From: a virus
Lineage: Duplodnaviria; Caudoviricetes
Virus record (IMG/VR): IMGVR_UViG_3300047160_036266
Span: 64,001 to 128,000 of that record
Reading direction: 5' to 3' (one strand)
Length of the DNA stretch: 64,000 nucleotides
The position numbers and the translations under genes were made by a program. The notes beneath the pieces were generated by a model that was not told the origin of the DNA, made no database searches, and worked only from the letters and a program-made list of their open reading frames with translations. Positions 1 to 64,000 of the stretch are shown piece by piece. The first letter of the stretch is position 1; every line of letters begins with the position of its first letter.

Positions 1-560
1 CCGCTGTCGTCCATCGTCGTGTAGGCCATGCCAATCGACATCTGCTGTTCCTTGAACACCGGATACTTTTTGTCCACGGTGAAGCGCAGATTCTTGGTCT
101 TCACTTCCGGCATCAGGGGCAGTTCCGGGGCGAACACAACCCACTTGATGGGCCGTAGCTGGTTGCCGTTGTGTGGGTGGAACATGCCACCGGCCTGCTG
201 GTGGCCCGGCACCTGCATAAGCTGGTGCGGGTGTATCTCCGGCGCTGCTGTCGGAGCCTCCACGATCTCCTGAACGACCACATTGGCGTCCTGGTCCACC
301 AAGAACTTCTTATTTTTGAGGACGATGCCGCCCTTCGTCTCACGGAAGGTGATCTGCTTCTTGCTATATTCGTAGACCTCGACATCCGTGATCCACACGT
401 CCCGCCGGCTCAGTTGCGCCATTACCGCTCCCGCCAGCTTCTCCAGCGGCACGTCGTCGTAGGGATCACCCACCTTCTTTTTGAAGGACTTGGTTTCCTC
501 TTTATTGTAACCGCCTTCTTCGAGGCGCTCGTGATATTTGTAAATTACTTCGTAGCCCAT
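1..560 (-). CDS. hypothetical protein, partial (runs off window start)
   Basis: Manual translation of minus strand from ATG at 560 (MGYEVIYKYHERLEEGGY...) stays open to base 1; absent from ORF track because no stop lies in the window. Confidence 0.75.
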   Translation of the reverse strand, partial: MGYEVIYKYHERLEEGGYNKEETKSFKKKVGDPYDDVPLEKLAGAVMAQLSRRDVWITDVEVYEYSKKQITFRETKGGIVLKNKKFLVDQDANVVVQEIVEAPTAAPEIHPHQLMQVPGHQQAGGMFHPHNGNQLRPIKWVVFAPELPLMPEVKTKNLRFTVDKKYPVFKEQQMSIGMAYTTMDDS

Positions 561-587
561 ATGTCCCTTTCTAATTAAGTAAGCCGG

Positions 588-1208
588 CTATCTTTGTATG
601 ACCCCCACCCCATATCTGGTTGCAAAGGTGGCTGGCTCTCGATTCTTCGACTTACAGAAGTCAGAAAAGGCCCGCTGCGCCGGTGTGTGCCGGACAATAT
701 AATCCATCACAATCAAGCCGTTCAGTTCCATCTGGGGCCAGACGAAATCCAGGTAAGCCATGTGCTTGTCATAGCCAGTTTCCTCATTTATAAAGCACAA
801 ATCCCACCTATTTCCGTGGAAGCGTAGTAAAAAATCCTCGTCGTCCACCGTGCCGACATGGGCGCTGACCACAATGCTCCTGGCGTTTTGCAAGACGTTG
901 GCCCGGCCCAGGCGGGGGGAGTAATATTCCTCCTTTTTCTCCTGAAAACCCAACACGCGCTCCACCGTCTTGCACGACTTCAAAAAGCACGCACTGAATA
1001 AGCCCAAGCGGAACCCTATTTCCAATATACTCTTCGGCTCAATAAAATGCCCCAGGTGGTAGTAGAAGGGAATATAGAGGGGGTCGGTGTAGGCAGAAGT
1101 CTTGCGGGATGTCTCGTTGATGAGCCGCAAGTTATCTAGCAGGATGCGTGCGCTGAACGGCTTGGCCAGCCGCTCGTCCATCTGGGCCTTCAATTCGCTG
1201 AGAGTCAT
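588..1208 (-). CDS. class I SAM-dependent methyltransferase-like protein (Methyltransf_24-like)
   Basis: ILEIGFRLGLFS motif I-like; DLCFINEE and GLIVMDYI motifs. Confidence 0.6.
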   Translation of the reverse strand: MTLSELKAQMDERLAKPFSARILLDNLRLINETSRKTSAYTDPLYIPFYYHLGHFIEPKSILEIGFRLGLFSACFLKSCKTVERVLGFQEKKEEYYSPRLGRANVLQNARSIVVSAHVGTVDDEDFLLRFHGNRWDLCFINEETGYDKHMAYLDFVWPQMELNGLIVMDYIVRHTPAQRAFSDFCKSKNREPATFATRYGVGVIQR

Positions 1209-1220
1209 ACACTAAAAGAG

Positions 1221-1248
1221 AACGCCCTGGACAGAAGCCCAGGGCGTT
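1221..1248. terminator. GC-rich inverted repeat, probable terminator
   Basis: aacgccctgg / ccagggcgtt perfect 10-bp stem between Hsp20 and methyltransferase genes. Confidence 0.55.
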
Positions 1249-1256
1249 GCAAAGCG

Positions 1257-1781
1257 TTATTCATCGAGATTCTTGATCTCGACCTGCTTGGGCTTGGGCT
1301 GCACCAACTCCGGCACCTTCCAGACCAACCGCAGGATGCCGTCCTTGATGGTGGCCTCCGGGTCGCCAGTCACAAAGTCCGGCAACAGTACGCGCCGCTC
1401 GAAACTGGACCGCTTCAACTCCCGAATATGGAAGTGCGATCCCTCCGAGTGCTGGTGTGTGTCACTCATGCGACCAGAAATGACAAGCACCTGGCGAGTT
1501 GGCGTATCAACGCCAAACTGCCCTTCCTCTTTATACGGGTGCAATTCCACCCGCAGATCGCTGAGCTTCACGCCGGGCACCGACGCCTCCACGATCCACT
1601 GGCCGTCCTTGGTAATTACGTCCAGGCGTGGGTAGCCCATCTTGGACCGCACCGTGTTGGCGGCGGAATCCGAGAAGAACTCGTCCACTACCTTGTCGAA
1701 ATACTGCTGGAAGGGATAAAACAGGTCGTCCCGGCTCGGAATGAGAGACGTTAAACGCGACGGACAAAAAGTACCCTTCAT
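1257..1781 (-). CDS. small heat shock protein (Hsp20/alpha-crystallin family)
   Basis: YPRLDV...VEASVPGVK...ISG...RELKRSSFERRVLLP...ATIKDGILRL; AGGAGG RBS before ATG 1781. Confidence 0.9.
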   Translation of the reverse strand: MKGTFCPSRLTSLIPSRDDLFYPFQQYFDKVVDEFFSDSAANTVRSKMGYPRLDVITKDGQWIVEASVPGVKLSDLRVELHPYKEEGQFGVDTPTRQVLVISGRMSDTHQHSEGSHFHIRELKRSSFERRVLLPDFVTGDPEATIKDGILRLVWKVPELVQPKPKQVEIKNLDE

Positions 1782-2047
1782 GGTGTACCTCCTAATTGTT
1801 ACCACCGCCCTATTGCGTGTGGTGTCATGGACCGGGCATCACCCGTGTCCACAGTATATATTCTAGCACACTTGGTTTTGAAATAAAAAGGGAGCATGAC
1901 ATACGATCATGCTCCCCGCCGTGTTCCGGCATTTCGGTTGAGGCCAGCCCTTGGCTCAAACCATCAGGACTCCGTATTAGCCATCACCAACAGAGGATCA
2001 CCCATCCATACGGCCAGGGTGAACCTGAAGACAGGACCACTTATATA

Positions 2048-2584
2048 TCACTTGACCTGCAAAGTTTTGACCATAATCCATTTCACTGGTCCGGGGTCGA
2101 AGTCCTCGGCATCCCACTGGTTGGCAGTACCCTCGATCACCAGACCGTAGCCCGCCGTTTCTTTTGATACCAGGATGGGCCTCTCGCCACTCTTCGGCCC
2201 CAGCAAGGCAAGGGGATGAAGCCAGAGGCGGCGCTTGCTGTCAACCCGGATGCTATCGACGGAGATGTATGCCTTGGTCCCGTCCTTCATACTTTCCAGT
2301 TTATTTCGGACGTGAGTAAAAGGGAGTGTGGCCCCATCCTCGTCCGTACCCACGACCTTCACATTCGGCGGGGCATCGTCCTTCTTGTCATCCTTTTCTT
2401 TCTTCTCCTCTATCTTGCCAGGCAGGCGTGGGTCATAAGGCGGCGGGTCTTTCTTCTTCGGCTGAGCGACCGGCTGTGCCTTGTCCTTTTCATCTCCAAC
2501 CGCCTGAGCGGTTCCCCAATCGGCCTGCGTACACGTCATCAATAGCAAGAGAAGCGAGACGCATATCTGTTTGAATCTCGTCAT
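2048..2584 (-). CDS. hypothetical secreted protein
   Basis: N-terminal hydrophobic signal-like segment; overlaps stop of upstream gene. Confidence 0.6.
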   Translation of the reverse strand: MTRFKQICVSLLLLLMTCTQADWGTAQAVGDEKDKAQPVAQPKKKDPPPYDPRLPGKIEEKKEKDDKKDDAPPNVKVVGTDEDGATLPFTHVRNKLESMKDGTKAYISVDSIRVDSKRRLWLHPLALLGPKSGERPILVSKETAGYGLVIEGTANQWDAEDFDPGPVKWIMVKTLQVK

Positions 2585-3198
2585 GCGGTACTCAAATAAT
2601 AGTCAGGCAGGTACTCGATCACTTCCACTCCGGCCTTGGCAAACAAGAAACGACTGCCGAAGGAGTAATCACGCCCCCAATCTATTATATACACCTTCTT
2701 GATGCCGGAGTTGATTACCAGCTTGGTGCATTCCACACACGGGCAGCCGCACCAGCAAAACATCTCGGCACCGTAAAGGTTGCCGCTGGCGTTGACGATG
2801 GCATTGGTTTCCGCATGGGCGCAACTGCACAACTCCAGGCGGACGCCGGATGGCGCACCTACAGCTTTGCGGGGGCAAATACGCGAGTTGCCATACTTCT
2901 TTACGAAGTCGTTCATCAGCACGCAGTCCGACACGGGGCAAGCTGGTCCCGCCCCCTCACAAGGAATAGCCTTCTTCTTCTCTTCCTCCGTCAACTGTGG
3001 CCACACGACCTGCTCCAAATATTCCGGGGCGTCGTTATGTGGCACGCCACGGGGCGGCGAGTTGTAGCCGGTGCCCAGAACTTTATTCGCCTGGGGGTCT
3101 ACAATCACCACGCCGATCTTGCGGCTGTAGCAGGAATTGCAGTCCTCCCCGACAAACCGGGCCATCCGCATGTAGTGCTTGATGAATTTCTCTTTCAT
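2581..3198 (-). CDS. dCMP deaminase
   Basis: CYSRKIGVVIV, GYNSPPRG, HAETNAI and PCVEC zinc motifs. Confidence 0.9.
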   Translation of the reverse strand: MKEKFIKHYMRMARFVGEDCNSCYSRKIGVVIVDPQANKVLGTGYNSPPRGVPHNDAPEYLEQVVWPQLTEEEKKKAIPCEGAGPACPVSDCVLMNDFVKKYGNSRICPRKAVGAPSGVRLELCSCAHAETNAIVNASGNLYGAEMFCWCGCPCVECTKLVINSGIKKVYIIDWGRDYSFGSRFLFAKAGVEVIEYLPDYYLSTA

Positions 3199-3869
3199 GG
3201 CTGCTCCTTCAGCTTTTTGAAGACCGTCGCCAGGTCATATAATTCCCGCTGCTCGGCACCATATTGATTAGGCAGACGTGCCACGGCTCCGAGACGATCC
3301 TCAGCCAATAACTCTCGGCTGAGCATATATCCCCGGATGACAAAACGACTGCCGATCCGGTAGTCACCTGTCACCAGACATAAAAAGTGGGCCGTATCCT
3401 TTTTTTTCCAATCGGCGTAGGAAAGCGCGCCGGTTTGATATTCCGTGATCTTCACATCCACGACATATCCGTTATGCTTGTGATCCCCGTCGTCGTCCCG
3501 CACGGAGCGGGCTTTAACTTCAAATTGGCCGAAGGGGTAGAGGTTGTGCCGCTTGGCATAGGTCAGTTCGCCACACAACCCGTTGATCTCGATGAACTTC
3601 TCTTTCTCCGGGTCTGCCTTTCGCATGTTGACGCGACCAGCCGCCCGTGCCGCCGCCGTGCGTTTCGGGCCGATCAATTTGCAAATTTCCATCTCGGTTT
3701 CGTTCAGGACGACATCATCGCCAGCGGGCAGGGTCGAGCCAAACAAGTCGAAAGGATATTTCTGCTGCTCACGGTAGCCGTTGAGCAGGGCCACCAGTTC
3801 CTCCGCACTCTTCCCGGTGCGCTTGTGGGCCTGAATCAACAGCCACTCTTCGTTATCACTCCATGACAT
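3195..3869 (-). CDS. hypothetical protein, possible PD-(D/E)XK nuclease fold
   Basis: GELTYAK...DDGD...VDVK pattern only. Confidence 0.35.
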   Translation of the reverse strand: MSWSDNEEWLLIQAHKRTGKSAEELVALLNGYREQQKYPFDLFGSTLPAGDDVVLNETEMEICKLIGPKRTAAARAAGRVNMRKADPEKEKFIEINGLCGELTYAKRHNLYPFGQFEVKARSVRDDDGDHKHNGYVVDVKITEYQTGALSYADWKKKDTAHFLCLVTGDYRIGSRFVIRGYMLSRELLAEDRLGAVARLPNQYGAEQRELYDLATVFKKLKEQP

Positions 3870-3913
3870 GCTATAACCTCCTTGCCAGGCATTATAACCG
3901 CATCCATTAAACG

Positions 3914-3951
3914 AAAAAAGGCCGGTGAGGTTGCCCTCACCGGCCTTTTTT
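3914..3951. terminator. bidirectional rho-independent terminator
   Basis: aaaaaaggccggtgagg-ttgc-cctcaccggcctttttt. Confidence 0.85.
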
Positions 3952-3965
3952 GTTCAAGGCAGCAC

Positions 3966-5237
3966 CTAATTGTGCATGGCCTTCTTCACGTCCTTAACGG
4001 GCAAACCCAGGGCGGTGCGGATGTTGTTAATGGCCTTCGCCAACAGCGACCGGCTCTGGTTCAGGGTGCTGCCATCCTGCACCACGTTGTCCTCCCACAG
4101 CTTGCTGGAACGCGACCAGTCCAACACCGCCAGGGCCGTGAAGAGGGCATTGGCCTCCTGGGGCTTCTCGGCCCAGATGTCATTGGCGATCTCGGCCATG
4201 AGCAGGATGCCCGTAGCACTGAAATGAACATAGTTGGGGCGCAGCTTTGGCACCACGCCACTACCCACCGCCTGCTGAGCCACGCTGCTCCACTGCGGAT
4301 TATTCGCCGTGAAGTTGTTGAAGAACCCGGTCAGGCGGTTCAGGGAATCGGAACGGTTGTCCTCAACGAACGGCTTGAGGGTTGAAGTAACCTCCCCGAT
4401 CTTCCCGGCGGTCTGGCGCGAGCCGGTCAACATCATGGCGAACGCCTGCCGGATGTTGTTGGTGGTGAACAGCATCTCGGAGTTCTTGCCGATGGTCTTC
4501 ATGACCTTCTCGATGCGACCCTTGAAGATCGGCACACCGGCGACCACATCCCGGATGAACTTGCTGAAGGCATCGCGCCGATTGTACGTCGCCAGCAGCG
4601 CCGGCGAGATTGGCTTGACGGTGGCGCAGTCAGCGAAATCCTGCTGTATCTGGTCCAACTCGGATTCCACGGCGATGACCACAGCCGCCCCATCTTTCAA
4701 CAGGCGACCCCCTGGGCCAATCAGGGTCGAGGCAGCCTCGCGCCGGTGCTGGCCGTCCTGCATCCAAAACATGGCGTCATTCGGCACGTTCACAAAGCCC
4801 GGCAGCGTGGCACCGAAGCCCGGAATGCCGACACCATCCTCCTCGTTAGCCGCCGAATAGAAAATCAGCGGCGTATCCGTATTCACGACAAACGGCGGCA
4901 GGATGTAGCGGTCCACCCCCGTGAGGTAGCCGGCAATATCGTGCCAGTGGCCCTTGTCGCACGGACGCTCCCGGTGTTCGGCGGGGTCTTCCCCTTTGCG
5001 AGCCGGATCGGTCTTCGTCATCTTCACGAGCGTGGGAAACCCCATCGCAGTCATGAAGAAGTAGCGATCACCCTGGCGGAAGGCCATTCCTGGGAACACC
5101 ATACCCAGATGCACCAAGGACGCCTCGTGCGCCAACTGCCGGGCTTTGTCAAAGGAGCCACAGTGGCGCAACCGGAAGCCGCTCGCCCGGTTGCCATTTC
5201 CATTCTGGTCCACGAGATTCCCTCCTGGTAGGTCCAT
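3966..5237 (-). CDS. DGQHR-domain / DndB-like protein
   Basis: AFRQGDRYFF N-terminal motif, YILPPFVVN, QDGQHRREA, QQDFAD; start uncertain. Confidence 0.85.
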   Translation of the reverse strand: MDLPGGNLVDQNGNGNRASGFRLRHCGSFDKARQLAHEASLVHLGMVFPGMAFRQGDRYFFMTAMGFPTLVKMTKTDPARKGEDPAEHRERPCDKGHWHDIAGYLTGVDRYILPPFVVNTDTPLIFYSAANEEDGVGIPGFGATLPGFVNVPNDAMFWMQDGQHRREAASTLIGPGGRLLKDGAAVVIAVESELDQIQQDFADCATVKPISPALLATYNRRDAFSKFIRDVVAGVPIFKGRIEKVMKTIGKNSEMLFTTNNIRQAFAMMLTGSRQTAGKIGEVTSTLKPFVEDNRSDSLNRLTGFFNNFTANNPQWSSVAQQAVGSGVVPKLRPNYVHFSATGILLMAEIANDIWAEKPQEANALFTALAVLDWSRSSKLWEDNVVQDGSTLNQSRSLLAKAINNIRTALGLPVKDVKKAMHN

Positions 5238-5352
5238 GAGTAACGGGCATGGCGACCAATTAAATCAAAATCCGGGTCATCGGTCAACCGATTTTTGTCA
5301 AAACACAAAAAACGCACGATTTGGTGTTACTGCCGCACGATTTCGTGCGGCA

Positions 5353-6381
5353 TTACGATTTGGCAAGTCGTTGCTGGGTGTCCTGGGCGTACCGGGCGGA
5401 AAGCTCGATGCCGGTGTACATGCGGCCAAGGGTCTTGGCAGCGGTGGCGGTGGTGCCAGAGCCGATGAAGGGGTCGAGGACCAGATCGCCGGGCTTGGTG
5501 CAGATTTTAACAAATCGCTCGATGATTTGCTGGGGGAAGGGGCAAGGATGGTCAACACCCTTGATATTTTCCACCCGGCACTCCACGACATCCTTCTGCA
5601 TTGGCACGTCGTAGCAGCGGATTATACTAAAGCCATTTTCCCGGATTTGCGTGTTGCGCCCACCCTCCTGCCCGCCGTAAGCTTCCTTGTGAATGCCTCG
5701 AATCTTCATGCGGTAGCCAGGAAGCTTCCCGGATTCAACTTCGGCAACCACCTGATTAAGAGCCGCCAGGGCCTTCGCTTTCTCTTCGGTCGTCAAGTCG
5801 GAGGCGTCGATGTGCTTCCGATATTTCTCGCCCATCTTCTTGCCAGTCTTCTTCTTGGGGGGCTTGGATACTTCCACTTCTGGCTCAAGGTCGTCCAGAC
5901 AGAAATAGTAGTCCTTGGCCTTAACAAAGTGGAAGAACGGCTCGTGGCTGGTTATAAGGCGCTTGCGGAAAGTATGGGGCGTCGGGTTACTCTTCACCCA
6001 GCGCACTTCATTGATGAGGAACACGCCTTTGAAGGTGTCCAGCACGCGAATGGCGAACCGGGCGGGCACCATTTGCAGGCCATTGCTCAAATATTTGTCA
6101 CCGAGATTGAAAACAATACTGCCTTCATCCTTGGTGACTCGCAGACACTCGCAGAATACTGACAGGAGATGATGAATATAGCTCCCGACGCTCGACTCCT
6201 GACCAATCTCCCTGTCCGCCAGGCCAGCCTCAATACCCTCATATTGATGCTGCTGAAAATACGGCGGACTGGTGATGGTAAGCTGAGCCACTTTCGGTGG
6301 CAGTTGTTTGAGCAGGTCAAACACATCGCCCACCAAAATCTGGTTCTCGTATTTCTGTGGCTCCATAAACGACCGAAGCAT
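5353..6381 (-). CDS. DNA N4-cytosine/N6-adenine methyltransferase (beta class)
   Basis: ITSPPY catalytic motif; HPCPFP and VLDPFIGSGTT SAM-binding motif at C-terminus. Confidence 0.92.
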   Translation of the reverse strand: MLRSFMEPQKYENQILVGDVFDLLKQLPPKVAQLTITSPPYFQQHQYEGIEAGLADREIGQESSVGSYIHHLLSVFCECLRVTKDEGSIVFNLGDKYLSNGLQMVPARFAIRVLDTFKGVFLINEVRWVKSNPTPHTFRKRLITSHEPFFHFVKAKDYYFCLDDLEPEVEVSKPPKKKTGKKMGEKYRKHIDASDLTTEEKAKALAALNQVVAEVESGKLPGYRMKIRGIHKEAYGGQEGGRNTQIRENGFSIIRCYDVPMQKDVVECRVENIKGVDHPCPFPQQIIERFVKICTKPGDLVLDPFIGSGTTATAAKTLGRMYTGIELSARYAQDTQQRLAKS

Positions 6382-6452
6382 ATTCCCTCCTGAATAATGG
6401 AGTAATATGCTTCGATTCTAACATACGAGATGTTCGGGCGCAATAGCTGTTG

Positions 6453-6821
6453 CTAAGATATTTCCTCTGTCACCAAGTCATGCAGGCGGTCGCTCAGATC
6501 GTTAAAACGCTCGGTCATCTCAACGGTGACGCGACCGCCGCCCTGGGCGTTCTCAGAGAAGGTCAGGAGGGCTTCCTCGGCGGCGAAGGTGTCTTTGGAA
6601 TTGAGAGCTTCTTCGGCGGCGTCGAGCCACACCCCCATATCCATCTCTTTTTCCAGGCGGGTGCGCAGCGCCTCGTATCGTGGGTCCAGATCGGCAACTG
6701 GATAGAATTTGTTAAGCCGGGCGCACAAATAATTCACCATCCAGTGGTTGGCCTCCATCCAGTTCTGGGCCTCCATCGCACCCTCGGCGTTGTCCAACAT
6801 CTGCCGGGCCGACTCAAGCAT
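6453..6821 (-). CDS. hypothetical protein
   Basis: ORF in co-directional run overlapping its upstream neighbour. Confidence 0.6.
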   Translation of the reverse strand: MLESARQMLDNAEGAMEAQNWMEANHWMVNYLCARLNKFYPVADLDPRYEALRTRLEKEMDMGVWLDAAEEALNSKDTFAAEEALLTFSENAQGGGRVTVEMTERFNDLSDRLHDLVTEEIS

Positions 6822-7455
6822 ATTTCACCTTGCTGACAAAAGGCTTGATTTTATCGAGCAGAACCTTTTTCTGCTCCTCTACCTTCTTAGAGTAAGCCTT
6901 CCAAATAGTCAGATCAAGGGCAGCTATCGACATCCCCGCTTTATCCGCCAGGGCGATAAACAGCTTCTCAATGCGCCCGTATTGCTTGCGGCTGCCGGGC
7001 GTCCCCTCCGGCACACTATATCCCAGGTCACACAGGAACTTCAAAATATGCGTGTCCAGGCAGGCCACACGCGCATCCTTGCGGGTGTGCAAAATAAAAA
7101 AGCGGGCCGTCTTCGGTCCAACCCCGAACACCCGCTCCAGGTCTTCCGACTCCACCGTTTGCAGGTCGAAGTTCCGCCGAATCACGTCATAGATTGCCTG
7201 GGCCTTCAAAGAATGGCAACCCACGCCGTAGCGCTTCAGCATCGCCTGGAGGTCTTCCACCGAATATACCGCCAGGGAAGCGAAGGGGCGGAACCCCTCC
7301 AGCCCCAGCTTGTCATGGGCCTCCGTCAGCAGCGAGTCCAGCGACCGGGCAATCACCCTGGCCGTCTTGCCGGCCACCAGGATACTGAAGAGGGCGAACT
7401 CTTCGAGTTGGTGCTTGTTGAGGGTATAAGCGGTGCAGGTATCTGGATCAATCAC
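6814..7455 (-). CDS. HhH DNA glycosylase/lyase, OGG2-like 8-oxoguanine glycosylase
   Basis: VFGVGPKTARFFIL helix-hairpin-helix, LDTHI, C-terminal ALDLTIWK. Confidence 0.7.
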   Translation of the reverse strand: MIDPDTCTAYTLNKHQLEEFALFSILVAGKTARVIARSLDSLLTEAHDKLGLEGFRPFASLAVYSVEDLQAMLKRYGVGCHSLKAQAIYDVIRRNFDLQTVESEDLERVFGVGPKTARFFILHTRKDARVACLDTHILKFLCDLGYSVPEGTPGSRKQYGRIEKLFIALADKAGMSIAALDLTIWKAYSKKVEEQKKVLLDKIKPFVSKVKYA

Positions 7456-7469
7456 AAATCACGTCCTTG

Positions 7470-7703
7470 CTATAAAACGGCGACTTGATTCTGCGTCTCC
7501 ACCCAGCAGACTGCCCCGCAAGACAGAGGTTTATCAGGCCGATAAACAACACGAGCAACCTCCACGCCCTGGGAGTCGTAGATCACGACTTCCGTGGCGT
7601 AGCGGTTGCTCTTGTAGGTTTTGACGGTGAGTACCGGCTCGCGCTGGCCGGTCTTGCGGTTAGAGCGGATAATTGCCTGGTTGACGTGGATTATCGTTTT
7701 CAT
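7470..7703 (-). CDS. hypothetical protein
   Basis: short ORF in co-directional run; phage-like composition. Confidence 0.6.
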   Translation of the reverse strand: MKTIIHVNQAIIRSNRKTGQREPVLTVKTYKSNRYATEVVIYDSQGVEVARVVYRPDKPLSCGAVCWVETQNQVAVL

Positions 7704-9294
7704 ACCGCTCGAAGAGAGGCGTGGGGCGTCCTAAGTCCACAATATCCCGTGACACCCCTACATTATAATCCCCCTCCGGGAGTCGGCGGTAGAGGAAATC
7801 CTCCAAATAGCCTAAGTCCAAGTCCTCCCAGGACTTCTTGCTCTCGAAAGACTCCCAAATCTTGCGGCTGGTTCCCGGCAGGAACGGCTTCAGCATAATC
7901 GCCGTAACCCGCAGTCCATTCACAAGGTTGCGCAAAATCTGCGCCAGCCGCTCCGGCTCGGATTTGAGGGTCCAGGGCTTCATCTGGTCGATATATTCGT
8001 TCATCTTCCGCAGTTCCGACCAGATCAGCGCCAGGACATGCTTGTACTCACAATTCTCCACGCTCTCGGCATAGTCAGCGAAAGGCGTACCTCCGTGAAG
8101 GATGTTGCGAAAATCGCCCACGCTGGGGATCGAGCCGTCGAAGTATTTCAAGACCATGCTAATGGTGCGTTGGACCAGATTCCCCAGGTTGTTGGCCAGG
8201 TCGGCGTTGTACACATCCACGAAGTTGGCGAAGGTATAATCACCGTCGCTGGCGTAGTTACAGCGGCTCAGGAAATAATAGCGGTAGGCATCGCAGCCGA
8301 ACTCCTTCACCAGTTCCATCGGGTCGAGGAACTTACCGCTCTTGCTGGCCTTCCTGCCCTCGATGTTGATGAAGCCGTGGGCGAAGACCTTCTTGGGAAG
8401 CTCCACGGCGTACATCCGGCCCCCGACCCCCTCGTTGTAGGCCATAATCATGGCGGGCCAGAGTGCGCAGTGGAAACGGGTGATGTCCTTGCCGATGAAA
8501 TGAACGTCAGCGGGCCACCACGTCAGGTCCAGTCCTTCTTTGTCCAAACCCACGCCCGTCATGTAGTTGAGCAGGGCGTCGAACCAGACATAGATCACCT
8601 GGGTTTCGTCCCAGGGAACCGGGATGCCCCAGCCCTCGTTGCGGCGGCTGATGGAAATATCCAGGGGCGGCTCGTCCACCGGCTGCAAATCATAAGAAAC
8701 GAAGTTGACGACCTCGTTGTAGCGCGACTCCGGCTCGATCAGCAAATCCGACAGCCCGTTGGGCTTGGGGGCGAGCATATTCAGCAGCCGGATACGGAAC
8801 TTGGACAGCAGGAAGAAATAGTTCTCCTCCTCCGTGTGGCGAAGCTCCTGCTTCGGGTGGTTCGGGCAGCGGTCGTTCTCGATCTCCTTGGGAGTCTTGA
8901 AGGCTTCGCAGCCATCACAGTAGAGTCCTGAGTAGCGGCGCTTCTCAATATACCCGGCCTCCTTCACCATCTGGATGAAGTGCTGGACGCCTTCCCGGTG
9001 GCGCTGCTCGGTGGTCTGGATGAACTCATCAAAGGAAATGTCCAAGGCACGCCACACGGCTTTGAACTCTTCGGCCATGCGGTCGCAGTACACCTTGGGG
9101 TCTTCGCCAAGCTCACGGGCACGCTTGGCGACCTTCCAGGTATTCTCATCGTTGCCCATCAAAAAGAAAACATCGTCGCCTTTGAAGCGACGATAGCGAG
9201 CTTGCACGTCGGCCCCCACTTTCTCGAACGCCGTGCCAATGTGGGGGCGGCTGTTCGGGTAGTCAATGGCCGTCGTCAGATAAAAGCTGCCCAT
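7660..9294 (-). CDS. metG: methionyl-tRNA synthetase (monomeric type)
   Basis: YLTTAIDYPNSRPHIG (HIGH), GNDE, YVWFDALLNY, HFIGKDITRFH, KASKS (KMSKS), ADLANNLGNL. Confidence 0.96.
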   Translation of the reverse strand: MGSFYLTTAIDYPNSRPHIGTAFEKVGADVQARYRRFKGDDVFFLMGNDENTWKVAKRARELGEDPKVYCDRMAEEFKAVWRALDISFDEFIQTTEQRHREGVQHFIQMVKEAGYIEKRRYSGLYCDGCEAFKTPKEIENDRCPNHPKQELRHTEEENYFFLLSKFRIRLLNMLAPKPNGLSDLLIEPESRYNEVVNFVSYDLQPVDEPPLDISISRRNEGWGIPVPWDETQVIYVWFDALLNYMTGVGLDKEGLDLTWWPADVHFIGKDITRFHCALWPAMIMAYNEGVGGRMYAVELPKKVFAHGFINIEGRKASKSGKFLDPMELVKEFGCDAYRYYFLSRCNYASDGDYTFANFVDVYNADLANNLGNLVQRTISMVLKYFDGSIPSVGDFRNILHGGTPFADYAESVENCEYKHVLALIWSELRKMNEYIDQMKPWTLKSEPERLAQILRNLVNGLRVTAIMLKPFLPGTSRKIWESFESKKSWEDLDLGYLEDFLYRRLPEGDYNVGVSRDIVDLGRPTPLFERYENDNPRQPGNYPL

Positions 9295-9727
9295 AGGCGT
9301 CCTCCTTCTCCAACTTCTTCTTGACTTCCTCGATTATGGTCGAGGGCTTCGGGTCGGTAAAGAATGCCGCTGGCTCCTTGAGCTTCGTGGTTTTTGGCCA
9401 CGGACACGGCACTCGCTCGTTTTGTTGATTAAAAAACACCTTCTCCTTGACCCGCTTCGTACCTTCGCAGCACTTGCATACGCCATTCTGCTCAAACCCA
9501 AAGGCAAAGCCGGTGCCTCGACAACACTGACATGGGAAACCCTTCTCCTCTATCTCGTTTTCCTTGAGCCAGGCAAAGAAACAGGCCAGGTTGCAGAACC
9601 AGTAATCCCATTTACCATCCTCCGTGTGGTGGCAAGTGGGACAAAGGCGGTTCTCGTACTCGAAGGACAACTGCAAATCAAACGCACCCTCTGCCTTGCA
9701 TTGTGAACAATGGATCACGATAATCAT
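9263..9727 (-). CDS. hypothetical Zn-finger protein
   Basis: multiple CxxC pairs incl. DnaJ-like CRGTG/CEGT. Confidence 0.55.
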   Translation of the reverse strand: MIIVIHCSQCKAEGAFDLQLSFEYENRLCPTCHHTEDGKWDYWFCNLACFFAWLKENEIEEKGFPCQCCRGTGFAFGFEQNGVCKCCEGTKRVKEKVFFNQQNERVPCPWPKTTKLKEPAAFFTDPKPSTIIEEVKKKLEKEDAYGQLLSDDGH

Positions 9728-10230
9728 GACTTTTCCCCCGACTGGTAGGCCGCAGCATTCTGCACGATGTCGTCAATCTGGCTGTCCAGGTCGTGGCTGT
9801 AGATGCCGGTGTTGATCTTCTCCATCTCCTTGCGCATGAAATGGCCCCGGTTGTTGGCCTGCTCACGGGCGGCGTGCAACGCCTGTAAGTGATTGTACAG
9901 CAAGGTTTTATTGTGACGGGCAGCCTTGGAGGCCACCTTGGCGTCCTTCAACATCTGTTCGCCTTTGGCGTACATCTCAGCGGTCTTGTCGCTCTTGCCC
10001 TCCTCCTTCCAGTAGCGGAACTTGTCCGCAAAGAGTGATTCTACTTCCTGCTCCCGCATTAAGTAAAGTGCTTCAGCGTCGGCCAGGGCGCGACCGATGT
10101 AGTCGATCCGCCCCGACACCCGCTCAAAGAACTCGTTGAGGGTACGGTCGGTGAAGCGCAGGTCTTGGGGGTCCATGACCACCGCTTCGTTGCCCAGCTT
10201 GATCTCGCGCTTCTCGGAAAACCTGCTCAC
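9724..10230 (-). CDS. UvsY-like recombination mediator
   Basis: helical/coiled-coil protein of similar size adjacent to replicative helicase; weak resemblance only. Confidence 0.4.
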   Translation of the reverse strand: MSRFSEKREIKLGNEAVVMDPQDLRFTDRTLNEFFERVSGRIDYIGRALADAEALYLMREQEVESLFADKFRYWKEEGKSDKTAEMYAKGEQMLKDAKVASKAARHNKTLLYNHLQALHAAREQANNRGHFMRKEMEKINTGIYSHDLDSQIDDIVQNAAAYQSGEKS

Positions 10231-11723
10231 AGCCCCTCCCCCTGTTCCTCGTGGCCTTTGAATTTGGGCTTCACGGTATCAATCGGAACGTCCTCAGCCG
10301 TTTTGCCCATCATGTCGTGGTATTTACACCGCCACTTGTGTTCTTTGATCTCGAACATATCCAATATATCGTAGTTGAACTCAACCCAGAACGGGAAACG
10401 GCTTTTGCCCCGGCGATGCTTGATGACGAAGCCCCGCCCGATGTTGGCCTTCTTCTCGTCCGTCAACTGGTTAATGCTCCAGAAGCCGTCCAGGGGCTTG
10501 TACTGGTCGAAGCTGGCCCCGATGTTGCCCTCGTCAATATATTCGGTGATCTCCAGGTCGGCGGCGGTCTTGTTCGGCTGGACGCAGGTGAAGGTGCAGT
10601 GGTTCTCCTCGACGCCGAAACCACGCAGGTCACGCAATATCTGGTAGCGGCTCTGCCAGGTCGGGATATTCGGAGCGTCCCGCATTTCGCCAATATAGTC
10701 GATAATGAGCAGGTCGGGCTTGAAGCCGTAAAGTTGAAGTTGCGAACAATACGCCCGCACCATATTCACGTCCATGCTGCCGCCAGGAAACTGGCGAAGA
10801 ATAAGACGGTTAGGGTCTTCGTAATCCTTCATCCAATCGTGGACGTGTTCAACAATATCGTCCTTGTGCTGGAAGAGGAAGTTGATGGGCTTGAGGGCGA
10901 ACTGCGCCGTGAACCGTTCGGCAATACCAACTTCGTCCATCTCCAGGGTCAGGTACAGTACCTTGTGGCCCTTGAGGACGTTTTGCACAGCAGCTTTGAC
11001 CAGCGCCAGGCTCTTGCCGACGCCGGGCATCCCGATCCAGCTATAGATTTCACCCCGCTTGGCACCACCACCGGCAATGGCAGCGTCGATGGCCGCAAAG
11101 CCCGACGTAAAACGCTCCTTCACGTCTTCGTCGGCCTTCATGCGAGCAAACACTTCCTCGATGTTGGGGAAATATTCGAGGCCAACGTCAAAAGAACGGT
11201 CCACGAGCATGGCCTCGCGCACCATGTCGTACACCTTGCTCCATGTACCCTCCTCTTCAGGAGCCTTCTTGATCTCCTCCAGGGCGTTGCCGAAGGCCAC
11301 CTTGAGGGCCTGGGCCTTGGCGAAAACGGTCAACTTGTCCAGCAATATGTCACGGGTCGCCAGCCCCGGCACGAAGAACTCGTAGACCGAGTTCAATTCG
11401 GAAATATAGTACAGCTTTACGGCGTCGTCCTTGTTGCGGACCTCGTTCTTCACTTCCTCCAGCATGATGAAGCGTTCGGGCAGCGACTTGTACTTCTGGA
11501 AGAGCTTGAAGAGGATGCGGCAGATGAGTGCATGGGCCTCGTTGGTGAAGTATTCGGGCTTTACTAGGCTCTGGCTCTGGATGAGGAAGAAGCGGTCGGT
11601 CAGTAGCATCCCAAGGAGGCGGCGCTGGAAGTTGTCGTCCCAGCTATAGCGGGGCTTCTGAAGAACGTCGGGGTCAATGAGCGAGTCGAGAATCTGTTGT
11701 TGCTTATCGTTCAGTTCCTTCAT
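10227..11723 (-). CDS. replicative DNA helicase (DnaB / T4 gp41-like)
   Basis: GMPGVGKS Walker A, YLTLEM, LLIIDY, N-terminal helical domain. Confidence 0.92.
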   Translation of the reverse strand: MKELNDKQQQILDSLIDPDVLQKPRYSWDDNFQRRLLGMLLTDRFFLIQSQSLVKPEYFTNEAHALICRILFKLFQKYKSLPERFIMLEEVKNEVRNKDDAVKLYYISELNSVYEFFVPGLATRDILLDKLTVFAKAQALKVAFGNALEEIKKAPEEEGTWSKVYDMVREAMLVDRSFDVGLEYFPNIEEVFARMKADEDVKERFTSGFAAIDAAIAGGGAKRGEIYSWIGMPGVGKSLALVKAAVQNVLKGHKVLYLTLEMDEVGIAERFTAQFALKPINFLFQHKDDIVEHVHDWMKDYEDPNRLILRQFPGGSMDVNMVRAYCSQLQLYGFKPDLLIIDYIGEMRDAPNIPTWQSRYQILRDLRGFGVEENHCTFTCVQPNKTAADLEITEYIDEGNIGASFDQYKPLDGFWSINQLTDEKKANIGRGFVIKHRRGKSRFPFWVEFNYDILDMFEIKEHKWRCKYHDMMGKTAEDVPIDTVKPKFKGHEEQGEGL

Positions 11724-12261
11724 AGGGTTGTTCCTCCTTCATAAATGGGTGCTTCAGTATAAGGCGCACGCCCACCCCATGACGAATAATTCCCCGCTTC
11801 GGTCCTTTATCCCGAATGGCCCAGCGGCGCACATCACCCATCATCAGTGGCACGATCAGCCGCAGGTTGGGCATGAGCCGCCGGTCGTTCTGCACGGTCA
11901 GCCAATCGTACCAAGCGATATGTTCGATCTCGCCGTCACGGGGCTGAAGCTTTTGGGCGTAGTAAACATCGACCTTCACGCAGTACACGGTGCAGTCATT
12001 GCAGGCGATCACGCCCATGAGTTTGGTGTCGTTGTAGGCGATGGCCGGGTCATACTCACAGATCGGCTCAAGGCCCGCCTCTTCCTTGAGTTCCCGGACG
12101 GCGGCTTCCAGTACGTTCTCGCCGGGTTCCACCTTGCCGCCCGGCAGGTTGAGGCAACCCTTTTGCCAGGCGGGCTTTTGTTTCTCGATGAGGAGGACGT
12201 TGCGCCAGTAGGGGTCGTTTATCGGGTTGGCGTACACCACGACGTATTTCGGCTTCTGCAT
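11704..12261 (-). CDS. NUDIX hydrolase
   Basis: GGKVEPGENVLEAAVRELKEEAG Nudix box. Confidence 0.9.
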   Translation of the reverse strand: MQKPKYVVVYANPINDPYWRNVLLIEKQKPAWQKGCLNLPGGKVEPGENVLEAAVRELKEEAGLEPICEYDPAIAYNDTKLMGVIACNDCTVYCVKVDVYYAQKLQPRDGEIEHIAWYDWLTVQNDRRLMPNLRLIVPLMMGDVRRWAIRDKGPKRGIIRHGVGVRLILKHPFMKEEQPYEGTER

Positions 12262-12262
12262 T

Positions 12263-12583
12263 TTATATCTCCATGTCAACCTGGGTCTTCTTGAGCTTGA
12301 ACGTCTTCACCTTCAGTTTCTTCTTCATCGGTGGTATATTTACCCACCAGCGGTCTGAAAGATGAATATAGTCTTCCCGGTCAAAACCCTCGACCGGGGG
12401 CGGAACGTGTTCGATGGGCGGGCCTTTGACGGCTCCGACGAAATAAGCGCCCTTCGGAACCACCGGGTCCACGGATGTTGACGTGCAGGCCAGGAAGCCG
12501 CCCTTCTCGTCTTGGAAGACATGGAAGCCCGTCTGGTCCGCTTCCCAATTCGACCAAAACCCGAAGTAATAGCTATCGCTCAT
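12263..12583 (-). CDS. hypothetical protein
   Basis: ORF in co-directional run. Confidence 0.6.
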   Translation of the reverse strand: MSDSYYFGFWSNWEADQTGFHVFQDEKGGFLACTSTSVDPVVPKGAYFVGAVKGPPIEHVPPPVEGFDREDYIHLSDRWWVNIPPMKKKLKVKTFKLKKTQVDMEI

Positions 12584-12602
12584 AAATCCTCCGTGAAATA
12601 AA

Positions 12603-12652
12603 GCAGCGAGGCCGTGCCCACATCCCTTTCACCCATCACACGGCCTCGCTGC
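12603..12652. terminator. 14-bp inverted repeat (terminator or regulatory hairpin)
   Basis: gcagcgaggccgtg ... cacggcctcgctgc intergenic. Confidence 0.5.
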
Positions 12653-12657
12653 ATATG

Positions 12658-13215
12658 TCAGCATGATACCAAATAGTCATACTCGGACAAAGAGACTTGC
12701 CCACTTCTTAGCGGTTTTTCGCGCGTTATACGCTTCCCCATCGACCGCTGCGCATTCCAAATTATTTGTTTACAGTAAGTACCAAACTTGGTGTCGAGCT
12801 TGAGTCGTTGACGGCGGGAAGGTCGGAGGGTCTTCGGAACGATATTCCTCATGATGAGTCTTAGCAGACGTTCTTGGTGCCGACCGAATTTCTGGCGGTT
12901 GGCCCCGTGCCTGGTCCTATTGTCCCACAAGTGTTGCAGTTCACCCAGGACGTGAACGAGGAAGGGATCAATGGCGAACTGCCTGCACACTTCCAAAGAG
13001 CGTTCGATATAAACCTGACGCTTGAAGTAGGAGCCGGCCCGGATGACCGAGAACAGTAGCTCCTGCTGGAAATCGTCTATGTCGTTCTGGTGATTGTTCT
13101 TGGTGTTCTTGCGGGAGAGTTGCCAGGCGGCGTAATAGCAAAGTTGACCAAAAGCCTTCTCCAGTTCCCTGAACTCTTCTTCAAGAATCGGGAACGTCTC
13201 CATTATTGTTTTCAT
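12658..13215 (-). CDS. sigma-70 region-2-like protein
   Basis: DIDDFQQELLFSVIRA resembles region 2.2; KFGTYCKQIIWNA resembles KFSTYATWWIRQA of region 2.3-2.4. Confidence 0.5.
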   Translation of the reverse strand: MKTIMETFPILEEEFRELEKAFGQLCYYAAWQLSRKNTKNNHQNDIDDFQQELLFSVIRAGSYFKRQVYIERSLEVCRQFAIDPFLVHVLGELQHLWDNRTRHGANRQKFGRHQERLLRLIMRNIVPKTLRPSRRQRLKLDTKFGTYCKQIIWNAQRSMGKRITREKPLRSGQVSLSEYDYLVSC

Positions 13216-14542
13216 TCTGTGCCTTTCTTCCAATCGGTTTGAGCTTGTTGAGGGAACGCCCCGCCATGCAGTTCACCTTCAGGCTCAATCCAGGGCACAG
13301 GTCGCTTTCGGCCTCCAGTATTGCCTTCGCCGTCTTGTAGACGGACTGCCAGTTGTCCTTGGTCGCCAGAACGATATAACCGTCGTGGATATGAAACGCC
13401 ACGGGTACACTCCTGTGCAGGTGAATTAGCTTGTCGAGACAAATGATAGATGCAGGTGCTTGCACCACAAAGTTGCGCACCAGATATGCCTTGTCCGGGA
13501 AATCCCGGCGTCGGCCAAAGCGGTCCTTGGCGAAGCGGGCCGACTCAACATCCTTTTGATGCTGCTCAACCCAACCCACCGCCTCCGAAAATATTTCCCC
13601 GACCCGGTTCACAATGGCCAGGGCCGTGTCGTAGGAAATATTCAATTTCTCCGAAAGGGTCTTTGCCGACTGCCCGTATATAGTCGGCAGAAAGAACTTT
13701 TTTGCTATTTCCCGGTTATCGCACTTCTTGCCGATAACCATTTCAAAAACAGCCGTATAAAAGTCCGACGCTTTCCCCAAGACCTCGCCCAGCTTTTTAT
13801 CGCCGGAGAGCCACTGAAGGACGGCCACTTCCATATTGCGGTAGTCAAAATACATGAAGACCTGACCAATCTCCGGTGGGTTGAGACTGGCCCGGTCGTC
13901 GGCGTTCAGAGCATGGGGGACGAAACCCAGGGCATAGCCCTTGTCACAGCGCAGGCGTCCGTTCTCCTGCCCGTCGATCTCGTAGTAGGCGTGGACGGCA
14001 GAACCCAGGCGGTAATCCAATATCCGCACCGTCTCCAAGGACGGAATGACGGTGGTAATGAGCGGCAGGTGGATTCGCTTGTAGATGGCCTGCATCCCTT
14101 CCCAGAGGCCACTGTTGAACACCGCCCGGACCCGGCTCAAAGCCTGCGCCAGAGACTCTGGGACGGGCTTGGAGAGGCCCAGGTAACTTTCGATGATCTT
14201 CAGGTCGATGAGCGCAGCCTCAACCTTGAAATCCTTGCTGCCGTGATAGCGCAGGTAGCTGAACAGGTTCTTGAGGTTCCAGCCAATTACCTTGCGCCCA
14301 GGCCCGAATACGGACGCCTGGAGCATGGTCCACACCACCAATACATTGTCCTTGTCAAAACCCAACCGAACCTCGGTGCCCTCCTGACCACAAATAACCA
14401 ATTCCGCCTTGCCCGCCACGGTAAAGTCAAGTACCTCCGGGTGCGTATAAACGTACACGGTCTGCCCTTTGGCGACATCGGCCAGCATCGTTGCAGCTTG
14501 CATAAACGACATGAGCAACACCCCGCAGAAGCGTTGCCCCAT
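13181..14542 (-). CDS. short, divergent family A DNA polymerase-like protein
   Basis: motif A FDYRNMEVAVL, motif B REIAKKFFLPTIYG, NFVVQAPAS, motif C IHDG; GRL motif; start may be 14512. Confidence 0.8.
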   Translation of the reverse strand: MGQRFCGVLLMSFMQAATMLADVAKGQTVYVYTHPEVLDFTVAGKAELVICGQEGTEVRLGFDKDNVLVVWTMLQASVFGPGRKVIGWNLKNLFSYLRYHGSKDFKVEAALIDLKIIESYLGLSKPVPESLAQALSRVRAVFNSGLWEGMQAIYKRIHLPLITTVIPSLETVRILDYRLGSAVHAYYEIDGQENGRLRCDKGYALGFVPHALNADDRASLNPPEIGQVFMYFDYRNMEVAVLQWLSGDKKLGEVLGKASDFYTAVFEMVIGKKCDNREIAKKFFLPTIYGQSAKTLSEKLNISYDTALAIVNRVGEIFSEAVGWVEQHQKDVESARFAKDRFGRRRDFPDKAYLVRNFVVQAPASIICLDKLIHLHRSVPVAFHIHDGYIVLATKDNWQSVYKTAKAILEAESDLCPGLSLKVNCMAGRSLNKLKPIGRKAQNENNNGDVPDS

Positions 14543-14976
14543 GTTACAGCATTATATTGCAGGCAACAACCAAAGAAAGCTTTGACACGAGAAATGTCCG
14601 GCTGTGCGCATACCACCGGCCCGGATGATGTGTAGTAGTGTGCTAAGAAAGAAGGTACTACTACCTTTAGTAGTAGGCGCAAAGCACAAAAAACACTCAT
14701 CTATTCCGCTTTGGTCATGGTTTTATAGGAACCGCTAATCTCGCTACCCATTTGTTGAGACTGCCGAAGCAGTCCATCCGGTTATGATGGGTAGGTGAAC
14801 CCGGTCCTCTAGCACTCAGGAGTCGGTGAGGCTCCCCAAGGATAAAGTGCCAGCTTAGGCGTGTTATTCCCGTGGCACCCGTGCTAATGGTTCTTAGCAG
14901 CAAATAAGCGGGAACCAATCTGAAAACCGCTTATCATCAACCCCCATTGTACCCGAAGGAAAGTGGCTGATCTAGG

Positions 14977-15330
14977 CTAGATTCCAAATAATGGCGCTGA
15001 TATAGTTGTCGAGATGAACTCCGTGATTTTGCCGAAGCACTGCCTCGCATGGTCTTCCGGCACCAGCCGGTAGTGAGTCGATTCCAGGGTCCGGCGACCA
15101 CTTAGCCAGAAGGCAACCAGGCGGTGATGGCCATTGAGAAGCTGGAATGCGCCGTCCGAACAGTGGGACAAGGCCATAGGAGGCAGGGACTCCCCACGGT
15201 TGAGAGTCTGTATCATACCAGGAATCTGCTCCTGGCGATATAGGTGTGACTGCGACAGCCAAATATCGGCAATCTGAATGCTACCGCTGAAAGTCCATCG
15301 CCGTAGGTTGCTGCGGATGACGGTTTGCAT
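14977..15330 (-). CDS. ParB N-terminal-like domain protein
   Basis: LPPMAL...FQLLNGHHRLVA. Confidence 0.6.
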   Translation of the reverse strand: MQTVIRSNLRRWTFSGSIQIADIWLSQSHLYRQEQIPGMIQTLNRGESLPPMALSHCSDGAFQLLNGHHRLVAFWLSGRRTLESTHYRLVPEDHARQCFGKITEFISTTISAPLFGI

Positions 15331-15370
15331 GACCCTATATAGACAGGGCCAGCCTGCCTATAATACCCCT

Positions 15371-16090
15371 ATGGTGGCTCATTATACAAACGTCAATTAT
15401 CAAAATATAACCATGCACTCCGGCAAGGTGATGCTGGGCTGGGATCAAGAGATTCGTAGTGTCTTCCACGAAATCGTGGACCGTGACTGCTATCGCATCA
15501 ACGGTCTGCGCGACCTGGCCACGGTGGTTGATGTTGGTGCCCACTTCGGCGTATTCAGCTACCGCATCCACGAAACCAACCCGCAAGCCAAGATTATTTC
15601 CGTGGAGTGCTACGACCGGAACGTGCAATGCCTCCACAAAAACCTGGAAGGCATTGCCGAGATCGTACCCGCCGCCCTGTGCTACGAAGGCGATCCGGTC
15701 TTCCTCGCCTGCCCCACCGTTTCGGGCGGCGGCTGGGTCACAACCAACAAGAATCCCTTCGACCGGAAGAACTATGTCGAGTCCAACCTGGCCCTTACCA
15801 AAATCACCCTCGAAGAAATAATGCAAAAATATAGCCTGGAGCGTGTCTCCCTGCTCAAGCTCGACTGCGAAGGCTGTGAATACGATTTATTTGAAAATTG
15901 CACCTGCCTCGATAAAGTCGATAGGATTGTGGGTGAGTGGCACGCCTATGACTGGCCGCATAATATTTCCTGGGGCCACGGCAGATTTCAGAACGTCGTT
16001 AGCCGGAAACTCCCTAACTGGCAAACCGATTATCGTGTCCTTGATGATCGTTTGGGTTATTTCACATTGGTTAATATGGGACAAAAATAG
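15371..16090 (+). CDS. FkbM-family methyltransferase
   Basis: VVDVGAHFGVFS, SVEC, LLKLDCEGCEY. Confidence 0.88.
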   Translation: MVAHYTNVNYQNITMHSGKVMLGWDQEIRSVFHEIVDRDCYRINGLRDLATVVDVGAHFGVFSYRIHETNPQAKIISVECYDRNVQCLHKNLEGIAEIVPAALCYEGDPVFLACPTVSGGGWVTTNKNPFDRKNYVESNLALTKITLEEIMQKYSLERVSLLKLDCEGCEYDLFENCTCLDKVDRIVGEWHAYDWPHNISWGHGRFQNVVSRKLPNWQTDYRVLDDRLGYFTLVNMGQK

Positions 16091-16149
16091 TTATAAATAC
16101 CTATACATTTCTTTCGGAAAAAGAAATATGACCTGGGGGTTTGGGTAAG

Positions 16150-16827
16150 ATGGATACTTTGGCCTTCCAAGAAGTGGCGCTATATTACGGCATGGACCCG
16201 GACCAGGCTTTAGCCTACCAATTGTGCCTGGTCTGGCTGGAAAACTCACGCAAACTCTTCCCCGATTATCAGCACTACCGGATGCCGAAGAAGGGCGACC
16301 CCCGCAAGTCGATGCTCTTCAAATACTGCTATAAGCTCGTCCGAGAAACGAAGGGCCTCATTCCCGACGACGAATACCAGATTTATATTTGGGCGCAACT
16401 CGTTATGCTGAAAGCTATTACGGACGGCAAGGAGCATCCACTGGTGGACCCGCAGATATTGGTGGGTGACAAGGCATGGGTGCGCTGGCGCATTTATAAG
16501 AAGAAATTCGACCAGAAGAAGAAGGTACTGGATGGGGATGCGGTTGTGCAGGTGAGCCAGGTGGCAGAGGCCCTGGAGCGGACCAAGGCGTTCCTGTTCA
16601 AGCACTTCCAGGGGCAGCCAACCTTCGAGGACATGCAGGAGGCGCTGGATAACAAGAACCTGCTGCGCTGGGCGGCGGACAAGCGCTTATCGCCCTATTA
16701 TCTGGCGAATAGCAAAAATATTTATAAACTGTTTCCAAACGGATTGAATATAAATCTGGACTTGGACGTGTATCGAACGCCGGAAGCGCTGGCGGCGTAT
16801 GAGGAAGTGTTCGCCTACGAGTTATAA
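16150..16827 (+). CDS. hypothetical protein
   Basis: long ORF preceded by TATAAATA-containing AT-rich spacer. Confidence 0.7.
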   Translation: MDTLAFQEVALYYGMDPDQALAYQLCLVWLENSRKLFPDYQHYRMPKKGDPRKSMLFKYCYKLVRETKGLIPDDEYQIYIWAQLVMLKAITDGKEHPLVDPQILVGDKAWVRWRIYKKKFDQKKKVLDGDAVVQVSQVAEALERTKAFLFKHFQGQPTFEDMQEALDNKNLLRWAADKRLSPYYLANSKNIYKLFPNGLNINLDLDVYRTPEALAAYEEVFAYEL

Positions 16828-17793
16828 TTCCGGCCACTCTTCCTTCTTCTTTTCCTTGACCGGACGGTTCTTCCATAGCTGCAACACTTTAGGGAGCAGG
16901 GCCATGCGGGTGTAGATGCCGTTCTTGACCTGTCGCCAGATGGCGCAGCGCTTATCTTCCTCGATCCATTCGGGAATTTCTTCGTTGCGGGGAAGGGGGT
17001 GAAGAATAACCGCCTTCTTCTTCATGGAGTGGAGCATGTTGCTTTCCACTGGCCATTTCCAGCTTTTATTTTCAAATTCTTCCTGGGCTTCGGCGGGCCA
17101 CCGCTCCTTCTGGGGGCGGATGAGGTAAAACACGTCGATCTCGTGGGCCGTTTTGAAGCGGTCCACGTCCTCGTACATCTTATTCTTGCACGACCAGTAG
17201 TGCCATTTGAACTGGTCTTCCAGCCCCAGGCCCTTGGGGTACGCAAGGTAGGCCGTGACCTCGAACTGCTGAAGCAGGTTAAGCAGGGAGTGAGCGGTAC
17301 GGCTATGGCGAAGATCGCCCAGGAACATGATGTTGAGGCCGTCGATGGTGCCCAACTCCTGCTGAATGGTAAACAGGTCAAGGAGGGCCTGCGTTGGATG
17401 CTCCCCATCGCCATTGCCGGCATTGATTAAAGGAACATCACTCACACGGGACGCTTCGACCAAAGCGTTGCGGTCGGGATGGCGAACCACGATCACGTCG
17501 GCGTACTGTCCCACGGTTTTGATGTTGTCTTGAAGGCTCTCGCCCTTGCGCAGAGACGTGGTATCGGACTCGGTGACGCTAAGAACGGAGCCGCCCAGCC
17601 GCTTCATGGCTGTCTCAAAGGATAGACGGGTGCGGGTGGAAGGTTCAAAGAACATGGCAGCCAATATGTGGTTGGGCAAGGTCTTGACCTCTTCCCATTT
17701 GCCCTCCTCGACTTGGTACTTGATCTTGGCGGCGGTGGCGAGCAGGTCCAGTACGAAGGCGCGATCCAAAAAGCGTGTCGAGATGACGTGCAT
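16822..17793 (-). CDS. pyrB: aspartate carbamoyltransferase catalytic subunit
   Basis: FFEPSTRTRLSFE, KGESLQD, NAGNGDGEHPTQALLD, GDLRHSRT, HPLPR. Confidence 0.96.
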   Translation of the reverse strand: MHVISTRFLDRAFVLDLLATAAKIKYQVEEGKWEEVKTLPNHILAAMFFEPSTRTRLSFETAMKRLGGSVLSVTESDTTSLRKGESLQDNIKTVGQYADVIVVRHPDRNALVEASRVSDVPLINAGNGDGEHPTQALLDLFTIQQELGTIDGLNIMFLGDLRHSRTAHSLLNLLQQFEVTAYLAYPKGLGLEDQFKWHYWSCKNKMYEDVDRFKTAHEIDVFYLIRPQKERWPAEAQEEFENKSWKWPVESNMLHSMKKKAVILHPLPRNEEIPEWIEEDKRCAIWRQVKNGIYTRMALLPKVLQLWKNRPVKEKKKEEWPEL

Positions 17794-17835
17794 GGCCCCT
17801 CCTGTTCGTAAAATCAGTGCATTATAACAGGTGCT

Positions 17836-18642
17836 TTAGTAGGAGGCCAAGAGTTTAACCGTGCAGTCCGTGATTTCTTCCTGGGGCTGAGTAGGCATGA
17901 ACACTTCGTCCCAGCGGGAAACCCTCGACCTCCACTCATGCTGACGGGTCCGGGAAATGATTTCGTTGCCCCAGCAATGGATGACACCAAGTTGGGGTGT
18001 AAAGACGAGGTTGATGTCGAACTGCTCGCAACGCAGTTGAGTGGGGAGTTCAACGCCGTGGCCCCGGTAGGAGTGCCAGATGATGTAGTAGGTGTCAGAC
18101 ACCTTGCGGACGCCCTCTTGAATCATAATGAGGGGATGTTCCCGCCTGGTGGCATCGGCAATACGCATGACGAGGCGCTGGAATTCGGGGAAATAGTCCT
18201 TGGGAGCTTCCAGCATCGTGGTCTGGTCGAGGGAGGTCAATTCGTTGTAGATGACATGGGCGATATTGACTTCCTTGGCCTTGGCTTCGGAAAACTCCTG
18301 ACCCGCCAGGGGGATGACCTTCTTGCATATCCACAAAGGGTTCCCCTGAATGTCGGTAACGAGCTTGCGCAAGGTAATACGCAGCGAACCTAGCGGCGAG
18401 ACTTCGGCGGTCCAAGCCCCCGGTTGTTCGCCCCATTCGACGTGATCGGTGAATGTGCGCCGGGGTTCCTTAGTTCCGACTTTGCCCAGGTGAACAAGCT
18501 CCTTGATAAGCACGTCAAAGTTGAGGGGTTTGAGGAGATTTTCCCCCTGGTCGATGGGCCGGTTGAGTTGGAGGCTGTGCCGCCTGGAGTCAAAGCCGAA
18601 TGTTTCGTCGGCGGTTTTCGTGAACCATTCCCGGAACTGCAT
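17836..18642 (-). CDS. hypothetical protein, probable virion-internal
   Basis: N-terminus MQFREWF shared with other ORFs in the window. Confidence 0.65.
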   Translation of the reverse strand: MQFREWFTKTADETFGFDSRRHSLQLNRPIDQGENLLKPLNFDVLIKELVHLGKVGTKEPRRTFTDHVEWGEQPGAWTAEVSPLGSLRITLRKLVTDIQGNPLWICKKVIPLAGQEFSEAKAKEVNIAHVIYNELTSLDQTTMLEAPKDYFPEFQRLVMRIADATRREHPLIMIQEGVRKVSDTYYIIWHSYRGHGVELPTQLRCEQFDINLVFTPQLGVIHCWGNEIISRTRQHEWRSRVSRWDEVFMPTQPQEEITDCTVKLLASY

Positions 18643-18816
18643 GTTATTTCCCATAGTCATCACCGCCCCAGCACGCCATTATGACCAATGCGGCCAGAGC
18701 CATAATCAACCCGCCGCCCAGCGAACCAACCAGGCCAAGGATGAAATCGTTATCCATATTTACCTCTCCCACTGTGAAAACGATACTGGTAAAATATATA
18801 GAAAAGGAGGTTCGCT

Positions 18817-19011
18817 ATGATGAAGTTCTTGGGCTGGGTCTTGGTGATCTTCACCCTGTTCTGCGTGTTTGGCTTTATCGTGGATTGGGTGGAACTGCAC
18901 AAGCACAATGCACCGGGCCAGGCGAATTTTTGCCTGACCGTCAACCACGGGAAGATTCACGATGACGTGACTGGCGTGGTCAACACGGTGGAGGGCTGGT
19001 TCCGCAAATGA
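18817..19011 (+). CDS. small membrane protein
   Basis: AGGAGG RBS; N-terminal TM helix. Confidence 0.6.
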   Translation: MMKFLGWVLVIFTLFCVFGFIVDWVELHKHNAPGQANFCLTVNHGKIHDDVTGVVNTVEGWFRK

Positions 19012-19331
19012 CACGATTTAGCAAGTGGTTGGAATGGCGGCTGGGCCAAGACCCCCAGCAGATGCGCCGCATTATGATGGACTACCTTGATTTGAAGCTG
19101 GACCCAAAGAAGGGTATGACCATCACGATGGACACGCTTGGCCCCCGCACCGTCCACCATATTGCCGAGAAAATAAAAGGCTGGACCATTCTGGATGATA
19201 AACAGAAGGAATCCGCCCTGAGTGTGATTTATCAACCGAACTCCACTCTGGGCGACCTGTCGGATGCCCTGGCGAGCGGCGGTCCTCGTCCGGTGCCTGG
19301 ACCAGAGCAGTCCGCTGCGGAGGGGCTGTAG
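19008..19331 (+). CDS. hypothetical protein
   Basis: ATGA overlap; N-terminus MTRFSKWLE. Confidence 0.65.
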   Translation: MTRFSKWLEWRLGQDPQQMRRIMMDYLDLKLDPKKGMTITMDTLGPRTVHHIAEKIKGWTILDDKQKESALSVIYQPNSTLGDLSDALASGGPRPVPGPEQSAAEGL

Positions 19332-19344
19332 CTAGAATAATGGT

Positions 19345-20175
19345 ATGGGACTACCACCTTTATTCACGCAGCGTATGTTGATGTGCTGGCCCAGGCACTA
19401 CAAAGTATCTTATGAAATCAACCCTTGGATGGATGCACACAGCCCCGACAAGGCCGTAAATAGGCCGTTGGCGCTGCGACAGTGGCTCAACCTGCATCAC
19501 ACCCTTATAAAGCTCGGCGTCTTTGTCGAGTATATCGAATCTTCTCCTTCTGTCCCTGACCTCGTATTCACTGCCAACGCCGGCTTGCCATACGGCAAAA
19601 AGGTAGTGCTGTCGAATTTCAAATACAAGGAACGGCAGAAGGAGAAGCGTAAATTCAAAAAATGGTTCGAGGACCACAAGCTGGATGTCCACGTTCTGCC
19701 CAGGAAACTCCACTTCGAGGGGGCCGGCGATGCGCTATTTCTGGATGACACTCTATTTTGTGGCTATGGTTTTCGCTCTGATTACCTCGCTCACGTTGGG
19801 GTGGCTGATGCGCTGGGAGTCAAGAAACTGGTTCTACTCAAGCTTATCGACCCTCGCTATTATCATCTGGATACCTGTTTTTGCCCTCTGCGTCATAACA
19901 CGGCTCTTGTGTTCCCCGACGCCTTCGACCCCGAAAGCCTCGCCGTAATGGACCTGAACCTCAACATGGTCCCGGTGCCGCCCCAGGAGGCCGAACACTT
20001 CGCCTGCAATGCCGTGGTCGTCGGCGTCAACGACGTAATTATCCCCAAAGGATGTCCCTTGACACGGGAGCGGCTTATCGGGGAAAACTTCAGAGTGTAT
20101 GAGCTTGAGATGGGCGAGTTCATCAAAGCTGGTGGTGCGTGTAAATGTTTAACCCTCAATTTGGGATCGTTATGA
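19345..20175 (+). CDS. amidinotransferase/pentein-fold hydrolase (ArgZ N-terminal / DDAH / citrullinase-like)
   Basis: DLVFTANAG, FEGAGDA, YHLDTCF, GGACKCLT catalytic motifs. Confidence 0.88.
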   Translation: MGLPPLFTQRMLMCWPRHYKVSYEINPWMDAHSPDKAVNRPLALRQWLNLHHTLIKLGVFVEYIESSPSVPDLVFTANAGLPYGKKVVLSNFKYKERQKEKRKFKKWFEDHKLDVHVLPRKLHFEGAGDALFLDDTLFCGYGFRSDYLAHVGVADALGVKKLVLLKLIDPRYYHLDTCFCPLRHNTALVFPDAFDPESLAVMDLNLNMVPVPPQEAEHFACNAVVVGVNDVIIPKGCPLTRERLIGENFRVYELEMGEFIKAGGACKCLTLNLGSL

Positions 20176-21110
20176 TGAAACAGATCAGCATGGACTTGGT
20201 TCGCGTGACGGAGGCCGCTGCTATCTCTGCGTCTGCCTGGATCGGGAGCGGGAACAAAGAAGAGGCCGACCGTGCCGCTACCGAATCCATGCGCGAGCGA
20301 CTGAACCAGCTTCCCATGTACGGTGTCATCCGTATTGGGGAAGGTAAAAAGGACGGGGCACCTGGCCTGTTTCGAGATGAAGAAGTGGGAGGACTCAAAG
20401 ACGCTCACATTCATTTGCCCTCCTTCGACATCGCCGTGGACCCCATCGACGGCACCACCCAGACCAGCATCGCCGGCCCGGAAGCCATGAGTGTGCTTGG
20501 GGTTGCGGAAGGTGGCTGCATGTTCCAGACGGATGAGTTTTACATGCTCAAACTGGCCTACGGCCCACAAATAGCTGCCAAGACTATGCTCACCGTCAAT
20601 TCTCCCCTGCAAGAAAATTTGAATCGTGCGGCGAAGGCGCTGGGCAAGGACATCACCAAGCTCACGGTTTGTATTTTGAATCGGCCCCGCCACGAGCAAT
20701 ACATCAATATAATGCGCGAAGTGGGTTGCCGGATCAAACTGATTCAGGACTGCGATATTTCCGGGGCCATTGCCACCTGTTTGCCCGACAGCGGCGTGGA
20801 CCTGCTTTTTGGCATTGGCGGTGCCCCGGAGGCCGTGCTGACTGCCTGTGCGATGAAGTGCCTGGGTGGTTATATGACCACGCTGGTTTGGAATAAAGAC
20901 AACGGCCAGCAGACTGGTTATACGCCACGCGAGCCGTACACGCAAAATCATCTGGTGCAGGGGAATTGTTGCTTTGCCGCCACCGGCGTCACCCACGGCA
21001 GCTTGCTCAAGGGCGTCCGCTGGACTTCCCGTGGTCCCGTCACTAACAGTGTCTTTATGCGCTCTGAGAGTGGAACGATCCGGTGGCTGACGGTGGAGCA
21101 TGGGAACTAG
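20172..21110 (+). CDS. glpX: class II fructose-1,6-bisphosphatase (GlpX)
   Basis: VRVTEAAAI, IGEGKKDGAP, DIAVDPIDGT, DRPRH-like NRPRH, GIGGAPEAV, FAATGVTHG. Confidence 0.95.
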   Translation: MMKQISMDLVRVTEAAAISASAWIGSGNKEEADRAATESMRERLNQLPMYGVIRIGEGKKDGAPGLFRDEEVGGLKDAHIHLPSFDIAVDPIDGTTQTSIAGPEAMSVLGVAEGGCMFQTDEFYMLKLAYGPQIAAKTMLTVNSPLQENLNRAAKALGKDITKLTVCILNRPRHEQYINIMREVGCRIKLIQDCDISGAIATCLPDSGVDLLFGIGGAPEAVLTACAMKCLGGYMTTLVWNKDNGQQTGYTPREPYTQNHLVQGNCCFAATGVTHGSLLKGVRWTSRGPVTNSVFMRSESGTIRWLTVEHGN

Positions 21111-21144
21111 GTTTACAAGTCGCCCCTTTCTGGAGTAATATAAC

Positions 21145-21753
21145 GTGGAGTTTGTCTTTATCCGACACGGGCAGAGCGAACACAATGCCCATCTTACCAC
21201 CGACCTGGACAGCGCCATCACGCCCGCCGGCGCTCAGCAGGCGAAAGAGTTGGGGAAGTGGCTGAATGCAAACTGGCCGTCTATCAGCACTTACGAGGGC
21301 CTATGTTCACCGTACCTGCGGTGCTTGCAAACGGCCCGGATACTGAAGGAGGAGTGCGGGCTGCGTAGCACGGTCGATCCAGGGCCGATGGAAATTCGTA
21401 TAGGATTTTTCCAGCCGGAAGTGCCGTGCCGGGTGGATGAGTACCGGGACATGAATTGGGACTTGTTCCCGGAGCCGATGAAGCTGGGCCGAGAGACAAT
21501 GGAGGAGTTCATGGCCCGGATGCAGGGCTTCTTGGACACCTTCGGGGTAAAGGGGAGGCATCCGGGCAAGAGTTGGTGGGAGCGCTGGGTGGTCATCAGC
21601 CACGGAACGCCGTGTGAGACGCTGGCAGAACTGGCGGCAGGGATATATAGAGTGCCTACCGACTTCGATAAGATGAAGAATTGTTCGCTGTCGTGGGTGG
21701 ATCAGGGCGAGATCGTTTATTTCAACAAGGTGGTTTATGGAGATCACGGATGA
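21145..21753 (+). CDS. histidine phosphatase (phosphoglycerate mutase family)
   Basis: FIRHGQS, SPYLRCLQTA, VISHG. Confidence 0.9.
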   Translation: MEFVFIRHGQSEHNAHLTTDLDSAITPAGAQQAKELGKWLNANWPSISTYEGLCSPYLRCLQTARILKEECGLRSTVDPGPMEIRIGFFQPEVPCRVDEYRDMNWDLFPEPMKLGRETMEEFMARMQGFLDTFGVKGRHPGKSWWERWVVISHGTPCETLAELAAGIYRVPTDFDKMKNCSLSWVDQGEIVYFNKVVYGDHG

Positions 21754-22183
21754 ACTGCTGGGCCGGTTCGTCAACGGGCAGTTCGAGTGGCAGCACATGG
21801 GGGAGGGCTGGATGTACCGGGGCCAGATTGCGGGCATCCAGATCGAGAAGAACCCCCGCCAGGGTGACATCTGGTTCAACTACAAGGTGACGATCCAGTT
21901 CGATTGGGTGGCGGAATTAAAAAAGGACCGGGGTGTGTGGGTCGAAATACCTGATAGGAGCATCACGTTCGACACCATGCTCTACAGCTTCAACTGGCTT
22001 GGTGCCAGTTTGCATCGCCCCGGTGAACGACTTGGAATGATGTCTCAGGTAACGGGGGAGTTGGGTGTCTTCTTCCCCCCAGGTGGCAGCGCTTTGGAAC
22101 GGGAGTCCATTCTGCCAAGAGAGGATAAAGATGGCTCGGAAGCCGGACCCGGAGTTGGTCAAGATGACCAAATCGCCGGATGA
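21737..22183 (+). CDS. hypothetical protein
   Basis: overlapping co-directional ORF. Confidence 0.6.
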   Translation: MEITDELLGRFVNGQFEWQHMGEGWMYRGQIAGIQIEKNPRQGDIWFNYKVTIQFDWVAELKKDRGVWVEIPDRSITFDTMLYSFNWLGASLHRPGERLGMMSQVTGELGVFFPPGGSALERESILPREDKDGSEAGPGVGQDDQIAG

Positions 22184-22739
22184 GTTATATCAGTGGCAGC
22201 GCAGTGTTGCCACCACCAAGGCCAAGGAAGTTATCCAAGCCTTGATGTACAAACTTCAGTCCAACTACGACGAGGGGAAGCCTTTCAAGTGGACTTTCCC
22301 CGACACGATCTCGACCATGAAGGAGGTTGTCAAGGAATTGGTGGTTGAGGCGATGGAGGCGCAGGGCTGGAAGATGAAGAAGGAAAAAGGCCGCTCCTAC
22401 ACCATCAGCAAAGGGTCCGCTTCTGCTTCTTCCGGCGAGGATTGGTACGGCACCGTTAAGATCGCCGGGGAGAATAGCGGCATCAGCCTGTTGGTAGTGA
22501 AGACCAACCCGGAAATGGAGACGGGCTACGACATCATCACCAGTTCCGACGAGGGCGGTTTGGACCACCACCCGGACAACTGGCATAAGCATGTGGCCGG
22601 TGACGACGTTCATGTTCTGCATGAGGACTCCGGCTGGACCTGGATCGGCAGAATCCACGGCGAGGCGACACCGGCGGAAGTGCAGGCCCTTGAGTTGTTG
22701 AAAATCCACCACGACGGAGGCAAACCGAAAGCAGCATGA
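22131..22739 (+). CDS. hypothetical protein
   Basis: GAGGA RBS before ATG 22131. Confidence 0.6.
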   Translation: MARKPDPELVKMTKSPDELYQWQRSVATTKAKEVIQALMYKLQSNYDEGKPFKWTFPDTISTMKEVVKELVVEAMEAQGWKMKKEKGRSYTISKGSASASSGEDWYGTVKIAGENSGISLLVVKTNPEMETGYDIITSSDEGGLDHHPDNWHKHVAGDDVHVLHEDSGWTWIGRIHGEATPAEVQALELLKIHHDGGKPKAA

Positions 22740-23293
22740 GCGACTTCTTCTTGGACTGGCACCTGGATGACTCCAACCCGCAGGTAGTCTATATCATGCG
22801 GGGCGTTCCGGGGTCCGGGAAGTCCTTCGAGGCGTTGTTGCTGGCCGCTGCGGAACAGATTTTCTCGTCGGATGGCTTCTTCGGTACGACTAAGGAGGAA
22901 TATATCGCCAACTGGAAAGCAGAGAAGCTGGGGGCGGCGCACAACTTCTGCCAGAAGAACGTGCGCATGGCGATGCAGCGCCGCCTGACGCCTATTGTCG
23001 TGGACAACACCAACGTGGTGTGCCGGGACATCATGCCTTATATCGAGATGGCTTTGCGCTACGGCTACCGGGCCGAACTCAAGGAGCCAAGCTCGGAGTG
23101 GTGGCAAACGCTGGTGGTGCCGTACCTGGGCAAGTTCGTCGCTTACCCGGATGAACTGGAGGTTGCGGCCAAGACCCTGTTTGAGAAGTGCCAGCACGGG
23201 GTTCCCTTGGTTACGATCCGCAAGATGCTGATTCGCTGGCACGTCAACGTCTCGGCGGCGGACATGATGAAGTCGATCTTGAGGAGGAAGTGA
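22736..23293 (+). CDS. P-loop polynucleotide kinase-like protein (AAA_33 / N4BP2-like)
   Basis: IMRGVPGSGKS, IVVDNTN, HGVP. Confidence 0.85.
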   Translation: MSDFFLDWHLDDSNPQVVYIMRGVPGSGKSFEALLLAAAEQIFSSDGFFGTTKEEYIANWKAEKLGAAHNFCQKNVRMAMQRRLTPIVVDNTNVVCRDIMPYIEMALRYGYRAELKEPSSEWWQTLVVPYLGKFVAYPDELEVAAKTLFEKCQHGVPLVTIRKMLIRWHVNVSAADMMKSILRRK

Positions 23294-23991
23294 TGAAGGT
23301 CGTGGCTATTTCGGATCAGCACGGATATTTGCCGGATATTCCGGCCTGCGATCTTCTATTGATCGCCGGGGATATTTGCCCGACCGTCAATCATCGGCCT
23401 GATTTTCAGGAGCATTGGCTCAACACCGACTTCCGCTACTGGCTCAAGAAGGTGCCGGCCCGCAAGATCGTGGGGGTGGCGGGCAACCACGATTTGATTT
23501 TTCAAAATGCGCCACATCGGGTGCCGACGCTTCCCTGGACCTACCTTCAGGACGCCGGCACCGAGTTTGAAGGCTTCAAGATTTGGGGCACGCCCTGGCA
23601 GCTTTACTTCTTCGATTGGGCCTTCAACCTCTATGAACCCGATCTGCTCAAAAAGTGGGCGCTCATTCCCAGCGACACCAACATCCTCGTTGCCCATAGT
23701 CCTGCTCGTGGCTACGGGGATGACGCCCCACGGGGCCGGGATACGGAGAAGGTCGGATCGCCCGGTTTGCTGGCGAAGATCACGGAAATCAAGCCCAAGC
23801 TGATGGTTTTTGGCCACATCCATGAAGGCCGTGGCCAATGGCAGTTGAATGACACCATACTGGCCAACGTCACCGTGGTGGACGGCAAATATCGCCTCGT
23901 TTACCCTCCGATGGTCTTTGAACTCACGGGGAAGACCGATGACGGGCATCGAGATGCTGACCGAGTGGATTCGGCGGGTGGGCAATCGTAA
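23293..23991 (+). CDS. metallophosphoesterase
   Basis: ISDQHG, AGD, GNHD, VAHSP, FGHIHE. Confidence 0.9.
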   Translation: MKVVAISDQHGYLPDIPACDLLLIAGDICPTVNHRPDFQEHWLNTDFRYWLKKVPARKIVGVAGNHDLIFQNAPHRVPTLPWTYLQDAGTEFEGFKIWGTPWQLYFFDWAFNLYEPDLLKKWALIPSDTNILVAHSPARGYGDDAPRGRDTEKVGSPGLLAKITEIKPKLMVFGHIHEGRGQWQLNDTILANVTVVDGKYRLVYPPMVFELTGKTDDGHRDADRVDSAGGQS

Positions 23992-24274
23992 GTACATGAC
24001 CAATGAGTGGCTGATGGCGGACGACATGAAGGTGTACGTCCGTAGGGGATACCACGTTTGCGGTTTTTGCCTCGACGTAGCTTCGGTGGAAGTTTATGAT
24101 AAGGGTCAAGGCACGTTCACGCGCTTTCTCGAAGTCGCCCACGCCCTGAACCCGTGGGATGCCACGTTTGTCGAGTGTGTGCATAACGAGCGCCTGGCTG
24201 CTTTCCTGGTTCGCAAAGGCTTTGCACGGGATACAGCCGACCCGCAGAGTTTTTACCTCAAGAAAGGATCGTGA
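23939..24274 (+). CDS. hypothetical protein, possible GNAT fold
   Basis: VASVEV...KGQGTF motif-A-like. Confidence 0.4.
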   Translation: MTGIEMLTEWIRRVGNRKYMTNEWLMADDMKVYVRRGYHVCGFCLDVASVEVYDKGQGTFTRFLEVAHALNPWDATFVECVHNERLAAFLVRKGFARDTADPQSFYLKKGS

Positions 24275-24480
24275 TGAGCGTCCGCATTCAACTTCGCCAG
24301 GGGGAACACGTCCAGGCAGCGATCCGCCGGTTCAAGAAGATCATCGAGCGCAGCGGCTTGATGCGTGAGGTTCGCCGCCGGGAACACTACCAGAAACCGT
24401 CGCTCCTGCGGCGGATAGCGAAGGCCCGCAAGAAGAAGGCCGCTCAGCGCAAGGAAAGCGAAAATGGACAACGACAATAA
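24271..24480 (+). CDS. rpsU: 30S ribosomal protein bS21
   Basis: GEHVQAAIRRFKK...GLMREVRRREHYQKPS. Confidence 0.92.
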   Translation: MMSVRIQLRQGEHVQAAIRRFKKIIERSGLMREVRRREHYQKPSLLRRIAKARKKKAAQRKESENGQRQ

Positions 24481-25078
24481 GAAGAACGCCCACGGCGGTT
24501 ATATGAAGATCGCTACCCTGGGGGACTATCTCGAACACGAGCGAATCAGTCGGGAATGGGTGCTGAAAAACCGCCCGGTTGAGGAACATGCCTCACACCA
24601 ACGCCGATGGGCAGAGGCCGAAGAACGCCGGGCTGGGATACTGGCACGGTTTCCGTTCAATGTGGTCTGCGAAGGTTCTTATCCAGAACATGATGTTGCC
24701 CACCGCTGGTGCTGGCAACAGTTCGGCCCGGTCCAGACCAACAAGTGCTACGACCATTACTCCGAGTACCCGGCTTGCCCCTTGGTCTTGGAAACCAGGG
24801 AATTAGCGTCGGGTAGCAACAAGGACGGTTCTCAATGGGCTGAATGGCGATATAAAGACCCCGGCGAGCATCGGCATGAGGGTGTGTGGACCACCTTCTG
24901 GCACGGCAAGACGGGTTACGACTACGGATTCTCGGAATACTGTTTCCAGAGTGAAGCTGACCGGGATCGCTTCAAGGAAATAGCGGAGAAGCTGGGTCTG
25001 GGTGAACTTTACGAAGACGACATGACCAAACCGGGGTGCGATCCTAATGGGATTCCGGGGGATGGTAAGGCCATCTGA
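24464..25078 (+). CDS. hypothetical protein
   Basis: co-directional overlapping ORF. Confidence 0.6.
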   Translation: MDNDNKKNAHGGYMKIATLGDYLEHERISREWVLKNRPVEEHASHQRRWAEAEERRAGILARFPFNVVCEGSYPEHDVAHRWCWQQFGPVQTNKCYDHYSEYPACPLVLETRELASGSNKDGSQWAEWRYKDPGEHRHEGVWTTFWHGKTGYDYGFSEYCFQSEADRDRFKEIAEKLGLGELYEDDMTKPGCDPNGIPGDGKAI

Positions 25079-25364
25079 TCTGATCGACGCCATCGGCGGC
25101 AGGTATTACGTCTTGCTCAACTGCGAGTTGATGCACCGGGCGGATTTCGACCTGGGTTGCACCGACGAAGAGGATAACGAGATCGCCAGTTGGGATGAGG
25201 CCGAAGACGCTCTGGATGAAGCTAGGTGGTATCGGCGGTCAATGAAAGCGTTGGGCGTTTTTGTGGAACCACGGGTGTTCCTCAAGGATGAGAAGGGGCG
25301 GATTTACGAAGTCTTCTACAACGACTACGGCGAGGTTTACTACTGCCCGGAAAGGTGCTTCTGA
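25062..25364 (+). CDS. hypothetical protein
   Basis: co-directional overlapping ORF. Confidence 0.55.
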   Translation: MVRPSDLIDAIGGRYYVLLNCELMHRADFDLGCTDEEDNEIASWDEAEDALDEARWYRRSMKALGVFVEPRVFLKDEKGRIYEVFYNDYGEVYYCPERCF

Positions 25365-25588
25365 TGCTTCCTCTAGGCAACATCATCCGCAAGTTCAACT
25401 TCGCCGCCCGCAAGTTGGAAATTACCACTGACTTTACGGCACCCCTAGACGACCTGACCCTCCACACCTTCCGGTGCAGCGAGGTTTACAACGTCGAGTA
25501 TCTGGGGTCTAATATCTGGGGGCTGCCGGACCTGGGGCGAACGGTTCACCTGACGGACTGGCAGCTTTTGAGTGTGGAGCCACGTTGA
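25364..25588 (+). CDS. hypothetical protein
   Basis: TGATG coupling. Confidence 0.5.
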   Translation: MLPLGNIIRKFNFAARKLEITTDFTAPLDDLTLHTFRCSEVYNVEYLGSNIWGLPDLGRTVHLTDWQLLSVEPR

Positions 25589-26001
25589 TGGACGAAGAAC
25601 GAGGTATGCTGGCGTTGGGCAAGAACGGGGATTGGGAAATGAACCTCGATGAAGCGGGGAACTTCCTGGCCCTCACCATCGAATACTCACCGCACAATGA
25701 ACAGGGGGAGGTCGATTCGCAATGGTATTGGGACATCCTGGTACACAGCGAGGACTCGCTGACCCGTCTCATGAAGATGGTCAACAGCCCGGTGGAGGAA
25801 CGGCCCGCTCACGCCATGATGGCTTTCGGCGTGTTCAACGGCATGGCGGTGGAGTTCGTGTGGGATGACGAGTTCGAGGACCGCATCTTTCTCAAGGCCA
25901 TTGGGGGAGTCAATGGCACCTTCATCTGGACCGTGGCGGGCCAGGCGCTCAAGGATTTCGCCGCCTGCCTCAAGGACTTAATCGAGGACTTGAACAAGTG
26001 A
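25585..26001 (+). CDS. hypothetical protein
   Basis: overlapping stop/start. Confidence 0.6.
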   Translation: MMDEERGMLALGKNGDWEMNLDEAGNFLALTIEYSPHNEQGEVDSQWYWDILVHSEDSLTRLMKMVNSPVEERPAHAMMAFGVFNGMAVEFVWDDEFEDRIFLKAIGGVNGTFIWTVAGQALKDFAACLKDLIEDLNK

Positions 26002-26414
26002 AACCGAAAGAGATTTTTGAAAAGCTCAAGACCCTCAACATCCGCATCTTTGCGCTGCGGCTGGGAGGGCACCGCCGGGAAACGATGCTCTATATCCACC
26101 CCGATAAAAGCACGGCGCAGTGGCGGAAAGACCTGGGTGATTTCCGTGACCACAGCGAGCGCGAAACCAGCGATTGGGCGGATGATCGGGTCTGGAACGA
26201 TCTGACCAGCTACCTGACCGGCCTGGGCTATTGCCAGGTGGAGGATGTGGCGGCAGACGTGTTCGAGGGTCGTATTGCAGCGACCGTTGCCAAGCTCGTG
26301 GATGATCCTGACCACGAGGAGCAGGAGGACGGCTTTGGTCACTTCGGCTGGGAGAGCAAGCCATGCAAAATGAAAGAAAGCCCTTCGGGGAGCGAACAGG
26401 CGAGGACTATCTGA
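25998..26414 (+). CDS. hypothetical protein
   Basis: GTGA overlap. Confidence 0.6.
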   Translation: MKPKEIFEKLKTLNIRIFALRLGGHRRETMLYIHPDKSTAQWRKDLGDFRDHSERETSDWADDRVWNDLTSYLTGLGYCQVEDVAADVFEGRIAATVAKLVDDPDHEEQEDGFGHFGWESKPCKMKESPSGSEQARTI

Positions 26415-26743
26415 ACGCCGCCAATGAGTCGATGGAACTGGCTCACGTTCTGGCGGGGCAGGGGCGCATCAGCGACCAGGACTTCCTCGAAAAAATGGCC
26501 CGTAGCGATAGCTTGGTGGACCATAGTGGGGAGACGTGCGGCATGTGCTTCAACATGATCGTGGGCGCTCAGGTGGCCCGTGAGATGTTGGAGGCGGGCG
26601 AATATGAGAATGTGGTCAACAAGTGGGCAACGGAAGCCCGCCGCCGCTGGGAGGAGGGCAAGTTCTTCAAACTGTGGCAGGAGGAAACAAAGGCCGGACG
26701 TGACCCACACAAGGCGTTCAAGGAACGGGGCTGGGAACCATGA
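26363..26743 (+). CDS. hypothetical protein
   Basis: co-directional run. Confidence 0.6.
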   Translation: MQNERKPFGERTGEDYLNAANESMELAHVLAGQGRISDQDFLEKMARSDSLVDHSGETCGMCFNMIVGAQVAREMLEAGEYENVVNKWATEARRRWEEGKFFKLWQEETKAGRDPHKAFKERGWEP

Positions 26744-27231
26744 AAGACATCTTCAAGCTGGGTGAAACGCACGTCGCCGTTATACCCACGATCATCAAAG
26801 AAATCGAGGACATGGAGAAGGTCGCCGCCGAGATGAAGGAGTTCGCCCGGAACAACCCCCACGATTACAAGGCGACCACGGCGGCGGTGATGAAAGCACC
26901 CCACCTGGAGGCCGAGAAGGACGCCACCGGACTGCTGCATGTGCGGGGCTATGACGACATCATCCAGAAATATAACCGCTTCATCATGTTCAACGGCTGG
27001 CTGTACCCCTTCCAGTTGACCTGGGTGCGCAACGCCACCCCCGAAGGCGTGATCGAGCAGTTGACCATTCTGGACTACGGACATAATCCGTTGGAATCGG
27101 AAATGATCCGCTGTATGGCGTCGTTTTTCTGGGATTTCGACAACAAGCCGGAGTGGCTGGCGGTGCAGCAGATTCTCGGCACCCCGCCCTACGCCGCTGT
27201 CCTTGCCCGTCTGGTGCCGCATGACGCCTAA
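26740..27231 (+). CDS. hypothetical protein
   Basis: ATGA overlap. Confidence 0.6.
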   Translation: MKDIFKLGETHVAVIPTIIKEIEDMEKVAAEMKEFARNNPHDYKATTAAVMKAPHLEAEKDATGLLHVRGYDDIIQKYNRFIMFNGWLYPFQLTWVRNATPEGVIEQLTILDYGHNPLESEMIRCMASFFWDFDNKPEWLAVQQILGTPPYAAVLARLVPHDA

Positions 27232-27604
27232 AGAAGCAATGGCACGCATCGAGAGCCTAGAGTTCTCGGTCGAGTTCAACGTGTGCAGCGGCCTGGAACA
27301 TTTATTGCGCTGCATCGAGGAAGATGAAGCCTTCAAGGTACTAGATACCCTGGAGCCGACCGGCAACCCCACGACCAGCGAGGGTGAACCGACCAAGAAG
27401 GCGACTCTGCACGAGCGCATTCTGGCACTGGTGTGTGAGCCGGCGGACCAGCAGTACGAACACCCCCGTGACATGGCCGTGGCGGCTTATTTGTGGTTGC
27501 TGCGGGATGCCCCGTTCTGGCGGGAAAATTCAGCCAGGTTGGTTTGGGTCAATCCGTTGAACGCCCATTGGTTCTGGGCAAGGAGGGTGGCTGAAAAGTT
27601 ATAG
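27221..27604 (+). CDS. hypothetical protein
   Basis: co-directional run. Confidence 0.55.
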   Translation: MTPKEAMARIESLEFSVEFNVCSGLEHLLRCIEEDEAFKVLDTLEPTGNPTTSEGEPTKKATLHERILALVCEPADQQYEHPRDMAVAAYLWLLRDAPFWRENSARLVWVNPLNAHWFWARRVAEKL

Positions 27605-27697
27605 GAGTTGACATGGAAGTTTTGGGAGTATTATTCATTCTGCTCATTGTGTGGTGGTTGTGGTGGATATTTCACCAGGATAGTGAGGACGATTAAC

Positions 27698-28206
27698 ATG
27701 GATGAGAAATTTACGTTTTTCTGGGGCGAGGCCCCATTTTCGCAGTGGTCGCCGTCCATATTTGAAGTTGGCGGCATCGAGTACACGCACGCCGAACAGT
27801 ATATGATGGCCGAGAAAGCCCGCCTGTTTGGCGATACCAAGACACTTCAGAAGATCATGAAAGCCGACCACCCGTGGATCAAAAGGCGCTGGGACGGGAC
27901 GTATCCCAATATGACGAGGCGACCTGGGTTGCCGCCCGCCGCAGCGTGGTCTACCGGGGCAATCTCGCCAAGTTCCAGCAGAATCCCGCCATGCGTGATA
28001 AACTCTTTGCCACGCAGGGCACTACACTGGTAGAAGCCAGCCCGAAAGATCGCATCTGGGGTATCGGCCTGGACCGTAAAGACCCCCGTGCGCAGAGGCG
28101 GGAAACGTGGCTGGGCAAGAACCTTCTGGGTGAAGTGTTGACCGAGTTGCGCGACAACCTGCTCCAACAAAAGGAAGAGGGATTGCGCAAAAAGAAAGCG
28201 ACCTGA
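27698..28206 (+). pseudogene. NADAR (YbiA/RibX-like) protein split by a 1-nt frameshift near 27870
   Basis: Frame 1: FSQW...EYTHAEQYMMAEKARLFGD...KADHP; frame 2 continues DQKALGRDV...AKFQQN...LVEASPKDRIWGIG...GKNLLGEVL. Confidence 0.85.
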
Positions 28207-28208
28207 GC

Positions 28209-28499
28209 ATGGTGCGAATCGTTCAGTGTTTGTGCCCGTCCCGGCACTGCATCTTCGCCATCTCCTACCTCCATCCCGACCTGAGCGACGAGGACGCCCT
28301 CCGGGCTGCGCAAGCCATGTGGGAGGAAATGTTGACCCAGGGCGTCAACCCCTGGTGCGCTTTGTGCAACAGTCGAACCCTGACCTTTGAGGCCGGCGAA
28401 ACCCGCTTCAAGACCATGAAAGAAGCGTACCCGCATCTGAAGGAGATGGAGCTTCGCCAGATCATGACCCAGCTTCACCTACTCTCGGAGCGCAACTGA
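28209..28499 (+). CDS. hypothetical protein
   Basis: co-directional ORF with CxC/CxxC. Confidence 0.55.
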   Translation: MVRIVQCLCPSRHCIFAISYLHPDLSDEDALRAAQAMWEEMLTQGVNPWCALCNSRTLTFEAGETRFKTMKEAYPHLKEMELRQIMTQLHLLSERN

Positions 28500-28729
28500 T
28501 GTTTGAAAAAGAACTATCGGAGGCCACACTGGAGCAGTGCGAGCCGCTAACCGTTATCTTTGCCGAGTACATCCCGGTGGCCGAGATCGAGGATCATGTG
28601 AACGCCCTGAAGCGGTTCTACGCCAGTCTGGGCGGCAAGGTGGAGGACGTTCGTATTTCAATTACGAAGTTACCGGACGGGAGGAACCGGCTGGACTTCA
28701 TTCCCAAGGTGCAACATGGATCATCGTGA
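28499..28729 (+). CDS. hypothetical protein
   Basis: TGATG coupling. Confidence 0.55.
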   Translation: MFEKELSEATLEQCEPLTVIFAEYIPVAEIEDHVNALKRFYASLGGKVEDVRISITKLPDGRNRLDFIPKVQHGSS

Positions 28730-29912
28730 AATCGGGCGGCGACTGGACCTCTTCATGCAGCACGAGCTTGCGCCCGGCTGTCCCATCTGGCTGCCCAACG
28801 GCACCATCCTCTACAACCTCCTGGCCGACCGCATCCGCAAATATAATGCCCAGCACGGCTACCATGAGGTTCGCACGCCGGTCCTGTGGAACCACGAGCT
28901 TTACAAGCTGTCGGGCCATTGGGATCACTACCAGGACTTCATGTTCGGGGTCCACGGGCGCGAGGAAGACAAGCTCTACAGCCTCAAACCGATGAACTGC
29001 CCTGGGCATATGCTCATATACAAGAGCAAGCAGTGGTCCTATCAGGACTTGCCCTACCGGCTCCATGACCAGGGCGTTCTGCACCGGGATGAAACGTCCG
29101 GCGCGATTGGCGGTCTGACCCGCTGCCGGGGGTTCTGCCAGGATGATGGCCACGTCTTCCTGCGGCCCGACCAGATTATGGATGAAGTTCGGGACATGGT
29201 GAAGATGGTGGATAACATCTACACCAACCAGTTTGAAATGCGCGACCTGCGCATGGTCCTTTCCACCCGCCCGGACAAGTTCATGGGCGACTCCGGGGAA
29301 TGGGACCATGCCGAGGCACAACTGAAGCTTGCCCTGCGCGACCACAACTTTACCATCGAAAACGGCGGCGGGGCGTTCTACGGCCCCAAGGTGGACTTCT
29401 TCGTGAAGGACTCCCAGGCCAAGGAGTGGCAGACGGCGACGATCCAACTGGACTTCCAGTTGCCCCAGCGGTTTCAGTTGGAATATACGGACCAGGACGG
29501 CGTGCGCAAGACCCCCGTGGTCATTCACCGGGCCTATTACGGCAGTTTTGAGCGGTTTATCGCCATCGTGCTGGAGCATTACCAGGAGAAACTGCCCTTC
29601 TGGCTGTGTCCGGTGCAGGCGATCTTCCTGCCCATTACCGACCGGCACATCGACTACTGCCGGGTTATGCAGAAGCATTTCGCCGGTGTCCTTCCGGTGC
29701 GCACCGAGGTCGATGAGTCCAACAATCGCATCAGCGCCAAGGTGCTGCACGCCACGGAGCGTATGATCCCCTATATGCTGGTGGTGGGGGATACCGAAGT
29801 CACCAACGACACCCTGAACGTGCGCCATCTCTACGACAAGACCTGGGAAGGCGAAAAGTCGTGGCGCTTGGTGGTGGATCGCTTTTTCGCCCTGGAAAAG
29901 CCGTCGTTTTGA
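28716..29912 (+). CDS. thrS: threonyl-tRNA synthetase lacking N-terminal TGS and editing domains
   Basis: begins at DHREIGRRLDLF; KPMNCPGH, HRDETSG, LTRCRGFCQDDGH, GGAFYGPKVD, TIQLDF, IHRA, anticodon domain PYMLVVGD. Confidence 0.95.
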   Translation: MDHREIGRRLDLFMQHELAPGCPIWLPNGTILYNLLADRIRKYNAQHGYHEVRTPVLWNHELYKLSGHWDHYQDFMFGVHGREEDKLYSLKPMNCPGHMLIYKSKQWSYQDLPYRLHDQGVLHRDETSGAIGGLTRCRGFCQDDGHVFLRPDQIMDEVRDMVKMVDNIYTNQFEMRDLRMVLSTRPDKFMGDSGEWDHAEAQLKLALRDHNFTIENGGGAFYGPKVDFFVKDSQAKEWQTATIQLDFQLPQRFQLEYTDQDGVRKTPVVIHRAYYGSFERFIAIVLEHYQEKLPFWLCPVQAIFLPITDRHIDYCRVMQKHFAGVLPVRTEVDESNNRISAKVLHATERMIPYMLVVGDTEVTNDTLNVRHLYDKTWEGEKSWRLVVDRFFALEKPSF

Positions 29913-29913
29913 G

Positions 29914-30126
29914 ATGCGGACCTATTATAAGTTCTTCCTGTTTCATTCCGCTCGCTCCCAGGAGACGATGTACTGGTATTGCGACGACAAACGCTTCAAA
30001 AACAAGGACGAAATAGTGGCAGAGTGTGTCCGTCAGGGCTATCTCTGCCCTGTTTTTGCGCCGTGCGTCACCGCTGTCTGGGAAGTGAGCCAGGCCGAGT
30101 ATCTGGAGACGATGTATGAGGACTAA
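29914..30126 (+). CDS. hypothetical protein
   Basis: short ORF directly after thrS. Confidence 0.45.
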   Translation: MRTYYKFFLFHSARSQETMYWYCDDKRFKNKDEIVAECVRQGYLCPVFAPCVTAVWEVSQAEYLETMYED

Positions 30127-30395
30127 TACATCAGCGTCATGAATGACACCAGCAGTATTAGTCCAAATATCGCCACCAGCGTCCACCAGCCAATAAACCA
30201 CCATAAGGGCAGAGTTATCAGCCCGATGATGAGGAGCCAGCCGGAGAAGATGCGGAGCATGTTGTAGGCCACCATGTCCAAGTTGGGAGATCGGATCAGG
30301 TTGAGCCAGAGAACGATGAGCCAGTGGAACAGACCGCCGGCTATCCAGGCGATGCTGCCCAGGGGGCCGTCAACGGGATCGAAGAGGTTTTGCAT
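30123..30395 (-). CDS. hypothetical membrane protein
   Basis: AGGAG RBS; hydrophobic helices. Confidence 0.6.
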   Translation of the reverse strand: MQNLFDPVDGPLGSIAWIAGGLFHWLIVLWLNLIRSPNLDMVAYNMLRIFSGWLLIIGLITLPLWWFIGWWTLVAIFGLILLVSFMTLMY

Positions 30396-30450
30396 GATTT
30401 TCTCCTGTAGTTAGTACGTTGAGGCGTTACGCCTCCTACTACTTATACGA

Positions 30451-30735
30451 GTGAGCCGTTGCATGATGACCAAGAAAGCTGCCCGGCGCTGGAAGGCTCA
30501 GGTGGACCGTGGGGAACGCCCGCCCATCCCTCGCAACGTGGCCTGGCTCTTTGGCAGGCCCGCTCTTGAAATAAAGGACGACATCGCCCACGCCATTCGC
30601 TGGGATTACGGCAAGGGACCGAAGGCTTTTGCCGAACGCCTGGTCCTCATGGGCTTGCTGGACAAGGACTTCAATTTCACGGACTTGGGCCGGGAATATC
30701 TGGAGCGGGGGCAAAAACAGGACGCCCCTTTATAA
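30451..30735 (+). CDS. hypothetical protein
   Basis: ORF between divergent spacer and 30743 gene. Confidence 0.55.
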   Translation: MSRCMMTKKAARRWKAQVDRGERPPIPRNVAWLFGRPALEIKDDIAHAIRWDYGKGPKAFAERLVLMGLLDKDFNFTDLGREYLERGQKQDAPL

Positions 30736-30742
30736 ATAGGTT
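30730..30742 (+). promoter_or_regulatory. T4-late-promoter-like TATAAATA just upstream of ATG 30743
   Basis: ttataaataggttatg; identical octamer also at about 16092. Confidence 0.45.
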
Positions 30743-32062
30743 ATGAATTTCAGGACGTGGCTGGAGTACGAAGAAGCATCCCCGCACGAGGCCGAGTTGG
30801 AAGCCTTCTTTGAAGGCATCAAGAATTACGTCCTGCGCTCCTTCCAGCCCTCCCAAGGCTTCGCCAGTTTCCGCTTTCCTAACTATCAAGCTCTCAGTGC
30901 GCCACGTCCGTTGGCCCTGGCGGCATCCACCATTCATCCAGGTAAACTGATTGAGGGCTGGGAAAAGGAACCTGGCGGCAAGGGTGGCGTTGCCCTTCGT
31001 GCTATCGCCGGCTCTATCGGCCACTGGACCGACCCGCAAAAGGAGAAATTCCAGCAGGCGATGAACGCGCCCAAGCACTTCTCGTTGCCCGCTCAGGTTG
31101 GCAGGGAAATGGGGTTGTTGTTCGAGATTGAAGCCTTTCTGTATCTCGTGCAGAAACATGGTCTTATGGCAATAGGCGGATTTGACCTGGCGGCGGCGCA
31201 AGCCGAACAGCAGAAGCTTGCCCAGCAGATGCAGGCCAAATTGAGCAAGCCCCTGGTGGCTCTGGTGATGGAGTTTATCCAGATTCATGCGGGCGGTCCT
31301 CCGCACGGTATGGGTGAAATGATGTATCAGAAGACGGTGACGCTAATAGGTAGGAACTGCAAGGTGGACGCCATCGAGTTCACTGGCGGTGGTGCGGCCC
31401 GTTATAACAAGATAAAGCAAGACACGGCGGATATTCGTATCGGCTGCGACCAGTTTATGCAAGACCAGCGCAGTAGCATCGGCTGGACGATGAAGGCTGG
31501 TACGGAACCGGAAATGTCGATTCGCCACCTGAGCATGAAGAAGGCGCTCCAGATTCTTGGTGGCAAGCGGTATTGGAAGCAGGCGGTGCGCATGGTCAAG
31601 TCCACGCTCGATAATCCGCTCATGGACCCTGCGGAGATGCGGTCGGACGTGATTCGCACGCTGACGAAGGTGGCACAGCGACGGTTTGCCGACAACCCAA
31701 CTGCCTTTGTGCGGCTCTTGGAGCTTCTGACGACGGGTGGTGCAGACACATTGCCGGCGGCGAGGAACTTGGCCCGTGGCCTGGGCGGCGCAGGATGGTC
31801 GGGTGCCTTCGGCATGGACTTCGGAACTGGCGAGGGCGAAGGAAGGAAGCTCACGGCCCGGCTTCAGGCCAATCCAGCAGTGACGGTAGACTCCAATCCC
31901 ACCTATATGCACATCACTTACCGGCTGCCTAACAAGGAACTCCAGAAGGGTCAAAAGGGAACTAACTACGGCACCAGGCTGAAATTTGAACCTGCGCCAG
32001 ACTTGCGCAGTGTTGAAGTGACTGTGAACAATCTGACGGCGTTAGGCGGTCGTGGATATTAG
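30743..32062 (+). CDS. hypothetical protein, probable virion-internal
   Basis: N-terminus MNFRTWLEYEE; TATAAATA upstream. Confidence 0.7.
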   Translation: MNFRTWLEYEEASPHEAELEAFFEGIKNYVLRSFQPSQGFASFRFPNYQALSAPRPLALAASTIHPGKLIEGWEKEPGGKGGVALRAIAGSIGHWTDPQKEKFQQAMNAPKHFSLPAQVGREMGLLFEIEAFLYLVQKHGLMAIGGFDLAAAQAEQQKLAQQMQAKLSKPLVALVMEFIQIHAGGPPHGMGEMMYQKTVTLIGRNCKVDAIEFTGGGAARYNKIKQDTADIRIGCDQFMQDQRSSIGWTMKAGTEPEMSIRHLSMKKALQILGGKRYWKQAVRMVKSTLDNPLMDPAEMRSDVIRTLTKVAQRRFADNPTAFVRLLELLTTGGADTLPAARNLARGLGGAGWSGAFGMDFGTGEGEGRKLTARLQANPAVTVDSNPTYMHITYRLPNKELQKGQKGTNYGTRLKFEPAPDLRSVEVTVNNLTALGGRGY

Positions 32063-32177
32063 TCCCGGTTGCTGGTAGACTCCTTGAGCAAGACCAGGAT
32101 TACGAAGATCACAAGCACCAAGATTATGGTGCCCCAGCAGTCAAATATGGCCGTGCCGATGTCGTTGGCTGCAAACA

Positions 32178-33632
32178 TTAAAAATCCACCTTGTCTTTGA
32201 TGATAACCTCGTGTCCTTTGTCCTTGAGGATGCGGACCCGCTTGTTGCTGTGCGTTTCGAGGTATTCATTGATCTTGAAAATAAAATCGTAGTAGTTGAG
32301 GATTTCCTTGTCATCGGCCTGGCGCAAGCCACGACCGATGCGCTGCTCGATCTGGTGTTCGGCCTGGCCACCGGCGGCGTTGATGAGGTTGTGGACGAAG
32401 ACATTGATGCCGGTGTTGAAGATGCCCTGGGTGGCGATGGCGACGACGTTGCCTTTGGCCCGCTGGAGCTTCTTGATGACCACCTGGCGGGTGTCCGGGG
32501 TGTCCTGGCCCTGGACCCAAAGGGCACCGGGGATCATTTTGGAGAGAGCGTCCCCGTGGGCCAGGCGCTCCACCAGGATCAGCGTGCGGCCCGTTTGCAG
32601 CTTCGCCAGGCGACTGACGATCTGGTGGAAGTGGTAGCTCTCAGCGATGCCGTGGGTAACGGCATCCATGTAAATATCCCAGGGAATCTGCGGTTCGGTG
32701 ATGGGATAGAAGGTGCAGCGCGAGGAAGACAGAATGCTGCGCTCCTGAAGTTCCTTCGTCGTAATCTTACCGTCCCAGGTCGCCTTGGTTTTGAGGACCG
32801 GGCCGAAGAAACCCTTGACGAAAAACTTCTGCACGCGATCCGTCTCGCCAAACTTGAATGGTGTGGCGGACAGAGCTACACGCACGGAGCAGTCCTTCAA
32901 TAGCCGGTAAACCTGCTTGGCTTTGGTGGTCATCATGTCGTGGATTTCGTCCACGATCAGGCACCTGATCTTTGGCAGCAGTCGCTTGATCTTGTCGATG
33001 GACTGGATGGTGGAGCAGGTGATGATATTTGGGTCGTGATAGCCGCCGCCCAGCATACCGCAGTAGGGGAAGCCCCAATTGCTGATCTCGTCGTAGTTCT
33101 GCTTGGCCAGGCTGATGCGGTTCTGGAGAACCAGCGTGGGCGTCCCTGGGGGCAATGTCTTGAGGATGCCAACCATGATGTAGGTCTTGCCGCTGGCGGT
33201 GGGGGCGAAGATAACGCCCCGGTGGTTCCTGGCGACCTGATTGATGAGGTCCACTTGGTAGTCGTGGAGGATAATGGGCGAGGCCGGAGTGCCGTCCACC
33301 CAGGTCTTGGGAAGCCACTGGTTGAGGAACTGCTCGTCTACCTTGTCAAAGCGGAAGGGAAAGGCGTGGCGCTCATCGACCAATTCATAGTCGATATTCT
33401 TGCGGTCGAGGACCGACTTGACTTCGGGCAACAGGCCGGTGAGGAACTTGCCGGGTTCGCGCTTGAAAAACTCGGTGTAGCCGTCCCATATTTTTTGCTT
33501 GTAGGCACGGTTGTGGAAGTAATTCCGCTCCCGGAAACGCAGGCTGGTCCACAGGAGGGTCTTGACCGAATCGTTATTGGTGATGAGCCAGGAGTAGTCG
33601 TTCTGAATGCGTAGTATCGCTGCCATGCTCAT
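32178..33632 (-). CDS. UvsW-like SF2 helicase
   Basis: APTASGKT, IVDEIH, SATP, STGINV-like NTGINV, QRIGRGLR. Confidence 0.88.
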   Translation of the reverse strand: MSMAAILRIQNDYSWLITNNDSVKTLLWTSLRFRERNYFHNRAYKQKIWDGYTEFFKREPGKFLTGLLPEVKSVLDRKNIDYELVDERHAFPFRFDKVDEQFLNQWLPKTWVDGTPASPIILHDYQVDLINQVARNHRGVIFAPTASGKTYIMVGILKTLPPGTPTLVLQNRISLAKQNYDEISNWGFPYCGMLGGGYHDPNIITCSTIQSIDKIKRLLPKIRCLIVDEIHDMMTTKAKQVYRLLKDCSVRVALSATPFKFGETDRVQKFFVKGFFGPVLKTKATWDGKITTKELQERSILSSSRCTFYPITEPQIPWDIYMDAVTHGIAESYHFHQIVSRLAKLQTGRTLILVERLAHGDALSKMIPGALWVQGQDTPDTRQVVIKKLQRAKGNVVAIATQGIFNTGINVFVHNLINAAGGQAEHQIEQRIGRGLRQADDKEILNYYDFIFKINEYLETHSNKRVRILKDKGHEVIIKDKVDF

Positions 33633-33694
33633 ATTTACGACTCCCTTCCCTGAAAGTCGTATTATAACCCATTGGCCCGCAAGGAAAAAGTCGG

Positions 33695-33937
33695 TTATCG
33701 GCGCTGGGACGGGATGTAACCCAACATGCGCCGCAGCTTTTCATCCACAAAATCTCGTGGGGCCATACCCGCTCGGTGATTGGGGACTATTTCCTCCTCA
33801 ATCTCGACTTCAGTTACCTTTTCAACGGCGTAGAACCAGTCTGCCAGATGATCGCCTGCGATCCCCTTGCGCAGCCGGCAAAGATAGCGAAAGTAAGCGG
33901 CCACCTGGATGTGATCGTGAGGTACGGTGGCACTCAT
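33695..33937 (-). CDS. DUF2934-like protein
   Basis: IQVAAYFRY...G...LADWFYAV. Confidence 0.6.
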   Translation of the reverse strand: MSATVPHDHIQVAAYFRYLCRLRKGIAGDHLADWFYAVEKVTEVEIEEEIVPNHRAGMAPRDFVDEKLRRMLGYIPSQRR

Positions 33938-33985
33938 TTGGCCACCGTGTCCTCTTTGGGTGCAGGTTTGGGCTGCTCCAGCGGT

Positions 33986-34336
33986 TTAGCTGGTTGCTGA
34001 GTCTTCGGGAGGGGCCTTATCACCCGGCTGCGGCCCCGAACCATCCTGGGTACTTTTCGACAGCACATCCTTCCCTCCTTTGAGTATGTGGCTGGGATAG
34101 CTTATATAGCCGTCCATGCCCTCTTCTTGCTTCTTCTTCTCGTCGTACTCGAAGAAGGAGGAGTAGTTGTCGTTGATGATGACCTCCAGATCGTGGTGGT
34201 CGATGTAATAATCCTTGTATTTGCGGCGGTCCAGTGGGTCGTAGATGCGGAAGAACAACTGGCCGTCCACACCCCGGAGGAGGAAACCCTTGACGTGGTG
34301 GGCCGGCGTTTCATTGGGCTGGAGGGGTCTTGCCAT
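33986..34336 (-). CDS. hypothetical protein
   Basis: co-directional ORF. Confidence 0.55.
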   Translation of the reverse strand: MARPLQPNETPAHHVKGFLLRGVDGQLFFRIYDPLDRRKYKDYYIDHHDLEVIINDNYSSFFEYDEKKKQEEGMDGYISYPSHILKGGKDVLSKSTQDGSGPQPGDKAPPEDSATS

Positions 34337-35699
34337 GTGACATCACCTTTGGTTCGATTAGGGTTCCAGGCATGAAAATACCCATGTATTCACGCATGTC
34401 GTCGTAGATCGCCCGTAGCGTCCCCGTCATGGGATTCTTCTTGCACTCCTCAATGTGGACATCGCAGAAGTGGTGCCAGAAGAATGTGAAAAGCAGAAAA
34501 CCTGCCTCCGTCCAGTCATATTCCTCGAAGGCGGCGTTAATGCGCTTCTTAAAGTCCAGCCACTCATTCCAGACCGCCTCATTCTTGCCATCGTCAGTCT
34601 GCAAGTCCAAGAAACGCTTGGCGTTGCGCCACTTATTGACGCAGCGCTTGCCATATTCCATGACGACGGGGTTGATGCGGGCGTCGGACCCGACCTGGGG
34701 TTGTGCGGCCCAATAGCGGACGCCATCCGAAGTATGCTGGTCCATATACTTGCCAGGAGGGACGAAGTTGCCAGCCGTCTTGGAAATCTTCTTCCCTTTA
34801 TCGTCCAGAGCGTGCCCGCAGATCACTATGGTTCGCCACGGTATCTGGTCGTTGTGAAGGACGCTTTTGATGATTGTGAAGAGCGCCCAGGTGCGGATAA
34901 TGTCGTGCGCTTGGAAACGAACGTCGAAGATTGGGCATTTGAGAGTGAGTTCGTACTGGTTGGCCTCGTGCCAGGCTAGTTGCGGCGACAGGCTGGACGT
35001 GTGCCAGGTGTCAAAAACGATACCCGGCTCGCCGGGGATGGGGATGCCGTAGTTCCGTTCCCGGCTGATAGACCAGTCCGAATCGCACTGATCCAGCCAG
35101 GAGAGGAGGCGGCCCTTGTACATCTCCGGCTTCCAAACGATCTGGTCAATGGCGGCACGGATGCGGGGCAGGTTGTCGAGGACTTTGATGAACCAACCCT
35201 CACCCCGGCGAAGCTCGACCTTAGCACCACTGCGCTCGTAGCAACCGTCTTCGGTCAACTCATTTTGGGAGACGGAAACCTTGGTGAGCGGGCAGTAGTA
35301 GTATTCCCGCTCGGCCTTATACGCCTGGCCCTTGTCCACCAAGTCCTTGAAGGACAGTTCGGCCAGTTTGATGGCGAAGGGGCAGAAGGTGGTGTAGTGG
35401 TGCCAGGACCAGGCCATTGCCAGGCGCATGAAGAGAAGGTGGTAAGCGATGGACTCGTGGTAGGAAAAGTCAATGATCTTGTCCTGGTCGGTGATTCCAG
35501 CGGCCTGGGCGAGCTTTTCGGTGGGCAACCCGTTGTTGTCGTAGCAATAGGGGTAGACTAGGTATTCGCCCTTGATGTGGCGGTGGTAACGGGCAATGAA
35601 GTCCATTTGGGCGTAGCTGAAGACGTGCCCCATGTGGAGGTTGCCGCTAATCGTAGGCGGCGGACAGTCGATGAGAAAGCGTTTGTTCTTGTCGTGCAT
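34311..35699 (-). CDS. valS: minimal valyl-tRNA synthetase (462 aa, no CP1 editing domain, no coiled coil)
   Basis: PPPTISGNLHMGH, DNNGLPTE, DWSISRERNYGIPIP, FDTWHTSS, FQAHDIIRTW, KISKT, FFWHHFCDVHIE. Confidence 0.9.
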   Translation of the reverse strand: MHDKNKRFLIDCPPPTISGNLHMGHVFSYAQMDFIARYHRHIKGEYLVYPYCYDNNGLPTEKLAQAAGITDQDKIIDFSYHESIAYHLLFMRLAMAWSWHHYTTFCPFAIKLAELSFKDLVDKGQAYKAEREYYYCPLTKVSVSQNELTEDGCYERSGAKVELRRGEGWFIKVLDNLPRIRAAIDQIVWKPEMYKGRLLSWLDQCDSDWSISRERNYGIPIPGEPGIVFDTWHTSSLSPQLAWHEANQYELTLKCPIFDVRFQAHDIIRTWALFTIIKSVLHNDQIPWRTIVICGHALDDKGKKISKTAGNFVPPGKYMDQHTSDGVRYWAAQPQVGSDARINPVVMEYGKRCVNKWRNAKRFLDLQTDDGKNEAVWNEWLDFKKRINAAFEEYDWTEAGFLLFTFFWHHFCDVHIEECKKNPMTGTLRAIYDDMREYMGIFMPGTLIEPKVMSHGKTPPAQ

Positions 35700-35857
35700 G
35701 GTGGGTTTGTCCGGTGAGAGAGCGTGTGGAAACGACGGGGCCACGCTCCTCCACGGAGACGCAGCCCGAAGCCACGCCCACACGGACAACAAAACTAGCC
35801 GCAAGAACGGTCATGTAGGTATTATACGTCAGTGTCGCTCAAAACGCTACCCGAAAA

Positions 35858-35952
35858 TGCCCAGGGCGGGACTCGAACCCGCACGGGAGTTACCTCCCAC
35901 GGGATTTTAAGCCGACTTAAATCCCGTGTGTCTACCATTCCACCACCTGGGC
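35858..35952 (-). tRNA. tRNA-Leu(UAA) with 10-nt insertion in anticodon loop
   Basis: GCCCAGG/CCUGGGC acceptor, GGUA D-loop, long variable arm, UUCGAGU T-loop; anticodon loop is 17 nt UUUAAGUCGGCUUAAAA. Confidence 0.9.
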
Positions 35953-36663
35953 TTAGACCTCCCACTCGGCGTCGATGCTGCGGTAAACCCGACCCTTCTT
36001 CACTTTGGGCTGGTCCAGGTCAAAACCCATGTGTTGCTCGATCACGCTTTTCACAGTGGCGGCATCCTCCATCCGTGGAATGGTGGACAGGGTATGGAGG
36101 GATGCCATCCAGAAGTCCCATTCCTTCTTGGTCCCGGCCTTGGAGGGTTCCAAGAAGCCGGACTGGCTGTAATCAGGATATTGAATGCCACCGGGGCCAT
36201 GCTGCATAAAGCGGCGAACCTGGAAATCACGCCCGGTTTTATAGTGGGTCACGTCGCCAAGGGGTTTTTGAATGTGGCCGGACTGGCGCAGGAAGTTCAC
36301 CTGTCCGGCGATGGCGGTAATAATGATGGTGTGCAAGGTCTTGCCCATTGAAAAAACGAGCGGCCCCTTGTCTTGGTTGCGGCGGTCGATGACGTTGTAA
36401 TATATCCGCTCGACCGGCTTGATCTGCTTGGCTTCCTGCTCCCGCTGCTGCCGCCAGAGGGCTGTGAAGAGGGAACAATAGTCGCATTGACCAATCCACT
36501 TGCCATCCTTGAGGGTCATGTGGCAGAAGTGGGTGCCGTTCGCCAGGCGGTGGGTACGGCAGCCGTGGAACAGCTTGCAACCCTGTTTCGGCGGCAGGAT
36601 GCGCAAGTCGAAAGGTTCGATGCCGTTGGGCAGTTGACAGAAGATGTTGTTGAGGTTGCCCAT
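35953..36663 (-). CDS. single-stranded DNA-binding protein, T4 gp32-like
   Basis: CDYC zinc site, RIYYNVIDRR, GPLVFSMGKT, GRDFQV, YPDYSQS. Confidence 0.7.
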   Translation of the reverse strand: MGNLNNIFCQLPNGIEPFDLRILPPKQGCKLFHGCRTHRLANGTHFCHMTLKDGKWIGQCDYCSLFTALWRQQREQEAKQIKPVERIYYNVIDRRNQDKGPLVFSMGKTLHTIIITAIAGQVNFLRQSGHIQKPLGDVTHYKTGRDFQVRRFMQHGPGGIQYPDYSQSGFLEPSKAGTKKEWDFWMASLHTLSTIPRMEDAATVKSVIEQHMGFDLDQPKVKKGRVYRSIDAEWEV

Positions 36664-36813
36664 GAGGGCCTATCCTACCCCGTTTTTTCTAGCAGGTAAA
36701 GGTTGAATACTTCAGGATTTGGCAGTACAATCAGAGTGGAGAGGTTGCGCCTTCCACGGAACAAAGGTACAGTAGCCGACCCTCTATTTCCTTCCTGCCG
36801 GCTATATACCAGC

Positions 36814-37638
36814 ATGGACTTCACCGAATTTCTGCTTGAGGCCAAGTTTGCCAAGATCATGAACGCCCTCCGGGGTGACGTGCCGCACGTCAACCAAATG
36901 GGCATCATGACCGCCCAGAATCCCTTGGGCGTAGAGGCCCCGGCCCAGCAGAACAACGCCGCCAACCGGGAGCTTCTGAAGGAGCTTCGTCGCGCCAACT
37001 TCCGGGGCTACCCGGTGAATCCCCGCTGGATAATGGGTAAGTTTGGAAATATCGAGGACAGCTACTTCATCCCGCATATCGACCGGAATACCCTCATCAC
37101 CTTGGGTGCCCGCTTCGGCCAGCGGTCGGTGATCTGGGGCCAGAAGATGCAGGACGAAGATGGCACCTACATTCGCTTCGAGTATATCGACACCCCGGCA
37201 GAGACATTGCCTCTGGACCCGTCCACCTACCAGACATCGCAAACGAGGGACGTGGTTCTGGCCGGCAAAGAGGCGGCTGAGCGCAGCGATTTGTTCTCGG
37301 CCAAACCCTTTCCCCGCAGCGGCATCGACAAGCGCACCGGCAGGCCGGCGACGGTTCGGAAGTTCGTCATTCCCTTCTTTGATCCCACCTACGAGAAGGC
37401 GAAATTCGCCCCTGACAAGGCCAGTGTCATGAAGCCGGTCGAGGATTCCGTGTCCGCCGAACCCTCGTTCTTATCTTCCGAATTGCCGGACACGCCCGAA
37501 GTCCGGCGGCTGGTCGAGGAGATTCGCAACCGGGAGGGCAGCTTGTATGCCCAGGGTAAGGTGCAACGCTGGTATTGGGAGAGTCGGGGGCTGCTGGAAG
37601 TGTCCCTTCAGAAGCTTCGTGAAGTTCTTAAAGGTTAA
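36814..37638 (+). CDS. hypothetical protein with DUF3293-like domain, probable virion protein
   Basis: N-terminus MDFTEFLLE; IMTAQNP...EDSYFI...FGQRSVIW. Confidence 0.6.
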   Translation: MDFTEFLLEAKFAKIMNALRGDVPHVNQMGIMTAQNPLGVEAPAQQNNAANRELLKELRRANFRGYPVNPRWIMGKFGNIEDSYFIPHIDRNTLITLGARFGQRSVIWGQKMQDEDGTYIRFEYIDTPAETLPLDPSTYQTSQTRDVVLAGKEAAERSDLFSAKPFPRSGIDKRTGRPATVRKFVIPFFDPTYEKAKFAPDKASVMKPVEDSVSAEPSFLSSELPDTPEVRRLVEEIRNREGSLYAQGKVQRWYWESRGLLEVSLQKLREVLKG

Positions 37639-38366
37639 TTGTTGGATGGGTCGAAGGTTTCCTCATCCTCGTCTTCATCCAGGCCCAGGTCTTCCCAGGG
37701 CACCGTTTCCAGTTCCCCGCTCTTGATCTTCTCGGTTGTCTCCTTCATCTCTTCGAGGAAGGCGGCGTTGTCTGCCGGCCCGCCCATGAAGGAAATATCG
37801 TCGTAGATTGCATCCAGCACGTCCAACAAGGTGAAGTCCCGTTCCCCCATGAAGATGAGCTTGGCCTTGCCGTCGCGCATCTTGGGGTCATAGATGCTGA
37901 CTTCCGTATTGAGCTTGACGGGCAGGTTGGCAAGTTCCCACATGGGGGAGTAGGAGACGCTGTAGCAGGTGAAGCCCTGTTCGTTGGGCTTGCCAATGCC
38001 GTGGAAGCCCGCTGACAGGTCGATGCTGTTCTTCTTCTTGTAGTTGTGGGTGCTGGCGTGCCAGTAGATTTCCAGGTGGTCCAGCGGTTCGGGGTCCGGC
38101 TCCATTTTGAGGACCATTTTGCGGGCGTCCTCGTGGAACTCGTCAATGTGCCGGCACCACGCATATTGCGAGATGAAGTCCTTCAGGTCAGGGAGCTTGG
38201 CCACCCCCTCGAAGATGTCCCGCAGCGTCACTCCTTCCTCGATCTCGCAGGAGCAGCGCAGCAGGGTCCAGATGTACCGAGGCCGGCGCTTTACATATTC
38301 ACGCGCGTCTCCGTCCCATTTGTAGGACCAAATGCCGTCCTTCTCGATTTTGGCATGTTCCGACAT
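37635..38366 (-). CDS. hypothetical protein
   Basis: long ORF with acidic tail. Confidence 0.7.
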   Translation of the reverse strand: MSEHAKIEKDGIWSYKWDGDAREYVKRRPRYIWTLLRCSCEIEEGVTLRDIFEGVAKLPDLKDFISQYAWCRHIDEFHEDARKMVLKMEPDPEPLDHLEIYWHASTHNYKKKNSIDLSAGFHGIGKPNEQGFTCYSVSYSPMWELANLPVKLNTEVSIYDPKMRDGKAKLIFMGERDFTLLDVLDAIYDDISFMGGPADNAAFLEEMKETTEKIKSGELETVPWEDLGLDEDEDEETFDPSNN

Positions 38367-38381
38367 AGCAGTTCCTTAATA

Positions 38382-38628
38382 GGTAGCACACTCCCGTAAG
38401 CAGGATTCTGTTCTATGCCATCATTTATCTCACAGGCCGTGGTGGGCCTGCGGCCTTGCGGCTGCACCTACCAGACCCGTTGCCCTGCTCACCGGCTGGG
38501 TCTATTTGGTTTGCACCCTCCGGGGTGGTAGCGATACTGAGCCTTGCGGCTGTTCTCTCCCCCGTTAAGCAGTGGTGTCCTGACTTTCCTCTATCCCTTG
38601 CGGGACAGCGATGGCTCGGAGCGCTACC
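38382..38628 (-). ncRNA. rnpB: RNase P RNA, minimal (reduced S-domain)
   Basis: minus strand: P1 GGUAGC/GCUACC; P2 GCCAUC/GAUGGC; P3 GCAA tetraloop; CR I GAGGAAAGUCAGGA; AAAUAG; CR IV AGAUAAAUGAU; CR V AACAGAAUCCUGCUUA with compensatory P4 pairing CAGGA/UCCUG. Confidence 0.92.
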
Positions 38629-38671
38629 TAGTTAGTGATTGTACCAGGGATTTGGCCGGTTGTAAAGCCCC

Positions 38672-41185
38672 TCAATCTTCTGAGCCGCCGTCCGTTCCTG
38701 GGTCAGCGTCCTCCGATCCGTCGTCGCTCCAGGTCACATCCGGCGAGTTCCAATCCCAATCATCTGCGTTTTGAAGCCGCAATCGACAGACATTTCCAAA
38801 AAGGAGACGCCGGCCAGAGTCGTCATGGGTAATAACCGACTGGCTAGGATTAGCCGTTACCACATAACGGAAACCTGTGGTTTGTTCCCAACAACCTTGC
38901 CTCACGACCTCCTGAATAATGTAGCGACCGGGCCGAACGTAGAATAGCAGATCGCCGTTCCTGTCCGTTTCGCCCACTATCCTGTCATTTGCCAGAATGC
39001 GCCATCCCGCCAGACCTTCCTCGTCAGGGTCCAGTTCCCCATTGCCATTACGGTCGTTGAACTTGTGAACCAGAATGGCCACCTTGATAGGTCCAGGCTC
39101 GGCACTATCATCGCCGCCGCCTCCTCCACTTAAATTTCTTGGCGGGCCAGTTATCACTGGCTCAAAGGGATTGTAGGGCGAAACCACAAAAGGAGGATTC
39201 TGATTGGGCAGATAAGGCAGGAGGGATATAATCGCGTAGAGTATCTTTATCTTTAGCAATGCTCGCAGAATGTCTCCCTCAAGTGCCAAGTCAGGGTTTT
39301 CACCTGGGGGTTTTTCGCCACCGTCTCCTGGGGGCTTACCACCGCCACCGCCACCGCCACCGCCACCGCCACCGCCACCACCACCACCGCCACCATTTTG
39401 GGGAATTACCACGGTTTGTTCGGTGATTCCTCCCTGGTCGTTAGTAGCGTGGTTATTGCTGTCGCCGTTATAGTGAACCGTCCATGTATATTTGCCGGGC
39501 ACCGATCCCAGGGTGAAGCCGATTGGGGTAGCATAGGTTCCATTGCCGTTGACCGTTACCGTCTCAGTGTCCACCGTATTACCGCCCGGCCCCGTCAGGG
39601 TGAAGGTGATTGTGCCAGTGGGCGAAAAACCGCCGGCCAGGATCGCTTTGTCAGTCAGGATGGCCGAGGCCGGCAGGGTCACTGTGTTGGGGCTGGCGTT
39701 CGTAACCAGCGTGGGGCTGTTTGGTGTAATCACTGCTCGCTCCTGTGCAGGATTACTGTCGCTGAGGCTGTTGTTGTTGCCGTCGCCGCTGTAGGTGGCG
39801 ACCCAGAGGTAGGTGCCAGCGCCCGCCCCTGTGAAGCCGATGGGCGTTGTATAAGTGCCATTCCCATTGACCGTGACCATCTCCGTGTCCACAGGCAGGA
39901 TTCCACCGTTGAGGAATAGTCTGAAGGTGATAGTCCCGGTGGGGTCGAATCCCCCGGCCAGGATTGCCTTGTCAGTTAGCACTGGAGCCGGCAAAGGGGC
40001 TGTGGCGGGGCTGGCGGCTGTGAACAAGTTCGGACTGGCCGGTGTAATGACAACCCGCTCCTGGGTGGGATTGTTGTCGATGGTTCCATTATTATTGGGA
40101 TCGCCGCTATAGGTAGCGACCCATTGATAAGTGCCGGCTCCTGTGGCTGCATTCAAGGTGAAACCGACAGGTGTGGTGTAGGTGCCGTTGCCAAGTACCG
40201 CAACCATTTCCGTGTCCACGGGCAGGATGCCGCCGTTGAAGAACAATCTAAAGGTGATGCTGCCGACCTCGAAGAAGCCGCCGCTCAGCGTAGCCGAGTC
40301 CTTCAGCACCGTGGGTGTGTTGCCCAGGGTGACGGCGCTTGGATTGGCGCTGGTGGTCAGTGTCGGATTCGCCGGACTTACGACGGTTTGTTCTGCGGTC
40401 CCTCCTTGGTCGTTGGCGGGACTGTTTGCGCTATCGCCGCTGTAGTGAACTGACCATGTATAGGTGCCGGCCACTGATCCGGTGATGGATATATTGGTGC
40501 TGGCGCTGTAGGTGCCGTTACCGTTGACCGTTTCGGTCTGGGTGGACGAGAAACCGCCTGGGCCGTTCAACGTGAAGACGATGGTGCCTCCAGGGGAGTT
40601 GCCGCCGGACAGCACTGCCGTGTCGCTTAGTGATGCTATGCTCATCCCCAGCGTGATGGCGTTGCTGGCGGTGGTTATGAGCGTGGGTTGGACCACCGCC
40701 AGAACCTTGAAATTGTCCGTCTTGCTGTTGTTATTTTCAAAACCGAAATTGCTGTGAGGATCACCCGGATTATAGTCCGCCACCGGCGTCAGCCACACCT
40801 TGTAATTCCCCCCTGGGTTGGGCGTGGTGCTAAAGGGGAAAAGACCCACCGTTATGCCGCCGAAGACCGAGACGCCGATAGCGTGCGTCGTGCCGAGGTA
40901 AGCGTCGAAAACGCCCGCTGCTGAAACATGGGCCTCACGCTCGGTGATCGGGTCGGTGGAAAGTAGAGTGGAGCCGTTCGGGTCGGTGACTTGAAAAAAA
41001 TAGTCGCCGCTTGGGGTGTTGCCCTGGTTGCTATTGCCGACCCGGATATAAACGTCCGACTTGTTGGCGAAGTTGTTGCCGTTGATCGTTGACCCATCCA
41101 CGGTGGTGGCAAACACATTACCAGCAAAAGAGGGGCAACATCTATCTTCTAACTGCTCAAGCCTTGGGCGGAAGGTATTTCGCAT
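38672..41185 (-). CDS. Planctomycete-type extracellular protein with tandem Ig-like repeats, poly-Gly linker and SdrD-B-like C-terminal domain
   Basis: N-terminal RPRLEQLEDR motif; about four repeats of TDKAILAGGF.PTGTITF.L...VDTE.VTVNGNGTY.TP.GFT...GTY.WVATYSGD.NN; KFNDRNGNGELDPDEEGLAGWRI. Confidence 0.8.
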   Translation of the reverse strand: MRNTFRPRLEQLEDRCCPSFAGNVFATTVDGSTINGNNFANKSDVYIRVGNSNQGNTPSGDYFFQVTDPNGSTLLSTDPITEREAHVSAAGVFDAYLGTTHAIGVSVFGGITVGLFPFSTTPNPGGNYKVWLTPVADYNPGDPHSNFGFENNNSKTDNFKVLAVVQPTLITTASNAITLGMSIASLSDTAVLSGGNSPGGTIVFTLNGPGGFSSTQTETVNGNGTYSASTNISITGSVAGTYTWSVHYSGDSANSPANDQGGTAEQTVVSPANPTLTTSANPSAVTLGNTPTVLKDSATLSGGFFEVGSITFRLFFNGGILPVDTEMVAVLGNGTYTTPVGFTLNAATGAGTYQWVATYSGDPNNNGTIDNNPTQERVVITPASPNLFTAASPATAPLPAPVLTDKAILAGGFDPTGTITFRLFLNGGILPVDTEMVTVNGNGTYTTPIGFTGAGAGTYLWVATYSGDGNNNSLSDSNPAQERAVITPNSPTLVTNASPNTVTLPASAILTDKAILAGGFSPTGTITFTLTGPGGNTVDTETVTVNGNGTYATPIGFTLGSVPGKYTWTVHYNGDSNNHATNDQGGITEQTVVIPQNGGGGGGGGGGGGGGGGGGGKPPGDGGEKPPGENPDLALEGDILRALLKIKILYAIISLLPYLPNQNPPFVVSPYNPFEPVITGPPRNLSGGGGGDDSAEPGPIKVAILVHKFNDRNGNGELDPDEEGLAGWRILANDRIVGETDRNGDLLFYVRPGRYIIQEVVRQGCWEQTTGFRYVVTANPSQSVITHDDSGRRLLFGNVCRLRLQNADDWDWNSPDVTWSDDGSEDADPGTDGGSED
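39340..39395. repeat. (CCA/CCG)n trinucleotide tract encoding poly-glycine
   Basis: accaccgccaccgccaccgcc... run. Confidence 0.9.
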
Positions 41186-41221
41186 ACCATATAAATTGTC
41201 CTCGTGTTGAAATTCTTTTAG

Positions 41222-41305
41222 TGCCCCCGCCAGGACTCGAACCCGGACTCCCGTTACAGGAACTTGGGCCTAAGCCAAGCGCGTCTACCCTTTCGCCACG
41301 GGGGC
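41222..41305 (-). tRNA. tRNA-Leu(UAG)
   Basis: GCCCCCG acceptor, CUUGG-CUUAGGC-CCAAG anticodon arm, long variable arm, GGUUCGAGUCC. Confidence 0.95.
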
Positions 41306-42364
41306 TTACGGTCGCCTCGCTGAAGCGACCCAGATGACCGAGTGTTTGGCGCGACTTGCCGCCGTGTACGCCCAGCGTTTATGGTCCCAGCGATCACACA
41401 CCTGCTCGTAGACCAGGATATTGTCCCACTCATCGCCCTGGCTCTTATGGCAGGTCACGCAGTAGGCGTAATCGAACGGATTGGGCGGCTCCCAGCCACC
41501 CTTTAATTCGGTCTTCTCCTTGCCGAACTGCTCCCGGTCGTACCGGATGTAGTAATAGATATGCCCGTCCGACTCGAAATCGAACATATCGGGCTTGTGC
41601 AGGGTCTTCACCACGCCCTGCATCCCGTTGAAGATGCCCAGGCGCTTGTTATTTTTCAAGCACATGACCCGCTCGCCCCGCTCGATGAGGGCCTTCTTGC
41701 CCAGGTGGTGGCGGATGCGCTCGTTGGTGTTGACCCGGAACTTATTGTAGGCGCAGATAATCTGGTCGGTGTTGGTCAGGTGTTCGTCCTGAATGTCACT
41801 TACCGTGCCGATCTGGACCTTCTGGCGTTCCGTGAAGGTCCAGGGCGAGCGGCCTTTGCGAAGGTGTTCGGCAAAGTGGGCGATCTCTCCAGCGTTGCGG
41901 TGGACCATCTCCAGTTTGTACATTGGGTCCATCATCAGGTTGAAGTCGCTGCCGACCGGCTCAAGCTGGCCGTGGTCGCCAACGTAGATAATGGGCAGCC
42001 CGAAGGACTGGAGATCGGTGTCCAGGTCTTTGCTAACCATCGAGCCTTCGTCAACGATGAAACCCTTCTTGGTGAAGTCATCCGGGTGGATAAGGTCGAA
42101 GTAGATGTGCCCGTCGTACTCGTAGGGCCGGTAGATGGTGCTATGGATCGTCTGCGCCCCGTGAATGCCCTTGCGCCGCAGGACGTTGGCTGCCTTGCCG
42201 GTGAAGGCACAAACGGCCCAATCAGAAAGCTTCTGGACCAGAACCGAGATGAGGGTCGTCTTGCCGGTGCCGGCGTAACCGCCTACCGTTTGGATTGCCT
42301 CGTTCTCCTTGTTCTGGAGAAGCTTCCTGATGATCGTCTTCTGTTCTTCGCTCAGGTCCGGCAT
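41306..42364 (-). CDS. Dda/RecD-like SF1B helicase
   Basis: GGYAGTGKTT, TIHS, VDEGSMV, VGDHGQL, YCVTCHKSQGDEW, YTAASRA. Confidence 0.9.
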   Translation of the reverse strand: MPDLSEEQKTIIRKLLQNKENEAIQTVGGYAGTGKTTLISVLVQKLSDWAVCAFTGKAANVLRRKGIHGAQTIHSTIYRPYEYDGHIYFDLIHPDDFTKKGFIVDEGSMVSKDLDTDLQSFGLPIIYVGDHGQLEPVGSDFNLMMDPMYKLEMVHRNAGEIAHFAEHLRKGRSPWTFTERQKVQIGTVSDIQDEHLTNTDQIICAYNKFRVNTNERIRHHLGKKALIERGERVMCLKNNKRLGIFNGMQGVVKTLHKPDMFDFESDGHIYYYIRYDREQFGKEKTELKGGWEPPNPFDYAYCVTCHKSQGDEWDNILVYEQVCDRWDHKRWAYTAASRAKHSVIWVASARRP

Positions 42365-42553
42365 GTTTTTCTTTCTCTCGAAACTTCCAGCATTTCTTGC
42401 AGTAATCGTACTGCGGCCAGTTCGGTTCCCCCAGGCCCGCCCAATAGAAGGTGTCCCAGGCGTGGCCAAAGGTAAGGAAACAAACCACCCGCCGCCACAG
42501 CGGCGGGTGGGGAACGAACAGGGGAGGCCAACAATCCCTGGGCCAAAATTCCA

Positions 42554-42949
42554 CTATTTCACCTTCCTTGGCGATTCAAACGTGACCTGTACCCCGCTGC
42601 TGCATTGGCCCTTGGTCATTTTGTTCAGCAGCCGACCACGGAAGTCGATGGTCAGTTTGATGGTGTAGTCGTACTGGCTGTAGAACGTACCGTCCATTGT
42701 CTCCTTGGTATACAGCACGTCGTCTTTGAAGGTCCAGGTGCCGTAATACCTCGTCGTGCCGAGGGTACAGTAGAATTTACCACCCGGTTGGAGGACATAG
42801 ACCCCGGTGTGGCCCCCGTAGTTCCACTGGAATTCATGTCCGGTAAGGTGTTTGGCCTCGACCTTGGGAATCGGTTTGGGTATTGGGGCGGGAGCAGCCT
42901 GACACAGCCCGGTGACGTACAGGGCGATGCCTACCAATAACCACTTCAC
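42554..42949 (-). CDS. hypothetical secreted protein
   Basis: signal peptide followed by APAPIPK. Confidence 0.6.
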   Translation of the reverse strand: MKWLLVGIALYVTGLCQAAPAPIPKPIPKVEAKHLTGHEFQWNYGGHTGVYVLQPGGKFYCTLGTTRYYGTWTFKDDVLYTKETMDGTFYSQYDYTIKLTIDFRGRLLNKMTKGQCSSGVQVTFESPRKVK

Positions 42950-42963
42950 GACTAACCTCCGTG

Positions 42964-43446
42964 TCAGATTTCGTCTCGGTATTTTTCTCCCACTTCACGC
43001 TTGATGTTTCCATCAGGGGTCTGCTTGAATGTTGTCACCCGCAAGGGCCGCTCACCCCTGGCCCACTGAAGTCCCTCCTGTAGACCACGGACGATCTTAT
43101 CGGCTACCGTCTGAGGCTCGCCCAGCTTTTCGCTGGCCTCCCACGCTTGTTCCAGACTGGAGCCGATCTTAGCAAATAAGTCCTCCGGCGAATAGCCGGG
43201 ATAGGCCGTGCCAGTAGCGTGATATTGCTCGGCCTTCCAGTGGCAGTTATCCTGGTCGTCGCCGGCGCAGAGTGTGATGCCGTTCTCCGGGACGTATCCG
43301 CCATTGGGCATGTCGTGGCGGTCTTCAATATGATGGGCGTCCAGTTTCTTGGTCTTGCAGCCGCACATGACGCACTGGTGGCGGTCCCGCTCGAAGCAGG
43401 TGGTGCGGAAGGCTTCACGAATCGCTTTCTTTTCCTGCTTGCTCAT
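42964..43446 (-). CDS. HNH endonuclease
   Basis: CVMC...LDAHHI...NGITLC...CH. Confidence 0.8.
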   Translation of the reverse strand: MSKQEKKAIREAFRTTCFERDRHQCVMCGCKTKKLDAHHIEDRHDMPNGGYVPENGITLCAGDDQDNCHWKAEQYHATGTAYPGYSPEDLFAKIGSSLEQAWEASEKLGEPQTVADKIVRGLQEGLQWARGERPLRVTTFKQTPDGNIKREVGEKYRDEI

Positions 43447-44164
43447 CGGGCTTCTCCTTGGTGCGTTTTTGCGCCGCCCAGCCCGGAAAGTCGCCGGGCT
43501 TGACGTGGTGACAGCCCTCCGTGGGTGGGTCAGCGAGCGTCAGCCCGCAGCTTGGCATGTGTTTGATCTCGCCGCCGCCGAACCAGATGCGATACCAGCC
43601 CGGCCAGTCGCCCTTGGCGACCACAACGCCCAGGGCGTCTCGGTTCCATACCCACTGGAGGAGTTCAAAATCCGGGTACTCCGGTTCCTTGATGACGACC
43701 TTGCGGCGCTTGCCGTCCTTGTCGTACATGCTCGGCCCGGCGTGGCCAGCAAAATTCAGGTCGGCAAAATAAGAACCGATCTCCTTCTCGTTTCGGATTT
43801 GTAGGAAGCTGCCCAAGGCAGCTTCCAGGTCGGCGGTGCGGTCCATGATCTTGCCGTTGTAGACGATCTCCCAGCCCTTGTCGCTGCCCGCCGCCCCGTA
43901 GGCGATCTCGCGCAGTTCCAGGCAGGAGTCGTGGTCCAGGCAGCCCTTCTCGGTGAAGGCGGGGCCGACGATGCGAATGACGAAATCACGTTGGCTCGCC
44001 AGCAGGGTGAGGATGGCGATTTGCAGCTTTTCCTCGTCGCCGGTGGACCAGTAGTAGCGGGCTATTTCCTTGTCGCCCTGCTTGTTGATGACCAGTTCGC
44101 CGGCACGCCAGGGGTGGCGGACGGTTTCGTAGGTTTTGCGCAGCGGCTCTCCTTGCGGTGTCAT
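43415..44164 (-). CDS. hypothetical protein
   Basis: ATGA coupling. Confidence 0.65.
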   Translation of the reverse strand: MTPQGEPLRKTYETVRHPWRAGELVINKQGDKEIARYYWSTGDEEKLQIAILTLLASQRDFVIRIVGPAFTEKGCLDHDSCLELREIAYGAAGSDKGWEIVYNGKIMDRTADLEAALGSFLQIRNEKEIGSYFADLNFAGHAGPSMYDKDGKRRKVVIKEPEYPDFELLQWVWNRDALGVVVAKGDWPGWYRIWFGGGEIKHMPSCGLTLADPPTEGCHHVKPGDFPGWAAQKRTKEKPDEQAGKESDS

Positions 44165-44577
44165 TTGGATTCCTCCGGCCATTCAATCAGGTCTTTGGTG
44201 GCGTTCTTCAGGGTTTCGTAGTCGATAATTCCGTGGTAACTGAACTCATTCTCCCCGGCCAACTTGCAGAACTCTCGCAGGGTTTCGTCCGACTCCATCA
44301 TGCCTAGAACTGTGTCCAGGTTCATGCCGTTGTCGTGCATCTGCTGGTATTCTTCAACCGGCGCTGGCGGGTCATCCCGGAGTTGCTGGCCGAAGACAAC
44401 CTCCTCGTCCACCATGACCCGCAGATAGCCCCAGCGGTAACGGGCGTATATTTCCTTGCCGTCCGCTGTCTTGCCGTTCCACGAGGAAGGGCAGCCGAAG
44501 CAGGTCTGCTCTACTTCGGTAACTTTGATTTTCTCAAGCGTGTCTTTATATTCTTTCATGACCAGTATCTTTTCCAT
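44161..44577 (-). CDS. hypothetical protein
   Basis: CFGCPSSW...IYARYRWG. Confidence 0.6.
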   Translation of the reverse strand: MEKILVMKEYKDTLEKIKVTEVEQTCFGCPSSWNGKTADGKEIYARYRWGYLRVMVDEEVVFGQQLRDDPPAPVEEYQQMHDNGMNLDTVLGMMESDETLREFCKLAGENEFSYHGIIDYETLKNATKDLIEWPEESK

Positions 44578-44828
44578 CGCTGCCACAGGGAGTGATATTT
44601 CTTCTGATGCTGCTGGTGGTCCTGCATCTCGGCCACGTCTGTAGTGTGGTAGCCGCAGTCCACGCAGGTGTACTCCTTCTCCAAGGTAGACCCGTCGATC
44701 ACCGTGCCGTCTTCGATGGGTTCACGGGAGTCGAACAGGAATTCCATCTTGGTGCGGGGCGGGATCGGACCAAGGTTGTGGATTTCAATTTCTGGCACCG
44801 TCAACCCTCCCGACGAATACTCTCCCAT
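44556..44828 (-). CDS. hypothetical protein with C2H2-like motif
   Basis: CVDC...H...H; start uncertain. Confidence 0.45.
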   Translation of the reverse strand: MGEYSSGGLTVPEIEIHNLGPIPPRTKMEFLFDSREPIEDGTVIDGSTLEKEYTCVDCGYHTTDVAEMQDHQQHQKKYHSLWQRWKRYWS

Positions 44829-45361
44829 TGAATATACTGCGGCGGAACCCGATCCGTCAACCAAACGCCGTTCTCCGACTGGAAGAACTTGTAGCCATCT
44901 CGGTGCATGTCTCCCGACCGGACCACCAGGATGATCGGCTTGCCCCGCCGGGAACCGACCTTGATGGCGGTGTCGGTATCGGGTGACAGGTGGACGTGGT
45001 GGCGATCCATCCGCAGCAAACCCTTGGTCTTAATTTCGGCCAGGAAACGATTTACCGTCCCATGATATAGTAGGGCCGGCGGCTCCTTCTCTTCAAGCTG
45101 GAGGTCAACGGGCGTTGAATGGCCCTGGTTGGCTCGGATGAGGGTCTGGGTTGAGTCCAGCGAAAAGCGCTTCTTGTCGTTGAGTTTGACGCACTCCTTG
45201 ATTTCTTCCAGGGTCACAGGGAAGTGCTTCTGGCGGGCACCTTCGATGACTGCGGCGATTGAAACCCACCCGCCGGGCATGAGGGTGAGGCCAAGTTCCT
45301 CCGGCTCGTGGCGAAGGTACTTGGCAAGGAATTTGCTAACACGGATGAGTTGAGGAGTCAT
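44801..45361 (-). CDS. kptA: RNA 2'-phosphotransferase Tpt1/KptA
   Basis: SKFLAKYLRH, KKRF, IRANQGHS, LYHGT, RHHVHLS, NGVWLT. Confidence 0.95.
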   Translation of the reverse strand: MTPQLIRVSKFLAKYLRHEPEELGLTLMPGGWVSIAAVIEGARQKHFPVTLEEIKECVKLNDKKRFSLDSTQTLIRANQGHSTPVDLQLEEKEPPALLYHGTVNRFLAEIKTKGLLRMDRHHVHLSPDTDTAIKVGSRRGKPIILVVRSGDMHRDGYKFFQSENGVWLTDRVPPQYIQWESIRREG

Positions 45362-45954
45362 CTGGCAGTATTCTGTTTGAGGTAAGTGCGAAGGCCGTGC
45401 AGCAGGGCGTCCAATTCACCCCAGACCGGCCATTTGACACTGGTGATGAAGCTGGGGTCGTCAGCCGTCGTCTTGGCCCATTTGGACCAGTTTGGACCGC
45501 TGTACGAACCAATGTGACGGTCGTTGGCGTAGGCGTTTTTGGTCTGGTAATCCCGATCCAGACTCCCGGCACAGGTCCACAGTCCTCCCCACAACACGCC
45601 AATGGCCCTGGCCCAGAACTCTTCCTCATTCTCTTTGGCCTGCCTGACAACATTGCTGTCACCGAGGCACAGCCGAAGGTCGCCCGTGTAGACGTTCCAC
45701 AAGCTGGGGTAGCAAAGAGTTTGATCCTTCTGCGTCATGGAGGTATTGCGAAACGCCAGGTGGATGGTCAGGAGATGATTCGTGGTATAACAAAGCGAAT
45801 AAACCTGCCAGGGAAAGGCGAGACGGAAATGCTCGTCCTTGTAACGGGAGTTCTCACTGCCAATACGCACAACCTCCCTAATGAAGATGGTGCGACAGGT
45901 GGGAGGGCGCTCAATAACGGCGATTCCCTGCTCGTAATAACGAAGACCGTCCAC
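45358..45954 (-). CDS. hypothetical protein, possible prokaryotic E2 family D-like
   Basis: FRLAFPWQVY...LCYPSLWNVYTG..LCLG resembles Prok-E2_D pattern. Confidence 0.4.
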   Translation of the reverse strand: MDGLRYYEQGIAVIERPPTCRTIFIREVVRIGSENSRYKDEHFRLAFPWQVYSLCYTTNHLLTIHLAFRNTSMTQKDQTLCYPSLWNVYTGDLRLCLGDSNVVRQAKENEEEFWARAIGVLWGGLWTCAGSLDRDYQTKNAYANDRHIGSYSGPNWSKWAKTTADDPSFITSVKWPVWGELDALLHGLRTYLKQNTAR

Positions 45955-45957
45955 GTC

Positions 45958-46284
45958 TTATCTCCCGAACAGGGCGAGCAGCGATAGTCCGACAAACAAT
46001 AGGACAACTAGCACCCACCATAGGGCTTTCCAGTTTGGGACCGACTTCGGCACCCACATAACCACATGGGGCTTGTAGAGCCGTTGGGCTTGTTCGTTGT
46101 TGATCTGATCGAGGAACACCTTGCAGTTGCCGCAGTAGTGTTCCTGAATGTCGTCCCGGTTGTAGCTGGTCATGCCACACAGGTGGCAGGTGATCCCACC
46201 GTCCCGGACGGTGTACAGTTTGCCCTGGGCGACGTACTGCCTCGTCGCGTCATCGAGATGCCGTTGAACGATGCGCTTGTCCAT
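45958..46284 (-). CDS. hypothetical membrane protein with Zn ribbon
   Basis: CHLC...YCGNC; C-terminal TM helix. Confidence 0.55.
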   Translation of the reverse strand: MDKRIVQRHLDDATRQYVAQGKLYTVRDGGITCHLCGMTSYNRDDIQEHYCGNCKVFLDQINNEQAQRLYKPHVVMWVPKSVPNWKALWWVLVVLLFVGLSLLALFGR

Positions 46285-46285
46285 G

Positions 46286-47464
46286 TCAGCTTCCGTAATG
46301 CACCCGCTCCCCGAAAATATGCGGCACGAAGCGGCTCATATTTTGAGTGATGCGGCTGCCGTCCTCTCGGATGCCAATGCCGCAGGCCCAGCCGTTGACG
46401 ATCCAACTGCCGATGACCGGGAAGTGACCGTCAAAGTTGGGCAACTCCCAAAGCTCTTGATAAATCGCCGGGCCGGTGTACGGCCCTTCGGTTTCCTCCA
46501 CCTTGACCCCATGCTCGAACACGGCGATGTTGGCCCCCTCACGGGCCAGGATCGGCTTTTTCACATAATCGTTGATGCCGTGAATCTCCATGTCGGTGGC
46601 GTCGAAATATGCCGCCAACAGGTAGGTGTTGTTGGGATACAGTTCCCAGAGCGTTGGAAGCAAGGCTTTATTGCTGAGCAGCGACTTCCAGGGCGGCTCC
46701 CACCACTTGGTCCGGGCGCTGCGCAAGTAGGGACCGAACTGCTCGCGCATCAGCCATTCCCAAGGGTAGAGCTTGAAGATTTGTTTGATCTCCCGCTCCT
46801 GCAAGTCCGTGAAGATGCCGCTGGCATTGTTCCAGCCCACGTCGTCAATGTCCAGGTACTCTACTCCGGCGATGGGGCCAAACCCGGCCTGCACCGCCAC
46901 GTCCTTGAGATACTGGACGGTCATGTAGTCTTCCAGGTGGCCCTTGAGCGCCGCAAAATAAAAGCGCTCGTCACCGACCTCCTTATAGATGGTCTGGAAG
47001 ACTTCCATGAGGCGGTCGTGGATGCTGTTGAACTGGTCGCCCGCCGGGTGGACCGCCTTCAGCCAGTGCCACTGAATGACAGAGGCTTCCAGCAGGGCGG
47101 TCGGCGTGTCGGCGTTATACTCAAACAGCATGGGGTCTTTGCCGGGCTGGAAGCAGAAATCGAACCGCCCGTAAATACTGTGTTCGTCCTCCTCCCAGGA
47201 GCGGATGATATATTCCTCGTAGCCCGGCGGAATTTGAAAACGCTCAAAGAGGTTGTTGTCGATGACGTGCTGGACGACCGCCAGGCACATCTCGTTGAGG
47301 GCGTAGGTGGCCTTCTCGATCTGGTCAATTTCCTGGCGGGTGAACTCGTAGTACGCCGACTCGTTCCAGTACGGCGTACCGTCTTCGGACGTGTGAAAAT
47401 ACAAGCCCTGCTCTTCGACAATCTTTTGCCAGTTCTCACGAGGCTGTATTTCCACCCGTTTCAT
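46286..47464 (-). CDS. glutathionylspermidine synthase family ATP-grasp protein (YgiC/YjfC-like)
   Basis: YWNESAYY, GRFDF, EYNADTPT, QFNSIH, EPPWK, KKPILAREGANI, IGSW, RFVPH. Confidence 0.92.
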   Translation of the reverse strand: MKRVEIQPRENWQKIVEEQGLYFHTSEDGTPYWNESAYYEFTRQEIDQIEKATYALNEMCLAVVQHVIDNNLFERFQIPPGYEEYIIRSWEEDEHSIYGRFDFCFQPGKDPMLFEYNADTPTALLEASVIQWHWLKAVHPAGDQFNSIHDRLMEVFQTIYKEVGDERFYFAALKGHLEDYMTVQYLKDVAVQAGFGPIAGVEYLDIDDVGWNNASGIFTDLQEREIKQIFKLYPWEWLMREQFGPYLRSARTKWWEPPWKSLLSNKALLPTLWELYPNNTYLLAAYFDATDMEIHGINDYVKKPILAREGANIAVFEHGVKVEETEGPYTGPAIYQELWELPNFDGHFPVIGSWIVNGWACGIGIREDGSRITQNMSRFVPHIFGERVHYGS

Positions 47465-47793
47465 TGCTTATACCTCTTCTCAACTCGGTCCACGATGTCA
47501 AACATGGTTTGCTCGTCGTCCGAGTCGGTATAAAGGGTCTTGAGGCCCGCTGATATTTCCTGCTGGCTGACGTGGAAAGCGAGGATTGGCTTGGGCAGGT
47601 CCAATAAAGCTCCCAGGTCACGGACGGCGTTTCGATAAGAATGGCACTCGTCGTCCACCACCCCAATGCGCAGTTCCCCGTCTCGGAAGGAGAGTGGCAA
47701 AAGGTTATACACCGTCGCCAGCGTCTCCGGTATCAGACAAATCGCTTTCCGCTGCGTGTTATGCGGTTCCTTCCAGGTGTCGTAGTGCTGCAT
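47461..47793 (-). CDS. hypothetical protein, T2SSE/MshE N-terminal-like
   Basis: LATVYNLLPL....ELRIGVVD resembles GspE/PilB N-domain. Confidence 0.4.
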   Translation of the reverse strand: MQHYDTWKEPHNTQRKAICLIPETLATVYNLLPLSFRDGELRIGVVDDECHSYRNAVRDLGALLDLPKPILAFHVSQQEISAGLKTLYTDSDDEQTMFDIVDRVEKRYKQ

Positions 47794-47796
47794 GGT

Positions 47797-48273
47797 TCAC
47801 ACCATGTCGAGGCCACCGACAGCGCGATAAAACTCGCGCCAGTACAACCGCCCGGCAAAGTTGGACGTGCAAAGACTGACTCGCTTGACCAACTTGCTTC
47901 CAGGCAAGGGCCGCACGAACTCTCCGGCGAAGTGGTGCATCCCAGGGCAATGGTTGAAACAGTAGGTCACTTCCACCGGCCCCTCCACTTCCCAACCAAA
48001 GGCCAGAGGGTTATAGGCCGCAGACTCCCGATATTCTTCGGGAATATAGACGTAGTTGCCGGCGTAGTCGTTGGGCTTGGCCGTGCGAATGACTTTGCGG
48101 TGGACTCGACCTTCGTTGTAGGTGACGATGCGCCCGTCGCTGGTGACAAGCGATTCCCAGCCGGTTTCGCTTTCCTCGAAAGGCTGGGTGGCCGCACGGA
48201 TGGGTTTGGGGCGGGGCAGGAATATGGCTCCGAGGAGCGCCCCGCAGAGTTTTAGGAAGTTGCGTCGGATCAT
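47797..48273 (-). CDS. hypothetical protein with Tat-like signal
   Basis: MIRRNFLK. Confidence 0.55.
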   Translation of the reverse strand: MIRRNFLKLCGALLGAIFLPRPKPIRAATQPFEESETGWESLVTSDGRIVTYNEGRVHRKVIRTAKPNDYAGNYVYIPEEYRESAAYNPLAFGWEVEGPVEVTYCFNHCPGMHHFAGEFVRPLPGSKLVKRVSLCTSNFAGRLYWREFYRAVGGLDMV

Positions 48274-48277
48274 GGTC

Positions 48278-48589
48278 TTAGCCCCCGGCAGCCGCATGGC
48301 CCATGCCACCGAAGCCGCCACGAACGGAGATGGAGGGGGCTTTAGCGCCGCCCCCGGAAGCTATGCCGTGGCCGCTGAACACGGCGGTGCCGCCAGCGTG
48401 AGGGAAAATGACGGTCCCTTCCGTAGACGGTATTGGGACGGCGTGAGGATAAATCAAGTAACCGCCGCCCCTGGCAGGCCGATCTCGTTCGTCCTCAGTC
48501 GGGTGATGGGTGCTGCACCCAGCCAGAATGAGAGACGACGAGATCAGCCACAGGTTGATTTTCTTCGAGAGCCTGCTATTGAACCACAT
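48278..48589 (-). CDS. YgiB-like lipoprotein
   Basis: lipobox LAGC; C-terminal VRGGFGG; upstream of YgiC-like gene. Confidence 0.65.
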   Translation of the reverse strand: MWFNSRLSKKINLWLISSSLILAGCSTHHPTEDERDRPARGGGYLIYPHAVPIPSTEGTVIFPHAGGTAVFSGHGIASGGGAKAPSISVRGGFGGMGHAAAGG

Positions 48590-48826
48590 TTAGCGGACCA
48601 CTTGGCCGACGAGGTACGCGATCCCCAGCAGGATCGACCCGATGACGATGGCCACGGCGATGTTCTTGTGTTCAGACAGTTCGCGCTGGAAGTGGACTTG
48701 TGGAAACAGCCAGTCGAACAGCTTGAACCCCGCCAGCATCAAGCAGATGCCGATGGCTCCGAAGATCAACGAACCGAGGACACCCTCACCGATTTTTTCG
48801 AGGGACAGTTCGGCTAACAGGACCAT
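48590..48826 (-). CDS. DUF350 (YjfL-like) membrane protein
   Basis: two TM helices, FKLFDW, ELSEHKNIAVAIV. Confidence 0.8.
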   Translation of the reverse strand: MVLLAELSLEKIGEGVLGSLIFGAIGICLMLAGFKLFDWLFPQVHFQRELSEHKNIAVAIVIGSILLGIAYLVGQVVR

Positions 48827-48866
48827 TTTTGGCACTCCTTTGTTTTTGGGGCGAGTACGCCGGGAA

Positions 48867-50150
48867 TTATACCGGCTTCCTGTCGGGCTGTAAAGCGATT
48901 CCGGGCGCGAAGCAGCGCAGCATGGGTAGCAGGGCTTCGACCGTCTGGGCGGAAGGTTTCTGCCCCTTATTCTTGTTGTAAAACTCCATGAGGGTCGAGA
49001 CAACCTTGTTGACCTTCCAACTACGCATGTAGTGATGGAGATTGGCGTGCAGGTCGGTGAGGTCGATGTCGTCTTGTCCCGGTTCGGCCAGCCAGCGGCG
49101 CAGTCGGCCCAGGAACCGGCGGATACCCGTAATGGCCTTATCATCCCAATCGCCGCCGTCCTGGTATGGCCCCAGGAACATGAGGTAGAGGCGCAGTTCA
49201 TCCGGGTCGTAGGCGTCCGGGTTGACGGCGTTGCCCTTGCTCTTCCCCATCTTGGCCCCGCCCGCCGTAATCATACCCTGGTGGATCACCTGTTTGAACG
49301 GTTCCTCCTCTTGCACGATCCCCTGGTCGTAGAGGAACATATTGATGAAGCGGGCGTAAATCAGGTGCATACAGGCGTGTTCCGGCCCGCCTACATACAG
49401 GTCCACTTGCTGATATTTCTCCGGGTGCAGGAACGTGTCCGAATCGTTTTCAAGATACCGGAGGAAATAAAAGCTGGAATCCACGAAGGTGTCCAGCGTG
49501 TCGGTTTCGCCCTCGACGGGGATCGGACAGCCCCAGCGGCGCTGGCGGGAAACGCACCAGTCGTGCAGGTTCTCCAGCCAGGCCCGCTGCTGGTTGAGGG
49601 TGCCGATGGGGTAGTCGATCTTGTCCAGGTTGGCGATCAGGCGGTCCTTGTAAGCCGTGGTGCGGAAGAACCACTGGTTGAGCGACCGCTGTTCAATCTT
49701 GGCCTGGCAGCGCTCGCAAAAGCCGCCGCCACACTGCTCTTTGGCCAGTACGGTGTCGCAGGACGGGCAGTAGTTGACGGGACCGAAGGCTTTGTAGGCC
49801 AGGCCGTTCTCGCGCAGCAGGGTAAAGAGCCATTGCGTCCATTTGATGTAGGATGGGTCGCACGTCACCAGTTTTTCCTGGTACACCGTGTTCATGTGTC
49901 GCATCTGGCCCCGGAAGCGTTCGATGTTGGCCCAGGTAACGGTGGCCGGGTCGCCGCCGATGGAACGGGCGTAGTTCTCGGCGGGCAGGCCGAAAGCGTC
50001 GTAGCCAAAGGGCTGGAAGACCTCGATGCCCAGGTAGCGCAGCCACCGGCAGTACGAGTCCACGATGGCGTAGTTGTAGTAGTGCCCCAGGTGCAGGCCG
50101 GCACCGGAGGGATACGGGAACATGACGCAGCAGTAGAATGGCTTGCTCAT
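48867..50150 (-). CDS. leuS: minimal leucyl-tRNA synthetase (427 aa; no CP1, no LS domain, no C-terminal domain)
   Basis: MFPYPSGAGLHLGH, GYDAFGLPAEN, QWFF, DWCVSRQRRWGCPIP, DTLDTFVDSSFYFLRY, YVGGPEHACMHLIYARF, KMGKSKGN. Confidence 0.95.
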   Translation of the reverse strand: MSKPFYCCVMFPYPSGAGLHLGHYYNYAIVDSYCRWLRYLGIEVFQPFGYDAFGLPAENYARSIGGDPATVTWANIERFRGQMRHMNTVYQEKLVTCDPSYIKWTQWLFTLLRENGLAYKAFGPVNYCPSCDTVLAKEQCGGGFCERCQAKIEQRSLNQWFFRTTAYKDRLIANLDKIDYPIGTLNQQRAWLENLHDWCVSRQRRWGCPIPVEGETDTLDTFVDSSFYFLRYLENDSDTFLHPEKYQQVDLYVGGPEHACMHLIYARFINMFLYDQGIVQEEEPFKQVIHQGMITAGGAKMGKSKGNAVNPDAYDPDELRLYLMFLGPYQDGGDWDDKAITGIRRFLGRLRRWLAEPGQDDIDLTDLHANLHHYMRSWKVNKVVSTLMEFYNKNKGQKPSAQTVEALLPMLRCFAPGIALQPDRKPV

Positions 50151-50323
50151 GACCTATGGTACTGTGGGATCGTCGGGTTGTTTAGTACGATTGGGCCACC
50201 ATGTCCGCATGTTGGCTTCTGCCGCCTCCTTGGGATAGCGCAGAAATAGGAAAATAAGAAACTCCCGGCGGACACCTTCCGGGAGTTGGTCGATCTTATC
50301 GAGAATGATCTTTTCGTCTTCGC

Positions 50324-51022
50324 TCATGACTTCTTCGCCCGTTCAAACCGCTTGCTATCACTATTATAAGCGGCAAATAGGCGGAATTCCTTGACCACGT
50401 TGATGTCCCAGAGGACGCCGCTGGCGCAGTCCCAGCCGTAATACCAGTGGGATTCCAACCGCTTCTGGTAGAGGTAGGGGTTAATTTCCACACCGGCGTA
50501 TTGTTCGGCCACGGCGGGCCAGTCAATGTAGTCCATGCGGAGCAGGCCCCGGTGCCGGCGAAAGGGCCGCATGAGTTCGGCCAAGCGCTCGTCCTGTTCC
50601 CAGGGCGGGCCGCAGGAGAATTCTTCCTCGAAGTCTTCAAACTCCTTGAGCGTGGTGATGACTCGCAAGCACTTTGGGTCCAATTCCAGTTCGTAGAAGT
50701 ATTTCTCGCTGCCCCGGAACTCGGCGCACAAACACCAGTCGGCCCAGGAGCCGTTTATTCCCCACCAGAAGCCGGTTGGGGTCGGTTCGCGCTTTTCAAC
50801 CGAGAAGATGGCGGGCTTGTAGTCGTGCTGGTCAGGCGGATATTCCACCTGGAGGCGGTTGATTTTCTTCTTTGACAGGTGCAGACGGTGCTTCCCCCGC
50901 AGGCGGTCGATGAACGTCCGCATCGCCTCGTTGATTGGACTCTCTCGGTGGCGACGTTGGTGGGCCTTCATTTTCTTGATGCTGGCTTCCATGTCCGGCG
51001 TCAAGTTGGGGTTTGGCTTCAT
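50324..51022 (-). CDS. hypothetical protein
   Basis: GAGGAG RBS; long ORF. Confidence 0.65.
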   Translation of the reverse strand: MKPNPNLTPDMEASIKKMKAHQRRHRESPINEAMRTFIDRLRGKHRLHLSKKKINRLQVEYPPDQHDYKPAIFSVEKREPTPTGFWWGINGSWADWCLCAEFRGSEKYFYELELDPKCLRVITTLKEFEDFEEEFSCGPPWEQDERLAELMRPFRRHRGLLRMDYIDWPAVAEQYAGVEINPYLYQKRLESHWYYGWDCASGVLWDINVVKEFRLFAAYNSDSKRFERAKKS

Positions 51023-51741
51023 CGGTTCTCCTCACCGGCTCTATGAGGCAATAATACCTGCGAACCATCTCTGTTATATTTACCTTGAGGATGGGGTTTC
51101 CGTTGGCCTCCTGCCACGGTCGCACCAGGATTGTCAACTCCTCTAAGGAACGGGCAGTACCAATCAGCCGACCGTCGAGGGTCTTGGCCTGGTAGATGCC
51201 CATGTCTTGACGCCACTCGATTTGATCCACGTCAACTCCAAGTTTACAGGCTGGCTTCACGCCACTTACTCCTTCCGGCCTCTTGGCGGTCTGCCTGGGA
51301 CTCCTTTCTCCAGCACAGGGTCCGGCTACCGTTCCTGCCTACTCTCTCGCACCCCCGGTCACGCCTGGCCTTTTCATGCGGTTCCAGGTCCGCCTGAGCG
51401 ACCCCCTTAGTATACTTCTAGGGGCGTGTTGGGCAGCGTATGGGCAAAAAACATGGCTGGTCCCAACGACCTTATAAGATATTCCGCCAACCATAAGGGT
51501 GCCAGCGTCGTAGGCCCGCTGGGAGTTGACCGGAGGAGTAGTGGCGGGTTTGTCCCGCAGTCCCTAGTTTCCACTTTACCACCCTGGGACTTTCCACGCA
51601 CTCAGTTTGAGACTGAGGCTGGGCTACCAGTGTCGCATCGGCAGGTATCAGCACTAAGCATGGAAACCGGGCTTAGTTTTGCCTGCTGCATTTTCTGGCC
51701 ACGTCTTCACCGTGGGGCACCGCTCCAAGCTTCCGGTTGAT

Positions 51742-51978
51742 TCATTTGCGCCAGGACTTCCAAAATCCGTCGTCCCAATAGGGTTGAAAGCTGGGGCAAC
51801 CGCAGAACGACGTATAATGTGATCCACAGCTTGCGCAATTATACTCGACCCCGCCGGAAAAGTCACCCGTCTTTTGCCACGGGTGGCCCCGCCAGCGGCA
51901 GAGCAATTTTCTTAGCGCCTTCACGGCCTTTTCCCGGAGTCGGGTCAGCAACGTGACCATAACACGCTCTCCCTTCAT
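51742..51978 (-). CDS. hypothetical protein with Zn-ribbon
   Basis: C..RGH.W...CASC. Confidence 0.45.
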   Translation of the reverse strand: MKGERVMVTLLTRLREKAVKALRKLLCRWRGHPWQKTGDFSGGVEYNCASCGSHYTSFCGCPSFQPYWDDGFWKSWRK

Positions 51979-52291
51979 GTCCTTCGGGGAGGTATTCGGT
52001 GATGGGCAGACCTTCGGGCGTAACGAACAGCAGGCAGTGGCAGTATTTCCAATTTTTCATTTCATCGCAAGCGCAGTTCCACTCCCGGCTGCGTTCGACC
52101 TGGGCCTTTTTCCCTTCCGGGTAGAAGTTACAAGGACACAAGGGCCGACCCACTTCATCCAAGTTGAGGGCCAGCCCTTGTATGACAGACTCAGTGACTT
52201 CGGGGTTCGGGTGTTTGGTGGTCCCGGTCTTCTCCCAATAAGTCTGGACGTACCTCTCGATCTTCCGCTTGGTTTCCGGCTTCGGTTCCAT
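51863..52291 (-). CDS. ferredoxin-thioredoxin reductase catalytic subunit
   Basis: GRPLCPC, CAC, YCHCLLF 4Fe-4S/disulfide motifs. Confidence 0.88.
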   Translation of the reverse strand: MEPKPETKRKIERYVQTYWEKTGTTKHPNPEVTESVIQGLALNLDEVGRPLCPCNFYPEGKKAQVERSREWNCACDEMKNWKYCHCLLFVTPEGLPITEYLPEGHEGRACYGHVADPTPGKGREGAKKIALPLAGPPVAKDG

Positions 52292-52292
52292 C

Positions 52293-52673
52293 TTATTTTT
52301 TGATCTCCTCAATGAAGTCAATCGCCATGCGCACCTTGGCCGCTCCGATCCGCTCGATCAGGTCCAGCGTGTCCTTGAGGCAAATCAGGGAGGAGGCCGT
52401 GTGGGGCTGCTTGAGATAGTCCGCCACCTTCTGCACGTCCTGCATGGTCAGTTCCAGCTTGTCGTTCTCCCGGACGCCGACCGGCAGGCCCATCCTGCGG
52501 CGAAGAGCGGCCCGCTCGGTCCAGAACATGGACGCTTCGCAGCCATTGGTGATGCCGTAGCGCCCGAAATAGGTGTCCACCTGCTGCCGAGTCGCCTCCG
52601 GCCCCAGCTTTTCAAGGGCCTCCTGGGCGATCTGCTGCCTCGTCTTGCCTTTGTACAGTTGCGGCTTGCCCAT
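52293..52673 (-). CDS. hypothetical protein
   Basis: GGAG RBS; co-directional. Confidence 0.6.
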   Translation of the reverse strand: MGKPQLYKGKTRQQIAQEALEKLGPEATRQQVDTYFGRYGITNGCEASMFWTERAALRRRMGLPVGVRENDKLELTMQDVQKVADYLKQPHTASSLICLKDTLDLIERIGAAKVRMAIDFIEEIKK

Positions 52674-53442
52674 CTGAAATCTCCTTCGGGTGTGTGGTGA
52701 GGATTCTGCAACCTTTGTCAGTCACGAGAACCGTATGCTCGTACTGTGCGCTTAAAGCCCCATCCTGGGTGCGGGCCGTCCATTGGTCAACTTCGTCAAT
52801 CACGGCTTCGGCCACGCCGAGATTTATCATTGGCTCGATGGTGAATATCATGCCTGGGCGCAGGCGTGGTCCCTCGCCCCTGACCGTGTTGTTATACGTC
52901 ACCTGTGGCTCTTCATGAAACTGAATGCCAACGCCATGCCCGCAGAACTGGTGGACCACGCTACAACCCTGCGACCGGGCGTACTTGTTAATTTCAAAAC
53001 CGATGTTGCCAAGCCTTTGGCCCGGCCACACGTTGGCAATGCCGATGTTCATGCACTTGTGGGCGACCGCCATGATTTTCTTGGCGTCATCCGAGACTTC
53101 ACCCACGGCAAACATATAGCTAGTGTCGCCGTAGTAGCCGCCGAGGATTGTGGTCACGTCGATGTTGACAATATCGCCGCCTTTGAGAATCTGCCCGCCA
53201 GGAATGCCGTGGCAAATGACCTCGTTGACGGAGATGCAAGTGGCCCTGGGGAAGCCGCAATAACCCTTGGGGGCTGGAAGGGCGGCGTGGTCGTAGATGA
53301 ATTTTTCAATTTGCAAATCCAGTTCGGAAGTCGTCACGCCGGCCCTTACGAATGGACGGATATATTCCAGGCATTCGCCGGCCAGCTTGCAACTCTGCTC
53401 AATGCCGACCACCTGCCGGGGAGTTTTGATAATGATGCCCAT
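52612..53442 (-). CDS. map: methionine aminopeptidase (type I)
   Basis: CISVNEVICHGIP, DIVNIDVT, GDTS, CGHGVG, HEEP, FTIEPM, SAQYEHT. Confidence 0.96.
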   Translation of the reverse strand: MGIIIKTPRQVVGIEQSCKLAGECLEYIRPFVRAGVTTSELDLQIEKFIYDHAALPAPKGYCGFPRATCISVNEVICHGIPGGQILKGGDIVNIDVTTILGGYYGDTSYMFAVGEVSDDAKKIMAVAHKCMNIGIANVWPGQRLGNIGFEINKYARSQGCSVVHQFCGHGVGIQFHEEPQVTYNNTVRGEGPRLRPGMIFTIEPMINLGVAEAVIDEVDQWTARTQDGALSAQYEHTVLVTDKGCRILTTHPKEISDGQAATVQRQDEAADRPGGP

Positions 53443-53527
53443 GCTTGTATTATAATGCACCAGCATCTCAAGCCCACGGTAGCGTTTGAAAAAGCCCGGC
53501 GGGAGGGTCGGCCCGCCGGGCTACGGG

Positions 53528-53806
53528 TCATGCGATCTGGATTTGCGTCTTCTGGTGCTGGGTGTCGAGGATGGTGATGCGACACTTGTTCGTGATGAGC
53601 AGGTCGAGCTTGTTCAATCTCTCCCGCACGTCCTGGCCGGTCGGACACAAGGGATGATAGAAGACTTCATCATCCGTTGTCATCCAGCCGTCATCCTTCA
53701 GTTTGTCGATCACCTTCTGGAACTTTTTGAGCGTTTTGGCGACGGTCTTCTTGGCTTCAGGCTCCACCTGAACACCGGGCAGGTCTTTCCTTTCCTCTTC
53801 AGCCAT
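53528..53806 (-). CDS. hypothetical protein
   Basis: co-directional ORF. Confidence 0.55.
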   Translation of the reverse strand: MAEEERKDLPGVQVEPEAKKTVAKTLKKFQKVIDKLKDDGWMTTDDEVFYHPLCPTGQDVRERLNKLDLLITNKCRITILDTQHQKTQIQIA

Positions 53807-53957
53807 CAGTAGCCCTCTCTCACAAAGACTCGGTTATTGCCCAGCCTCCTTCCCTGTCTTTTTCAGATGCTACTGAAGAAACTTGTGGTTGTAAAGCACA
53901 CAAATGGAGGCGGCGCGACTTGCACGCGCAAGCAACTCCAGCCTTTCGGTTTAGGAA

Positions 53958-54395
53958 TTACTCAGCCTTCTCGCCCCCCGTCCTTTTCGCTTCCCAGAGC
54001 CTCCGTGTCTCCTCCCGGCACGCCTTGCAGTGGGTCTTGATCCAGTTGGTTGGCGTGGGCAGGGGTTCGGCTTCCTCTGTGCTGCCGCATCGTTCGCACA
54101 CCTTCGCAGAGTCCTCCTCTGCCTTGTGGATCAGGTCGTAGATGGACTGGTTTCCACCACTACCGTATATACGCAGCGTCCCGAACTTCTCCTTGATCTG
54201 GAGGAACTTGAAGTCCACGCTGCTGTCCTTGGCCGACTCCTCTCGGATTTTGTCGCACAGCAAGAACAGGATCGGGAACCAGCCCTTCTCGACGCAAACG
54301 CCGAAAGCCATACAGGTTACGCGAGGATCACCGCCGTGGTCCCGGAAGAAGGTCGGGAACTCTTCCACCAGTTTCTTTTCCCATTCTTCGGTCAT
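53958..54395 (-). CDS. hypothetical protein
   Basis: QIKEKFGTLRIY and CERCG, a pattern common in phage hypotheticals. Confidence 0.65.
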   Translation of the reverse strand: MTEEWEKKLVEEFPTFFRDHGGDPRVTCMAFGVCVEKGWFPILFLLCDKIREESAKDSSVDFKFLQIKEKFGTLRIYGSGGNQSIYDLIHKAEEDSAKVCERCGSTEEAEPLPTPTNWIKTHCKACREETRRLWEAKRTGGEKAE

Positions 54396-54405
54396 GCTGT
54401 TCTCC

Positions 54406-55179
54406 TTATCGACAGGCGAAGAGGCGGGCAGGCTGAAGTTTCACTTTTTGGCCGTTGCCGTACCTCCGCACCTTCCCTTTCTCACAAATTACCATCTGTC
54501 CCCTGCCCATGACTTGGACGGTGTTATCTATTATGATGATCGCCGTTGCCTCGTCAATGCCTATCCCCATAAGGTTGGGGTGCTTACTCAAAAGGTTGAG
54601 CAAGCGGTTAAGACGTTTTCGGTTGGTGAAATGCTGGTCCACAATGGGGTCCACGAGGCCCAGACCCACTGCTTCGGTATCTTCGTACACCATCACCTTG
54701 CTGACGATGGAAGCGCCGGCGGACGTGCCTCCGATCACCCCGCCCCGACGATACAGGTTCTTTAATTCCTCCTCAACCCTGGTGCCGCCGTAGCGTTCGG
54801 CAAGGATCGCCTGGTCGCCGCCGGAAAACCAAACGCCGGTGGCTTTTTGCAAAACACCGGCGAGTTTATTCGATTGGAGGCGGTTGGGAGCGTGGAGTAC
54901 CTGGATCGAGGCCACCTTCTCCGTGGCCCAATAACGCAGGATCGTTCGTTCTATATTCGGTTCCCGACAGGCGGTGGGGATTAAGACGATCCGTGCCTGT
55001 TCACCGCCTGCCAGCACGATGAACTGCTGTCTTATTTCTGGTAAGGTTGTCCCACCACCGACCAGGACGAAGGAACCGTAATGGACGGGCGAGGATTCAA
55101 TATGGGGTGCCTGCAATTGACAAGGGATGCAGGCAAAAAGGGCGAAGCAGAGGAGCAAGAAAATGCAGTAGCGTAACAT
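54406..55179 (-). CDS. cyanophycinase-like peptidase (S51), signal-peptide bearing
   Basis: LVGGG, VLIPTA, GVWFSGGDQ, GGTSAGA nucleophile, IVDQHF, GIDEATA. Confidence 0.88.
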   Translation of the reverse strand: MLRYCIFLLLCFALFACIPCQLQAPHIESSPVHYGSFVLVGGGTTLPEIRQQFIVLAGGEQARIVLIPTACREPNIERTILRYWATEKVASIQVLHAPNRLQSNKLAGVLQKATGVWFSGGDQAILAERYGGTRVEEELKNLYRRGGVIGGTSAGASIVSKVMVYEDTEAVGLGLVDPIVDQHFTNRKRLNRLLNLLSKHPNLMGIGIDEATAIIIIDNTVQVMGRGQMVICEKGKVRRYGNGQKVKLQPARLFACR

Positions 55180-55218
55180 ACTTCCGTGTAATTAGTTGTA
55201 CATATCCATATTTCAGCG

Positions 55219-55590
55219 TTATTTCTTCGGAATTTGCCCTCGATGAGTTTGGTGAAAGAGCTTCACGGCAGCCGTGGCGGCTTCCCGCTTACTCATCCCC
55301 GGAGGGTCTTCTTCCGTCCCGCCATGACAGTGACAGCGTTTCATCTGGTGCCCCACGGAACCGACCACGCTGCGAACGAAGCAGTCGATGTGCCAGGGGT
55401 GACTTTCGAGCCGGGGCAGCTTCTTGAGAAAGTCCTCGATATTGAAGCCGAACAGGCCGTCGATCATGACCCCCTGATCGCCCTCCGCAATCGGCTCGTC
55501 GCAATGGGCGCAGAGGACACCCACCGGCGTGTCCACATGCTCGCCCTGACAAACAGATGCGCCCCAACTCTCGCCAAACCACTTGGTCAT
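55219..55590 (-). CDS. hypothetical protein
   Basis: CAHCDEPI...WHIDC. Confidence 0.55.
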   Translation of the reverse strand: MTKWFGESWGASVCQGEHVDTPVGVLCAHCDEPIAEGDQGVMIDGLFGFNIEDFLKKLPRLESHPWHIDCFVRSVVGSVGHQMKRCHCHGGTEEDPPGMSKREAATAAVKLFHQTHRGQIPKK

Positions 55591-55750
55591 TGGCTCCTCC
55601 AGGCCAGGTAAAGGTTGACCGCCAGCCATATTAACAGGCCCAGGACGAAGGAGCCAAACAGGAGGTTCCCTGTCTTGATGTACCCTTTATTATGGAGCCG
55701 GGCGGTGGCATAACCAACGCCCAGCCCCAGGATCAGGAAAATGGTGCCGG

Positions 55751-56101
55751 TCATATCGCCTCGCGCCGTCCGTATTTGGTGAAGTTGCCTCGTGTGTAGC
55801 CGCAGCCATGCAAGGCGTACTCGATCACCAGCCGCAGCGACTTCCAGTATTCCAGCGGGAACGCCCCGCCGTAACGGTGGTTCAGCCGGGCGATGCGATT
55901 CTTGCCCTCGCCCTCGACCAGCAGGAACCAGTCGTTGCCACCCAAGTCCCAGGAGTCGCTGCCGCCGCCTTTCTGATAGGGAATGCCTTCCGACTTCAGG
56001 CCCCAGACGAGCATGGACAGCCGCTCGGCCAACTCCTTCTCGTCCCAGGTGCCGATTTCAAAATGAATCTCGCCAACGCTGTCGTCGTCAAGCGTCAACA
56101 T
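55751..56101 (-). CDS. hypothetical protein
   Basis: co-directional ORF. Confidence 0.55.
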   Translation of the reverse strand: MLTLDDDSVGEIHFEIGTWDEKELAERLSMLVWGLKSEGIPYQKGGGSDSWDLGGNDWFLLVEGEGKNRIARLNHRYGGAFPLEYWKSLRLVIEYALHGCGYTRGNFTKYGRREAI

Positions 56102-56537
56102 GGATGAACTCCTTGAGGATGCGGATTCCGTTCCATGTCTGTTCCTGTTCTTTCCGTTTGGACTCTTCGATCTGTTCGGCTGTCACCCAGGGGGCGTAAC
56201 AGGCGATGTAGAAGGTCCGGGGCCACTTGGTCTGGTCGTCACCGGGGTGGTTGGCGAGCATCCTTTTTATTTCCGCCATCAGGTCGGGCGGACACAAGCG
56301 GATGAACTCCTCCATCTCATCCCGAATGGCGAGCCGGCAGACGTAGTTCCCAAACTCAGTCTTGGTAATGTCGCCCCGGTTGTAAACATCGACAGCGTGG
56401 ATCATGTGCGGTTTGGCACGCTTCGGACGGGACGCTTCCAGGTCTTTCCACCACTGGATTTGCTCCTCCCGGCTCAGCGCGTCCCACTCCTCTGGCGAAA
56501 TCTCATTGGGACGCCAGATCAGTCGTTCCTTGGTCAT
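56088..56537 (-). CDS. hypothetical protein
   Basis: GGAG RBS before ATG 56537. Confidence 0.55.
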   Translation of the reverse strand: MTKERLIWRPNEISPEEWDALSREEQIQWWKDLEASRPKRAKPHMIHAVDVYNRGDITKTEFGNYVCRLAIRDEMEEFIRLCPPDLMAEIKRMLANHPGDDQTKWPRTFYIACYAPWVTAEQIEESKRKEQEQTWNGIRILKEFIHVDA

Positions 56538-57213
56538 CGCAGCACTCCTTGGAGAGTTTGCCAGAGCCGCAAAGGCATTGCTCGTCTGGTTTTGCGTCGT
56601 TCCAGGCGTCCTCGTCCCAATCCGCCACGTCGATCTGGTGCCGTTCGGTCGGCCCGATCCACAGGTGGACGCCTTTCTTGCCGTCGTTGACGTGCATCCA
56701 CATTGTACACGCATCCATCCGCTCCATGTGGAGAATGCACTTGCCCTGGAATTTGAAAAACAGTTCATCGAAGATGCCGTCGTCGCCGGCCCAGCCCTCG
56801 CAGATGGTCCACGGGCCGCAGAGGTAATCGTGGTCGCCGTCCTTCTCCAACTTCGCTTTGCGGGCCTGCATGATCTCGGCGTAGGTGAACTTGGCGTCTA
56901 CCATCGCCTGTTCTTCTTGGGTCCATTCCTCTTCGATGTCCCAAACGACGCCGGAGGGAGTGACATCGAGGGGGCGGAAGTGAATGACAAGGCGGCGCAG
57001 GGTTCCCGGCTCGTAGAGCGCCATCCAGATAACGTGGTCATCCAGGCGTTCCAGGTGGATGAGGCATTCGTCGTTCTTGCACAGGACCACTTCATCCAGG
57101 TCTTCGTCGTCCTGCGGCTCAAAGCGCAGTTCAATCTCCCCGATCCACTCCTGGCGGTAGCGGTGGGTGCGGCCTCCGACTTGGTATTCGTGGTAGTGGT
57201 AGTTGGTATTCAC
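56503..57213 (-). CDS. hypothetical protein with SEC-C-like C-terminus
   Basis: CLCGSGKLSKECC. Confidence 0.6.
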   Translation of the reverse strand: MNTNYHYHEYQVGGRTHRYRQEWIGEIELRFEPQDDEDLDEVVLCKNDECLIHLERLDDHVIWMALYEPGTLRRLVIHFRPLDVTPSGVVWDIEEEWTQEEQAMVDAKFTYAEIMQARKAKLEKDGDHDYLCGPWTICEGWAGDDGIFDELFFKFQGKCILHMERMDACTMWMHVNDGKKGVHLWIGPTERHQIDVADWDEDAWNDAKPDEQCLCGSGKLSKECCDDQGTTDLASQ

Positions 57214-57484
57214 GGCAGTAGCTCTCGAAGGTGGCGATGCCGAAGTGTTCCAGAAACCTCGTGAAGTATTGGCTGCGGTCCCGCCCTTCACGGGCCTGGT
57301 GCTTCTCTAGTTGATAGCATACTTCCAGAAGGTAACTTTGGAAAGTACGAAACCCCCGACCTCGCAGCGTTGATTTCACCACGAAGGTCGGGTAAAAGTC
57401 GCACGCTCGTGCGAGATCAGGGGTGATGAAATCCTTGATGGCGACGGGTAGCTCGATGTCATCCACCAGGATTTGAGTTGACAT
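57131..57484 (-). CDS. hypothetical protein
   Basis: ORF overlapping neighbours; uncertain. Confidence 0.4.
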   Translation of the reverse strand: MSTQILVDDIELPVAIKDFITPDLARACDFYPTFVVKSTLRGRGFRTFQSYLLEVCYQLEKHQAREGRDRSQYFTRFLEHFGIATFESYCREYQLPLPRIPSRRPHPPLPPGVDRGD

Positions 57485-57753
57485 TAGTAGACTCGCACAC
57501 GCTTGTAGCGGTAACAAAGCTTCTCAATGTAACCCGTCACGACGCCGTAGCAGTCGTAAACCGGAACTGTCCTGTAGTAAGGCACGCGAATCCGCTTGTA
57601 CCGAACCCGGTAGGCGCTGTAGCCATATCCGTGGACATGACGATAACTATGCCGGTGGTGGCGGTGGTGCTTGTAGTGAGCCGCTTCTGCCGTGCCTGTG
57701 CCGCCCACAAGGGAAGCCAGACCTACAACGGCGGAAAGCAGTAACGCTTTCAT
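57484..57753 (-). CDS. small secreted His/Tyr-rich protein
   Basis: AGGAGG RBS; signal peptide ...TAEAA. Confidence 0.65.
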   Translation of the reverse strand: MKALLLSAVVGLASLVGGTGTAEAAHYKHHRHHRHSYRHVHGYGYSAYRVRYKRIRVPYYRTVPVYDCYGVVTGYIEKLCYRYKRVRVY

Positions 57754-57823
57754 GCGTTCCTCCTAACTCTAGGGTATGAACCTACTTATATAGGAGGAAT
57801 GACAACTAATTTAGTGAACATTC

Positions 57824-58003
57824 CTAACGTGGTGCAAATAATAGGATTACGAACCCCAGGATCAGGAATACCAGTGCGATCCAGCCGGTGGTTTGTTGAG
57901 CTTCGGGCGAGTCCCAGCGGCGTCCTGCGTTATTGAGGAACAGCAATAACGCGCCAAAGGCTACGAGAATCCATCCAAGTACGAACACGATGAAAGCCTC
58001 CAT
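57824..58003 (-). CDS. small two-TM membrane protein
   Basis: hydrophobic helices; directly downstream of tRNA-Leu(CAA). Confidence 0.55.
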   Translation of the reverse strand: MEAFIVFVLGWILVAFGALLLFLNNAGRRWDSPEAQQTTGWIALVFLILGFVILLFAPR

Positions 58004-58015
58004 TCTTTTTGGGAG

Positions 58016-58099
58016 TGCCAGGGGAGGGAGTCGAACCCTCACGGGATTTCTCCCACCAGATTTTGAGTCTGGCGTGGCTGCCGATTACACCACCCTGGC
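58016..58099 (-). tRNA. tRNA-Leu(CAA)
   Basis: GCCAGGG acceptor, CCAGA-CUCAAAA-UCUGG, long variable arm, GGUUCGACUCC. Confidence 0.95.
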
Positions 58100-58302
58100 T
58101 AATTGGCCGACATCTTGCCGATGCCGTTACCCTGATGTGCCATTATAAGGACGGCTTCCTCACGAGAGAAACCTTCCGCCATCATAGCGTCGAGGGTTTT
58201 CTTATAGAGGCGGGCAGCGATTTTGAAAATCTCTTCCTGCTTTTCCGCCGCTTCCATCATATATTTGACGGCCTCAAACATCTCGTCTATTTGCTCGATC
58301 AT
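58099..58302 (-). CDS. hypothetical protein
   Basis: GGAGG RBS between two tRNAs. Confidence 0.55.
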   Translation of the reverse strand: MIEQIDEMFEAVKYMMEAAEKQEEIFKIAARLYKKTLDAMMAEGFSREEAVLIMAHQGNGIGKMSAN

Positions 58303-58316
58303 GGGAACCTCCAAAG

Positions 58317-58400
58317 TGTCCAGGGCGGGAGTCGAACCCGCACGCCCTTTCGGGCACCAGCCCCTCAAGCTGGCGTGGCTACCAGTTACACCACCTGGAC
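58317..58400 (-). tRNA. tRNA-Leu(GAG)
   Basis: GUCCAGG acceptor, CCAGC-UUGAGGG-GCUGG, long variable arm, GGUUCGACUCC. Confidence 0.95.
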
Positions 58401-58612
58401 AGGGGCGGCGGTTGTTACCTCTTGCCAGATCAACATTCTCGGCACGGGGGCCATTGAGAAGGTCATCTAAGCACCAGGGCCACGCTCCGTGTCAAAAGAC
58501 GACTCGGCGTTTACCTGGCTCTGGCAGACGACTTCCCCTTCCGCCGCCCGGTCGTCTACTCGATGGTATCGAAGACGCGCAATAGTCGGGGAAGAGGCCA
58601 AGACAGAGGCAG

Positions 58613-58695
58613 TGCCCAGGGTGGGAGTTGAACCCACACGCCCTTACGGGCACACGGCCCTGAACCGTGCGTGGCTGCCATTACACCACCTGGGC
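58613..58695 (-). tRNA. tRNA-Leu(CAG)
   Basis: GCCCAGG acceptor, CACGG-UUCAGGG-CCGUG, long variable arm, GGUUCAACUCC. Confidence 0.95.
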
Positions 58696-58707
58696 TTTCA
58701 TTTCATT

Positions 58708-60357
58708 CTATCCTGCGGCGAGCGGGAGCGATACCCTTCCTGCCGGCTTTTGTTGCTGTTGCGCCTGACGCTTCTTGACATAATCACTAAAACTCGTCGG
58801 CGGCTGGGCAATGTCAAGGTCTTTGTCGAGGTACTGGCTGGCCAACTGGATGAACCTTTGATGCCATCGCTCATGCACCTGCGGGTCCGTATGGAACGAC
58901 TTTTTAATCTGGTTCTCGTCCCGGTCGGCATCGGACGCCACATGAATGTCGTTCTTCAACTCCGTGTCATCATATATCGCCAGGCTGTAAATGTTCAAGT
59001 GGCTGATGATGTCCTTGTTCTCCAACAACCAGTTGTAGGTTTTTCGGTAGGTTTCTTCTGTCTCATCAGGAAAGCCCACGATGATGTTCGGTATCAACCA
59101 GACATTGCCGCCCTCCTGGCGAATTTGCCGTATTTTCGTCGCTGCCAGGTCGATGCTCTTCTCCGTGGCCGGCTTCTTCTGGCTTTTGAGGATGAAGTCG
59201 TTATACGACTCAATCCCCAACTCAATGAACCGTATCCCCGCCTCCTTGATAAACTCGTTGGGCAGCCGCTTACTGGCCATCGTGGAAGCCGTTGTCTGGA
59301 CCACAAACCCCTGGAAATTGGGGTTGCGTTTCTTAATCTCCCAATAGATTTCCGGCAGGAGAGTGTAGTTGTTGGCCTGGCCGAAGGTCTTGTCGTTAAT
59401 GTATACCAGCTTGGACTTTAGCTGGGACAGCGCCTTGGCCTCCTGCTCGATGGTTTCGGTCGGGACTTCCTCCAGCTTGCGCGACACGTCGCAGAATTTG
59501 CACTTGTGGCGACAACCGCTGCTCATACACAGCCTGGGGATGACCGCCGTTCCTCTGAAGAGGTTATAATCGGTGCCGCCCTCCATCCCGCCTTTCTTGT
59601 GCTTTTGTTCGAGGATGAAGTCCTGCATACTGTTGAACACATGCACGTTTTTGAACGGGGCGAATTCTTCCGCCAGGTTGGTGCTGTAGCCGCCCACGGC
59701 AATGGCCCCTGGATAGCTCTGCGCAATGCGCTTAACCTGGGGCAGCACCACGTCCATGACCGAGAAGATGACCTCCTTATATTTCGCCTGGTTGAAGAAC
59801 TGGATCGCTTCGTTCACGTCCCGGACAACGTAAAAGTCAACATTGTTGAGGTTGCGGGAGATGACGGCGACCCAATATGGTACTTCCCAGAAGTCCTCTG
59901 GCTTCTCGTAACCCTGCCGCTTGGCGTACAGCTTCTCGTAATATTCGTCGGCGTAGTTGGGCTTGTGGGTGTACAAGGTCTTGGCGGCGAACTGACAGGC
60001 CAGGATTCGGTCATGGTTGTTAGGGTCCGCCGAGTGTTTCACCCAAATATTTTTTGTCTCTCTGGCTGGGTCGGCGGCTCCGTGTTGGTAATACGGATAG
60101 GCGGTCCCGTAGGGTGTTTTGTCCTTGAAGGAGGCTGGGGCCTGGTGGCCTAGTTCATCGCTCAGGTCGTGGATGTAGCGGTTGAAAACCGGGTCGTTGT
60201 AATCGGGTGCCTGGCCCTGCTGCCGCTCCAACTCGATGATCTTACGCAGATGCCCTTGGTAGAAGGCATCCGGTTTGCCGGGGAAATAACGCTGGAGGCG
60301 GGCCAGATAGTCGTCAGCTTTGGACTCAATGCTTTCGAGAAACCTACGGAAGCGCAT
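58708..60357 (-). CDS. radical SAM protein (B12-binding class B-like architecture) with N-terminal extension
   Basis: SSGCRHKCKFC (CxxxCxFC), YINDKTF, ELGIES, IIVGFPDET; upstream alpha/beta domain with AVGG. Confidence 0.8.
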   Translation of the reverse strand: MRFRRFLESIESKADDYLARLQRYFPGKPDAFYQGHLRKIIELERQQGQAPDYNDPVFNRYIHDLSDELGHQAPASFKDKTPYGTAYPYYQHGAADPARETKNIWVKHSADPNNHDRILACQFAAKTLYTHKPNYADEYYEKLYAKRQGYEKPEDFWEVPYWVAVISRNLNNVDFYVVRDVNEAIQFFNQAKYKEVIFSVMDVVLPQVKRIAQSYPGAIAVGGYSTNLAEEFAPFKNVHVFNSMQDFILEQKHKKGGMEGGTDYNLFRGTAVIPRLCMSSGCRHKCKFCDVSRKLEEVPTETIEQEAKALSQLKSKLVYINDKTFGQANNYTLLPEIYWEIKKRNPNFQGFVVQTTASTMASKRLPNEFIKEAGIRFIELGIESYNDFILKSQKKPATEKSIDLAATKIRQIRQEGGNVWLIPNIIVGFPDETEETYRKTYNWLLENKDIISHLNIYSLAIYDDTELKNDIHVASDADRDENQIKKSFHTDPQVHERWHQRFIQLASQYLDKDLDIAQPPTSFSDYVKKRQAQQQQKPAGRVSLPLAAG

Positions 60358-60407
60358 GTAATATTTATGCGCCTCGCAGAGAAAGTCATGAACCGACTAT
60401 ATATTGC

Positions 60408-61838
60408 ATGGGATACAGGATCACGCCACATACGAATGTCACCAACGACGACGGCACCATCACGATTTCCGAAGAGGGGGTCACTGAGACTATCAGCGTT
60501 AATCTCGCCAAGGATAATACTTGGTCGGCAACCCAAACCGTGGAAACGGACGGCAGCACAGTTCCGGTAGTCGTTAGAGCCGCCACCAACCAAACCGCCG
60601 ATCTCCAGCAGTGGCAGGACGCCAGCGGTAATGTCGTCAGCCGGGTCGGGCCGGACGGTCAGTTGGAGATTTCTGTGACGAGCGGGGTTATTTCCATCAC
60701 CAACGATGACGGCACTTTAACGATCACGCCCACCACGGGCGATGCCGTAGCTAAGCTCAATCTTGGCAATGCCAATACATGGTCTGCCACGCAAACTCTG
60801 GCACCAGCTACAGATACCGTACCCCTGGTCATCAAGGCCAGCGCTACTCAGACGGCTGCATTGCAGCAATGGCAGGACACCACCGGAAAGACGCTAAGTA
60901 GCGTCAATGCAGCCGGCCAGTTTGTCCTGGCGACCAGCACGGGTACTCCCAGCGGTTCGGCCACCGATGGCACCTGTGTGGTGGACCCAAGCAATTTGAA
61001 ACTGTGGATTTACCTACAGGGCGACTGGCGGGAATCAACCTTGTTTGGGGAGCCATCTTTGTGCCAGGGCCGGCTCACTCTAACCTCCGGCACTCCCGTA
61101 ACCACCCAGGATGTAATTGGGGCCTCTACCATATATTTCACACCCTTCGGCGGCAAGCGCATCAGTCTGTATGATGGCAAGGGCTGGGTATCCCATCAGT
61201 TTACCGAGGCCAGTCTCGCTTTGGGCGGGCTGACATTAGGCATCCCCTATGATGTCTATGGCTACTGGAACAATGGCCTGGTTCTCGGTTTGGACCCCTG
61301 GAGCGGACCCAATGCCCGCACGGGCAACCTGAACCTTCAGGACGGCATCTATGTGATGGCTGTTGATCCGACGTACCGCTTTCTGGCTACTATTTACCCC
61401 ACCAGTGCGACCACCACGGAGGACTCGGATGCCAAGCGATTCGTGAACAATTACTACAACTACCGGCTGCGGCGTCTGCGCATTGCCGATACCGGGACGC
61501 ACACTTACAACACTACTGTGTGGCGACCCTATAACAATAACGCTGTCAACAGAGTCGAGTTTGTGATTTCGATGGTGGAAGACGCCATTCACTGTGCGTT
61601 ATTTGCCCAGGTAAATGCCAACGGTGCTGCCGGCATCAATGTCGATGCGACGGATGGTTCGGGAGTCTTGCAGCAGTGCATTGCCAATGCAAATAATAGT
61701 AGTGTCTGGGCGGGTTCCTCCCCCACTTTTTTGCCGCCGTCAGAAGGCTATCACTTCCTTCAGGCGATGGAATATTCCGGTGGCGGTCAGACATCCAATT
61801 TCACCGGCATGGTCCTAAACGGCATGATCCCAGGTTAA
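60408..61838 (+). CDS. probable phage tail-fibre/structural protein
   Basis: Thr-rich; duplicated NTWSATQT...QQWQD..G repeats; GRLTLTSGTP...TIYFTP domain. Confidence 0.6.
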   Translation: MGYRITPHTNVTNDDGTITISEEGVTETISVNLAKDNTWSATQTVETDGSTVPVVVRAATNQTADLQQWQDASGNVVSRVGPDGQLEISVTSGVISITNDDGTLTITPTTGDAVAKLNLGNANTWSATQTLAPATDTVPLVIKASATQTAALQQWQDTTGKTLSSVNAAGQFVLATSTGTPSGSATDGTCVVDPSNLKLWIYLQGDWRESTLFGEPSLCQGRLTLTSGTPVTTQDVIGASTIYFTPFGGKRISLYDGKGWVSHQFTEASLALGGLTLGIPYDVYGYWNNGLVLGLDPWSGPNARTGNLNLQDGIYVMAVDPTYRFLATIYPTSATTTEDSDAKRFVNNYYNYRLRRLRIADTGTHTYNTTVWRPYNNNAVNRVEFVISMVEDAIHCALFAQVNANGAAGINVDATDGSGVLQQCIANANNSSVWAGSSPTFLPPSEGYHFLQAMEYSGGGQTSNFTGMVLNGMIPG

Positions 61839-62305
61839 ACTGGCATCGGTGATGGTGATTTGATGGCCGGTTTGGGCTTCGGTGGTTTGGGCGCACCCAT
61901 GTCATCACTTCGCACCGGGGCGCGATCCTTGGCCTGAATGTAGAAGACGTAAGTTACACGGTCGTCCGCCCCGCCGCTTTGCCTTTCCGTCTGCCGGAAC
62001 ACGACCATGAGCTTGGTCTGGGCTGATTCGTATTGCATGAATTCCTTGAGGCGGGCGATAGTGGAAGCGATGAACTCCTTGCTGCCCGTGATGCGGATGC
62101 CGTCTTGTTGGTAGGTGGAACCTTCGTGTTCGTAGGGGATAGGCTGCATGGCGAGGGGCATATTTGGTTGGAGGCCCTGCCAGTAGGACATTACCTGTTC
62201 CTTGGTGGCCTTCCACTTCTTGCCGGGCTGCATGGTGGCGCTGGTGGTCGTCGGGGGCGTCGTTTGCAGCGGGCGCTCATACCGCCATTCGTTGAAGTTC
62301 TTCAT
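61835..62305 (-). CDS. hypothetical protein, probable virion-internal
   Basis: N-terminus MKNFNEW. Confidence 0.6.
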   Translation of the reverse strand: MKNFNEWRYERPLQTTPPTTTSATMQPGKKWKATKEQVMSYWQGLQPNMPLAMQPIPYEHEGSTYQQDGIRITGSKEFIASTIARLKEFMQYESAQTKLMVVFRQTERQSGGADDRVTYVFYIQAKDRAPVRSDDMGAPKPPKPKPAIKSPSPMPV

Positions 62306-62474
62306 CAGTATTATCTATGACCGGCATCCGCTTTTTGTGCTTGTGCTTGCGGCCATTTTGACACCACGGGCAGGAGCCGTGGTTGCGGCAAGAGCCGTCT
62401 ACGGCCTTGGCCGAACGGGGCTTATAAGCCTTGCGCCAGTCCTTGCGATGGGGATAGACCTTATCGAAGCTCAT
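62277..62474 (-). CDS. hypothetical protein
   Basis: CRNHGSCPWCQNGR. Confidence 0.6.
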   Translation of the reverse strand: MSFDKVYPHRKDWRKAYKPRSAKAVDGSCRNHGSCPWCQNGRKHKHKKRMPVIDNTDEELQRMAV

Positions 62475-62649
62475 CGGAACCTCTCCTGGCCTTTCTTATT
62501 TTCATCAGTTCCAGCATCTTCGGGACGTTCAAGGTGCGGATGTAGTTATCAAGCCCTCTCCTCTGGATGATGCGACCTTTTTCCAGCTTCTCCCAATACT
62601 CACGGGAGACGCCGAAGACTTCTTCAGGGTCGAGCAGTTCTTCTTCCAT
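62461..62649 (-). CDS. hypothetical protein
   Basis: ATG immediately after tRNA 3' end. Confidence 0.5.
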   Translation of the reverse strand: MEEELLDPEEVFGVSREYWEKLEKGRIIQRRGLDNYIRTLNVPKMLELMKIRKARRGSDELR

Positions 62650-62651
62650 AG

Positions 62652-62725
62652 TAGCACGGGTGGGAATTGCACCCACGGCATCTCAGTTTTTGAAACTAAG
62701 TGGTCTACTGTCTGCCTACCGTGCC
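62652..62725 (-). tRNA. non-canonical 74-nt tRNA, anticodon CAA (Leu codon UUG)
   Basis: GGCACGG/CCGUGCU-A; 6-bp stem CUUAGU/ACUGAG, loop UUCAAAA; T-arm GUGGG-UGCAAUU-CCCAC. Confidence 0.8.
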
Positions 62726-62728
62726 ATA

Positions 62729-62841
62729 TCCCGTGACAGGAGCATTGCGGTTTTGCGGCTGCGCCGCCTTTACCCCGCTCGCATTAGCCCCATGTCACCT
62801 GCATCCCGATGCGAGCCGTTATGACAGGTCGAGTCACGGGA
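62729..62841 (-). ncRNA. candidate structured RNA inside tRNA array
   Basis: 9-bp terminal helix UCCCGUGAC/GUCACGGGA, internal helices and 8-bp GCUCGCAU/AUGCGAGC pairing; abuts tRNAs on both sides. Confidence 0.55.
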
Positions 62842-62843
62842 AG

Positions 62844-62917
62844 TGCCCAGGGCCGGAGTTGCACCGGCGGCATCACTGGTTCTAAGCCAATGTGGTCTGC
62901 TGTCTGCCTACCTGGGC
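62844..62917 (-). tRNA. non-canonical 74-nt tRNA, anticodon UAG (Leu codon CUA)
   Basis: GCCCAGG/CCUGGGC-A; CAUUGG-CUUAGAA-CCAGUG; GCCGG-UGCAACU-CCGGC. Confidence 0.82.
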
Positions 62918-62920
62918 AAG

Positions 62921-62994
62921 TGGCACGGGTGGGAATTGCACCCACGGCATCGCTGGCTCTCGACCAACGTGGTCTACTGTCTGCCTACCGTGCC
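62921..62994 (-). tRNA. non-canonical 74-nt tRNA, anticodon GAG (Leu codons CUC/U), C33
   Basis: GGCACGG/CCGUGCC-A; CGUUGG-UCGAGAG-CCAGCG; GUGGG-UGCAAUU-CCCAC. Confidence 0.8.
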
Positions 62995-62998
62995 ATAG

Positions 62999-63072
62999 TG
63001 CCCAGGGTGGGAGTTGCACCCACGGCATCAGAGGTTCTGGACCTCTGTGGTCTGCTGTCTGCCTACCTGGGC
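62999..63072 (-). tRNA. non-canonical 74-nt tRNA, anticodon CAG (Leu codon CUG), C33
   Basis: GCCCAGG/CCUGGGC-A; CAGAGG-UCCAGAA-CCUCUG; GUGGG-UGCAACU-CCCAC. Confidence 0.8.
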
Positions 63073-63075
63073 CTG

Positions 63076-63423
63076 TTATTGAAGTCGATCTCGGATACTT
63101 TCAAACCACTGGATGAACTTTTCTTTGTTTGGATGTTGCCCTTGCGACACAACCTCCACCGCACGGTCCAGGGCGTAGTGCATATTGCCGATTAGGTCGT
63201 TGAGCCATCGACCCTTGGGGATTGCCGATCTGAGCGCCTTGGCGTCCGCCGGCAAGTGCTGGGCATAAGCCTGCATATTGTGCAGGAGGTTTCCGCCCAT
63301 GTCCCAGCGCCCTTTTAACATTTCCTGCGCTAACCGACCCAGCTTCGTGGTGTTGACCAGGGCATTGGTGACTATCTCTTGGGCTACGTCAGCGGCCTCC
63401 AGCCATTGTCGGAAGGTACTCAT
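63076..63423 (-). CDS. hypothetical protein, probable virion-internal
   Basis: N-terminus MSTFRQWLEAAD. Confidence 0.6.
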   Translation of the reverse strand: MSTFRQWLEAADVAQEIVTNALVNTTKLGRLAQEMLKGRWDMGGNLLHNMQAYAQHLPADAKALRSAIPKGRWLNDLIGNMHYALDRAVEVVSQGQHPNKEKFIQWFESIRDRLQ

Positions 63424-63443
63424 GGAGTTATGTAGGCTTCCCG

Positions 63444-63743
63444 CTACCAAAACGGGTCGCTGTCGGGCTTGCACTCCTCAAAGCCGCCTTCCTTGTCAAA
63501 CATCCGTTCCCACAAGGTCGCGTCCCGATATAGTTCGATGGTCCGGGCTGAACTGCAACAGTCGTGGTAATCATAAGGGTCTTGCTCGTGCAATTCGAGG
63601 TAGGTTGCCTTGTCCTCGAAGAGAATATGCGTGAGCGTCACTCGGTCCTGGCCGAAGCGGCTGACCTTCTGGCCCCGGAAGGCCACGATATTCATGCCGA
63701 TCAGGTCGGTCCACTTCGGAATGCTGGACTTTTTCTTTGCCAT
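63444..63743 (-). CDS. hypothetical protein
   Basis: GGAGGG RBS overlapping tRNA 3' flank. Confidence 0.6.
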   Translation of the reverse strand: MAKKKSSIPKWTDLIGMNIVAFRGQKVSRFGQDRVTLTHILFEDKATYLELHEQDPYDYHDCCSSARTIELYRDATLWERMFDKEGGFEECKPDSDPFW

Positions 63744-63755
63744 AATTCCCTCCAG

Positions 63756-63829
63756 TGGCACGGGCCGGACCTGCCCCGGCAGCATCACTGATTTTAAGTC
63801 GGTGTGGTCTTCTTCTTGCCTACCGTGCC
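63756..63829 (-). tRNA. non-canonical 74-nt tRNA, anticodon UAA (Leu codon UUA)
   Basis: GGCACGG/CCGUGCC-A; CACCGA-CUUAAAA-UCAGUG; GCCGG-GGCAGGU-CCGGC. Confidence 0.78.
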
Positions 63830-63833
63830 AAAA

Positions 63834-63920
63834 TGAGCAGTGGAGGAGTTGAACCACTCGGCATCCGCCCCACTTCTTTAATGCCAACAGTTTTACAGAC
63901 TGCCGTGGGGAACACCGCTC
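63834..63920 (-). tRNA. atypical tRNA-Tyr(GUA)-like RNA lacking a normal D-arm
   Basis: GAGCGGU/ACUGCUC-A acceptor; GCAGU-CUGUAAA-ACUGU; GGUUCAACUCC T-loop with weak stem. Confidence 0.5.
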
Positions 63921-64000
63921 AAATTCTTTCGATCCGAATTGACATGATTGCCCAAATGAGTTATTGTCTCCTAACTGTAGTGCGGCTGGACGGGACCGCA

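Follow-up and report, generated by a model that had tools for sequence, protein, structure and literature searches.

By family assignment and predicted fold, the gene at 48867..50150 on the minus strand of the 64,000-nucleotide stretch of phage DNA analysed here (the window) encodes a bacterial-type leucyl-tRNA synthetase (LeuRS) that is cut to about half the normal size. The shortened protein (mini-LeuRS) belongs to a large, strongly conserved family that is under purifying selection and restricted to phages, and it is probably an active phage enzyme that charges tRNA-Leu with neither editing nor a C-terminal domain (CTD). The window comes from an IMG/VR virus record of 343 kb, obtained from soil and 69% complete according to CheckV, and the public runs that contain it comprise soil-metagenome DNA only, with no RNA run listed. 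What is new here is the conserved CTD-less architecture and not the identity of the gene as a LeuRS, which was already known; indeed, JGI labels some of the members "leucyl-tRNA synthetase". Searches of the open full-text literature turned up no description of a CTD-less or phage mini-LeuRS, and the family is apparently previously undescribed.

Domain content and predicted structure of mini-LeuRS

The open reading frame list and its translation gave 427 amino acids followed by a stop codon. The best curated family for this protein is TIGR00396 (leuS_bact, 380.5 bits), the next best being ValRS with 134 bits, while IleRS and MetRS score no higher than that. Because of the missing domains, the whole-protein score lies below the curated equivalog cut-off of 548.4 bits. 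Every one of the best phmmer matches in the PDB is a LeuRS (E 7e-82), and on the Thermus thermophilus enzyme the match falls into four collinear blocks (residues 36-228, 418-436, 487-579 and 636-700). This pattern implies precise deletions of three segments, namely the editing domain CP1 (approximately 229-417), the second insertion (437-486) and the leucine-specific region (580-635). Pfam likewise gave no CP1 match (PF13603) in the protein. All coordinates in this section refer to the minus strand. At the CP1 junction, L192-E-N-L-H-D197 (49560..49577; between residues 193 and 194), T. thermophilus residue 228 abuts residue 418 and about 190 editing-domain residues are gone. At the ZN2 junction, P211-V-E-G-E-T216 (49503..49520), residue 436 abuts residue 487, with the loss of about 50 residues. 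The position of the leucine-specific domain is taken by the linker ITAGGA (residues 294-299, 49254..49271), where residue 579 abuts residue 636; the family consensus across this linker and the following motif is QGMITxDGAKMSKS, with xDGA at the linker.

The catalytic elements are retained. The HIGH motif is present as HLGH (residues 20-23, 50082..50093), with H20, G22 and H23 invariant across 27 family members, and the KMSKS motif as KMGKS (residues 300-304, 49239..49253), in which K300, M301, K303 and S304 are invariant in the family. Four cysteines that are each at least 90% conserved in the family (C128, C131, C145 and C148; 49707..49769) form the ZN1 zinc knuckle. The segments MFPYPS, GYDAFGLP, DTFVDSSFY and GGPEHACMH, which we take from the T. 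thermophilus structure to correspond to the leucine pocket, are identical or conservatively replaced relative to T. thermophilus LeuRS and invariant among the 27 relatives.

An AlphaFold model built on these 27 relatives was confident (pLDDT 90.2, pTM 0.90). Its residues 1-423 superpose on residues 34-554 of Mycoplasma mobile LeuRS (Z 36.3, rmsd 2.1 Å, 423 residues aligned) and on residues 31-793 of T. thermophilus LeuRS (Z 36.0, rmsd 2.4 Å, 42% identity over 422 structurally aligned residues), and Foldseek agrees with the LeuRS match. The anticodon region of the model contains helices at 337-355, 365-376, 380-394 and 401-411. From the structural alignments, a compact helical anticodon-binding domain is kept (residues ~356-423 of the AlphaFold model, 48882..49085), although this part of the protein does not reach the Pfam Anticodon_1 threshold. 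The protein ends at this domain and the CTD is absent. The N-terminal helix of canonical LeuRS, about 30 residues, is missing as well.

Thus the preliminary description of this gene, made from the sequence alone, was right about the open reading frame, the precise deletions, the intact HIGH and KMSKS motifs and the absence of a CTD (the model alignment stops at T. thermophilus residue 793), and the structure prediction that it proposed as a check returned a LeuRS fold with Z 36. Its domain inventory was nonetheless incomplete, since it noted neither the loss of the N-terminal residues nor the retention of the ZN1 knuckle. The leucine-specific domain is absent as described, but this is not peculiar to mini-LeuRS, because it is also missing from 18 of the 20 relatives in the alignment, among them all four that are full-length.

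The missing domains might be encoded as separate genes elsewhere in the genome, a possibility that the same description had named as one that would speak against it. No such genes were found in the phage's own genome or in five relatives. The own genome yielded no PF13603 match even at E 1, no second LeuRS-type gene, no LeuRS model match past position 752, no Anticodon_1 match other than those of MetRS and a ValRS-like gene, and no protein with a significant tRNA_bind (PF01588) match. The relatives, with genomes of 452-635 kb, comprise four virus genomes that CheckV places at 97-100% completeness (two with terminal repeats) and the GenBank genome LR745206.1. In these five complete or near-complete huge-phage genomes the form of about 426 residues is the only LeuRS, and there is no free CP1 gene; the only PF13603 matches are weak and lie inside other class Ia synthetases of about 740 residues.

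Two apparent extensions of the gene were rejected. In LR745206.1, the sequence that seemed to continue the gene beyond its stop codon proved to be the beginning of another gene downstream. The other was an N-terminal extension by read-through, suggested by a genome HMM match that continued for 54 nt upstream, through an in-frame TAG, and entered a 57-aa open reading frame. It was judged a coincidence because 24 relatives have unrelated in-frame sequence upstream of the gene, with many stop codons, and because the small upstream open reading frame of the closest relative lies in another frame. Across 25 loci no conserved protein-coding neighbour was found that could be a trans-acting partner. 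Charge compensation for the lost CTD was also rejected: the median pI is about 6.6 both for the mini core and for the same columns of full-length LeuRS, the sole shift being a slightly less acidic C-terminal part. No compensating element for the lost CTD was found.

Distribution, selection and sister forms

Thousands of matches emerged when 5.8 billion proteins were searched. The top 120 clusters share 64-88% identity with mini-LeuRS, 115 of them have lengths of 409-443 residues, and many of their members are located on contigs of 100-630 kb. Within IMG/VR, approximately 55 contigs of up to 608 kb carry a contiguous copy (52-84% identity), and a further copy with 61% identity is found in LR745206.1, a huge phage of 635 kb. 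No mini-LeuRS was found among deposited records of cultured phages, nor was any member of the family present in 185,579 species-representative bacterial and archaeal genomes. The best cellular matches are segments of ordinary LeuRS with at most 49% identity that are broken at the CP1 junction; Calothrix has one CP1-less paralog of about 504 residues with 38% identity to mini-LeuRS. Pairwise dN/dS values among the phage relatives range from 0.07 to 0.15 at dS 0.75-1.7, and 139 of the 427 alignment columns are invariant in 27 family members, all catalytic motifs among them.

The descent of the family was examined with a FastTree tree of 154 sequences, which is approximate and midpoint-rooted and may include some partial gene calls among its mid-length sequences. 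All members of the mini family group together in a single clade (SH-like 100), whose stem is long (0.57). The sister group of this clade (SH-like 96) consists of CP1-less forms of 569-580 residues in which ZN2 and the CTD are retained. Further forms without CP1 are dispersed over the tree, which indicates that the loss of CP1 is recurrent. In every other aligned relative except one, designated P0123, the ZN2 columns are occupied.

P0123 and four viral loci (L195-L198) belong inside the mini clade and have the same scaffold without ZN2 and CTD, and exactly at the CP1 junction they carry a CP1 remnant of about 115 residues (PF13603, 74 bits) with the motifs TTKPET and GTG.VMGVP.DD.RD..FA. Between L195 and L198 this remnant shows pN 0.27 and pS 0.73, corresponding to a dN/dS of about 0.13 with dS near saturation. 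To our knowledge, an editing site has no other use than acting on charged tRNA. A selected editing remnant would thus be useful only together with charged tRNA, which suggests that the CTD-less scaffold handles charged tRNA. We consider this sub-lineage the strongest indirect argument for such a capacity. It also provides, with its half-size CP1, a natural deletion series for studies of editing.

tRNA-Leu genes and proposed function

The phage is rich in genes for tRNA-Leu. ARAGORN identified 12 tRNAs in the whole phage record, 8 of which are tRNA-Leu, and together with a pattern search the total rises to ten tRNA-Leu genes, five with a long variable arm and five armless, all with A73. The genes in the window are on the minus strand. 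The long-arm genes, whose products are probable substrates of mini-LeuRS, were found by ARAGORN. They are a group of three with the anticodons CAA, GAG and CAG (58015..58695; Rfam tRNA match for two), a tRNA-Leu(TAG) gene (41221..41305; also Rfam) and a 95-nt tRNA-Leu(AAG) gene directly upstream of the mini-ValRS gene (35858..35952; also Rfam). The five armless genes of 75 nt (CAA, TAG, GAG, CAG and TAA; 62651..63829) encode possible, non-exclusive substrates; ARAGORN finds three of them, and a D-arm pattern finds all five against 0 expected by chance. The ValRS of this phage is itself reduced, as it has neither an editing domain nor a C-terminal coiled coil.

In 24 related loci, 29 of the 61 tRNA genes within 2.5 kb of mini-LeuRS are tRNA-Leu genes, compared to 8 of the 85 that lie further away (odds ratio 8.7, p 2e-7, the loci not being phylogenetically independent). 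This linkage covers both types of tRNA-Leu, the long ones being as closely linked as the short ones, which makes the charging of both types plausible.

According to the reading that we favour, the canonical active site would bind leucine and ATP and form leucyl-adenylate; activation of leucine is expected because the synthetic site is canonical. Leucine would then be transferred to tRNA-Leu, both long and armless, encoded by the phage and possibly also by the host. In the absence of CP1 the enzyme would have no post-transfer editing, so that some mischarging with near-cognate amino acids is to be expected. The tRNA is presumably held via its acceptor end (A73), the ZN1 knuckle, the stem-contact elements and the compact helical domain. 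The likely role of such an enzyme would be a high supply of Leu-tRNA-Leu for phage translation, alongside the ten phage tRNA-Leu genes.

Experiments on LeuRS of T. thermophilus, Escherichia coli and Mycobacterium tuberculosis made the CTD look essential. Its deletion abolished aminoacylation by the T. thermophilus and E. coli enzymes, and it contacts the G19:C56 elbow pair of the tRNA (PMC3561953). Moreover, LeuRS-I of Sulfolobus, a conserved paralog, binds tRNA-Leu and forms Leu-AMP but does not aminoacylate (PMC9437257). These precedents favour the view that mini-LeuRS activates leucine without charging tRNA, either making Leu-AMP for another acceptor or acting as a sensor of leucine or tRNA-Leu, a decoy or a regulator. 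The score under the LeuRS equivalog cut-off would fit this view, as would the fact that MshC and PyrN, class I cores that are reused for non-tRNA ligation, score Z 27-28 against the model. However, the LeuRS match is well above these values. In addition, the gene is tightly linked to tRNA-Leu genes, mini-LeuRS is the sole LeuRS in phages that encode as many as about 50 tRNAs along with several further synthetases, and no carrier-protein or biosynthetic gene is conserved alongside it. The CTD-less sisters with their selected editing remnant also argue against it, since the remnant would be sensible only with charged tRNA. We therefore regard an activating enzyme that charges no tRNA as rather unlikely.

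The preliminary description had proposed that the enzyme is the likely partner of the atypical tRNAs, and in its strict form this would mean a dedicated, orthogonal partner of the armless 75-nt tRNA-Leu that does not serve the long-arm species. The loss of the CTD, which reads the elbow and the variable arm, would suit armless tRNAs, several related loci have an armless tRNA-Leu gene within 2.5 kb, and the elbow of the armless set in the window is remodelled. Nevertheless, most armless tRNAs of the relatives have a normal GG / TTCGA elbow, and the long tRNA-Leu genes are equally close to the gene. A complete 519-kb relative with terminal repeats (G004) encodes mini-LeuRS and four tRNA-Leu of 80-88 nt, with no armless tRNA-Leu detected by ARAGORN. 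Conversely, blastn with the 75-nt armless tRNA-Leu of a relative matched 183 deposited phage records, in 100 of which the match covers 80% or more of this tRNA, and the listed phage groups with armless tRNA-Leu (Vibrio, Mycobacterium, Pseudomonas, Felix O1-like and others) contain no LeuRS-like match, which means that their armless tRNAs must depend on the host LeuRS. Phage T5 was dismissed as an example of armless tRNA-Leu, its tRNA-Leu(UAG) being 85 nt long according to ARAGORN. Both the relative with long tRNA-Leu only and the phages with armless tRNA-Leu but no LeuRS-like match speak against the proposed partnership, and exclusive service to the armless set is in our opinion improbable.

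Finally, the idea that the gene is a decaying, functionless remnant of a captured host leuS, for which the large internal deletions might be cited, is effectively refuted by the selection data, in keeping with the open frame, the tightly conserved lengths, the invariant catalytic motifs and the confident fold.

Relation to known synthetases and significance

The closest characterised enzyme, and the best structural match of the non-editing LeuRS that we propose, is the 637-aa LeuRS of M. mobile (PDB 3ZIU), in which CP1 is replaced by a 9-residue linker and the leucine-specific domain by GKDG (PMC3643597). This enzyme charges tRNA but is error-prone (PMC3643597, PMC3553970), and misincorporation at Leu and Phe codons in M. 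mobile has been estimated at up to approximately 1 in 200 (PMC3553970). The M. mobile work also showed that charging needs neither CP1 nor the leucine-specific domain, provided that a flexible short linker precedes KMSKS (PMC3643597). In both proteins CP1 and the leucine-specific domain give way to short links. However, mini-LeuRS is smaller by 210 residues, its segments meet at the CP1 junction with hardly any linker between them, and it lacks ZN2. The N-terminal ~30 residues of the M. mobile enzyme, extra residues within 34-554 and its C-terminal part remain unmatched, and the latter presumably includes the M. mobile CTD. Furthermore, mini-LeuRS is a phage-restricted family and does not belong to a reduced-genome bacterium.

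Canonical LeuRS (T. thermophilus 1H3N, E. coli 4AQ7) and mini-LeuRS have in common the catalytic core, ZN1, the stem-contact fold and the first part of the anticodon-binding domain, but mini-LeuRS is without the N-terminal helix, CP1, ZN2, the leucine-specific domain and the CTD. Two metagenomic proteins of the sister group (P0124 and P0127, 569-580 residues) are without CP1 at the same junction; unlike mini-LeuRS they keep ZN2, a Pfam-detectable Anticodon_1 domain and the CTD, and their contigs are about 5 kb long.

Urzymes comprise about 120-130 residues and have neither the CP insertion nor the anticodon-binding domain; compared with the full enzyme, the engineered LeuRS urzyme LeuAC (about 130 residues) is slower by 4-5 orders of magnitude (PMC9026127). 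Both LeuAC and mini-LeuRS are reduced LeuRS catalytic cores without an editing domain. Mini-LeuRS, however, is natural, three times larger and equipped with the CP core and an anticodon-binding module. To call it a near-urzyme, as had been done at the outset, was therefore an overstatement, as it retains a complete Rossmann fold together with ZN1, the CP core, the stem-contact fold and a helical anticodon-binding domain.

Huge phages encode up to 15 synthetases each, which have been proposed to charge phage tRNA variants (Al-Shayeb et al. 2020; PMC7162821). The genomes of that study include the mini-LeuRS family, as represented by LR745206.1, and its main text makes no mention of a truncated or editing-less LeuRS (PMC7162821). 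The phage described here also encodes a mini RNase P RNA with a collapsed specificity domain (E 1e-20). A general link between this RNA and mini-LeuRS was rejected, the RNA being undetected in four complete relatives with mini-LeuRS.

LeuRS serves as a model for how synthetases are built from modules, how they proofread and how they recognise tRNA. One strongly selected phage lineage has shed CP1, ZN2, the CTD and the N-terminal helix, and the remainder is nearly invariant. We tentatively entertain, as a possibility that goes well beyond charging as such, that mini-LeuRS is the smallest natural LeuRS, fully competent in charging, and that it reads only the acceptor end (A73) and the upper stems of its tRNA, the elbow, the variable arm and the anticodon being unneeded. 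If this were true, it would overturn the indispensability of the CTD in bacterial-type LeuRS; the enzyme would then be a small LeuRS without editing, which might be developed into an orthogonal one by means of phage tRNA scaffolds and which could be part of a trimmed tRNA toolkit together with the reduced ValRS and RNase P RNA. The more modest expectation that mini-LeuRS charges tRNA would, if correct, already define the true minimal requirement for bacterial-type leucylation and provide a scaffold of small size on which minimal or orthogonal translation systems could be built, and it would mean that huge phages tolerate or exploit unedited decoding of leucine.

Genes around the mini-LeuRS gene

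The gene for the 427-aa mini-LeuRS of this phage is preceded on the minus strand by a 57-aa ORF (50154-50327), which terminates in TAG one codon (3 nt) ahead of the LeuRS ATG and in the same frame. This spacing suggests that the two reading frames are translationally coupled. Apart from this phage, the ORF occurs in the closest relative alone (locus L007), where it lies in another frame. The same strand encodes a glutathionylspermidine-synthase-like protein (46286-47464), a ferredoxin-thioredoxin-reductase beta-like protein (51863-52321), a methionine aminopeptidase-type M24 peptidase (52612-53466), a MiaB/RimO-like radical SAM enzyme (58708-60357) whose gene adjoins the cluster of tRNA-Leu genes, as well as a DndB-like protein (3966-5237).

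Two further synthetase genes are located on the minus strand. A ValRS-like protein of 497 aa (34311-35804) was aligned to Thermus thermophilus ValRS and matches blocks 32-219, 348-413 and 451-664 of that enzyme, the CP1 editing domain and the C-terminal coiled coil both being absent. Its class I signatures read HMGH at HIGH and KISKT at KMSKS. The protein is a second class Ia synthetase without an editing domain in the phage, besides the mini-LeuRS. Directly upstream of its gene we found a tRNA-Leu(AAG) gene of 95 nt. The other gene encodes a MetRS of 544 aa (7660-9294; TIGR00398, 420 bits, above the family cut-off), which has the anticodon-binding domain and no C-terminal tRNA_bind appendix. 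Also on this strand is a mini RNase P RNA (38379-38627), identified as a match to RF00010 (E 1e-20; 65.9 bits, short of the gathering score) in which no more than 249 nt cover the full model span. Four complete relatives with the mini-LeuRS gave no detectable match to this RNA.

Unusual tRNAs of the phage and its relatives

Compared with their closest relatives (locus L016), all five armless tRNA-Leu genes of the window (62651-63829, minus strand) differ at the elbow, where TTGG in the D-loop is replaced by ACAG and TTCGA in the T-loop by TGCAA. G18 is thus changed to A along with a T to G change at position 55, which possibly represents covariation of the 18:55 tertiary pair. The GG and TTCGA motifs are retained in the armless tRNA-Leu of most other relatives.

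Related huge phages contain tRNAs of ~84-91 nt that combine long variable arms with non-Leu anticodons, namely Glu, Asn, His, Lys, Trp, Thr, Met, Ile, Cys, Asp, Arg or Gln. Examples in the complete 519-kb relative G004 (loci L116-L142) are located at genome positions 344620-344705, 420793-420880, 421003-421089, 422329-422414, 428161-428246 and 429717-429802, and such tRNAs are present too in L008, L013, L019, L022 and L023. Most of those in G004 adjoin a normal-length tRNA bearing the same anticodon, and its long-arm Glu(UUC) tRNA, which has A73, is located within the tRNA-Leu cluster.

LeuRS-like proteins with absent or reduced CP1

A CP1-less LeuRS-like protein of ~504 aa is encoded by the cyanobacterium Calothrix anomala FACHB-343 (contig77, 6001-7512; locus L036). 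It contains an Anticodon_1 domain, shares 38% identity with the phage mini-LeuRS, and presumably represents a paralog that exists alongside the normal leuS. In the huge phage records LR756501.1 and LR756503.1 (735 kb) there is a different, single-piece LeuRS-like gene (191955-193463), of which the ~503-aa product (32% identity) likewise appears to miss CP1. Within the mini-LeuRS family, a sub-lineage comprising the IMG/VR contigs L195-L198 and proteins P0123 and P0272-P0275 has a half-size CP1 editing domain of ~115 aa, in which the threonine-rich and Asp motifs are kept, while its scaffold lacks both ZN2 and the CTD. This CP1 is possibly the smallest LeuRS editing module that occurs in nature.

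Follow-up and report, generated by a model that had tools for sequence, protein, structure and literature searches.

Bacterial tRNA-Leu is the textbook example of a long-arm tRNA. In Streptomyces coelicolor a short-arm (type I) tRNA-Leu(CAA) accepts leucine, and does so even when its elbow pairs are lost, U8:A14 being important for charging; none of the other bacterial LeuRSs that were tried charged it (Fan et al. 2019, PMC6614811). Armless tRNA-Leu genes are also annotated in many cultured phages, and a 74-nt query matched 180 phage records, including KVP40 and Bacillus phage P59; these phage tRNAs are presumably charged by host enzymes. Among huge phages 54 Leu tRNAs are short and 57 long, with A73 in 52 of the 54 short ones, while short forms account for 0 of 25 Ser and 1 of 8 Tyr tRNAs: arm loss is specific to Leu among the huge-phage long-arm families. 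A literature search found no paper on phage armless tRNA-Leu.

A soil phage genome of 343,421 bp (IMGVR_UViG_3300047160_036266) carries a second full tRNA-Leu set beside an ordinary one. The window, the whole stretch of DNA that was analysed, is 64,000 nt long (positions 64,001 to 128,000 of that record), and its numbering is used throughout. With a probability of roughly 0.7, the sequence evidence points to the five genes of the second set being functional type I Leu tRNAs that between them cover the six Leu codons and that constitute a lineage-specific derivative of the widespread phage armless format. The genes are:

62652..62725, minus strand: type I tRNA-Leu, anticodon CAA (ARAGORN; Rfam tRNA 37.0 bits; R1 95.3 bits)
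62844..62917, minus strand: type I tRNA-Leu, anticodon UAG (ARAGORN; Rfam 36.1 bits)
62921..62994, minus strand: type I tRNA-Leu, anticodon GAG, with C33 (Rfam tRNA 31.3 bits; R1 97.9 bits; missed by ARAGORN)
62999..63072, minus strand: type I tRNA-Leu, anticodon CAG, with C33 (ARAGORN; Rfam 34.0 bits)
63756..63829, minus strand: type I tRNA-Leu, anticodon UAA, T-loop GGCAGGU (R1 89.3 bits; missed by ARAGORN and Rfam)

All five lie where the original prediction, a model's reading of the letters, had placed them. Its expectation of low or no scores from standard tools was borne out in part, ARAGORN calling three of the five as tRNA-Leu and Rfam scoring four at 31-37 bits (the gathering score of the tRNA model, RF00005, is 29 bits), with the UAA gene unscored by both. 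In the whole 343,421-bp genome an nhmmer profile built from the five has five matches and no more. CCA is not encoded in any of them, each trailer beginning with CU, and the phage ORFs use all six Leu codons. A promoter and terminator scan gave no more sites than in shuffled sequence. Short contigs of the region came from two runs labelled ‘metatranscriptomic’, one of them covering 62931-63340, but both runs are flagged as probably DNA and no listed run is recorded as RNA.

The predicted layout is present in full: a 7-bp acceptor stem with A73, U8/A9, a D region of 15 nt (GGCA..AG.AGACC), an anticodon arm with a 6-bp stem and a 7-nt loop, a variable region of 5 nt, AUGC(C/U), and T-loops UGCAAYU or GGCAGGU. 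The claim that the anticodon stems differ in sequence yet stay paired was likewise upheld, all six pairs covarying among 23 distinct sequences. In the alignment of these sequences 90.6% of cells are paired, and the covariation score of 0.597 compares with 0.177 in shuffles, 0 of 500 of which reach it; changes on both sides affect 4 acceptor pairs, 6 of 6 anticodon-stem pairs and 3 T-stem pairs, 13 in total. Pairing is 97.8-100% in the acceptor, anticodon and T stems, the D stem consisting of only 2 invariant G-C pairs. Between close relatives the stem differences are compensatory changes only. Related loci L004 and L007 carry identical copies of the CAA gene; the UAG gene differs from its L007 orthologue by a compensatory G6:C67 to A6:U67; and the UAA gene, whose anticodon stem has a conserved C.A mismatch, has in its L007 copy a compensatory A:U to G:C in that stem. 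The final base of the variable loop (C/U) changes in perfect step with the one that follows GGCA (G/A), as GC in 12 sequences and AU in 11, and this identifies the pair as the Levitt 15:48 pair (R15:Y48).

As to three-dimensional form, U8, A14, 15:48, G19 and C56 are kept, as is U54:A58 in four of the five, and 18:55 is A:G. The D stem would be reduced to two pairs, G10-C25 and G11-C24, with an invariant C12.A23 added, a shortening for which the sixth anticodon-stem pair would make up: the D/anticodon helix with the 26.44 layer comes to about ten stacked layers, and hence to an L shape of normal dimensions. The tertiary core would retain U8/A14, R15:Y48, G19:C56 and U54:A58, with the G18:U55 contact having become A18:G55. 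Several features sit less comfortably with decoding. The D stem has only those two Watson-Crick pairs, and RNAfold favours an alternative GGCA/UGCC helix that joins the D region to the variable loop. GGCA could pair with the variable-loop UGCY in place of the D-stem fold, since 98.9% of alignment cells are compatible with such a helix, but it shows zero double changes. The T-loop of the window's UAA tRNA has G54..G58. In the anticodon loop U33, near-universal in tRNAs, is found in three of the five and is replaced by C33 in the GAG and CAG genes, while A37 is present in all five (in this phage the type II readers of CUN codons have G37).

The original prediction had the D region lacking both G18 and G19. 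G18 is indeed absent. G19 is not, as the D loop has an invariant AG where GG is usual, and with C56 also invariant G19:C56 is kept and only 18:55 differs; an ‘elbow-less’ reading is ruled out by this retained pair and by the covariation of 18:55. G55 always accompanies a D-loop AG (24 of 24 with a UGC T-loop, and also the UAA tRNA of the window, whose T-loop has GGC) and UUC T-loops go with a D-loop GG in 309 tRNAs, an association with a Fisher p of 1e-23, uncorrected for relatedness. The swap to A18:G55 is found in huge-phage Leu, Trp and Met tRNAs and in two Phe families, and relative G016 has the window's scaffold with the canonical GG/UUC elbow. No paper on an A18/G55 elbow was found in a literature search.

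To what class, then, do these RNAs belong? Loss of the usual D-loop and T-loop signatures together with a 6-bp anticodon stem had suggested an orthogonal tRNA in the manner of tRNA-Pyl. The likenesses are real enough (the 6-bp anticodon stem with its six covarying pairs, a small D loop without GG and a non-TPsiC T-loop). However, tRNA-Pyl has a one-base connector between acceptor and D stem, a 3-nt variable loop and a CUA anticodon. Here the connector has 2 nt and the variable loop 5 nt, A73 and Leu anticodons are present, and G19:C56 and the Levitt 15:48 pair are intact; membership is ruled out, and the Pyl-like framing does not survive. The variable region is 5 nt in 34 of 34 copies, in place of the hairpin-forming long arm (>10 nt) of type II tRNAs. 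A73 is invariant and the anticodons CAA, UAA, UAG, GAG and CAG are those of Leu. With a variable loop in the 4-5-nt range, these identity features and a Leu-like D arm, the five genes are best read, from their sequence, as short-arm (type I) tRNA-Leu.

They share the short-arm format with the S. coelicolor tRNA, but that is a single isoacceptor with canonical G18G19/U55C56, whereas the phage, which encodes a LeuRS itself, has a full set of five with the A18:G55 elbow, an anticodon stem of 6 bp and a D stem in which C.A adds to two Watson-Crick pairs. KVP40 tRNA-Leu-3 and the UAG and UAA tRNA-Leu of P59 have the same short variable loop, A73 and Leu anticodons and likewise stand in phage tRNA arrays; the armless tRNA-Leu of cultured phages differ in their GUAGCCCAAUUGGUAGAGGC-type D arm, their canonical elbow and in usually numbering 1-3 isoacceptors. 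Since armless tRNA-Leu is common in phages, the set, with its remodelled core, is an uncommon version of something already known and not a new class.

The scaffold recurs. A covariance model of the five genes found 29 further copies on eight soil contigs, all with Leu anticodons, at 59-98 bits (the lowest-scoring copy is cut by a contig end), which with the window's five makes 34, and a further four, again all Leu, are in the IMG/VR huge phage G016. In other collections it was not met: blastn of the region with its GUAGGCA scaffold gave no match among 50,697 phage records, and an exact-pattern scan of viral_contigs gave one chance match within a coding region. Among 185,579 species genomes, pattern matches in four Thermoplasmata MAGs proved to be a conserved coding stretch without a covariance-model match, and so at that stringency there is no cellular copy. 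Searches for related loci with the radical-SAM protein or the ValRS-like protein as single query found none.

The argument that a Leu-anticodon set betokens selection on decoding is supported: these are real tRNA genes under selection, with the set conserved across diverged phages, and the homologues show both the anticodon conservation and the stem covariation whose lack would have told against it. It is very improbable that the RNAs are decoys, regulators or decaying tRNA-like pseudogenes that decode nothing. The weak D stem, the two C33 members, the low Rfam scores and the possible alternative fold could be so read, and an unrelated structured RNA lies within the same array. But compensatory changes are found in the stems (acceptor, anticodon and T), A73 is invariant, the tertiary pairs are largely conserved, the full isoacceptor set is kept across diverged phages, and decay would not keep five anticodons or the co-change at 18:55.

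The other RNA genes concerned are:

58016..58695, minus strand: canonical type II tRNA-Leu trio (CAA 58016-58099, GAG 58317-58400, CAG 58613-58695; ARAGORN and Rfam, 46-55 bits)
41222..41305, minus strand: type II tRNA-Leu, anticodon UAG (ARAGORN)
35858..35952, minus strand: type II tRNA-Leu, 95 nt (ARAGORN calls AAG)
62726..62843, minus strand: structured RNA of 118 nt inside the type I array (conservation and predicted fold)
38379..38627, minus strand: phage RNase P RNA (class A), specificity domain nearly deleted (RF00010 65.9 bits, E 7.8e-20)

From its sequence the 95-nt tRNA looks like a UAA reader with a 10-nt anticodon-loop insertion. The 118-nt RNA has 92-100% identity in L003, L004, L005, L007 and L009, where it is always flanked by type I Leu tRNAs, and has 34 predicted pairs, 2 of them compensatory, with an MFE z-score of -2.5. 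In the RNase P RNA 8 nt take the place of 105 model positions; it is also present in the closest relative, G001, and an RNase P RNA of this kind is absent from 9 other mini-LeuRS phages. The genome has in addition two PolyA_pol/CCA-type genes.

Might the set carry an amino acid other than leucine, and so deliberately mistranslate? Valine would be the obvious choice, as A35 and A73 are common to Val identity and the phage has, at 34311-35804, a CP1-less ValRS-like enzyme without an editing domain, and no tRNA-Val of its own. The idea is scarcely credible, however, and nothing supports the valine mischarging that had been proposed. Position 36 is G or A and never C, the base of Val identity. Acceptor stem and T arm are shared with type II tRNA-Leu of the same phage (for CAG the two formats are identical in both bar U55G), and the 3' half of the D arm (GUAGAC) and A15:U48 are Leu-like. 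In relatives the scaffold clusters with the LeuRS gene and not with a ValRS gene, and proteome-wide recoding of six Leu codons would be very costly.

A more tempting thought is that the set is a back-up against host defence, the armless format, C33, A37 and A18:G55 hiding it from a host (or phage) activity directed at tRNAs with a long arm or with certain anticodon loops, which it would cut or block, such that Leu decoding survives. T5-type phage tRNAs, which likewise resemble host tRNAs but differ in loops or arms, escape anticodon nucleases by loop changes; MenT3 prefers tRNA-Ser, and eukaryotic SLFN11 cuts type II tRNAs. In the window and in L003, L006, L010 and L112 the clade's tRNA repertoire is limited to the three long-arm families Leu, Ser and Tyr plus Phe, every Leu anticodon is present twice in two formats, and the anticodon-loop oddities would fit. 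Yet no nuclease or toxin was identified, normal long-arm tRNAs for Leu, Ser and Tyr are retained by the phage as well, and much of what is seen is accounted for by plain codon supply; we regard this proposal as possible, with the odds against it.

Which enzyme would charge type I Leu tRNAs is bound up with another gene of the window:

48867..50150, minus strand: mini-LeuRS, 427 aa (TIGR00396 380 bits; bacterial LeuRS core)

A LeuRS of 427 aa is among the smallest natural forms. It is without CP1, LSD and C-terminal domain, skips residues 229-417 and 580-635 when aligned to 1h3n and ends near 700, but retains the HIGH and KMSKS motifs, the zinc cysteines and a predicted A73-binding peptide, DW.VSRQR.WG. 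Its AF2 model (pLDDT 85.6) has as best fold match the CP1-less Mycoplasma mobile LeuRS 3ziu (TMq 0.88). The M. mobile enzyme is reported to have no CP1 and an LSD shrunk to a tetrapeptide (PMC3643597); it has 637 aa, and the phage enzyme, unlike it, also dispenses with most of the anticodon-binding bundle and with the C-terminal tRNA-binding domain. Bacterial LeuRS takes no cue from the anticodon. The family has >7,700 homologues, the best-scoring 120 at 64-88% identity. A literature search found no paper on phage mini-LeuRS.

Huge-phage mini-LeuRS genes are flanked by Leu tRNAs of both types, the armless format of the window among them. In 49 huge-phage loci, Leu accounts for 48 of 115 tRNAs within 2.5 kb of mini-LeuRS versus 21 of 129 beyond (p 1.5e-5), co-occurrence being biased as the approximately 60 records sampled were picked through the LeuRS gene, or loci by the tRNA model. 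That only the mini-LeuRS charges the armless set while host LeuRS cannot, making leucylation host-independent, is a strictly orthogonal arrangement that we hold to be doubtful, if serious. For it speak the failure of non-Streptomyces bacterial LeuRSs on type I tRNA-Leu (PMC6614811), the loss from the mini-LeuRS of the C-terminal domain and LSD, which read elbow and arm, the occurrence of type I Leu within 2.5 kb in 9 of the 49 loci, with the window's own scaffold directly flanking the LeuRS gene in G016, and the presence of type I Leu in 6 of 9 complete mini-LeuRS genomes. Against it, apart from the sampling bias, the other three complete genomes show only type II among the best model matches. 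This rules out obligatory coupling of mini-LeuRS to type I tRNA-Leu and means that the mini-LeuRS must use long-arm substrates too. Moreover, KVP40 and P59 have armless tRNA-Leu where no mini-LeuRS-type gene was found: tblastn with the mini-LeuRS gave no cultured-phage homologue above 42% identity, and both phages are absent among the matches listed. The original prediction of charging by the mini-LeuRS is backed by gene neighbourhood; that short-arm tRNA-Leu needs a phage synthetase, or that the pairing is obligatory, is not supported. With each partner occurring without the other, the acting synthetase here is something that we infer.

Under the reading preferred here, functional type I Leu tRNAs, the array would be transcribed polycistronically with its 3-4-nt spacers, processed by RNase P and 3' trimming, and completed with CCA by one of the phage's two CCA-adding-type enzymes or by the host's. 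A LeuRS would then attach leucine via A73 and the acceptor and core. The phage's own 427-aa enzyme, whose modules for reading elbow and variable arm appear all to have been lost, is the most likely candidate, though host LeuRS may also charge the set. The outcome would be a second, structurally distinct leucine-decoding channel alongside the type II set.

A bolder synthesis, which on sequence grounds we think rather unlikely, would join a mini-LeuRS stripped of modules that inspect the tRNA body to an elbow-swapped armless set as a compact channel that host LeuRS cannot feed and that host enzymes or defences reading the long arm, G18 or U55 cannot touch, its tRNAs being matured by the clade's specificity-domain-less RNase P RNA. 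If true, it would be a phage-private translation sub-circuit for leucine, the most abundant amino acid.

The A18:G55 swap leaves TruB without its U55 and Gm18 methylation without its G18, and it recurs across huge-phage tRNA families; nature has here run a clean double-mutant cycle on the elbow of tRNA. Should the mini-LeuRS charge armless tRNA-Leu to which host enzymes are blind, genetic-code engineering would have an orthogonal pair ready for use, and the finding would bear on how the translation of huge phages is insulated from host defences. The clade shows that a full tRNA-Leu isoacceptor set can be rebuilt armless, its D stem having three layers, its anticodon stem 6 bp and its elbow the covarying A18:G55, and kept next to the canonical set.

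The source genome, a single contig of 343,421 bp with 56% G+C (IMG/VR estimates the virus record to be ~69% complete), of which the window spans bases 64001-128000, carries five 74-nt genes exactly where the original prediction had placed them:

62652-62725, minus strand, 74-nt tRNA gene, anticodon CAA
62844-62917, minus strand, 74-nt tRNA gene, anticodon UAG
62921-62994, minus strand, 74-nt tRNA gene, anticodon GAG
62999-63072, minus strand, 74-nt tRNA gene, anticodon CAG
63756-63829, minus strand, 74-nt tRNA gene, anticodon UAA

Their mean column identity is 84%, and a profile of the five matches exactly five copies in the genome. The UAA gene is found by neither ARAGORN nor the Rfam tRNA model. 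ARAGORN calls three of the five tRNA-Leu, and the Rfam model, with permissive filters, gives four of them 31-37 bits, above its gathering score of 29. Besides this short-arm (type I) set, the window has five tRNA-Leu genes with a long variable arm (type II). Four have the anticodons UAG, CAA, GAG and CAG. The fifth (35858-35952, minus strand, 95 nt), which has a 17-nt anticodon loop and adjoins a ValRS-like gene, is AAG according to ARAGORN and looks like a UAA tRNA with a 10-nt anticodon-loop insertion; the 10 nt have UUAA repeats on both flanks, and their excision restores a UAA anticodon loop. With two sets of five, the phage thus has parallel duplicate leucine tRNA sets, and all six Leu codons occur in its codon usage. 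CCA is not encoded in the Leu tRNA genes, the trailers of both sets begin with CU (the gene at 35858-35952, with UUUU, is the sole exception) and the phage has two PolyA_pol/CCA-type genes.

A search pattern combining the invariant D region and variable loop of the type I genes retrieved eight soil metagenome contigs, and a covariance model built on the five genes totalled 34 copies at 59-98 bits, the lowest-scoring being truncated by a contig end. Every one of the 34 bears a Leu anticodon. Across an alignment of 23 distinct sequences paired cells amount to 90.6%, the covariation score of 0.597 is attained by none of 500 shuffles (0.177) and the signal is lost when pairing partners are slid. 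Double-sided changes are present in four acceptor pairs, three T-stem pairs and all six pairs of the anticodon stem, whose proposed 6-bp length is thereby upheld; among the closest relatives stem differences are compensatory doubles only. Since the outermost, sixth pair varies (C-G, G-C or U-A) yet stays paired, the extended stem is genuine. These comparisons mark the type I genes as real ones that selection maintains.

Directly after GGCA comes a purine (G or A) that covaries without exception with the pyrimidine (C or U) closing the variable loop, GC occurring 12 times and AU 11. This is the Levitt 15:48 pair, an assignment that fixes the numbering as U8, A9, G10, G11, C12, A14 and R15. The D stem consequently consists of G10-C25, G11-C24 and an invariant C12.A23, and a 13:22 pair is absent. 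Bases 26 and 44 co-change from A/A to G/G in one lineage. Three D-stem layers, 26.44 and six anticodon-stem layers stack to ten, the count of the canonical 4+1+5, so that the loss in the D stem is made good by the additional pair of the anticodon stem. It is possible to envisage instead that GGCA pairs with the variable-loop UGCC, a helix that RNAfold prefers and with which 98.9% of the alignment is compatible, but the alignment holds no double change within it, and the co-changes at 15:48 and 18:55 favour the L-shaped fold.

In that L-shaped fold the elbow deserves comment. The original prediction had no G18G19, and GG is indeed absent from the D loop, but the G of its 'AG' and C56 are both invariant, and the elbow reads as remodelled but intact rather than absent. 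The IMG/VR phage G016 combines the window scaffold (GUAGGCA..GGUAGACCAC, 6-bp anticodon stem, GAUGCU) with canonical loops, GG in the D loop and UUCGA in the T-loop; hence G18 became A and U55 became G jointly in the window's clade. This double substitution occurs also in the clade's tRNA-Phe genes, orthologs being split by elbow (L001:8227 AG/UGC versus L003:2051 GG/UUC), and in one tRNA-Trp and one tRNA-Met of other huge phages. Swap sites in tRNA-Phe, tRNA-Trp and tRNA-Met genes of huge phages are:

L001, 8049-8123 and 8228-8300 (genome 128049-128300), A18:G55 swap (D loop ..AG.., T-loop UGCRA)
L083, 2500-2571, A18:G55 swap
L095, about 1500-1575, A18:G55 swap

Among ~385 distinct tRNAs from sampled loci, UGC T-loops are paired with a D loop without GG in 24 of 24 instances, none combining G55 with GG, and 309 UUC T-loops accompany a GG D loop (Fisher p 1e-23, a statistic that ignores relatedness of the tRNAs). 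A literature search found no paper describing an A18:G55 elbow.

What amino acid do such tRNAs carry? A73, the Leu anticodons, the sequence GUAGAC in the 3' half of the D arm, which resembles bacterial tRNA-Leu, A15:U48 in older lineages of the scaffold, and a match in acceptor stem and T arm, complete but for U55G, to the phage's type II tRNA-Leu(CAG) jointly argue for leucine identity, and so for short-arm tRNA-Leu. The five genes are under selection and almost certainly specify decoding tRNAs for leucine, of the armless kind found in phages. tRNA-Pyl, with which they were initially compared, is a poor analogy, the five having two connector bases, a 5-nt variable region and Leu anticodons.

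Several further genes of the window are of interest:

38379-38627, minus strand, class A RNase P RNA
62726-62843, minus strand, 118-nt structured RNA
63834-63921, minus strand, long-arm tRNA-like gene, anticodon GUA
58708-60357, minus strand, 549-aa radical-SAM protein

The RNase P RNA (~248 nt; 65.9 bits, E 8e-20) has almost lost its specificity domain; it has a counterpart in the closest relative, G001 (L114, G001:43847-44093), and none was found in a further nine huge phages with mini-LeuRS (four or five complete genomes). The 118-nt RNA occupies a 'tRNA slot' within the type I array and retains 92-100% identity in five related contigs though the adjacent tRNAs differ; of its 34 predicted pairs two are compensatory, Rfam has nothing matching it, and it would come free through processing shared with the array tRNAs. 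The GUA gene fits the tRNA-Sec model only (29 bits), may be allo-tRNA-like, with a 9-bp acceptor and 4-bp T stem, and its D-region CCCCAC is able to pair with variable-arm GUGGGG. Between the type II and type I clusters sits the radical-SAM gene, its product a possible tRNA-modifying enzyme with weak MiaB/RimO/MtaB-type similarity (44 bits).

Two synthetases are pertinent to charging:

48867-50150, minus strand, 427-aa bacterial-type LeuRS (mini-LeuRS)
34311-35804, minus strand, 497-aa ValRS-like class Ia enzyme

The alignment of the former (TIGR00396, 380 bits) skips residues 229-417 (CP1) and 580-635 (LSD) of Thermus thermophilus LeuRS and stops near residue 700 of 878. HIGH, KMSKS, four zinc cysteines and the DW.VSRQR.WG peptide, which in E. 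coli LeuRS holds A73 (PMC6614811), are family-invariant, and the phage enzyme's AF2 model (pLDDT 85.6) best matches the fold of Mycoplasma mobile LeuRS, which naturally lacks CP1. Homologues number >7,700 at E 1e-10 or better, the 120 best-scoring being 383-541 aa (most ~420) and 64-88% identical, and they occur in IMG/VR phages up to 607 kb and the 635-kb record LR745206. Leu tRNAs, of both types, are enriched beside the gene: 48 of 115 tRNAs within 2.5 kb versus 21 of 129 at 2.5-10 kb (odds ratio 3.7, p 1.5e-5, 49 loci), and in G016 GUAGGCA-type genes flank it directly. However, while six of nine complete mini-LeuRS genomes have one or more type I tRNA-Leu genes, three (G011, G013 and G022) have type II only among the best matches of the general type I model, so the enzyme must also use long-arm tRNA-Leu; cultured phages that have armless tRNA-Leu yielded no mini-LeuRS-type gene in this search. 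Enzyme and type I tRNAs need not go together. The phage's minimal LeuRS is the probable partner of the window's type I tRNAs, perhaps not the only one, as the host LeuRS may charge them too. The ValRS-like enzyme also lacks a CP1 editing domain; no link between it and the type I tRNAs was found, and the phage has no tRNA-Val genes. On a 105-kb Logan contig (L024, 3554-4729) a mini-LeuRS gene stands immediately before one for a complete EF-Tu homologue (GTP_EFTU, D2, D3), and a type II tRNA-Leu(GAG) begins at the LeuRS stop codon.

In its tRNA genes the clade is limited to Leu, Ser (GGA, GCU, UGA, CGA), Tyr and Phe, likewise in L003, L006, L010, L112 and G016; the genome also has a tmRNA, at 12849-13200. 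Because Leu, Ser and Tyr make up the long-arm families, a possible role of the type I set in evading defences is an attractive, if speculative, reading. Window DNA is found in soil metagenomes from 21 studies, with no RNA run on record among those listed; two runs labelled 'metatranscriptomic' are flagged probably DNA, so the contig that one gives over 62931-63340 is not proof of expression.

The short-arm format itself is known and common in phages. A Streptomyces coelicolor tRNA-Leu(CAA) with a 5-nt variable loop is leucylated by its own LeuRS and uncharged by the other bacterial LeuRSs tested (PMC6614811), and a mycobacterial tRNA cluster includes a short-loop tRNA-Leu(TAG) (PMC6582537). 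A huge-phage 74-nt type I query matches 180 cultured-phage records, and KVP40 and Bacillus phage P59 have annotated tRNA-Leu genes of 75 nt (plus CCA). Sampled huge-phage loci have 54 short and 57 long Leu tRNAs, whereas Ser tRNAs are long in 25 of 25 cases and Tyr tRNAs short in one of eight, so arm loss is Leu-specific. The GUAGGCA sub-scaffold with 3/6 stems matched nothing in cultured phages or in 185,579 species genomes and is, by these searches, new. It is this sub-scaffold, the A18:G55 elbow and the complete five-anticodon set that set the present case apart.

Follow-up and report, generated by a model that had tools for sequence, protein, structure and literature searches.

A tRNA slot in the array of a giant soil phage is occupied by a real, conserved and structured non-coding RNA gene, which is a member of a new, small and uncatalogued family. 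The family belongs to a known kind, that of the non-tRNA RNAs embedded in phage tRNA operons, and the unit is not a Y RNA, nor is it a known ribozyme or riboswitch. Taken as a whole, the explanation that we favor, with a confidence a little above even, is that the gene encodes a non-coding RNA of a new family that would be excised by tRNA-processing enzymes, fold, and act in trans as a mimic of the tRNA acceptor end. The unit was found in a stretch of 64,000 nucleotides, here called the window, which corresponds to bases 64001-128000 of a 343-kb IMG/VR virus record; positions within the unit are numbered 1-112, position i being window position 62841-i. Coordinates of the unit, its helices, its neighbors and its homologs are collected in Table 1.

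Table 1. Features of the RNA unit, its neighbors in the array and its homologs. Coordinates are those of the window unless a metagenome locus (L) is named; empty cells have no entry.
Feature	Unit positions	Coordinates	Strand	Remarks
Whole RNA unit	1-112	62729..62840	-	112 nt; delimited with homologs and covariance model R1
Spacer CUU, tRNA-Leu(UAG) to unit	U at -1	62841..62843	-	Same in 5/5 copies
Spacer UAU, unit to next tRNA		62726..62728	-	AAU in L020 and L008
tRNA-Leu(UAG), short, upstream neighbor		62844..62917	-	74 nt; ARAGORN; Rfam tRNA 36.1 bits
tRNA-Leu(CAA), short, downstream neighbor		62652..62725	-	ARAGORN; Rfam tRNA 37 bits
tRNA-Leu(CAG), short		63072-62999	-	
tRNA-Leu(GAG), short		62994-62921	-	
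P1, 5′ strand CCCGUGAC	1-8	62833..62840	-	Pairs with 62730-62737
P1, 3′ strand GUCACGGG	104-111	62730..62737	-	Followed by unpaired A (62729) at the place of the tRNA discriminator
P2′ hairpin	12-20 with 37-44	62797..62829	-	U17 bulged; 16-nt loop
P3, 5′ strand GCUCGCAU	25-32	62809..62816	-	Within the P2′ loop; invariant
P3, 3′ strand AUGCGAGC	57-64	62777..62784	-	Invariant
P4, 5′ strand GGGGC (tentative)	50-54	62787..62791	-	Pairs with 62739-62743
P4, 3′ strand GCUCC (tentative)	98-102	62739..62743	-	One base (U103) before the P1 3′ strand
P5a/P5 arm	67-69/90-92 and 74-78/82-86	62749..62774	-	A-rich internal loop; GCGGC-RCA-GCCGC (74-78/82-86)
Homolog		L020:4989-5100		99% identical to the window copy
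Homolog		L008:230-339		
Homolog		L003:4060-4169		
Homolog		L032:1268-1377		Same sequence as the L003 copy

Every gene around the unit lies on the minus strand, in the order Tyr-like tRNA, short tRNA-Leu(UAA), two small ORFs, tRNA-Leu(CAG), tRNA-Leu(GAG), tRNA-Leu(UAG), the unit, tRNA-Leu(CAA) and a 62-codon ORF. The four neighboring tRNAs score 31-37 bits with the Rfam tRNA model, and an encoded CCA is absent from the tRNA genes read in the array. The unit starts with CCCGUGAC, finishes with GUCACGGG and a single A, and is preceded by a U at position -1; the flanking tRNAs share this layout (U-1, 7-bp acceptor, A73). The tRNA-like register is kept in all copies, with U-1, 3-nt spacers and a terminal helix (P1) followed by A. 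P1 is 8 bp long in the window and L020 copies and 7 bp long in the L008, L003 and L032 copies, which have lost C1 together with its partner G111 and measure 110 nt. A preliminary description of the region had recognized a structured element in a tRNA slot, and this is borne out by a 112-nt, minus-strand unit in exact tRNA register. The element had been drawn at 62729-62841 with a length of 113 nt; its location stands, but 62841 is the last base of the spacer and the unit runs from 62840 to 62729. The distance to the tRNAs on either side, put at 2-3 nt, is 3 nt on both sides, and the closing helix, put at 9 bp, consists of 8 Watson-Crick pairs, or 9 when U(-1)-A112 is counted.

Other genes of the neighborhood and of the phage record were inspected as well. 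The Tyr(GUA)-like tRNA gene (63834-63921, minus strand) is 88 nt long and has a very short D region; its sole match, a sub-threshold one of 29 bits, is to the tRNA-Sec model, and a near-identical copy is present in L020. Two genes downstream of the array, protein P0004 (62277-62474, minus strand) is very basic, has 65 residues and carries a C-x6-C-x2-C motif. No Pfam or PHROG family was found for it, and judged by these sequence features it could be a nucleic-acid binder. Searches of the neighboring proteins P0001-P0005 gave no informative Pfam or PHROG family; P0002 has homologs, P0006 and P0007. Outside the window, the phage record contains PolyA_pol-family frames of the CCA-adding type (G000:C1:56243-56671 and 324743-325225, both on the plus strand; 409 and 589 codons).

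The neighboring tRNAs have an odd D-arm word; when metagenomes were scanned for GTAGGCA-N6-AGACC in two adjacent copies, 31 loci were obtained, four of which carry the unit. All four come from related soil phages and their units are 91-99% identical, and the family comprises five copies, four of them distinct. Between the two clades (window and L020 versus L008 and L003), the unit is 91-94% identical. The corresponding values are 72-87% for the five orthologous short tRNA-Leu genes and 68-74% for the downstream adjacent protein gene, and the flanking coding DNA overall, including the P0004 gene, is 75-84% identical when the window is compared with L020, L008 and L003. Because its identity lies above that of both the tRNA-Leu and the protein genes, the unit evolves more slowly, and under tighter constraint, than any other feature of the locus. 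Covariance model R1, derived from all five copies, scores these at 140-144 bits; neither the 31 array loci nor the 343 kb of the phage itself yielded a further copy with it. The 50,697 phage records searched by blastn, among them T4, gave no match to the unit or to a 3-kb region surrounding it. Pattern scans of IMG/VR, run with the D-arm word, a gapped word and two words that are invariant in the unit, returned nothing except one chance match, L034, which lies inside a coding region, is rejected by R1 and was discarded as a homolog. IMG/VR scans with two neighboring proteins gave no match, and a 20-mer scan of GTDB genome contigs gave nine chance matches, the best of which reached a model score of 15 bits, against 140 for true copies.

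The fold that we propose (Table 1) consists of five helices and was examined for consistency with the changes among the copies, which amount to eight columns with substitutions and one paired deletion. Every substitution leaves the pairs of the five-helix model intact (134 of 134 cells are paired), and the variable positions 49, 55, 79 and 97 are unpaired. Within P2′ (pairs 12-16/40-44 and 18-20/37-39), A12-U44 is replaced by G12-C44 in L008, L003 and L032, a compensatory change, and C18-G39 becomes U-G in L003 and L032; there are no mismatches in any copy. P2′ appears in the minimum free energy (MFE) fold of the window copy and, once the P3 strands are blocked, in that of every copy. P3 is a perfect 8-bp helix with a duplex energy of -12.3 kcal/mol. 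Because it ties the P2′ loop to the 3′ domain, P3 is a pseudoknot, and together with P2′ it is predicted to be of the H type. P4 is more tentative. It is chosen in the MFE fold of every copy when P3 is blocked, G52-U100 changes to G-C in L008 and L003, and a rival partner at positions 65-69 is about 5 kcal/mol worse. The P5a/P5 arm is present in every predicted fold, and its sole change, G79A, falls in the triloop; the modeling indicates that P5 is probably extended by pairs 67-69/90-92. With the P3 strands blocked, the MFE fold of every copy consists of P1, P2′, P4, P5a and P5.

We also assessed this fold against shuffled sequences and alternative energies. The MFE of the unit has a z-score of -2.4 relative to shuffles, and two perfect 8-bp helices arise in 1% of 2000 dinucleotide shuffles. 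With four distinct sequences and only one compensatory pair, covariation does not reach statistical significance; in a shuffle control of the pairing-preserving changes, 73 of 500 shuffles reached the observed score. For P1 and P3 the support is complementarity, because both are invariant, apart from the paired loss of C1 and G111 in P1; the P5 helix is likewise invariant across copies. By nearest-neighbor energies the pseudoknotted and nested folds lie within a few kcal/mol of each other, and the pseudoknot is not clearly favored. The minus strand is the RNA strand, because the G-U pairs occur only in the minus-strand reading and two of them would be A-C on the other strand; a plus-strand RNA was rejected on this ground. 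Several elements of the preliminary description reappear in this fold. The pairing that had been called pseudoknot-like is P3, in which GCUCGCAU is the perfect complement of AUGCGAGC in all copies; the GCGGC/GCCGC hairpin, GCGGC-GCA-GCCGC in the window, is also kept in all copies; and CCUGUCA does occur twice in the unit. The description had looked to homologs and covariation for support: four conserved homologs were found, and the covariation is limited as stated above.

The unit was then compared with known RNAs. Rfam searches with 1.3 kb of sequence or with the unit alone, on both strands, at gathering cut-offs and at E up to 10, returned no family for the unit, and a homolog gave the same result; the only noise was a 13-bit hit to sX9, whose gathering score is 44, on the opposite strand. 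None of the riboswitch models in Rfam matched the unit. With E up to 10 and both strands searched, Rfam returned no hammerhead, twister, twister-sister, pistol, hatchet or HDV-like ribozyme, and the order of the helix strands presumably does not fit the nested double pseudoknot of HDV. ARAGORN lists the flanking tRNA genes and not the unit, and the Rfam tRNA model (RF00005) does not match the unit at E up to 10; the absence of a T arm and an anticodon arm, noted earlier, is upheld by both programs. The unit nevertheless resembles a tRNA at its ends, with a 7-8-bp terminal helix, U-1, an unpaired A, spacers of 3 nt and, one base ahead of the terminal 3′ strand, a helix of 5 bp. P1 and P4 together make 12-13 bp and resemble the stack of acceptor and T stem; in the 110-nt copies, the 7 bp of P1 and the 5 bp of P4, with one bulged U between them, give the 12 bp of that stack, and the joiner and P4 correspond to tRNA positions 44-48 and 49-53, respectively. 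In contrast to a tRNA, the unit is 110-112 nt long, lacks D arm, anticodon arm and T loop, and has a hairpin loop that forms eight Watson-Crick pairs with the 3′ domain. Three further candidates were rejected. A tRNA, an intron-containing tRNA or a tRNA with an insertion does not fit, the unit having no likeness to the short tRNA-Leu body and no GGCAGACAG or AGACC words; a small protein does not fit, inspection of the RNA strand revealing only ATG frames of 6-7 codons; and an antisense partner of the phage tRNAs does not fit, with only chance words of 6-8 nt and one 13-nt match (E = 0.42).

Among RNAs that imitate tRNAs, the tRNA-like domain of tmRNA and the tRNA-like structures of tymoviruses share with the unit an acceptor-like terminal helix combined with one or more pseudoknots, and they are processed or recognized by tRNA enzymes. 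These mimics differ from the unit in retaining a T arm as well as an end that is CCA or can be charged; in addition, the acceptor arm of the viral structures is itself built by the pseudoknot, whereas the pseudoknot of the unit is internal. The Tymo_tRNA-like and tmRNA models gave no match to the unit. Closest in kind are rnaC (species 1 RNA, 139 nt) and rnaD (species 2 RNA, 119 nt) of phage T4. These are non-tRNA RNAs of similar size in a phage tRNA cluster, on the same strand as the tRNAs, and lie 1-6 nt from each other and from tRNA-Arg; they are small stable RNAs whose biological roles are unknown (PMC3014915). They have no sequence similarity to the unit by blastn against the phage collection, which includes T4. 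Furthermore, a canonical T arm (GGGUUCGAAUCCC) is present in rnaC and rnaD terminates with GCACC, whereas the unit has neither a T arm nor a CCA-like end and is built on a pseudoknotted core.

Beyond the observed anatomy, conservation, strand, structure-preserving changes and modular movement of the unit, we infer how it might be transcribed, processed, kept stable and used. It would be transcribed from the minus strand within the polycistron that carries the short tRNA-Leu genes; RNase P would cut between U(-1) and C1 to generate the 5′ end, and the 3′ end would derive from the RNase P cut at the next tRNA and subsequent 3′ trimming, with CCA possibly added by the phage's own CCA-adding-type (PolyA_pol-family) enzymes. 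The released RNA of ~110 nt would fold compactly, with P1 as closure, P2′, the P3 pseudoknot, a probable 5-bp P4 next to P1 and the GC hairpin, and would act in trans through sequence-specific contacts, binding a tRNA-handling protein of the host or the phage. Excision by the enzymes that process the flanking tRNAs appears the most likely route, because the ends of the unit (U-1, a 7-8-bp helix, A and 3-nt spacers) mimic those of a tRNA. Action in trans through sequence-specific recognition is suggested because the helices as well as the loops are near-invariant. The preliminary description had proposed a co-processed RNA, and this is supported indirectly by the tRNA-like ends, by a conservation above that of the flanking tRNAs and by the minus strand of the array, in which no promoter-like or terminator-like sites were found. 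Against the proposed processing, RNase P and CCA-adding enzymes normally make use of the T loop, which the unit lacks, and the spacer 3′ of the unit is without the initial C that begins the spacers after the tRNAs of this array and of its four close relatives. The neighboring proteins, to which no family could be assigned, give no pointer to a binding partner. Standing by itself, the reading of the unit as a protein-binding mimic of the acceptor end is a tentative one, less likely than not.

The position of the unit within the array bears on a different reading, in which it would act only in cis, as a precursor element that is later degraded. The order is CAG, unit, GAG, UAG, CAA in the four relatives, with the unit between tRNA-Leu(CAG) and tRNA-Leu(GAG), and CAG, GAG, UAG, unit, CAA in the window, with the unit between tRNA-Leu(UAG) and tRNA-Leu(CAA). 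Because its slot differs in this way, the unit moves as a module with tRNA-type boundaries; judged from the gene sequences, the change of slot suggests recombination between near-identical tRNA bodies. In both settings, the unit is preceded by a tRNA with a GCCCAGG acceptor and the spacer CUU and is followed by a tRNA with a GGCACGG acceptor. A structured spacer might keep adjacent tRNA-Leu bodies, which are nearly identical, from mispairing, or might set the order or rate of RNase P and RNase E cuts. Such a role would agree with the alternation of these two shared acceptors in the array, with the invariable placement of the unit between one type and the other, and with a terminal helix (CCGUGAC/GUCACGG) that resembles the GGCACGG/CCGUGCC acceptor with its strands swapped. 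However, a stable hairpin would suffice for this purpose, and 91-99% conservation over 110 nt, loops included, would not be needed; moreover, most other junctions in the same arrays have spacers of 3-6 nt and no such unit, and more distant arrays with the same tRNA type also do without it. We consider a cis-acting spacer unlikely, although it ranks first among the alternatives. Ranking below it, and in our judgment improbable, is a conformational switch, aptamer or self-cleaving ribozyme of a new class, in which the duplicated CCUGUCA and GUGAC words and mutually exclusive helices would toggle and gate the release of the unit or of the next tRNA. Several such exclusive helices are possible in all copies, overlapping alternative pairings would be expected to produce the near-total conservation of helix sequence, and aptamers and small ribozymes typically have this size and such a pseudoknotted-junction architecture. 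A perfect helix 11-15/96-100 arises in L008, L003 and L032 through A12G, U97G and U100C, and the unconstrained MFE fold of these copies is a nested one that contains this helix, with P3 as an ordinary nested helix. In the window and L020 copies, the helix is impossible, with two mismatches (A12-C99 and C14-U97); because the nested fold is confined to one clade, a switch is conceivable there but does not characterize the family. In addition, the CCUGUCAU/GUGACAUGG helix, which the preliminary description had put forward and which can form in the window, is weakened in three of the five copies, where U44C leaves an A-C mismatch, the same change being compensated in P2′. Relaxing E to 10 brought no match to known ribozyme or riboswitch models, the unit has no hammerhead core (CUGANGA), and no gene is placed for regulation by it. 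Still less credence is given to a composite reading, in which the unit would be the first representative of a new class of functional RNA: a bistable, pseudoknotted mimic of a tRNA end would alternate between P2′/P4/P3 and the nested 11-15/96-100 fold, gating RNase P or CCA addition and tuning the output of the tRNA-Leu species that lack a variable arm, or would bind a ligand or cleave itself.

Two known kinds of element were weighed in the same way. A decayed tRNA gene or a functionless scar of recombination between tRNA copies would account for the occupation of a tRNA slot in an array that is clearly rearranged, and for the tRNA-like positions in the 110-nt copies (7-bp P1, 5-nt joiner at 44-48, 5-bp P4 at 49-53); U55 and the GCAAU before the P4 3′ strand also recall the UGCAAUU T loop of the neighbors. 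Yet the unit evolves more slowly than the adjacent functional tRNAs and far more slowly than coding DNA, its substitutions keep pairing, it shares only chance words with the phage tRNAs, and the tRNA model is silent; decay is very unlikely. The least probable of the readings is a Y-type RNA, YrlA-like or YrlB-like, that would partner a Ro60/Rsr protein. Y RNAs (YrlA, RF02553; YrlB, RF02565) are ~100 nt long, have paired 5′ and 3′ ends, adjoin phage tRNAs and mimic parts of tRNAs, some being substrates of RNase P and CCA-adding enzymes, and they are defined by the motif GNCGAAN0-1G near the 5′ end (Chen et al. 2014, PMC4201824). The unit is of the same size class and shares the closure by a terminal helix and the adjacency to phage tRNAs known for Y RNAs (PMC4201824), and the same operon has a Y-like unit that matches Rfam YrlA at 31 bits (L002 2339-2409). 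In contrast, the defining motif is absent near the 5′ end of the unit, which reads CCCGUGACUCGACC (CUCGAC; ...CUCGGCC in relatives), as is a T-arm-like stem-loop; neither YrlA nor YrlB matches at E up to 10, and the unit does not share the GGATGGTGCAG start of the neighboring Y-like units. The search of the 343-kb record for a TROVE gene for Ro60 (PF05731) was negative, although absence from the whole phage is not proved because the record is 69% complete.

The 31 array loci revealed further features of phage tRNA arrays. The 74-nt tRNA-Leu genes without a long variable arm (62652-63830 of the window, minus strand) are not peculiar to this phage and occur in loci L003-L033. Every one of the tRNA units recovered there by nhmmer and read has a Leu anticodon (UAA, CAA, UAG, GAG or CAG), and ordinary tRNA arrays are usually found next to them. 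In most, the T loop is a normal GGTTCGA and the D loop contains GG; the lineage of the window has GACAGYAGACC and a UGCAAYU T loop. A non-tRNA module of ~105-145 nt recurs between tRNAs (L005 2019-2161, L015 1322-1445, L019 1728-1850, L026 1037-1158, and L027 2102-2240 and 2390-2494). It starts TGAC/TGGCAACCG..CCCAAC...CTTACAAAC, ends ..GTGACTTG.GCGG and has an 8-10-bp terminal helix, and it has the look of a further RNA family in phage tRNA arrays. Other tRNA slots hold single modules that are 90-140 nt long and have a 7-10-bp closure (L013 205-308, minus strand, between short tRNA-Leu(UAA) and tRNA-Leu(CAA); L017 315-454, plus strand; L007 976-1069, minus strand; L023 550-638 and 817-951, minus strand); R1 finds nothing in them, and they have no resemblance to the unit. 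Long hairpins whose arms are tandem repeats of 7-8 nt (AAATCCG, GGATGAA, GTCAGAA) lie between tRNAs at L005 1861-1949 and 3163-3248, L027 1467-1560, and L031 93-200 and 971-1069. Finally, at L003 2889-3038 and L032 97-246 the C-terminus of an HNH-type endonuclease (...HHVDGD...N...CPNCH...) ends directly before the short tRNA-Leu(UAA), a place where the window has no such gene.

Ever since T4, it has been clear that tRNA clusters of phages can harbor small stable RNAs for which no role was ever found, and large uncultured phages carry many more RNAs of this kind. The unit described here illustrates them cleanly. Its sequence is short and evolves at a lower rate than its tRNA neighbors, its ends are tRNA-like, its pseudoknotted fold lends itself to testing, and it lies within a second, unusual set of leucine tRNAs, none of which has the long variable arm. 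Known from five copies and offering no clue to its function, it enlarges the catalog of structured RNAs in a modest but real way. Were it merely a processing spacer, the unit would be of local interest. If instead it binds a protein that processes, charges or cleaves tRNAs, it would show how phages of this sort protect or regulate their private tRNA supply.
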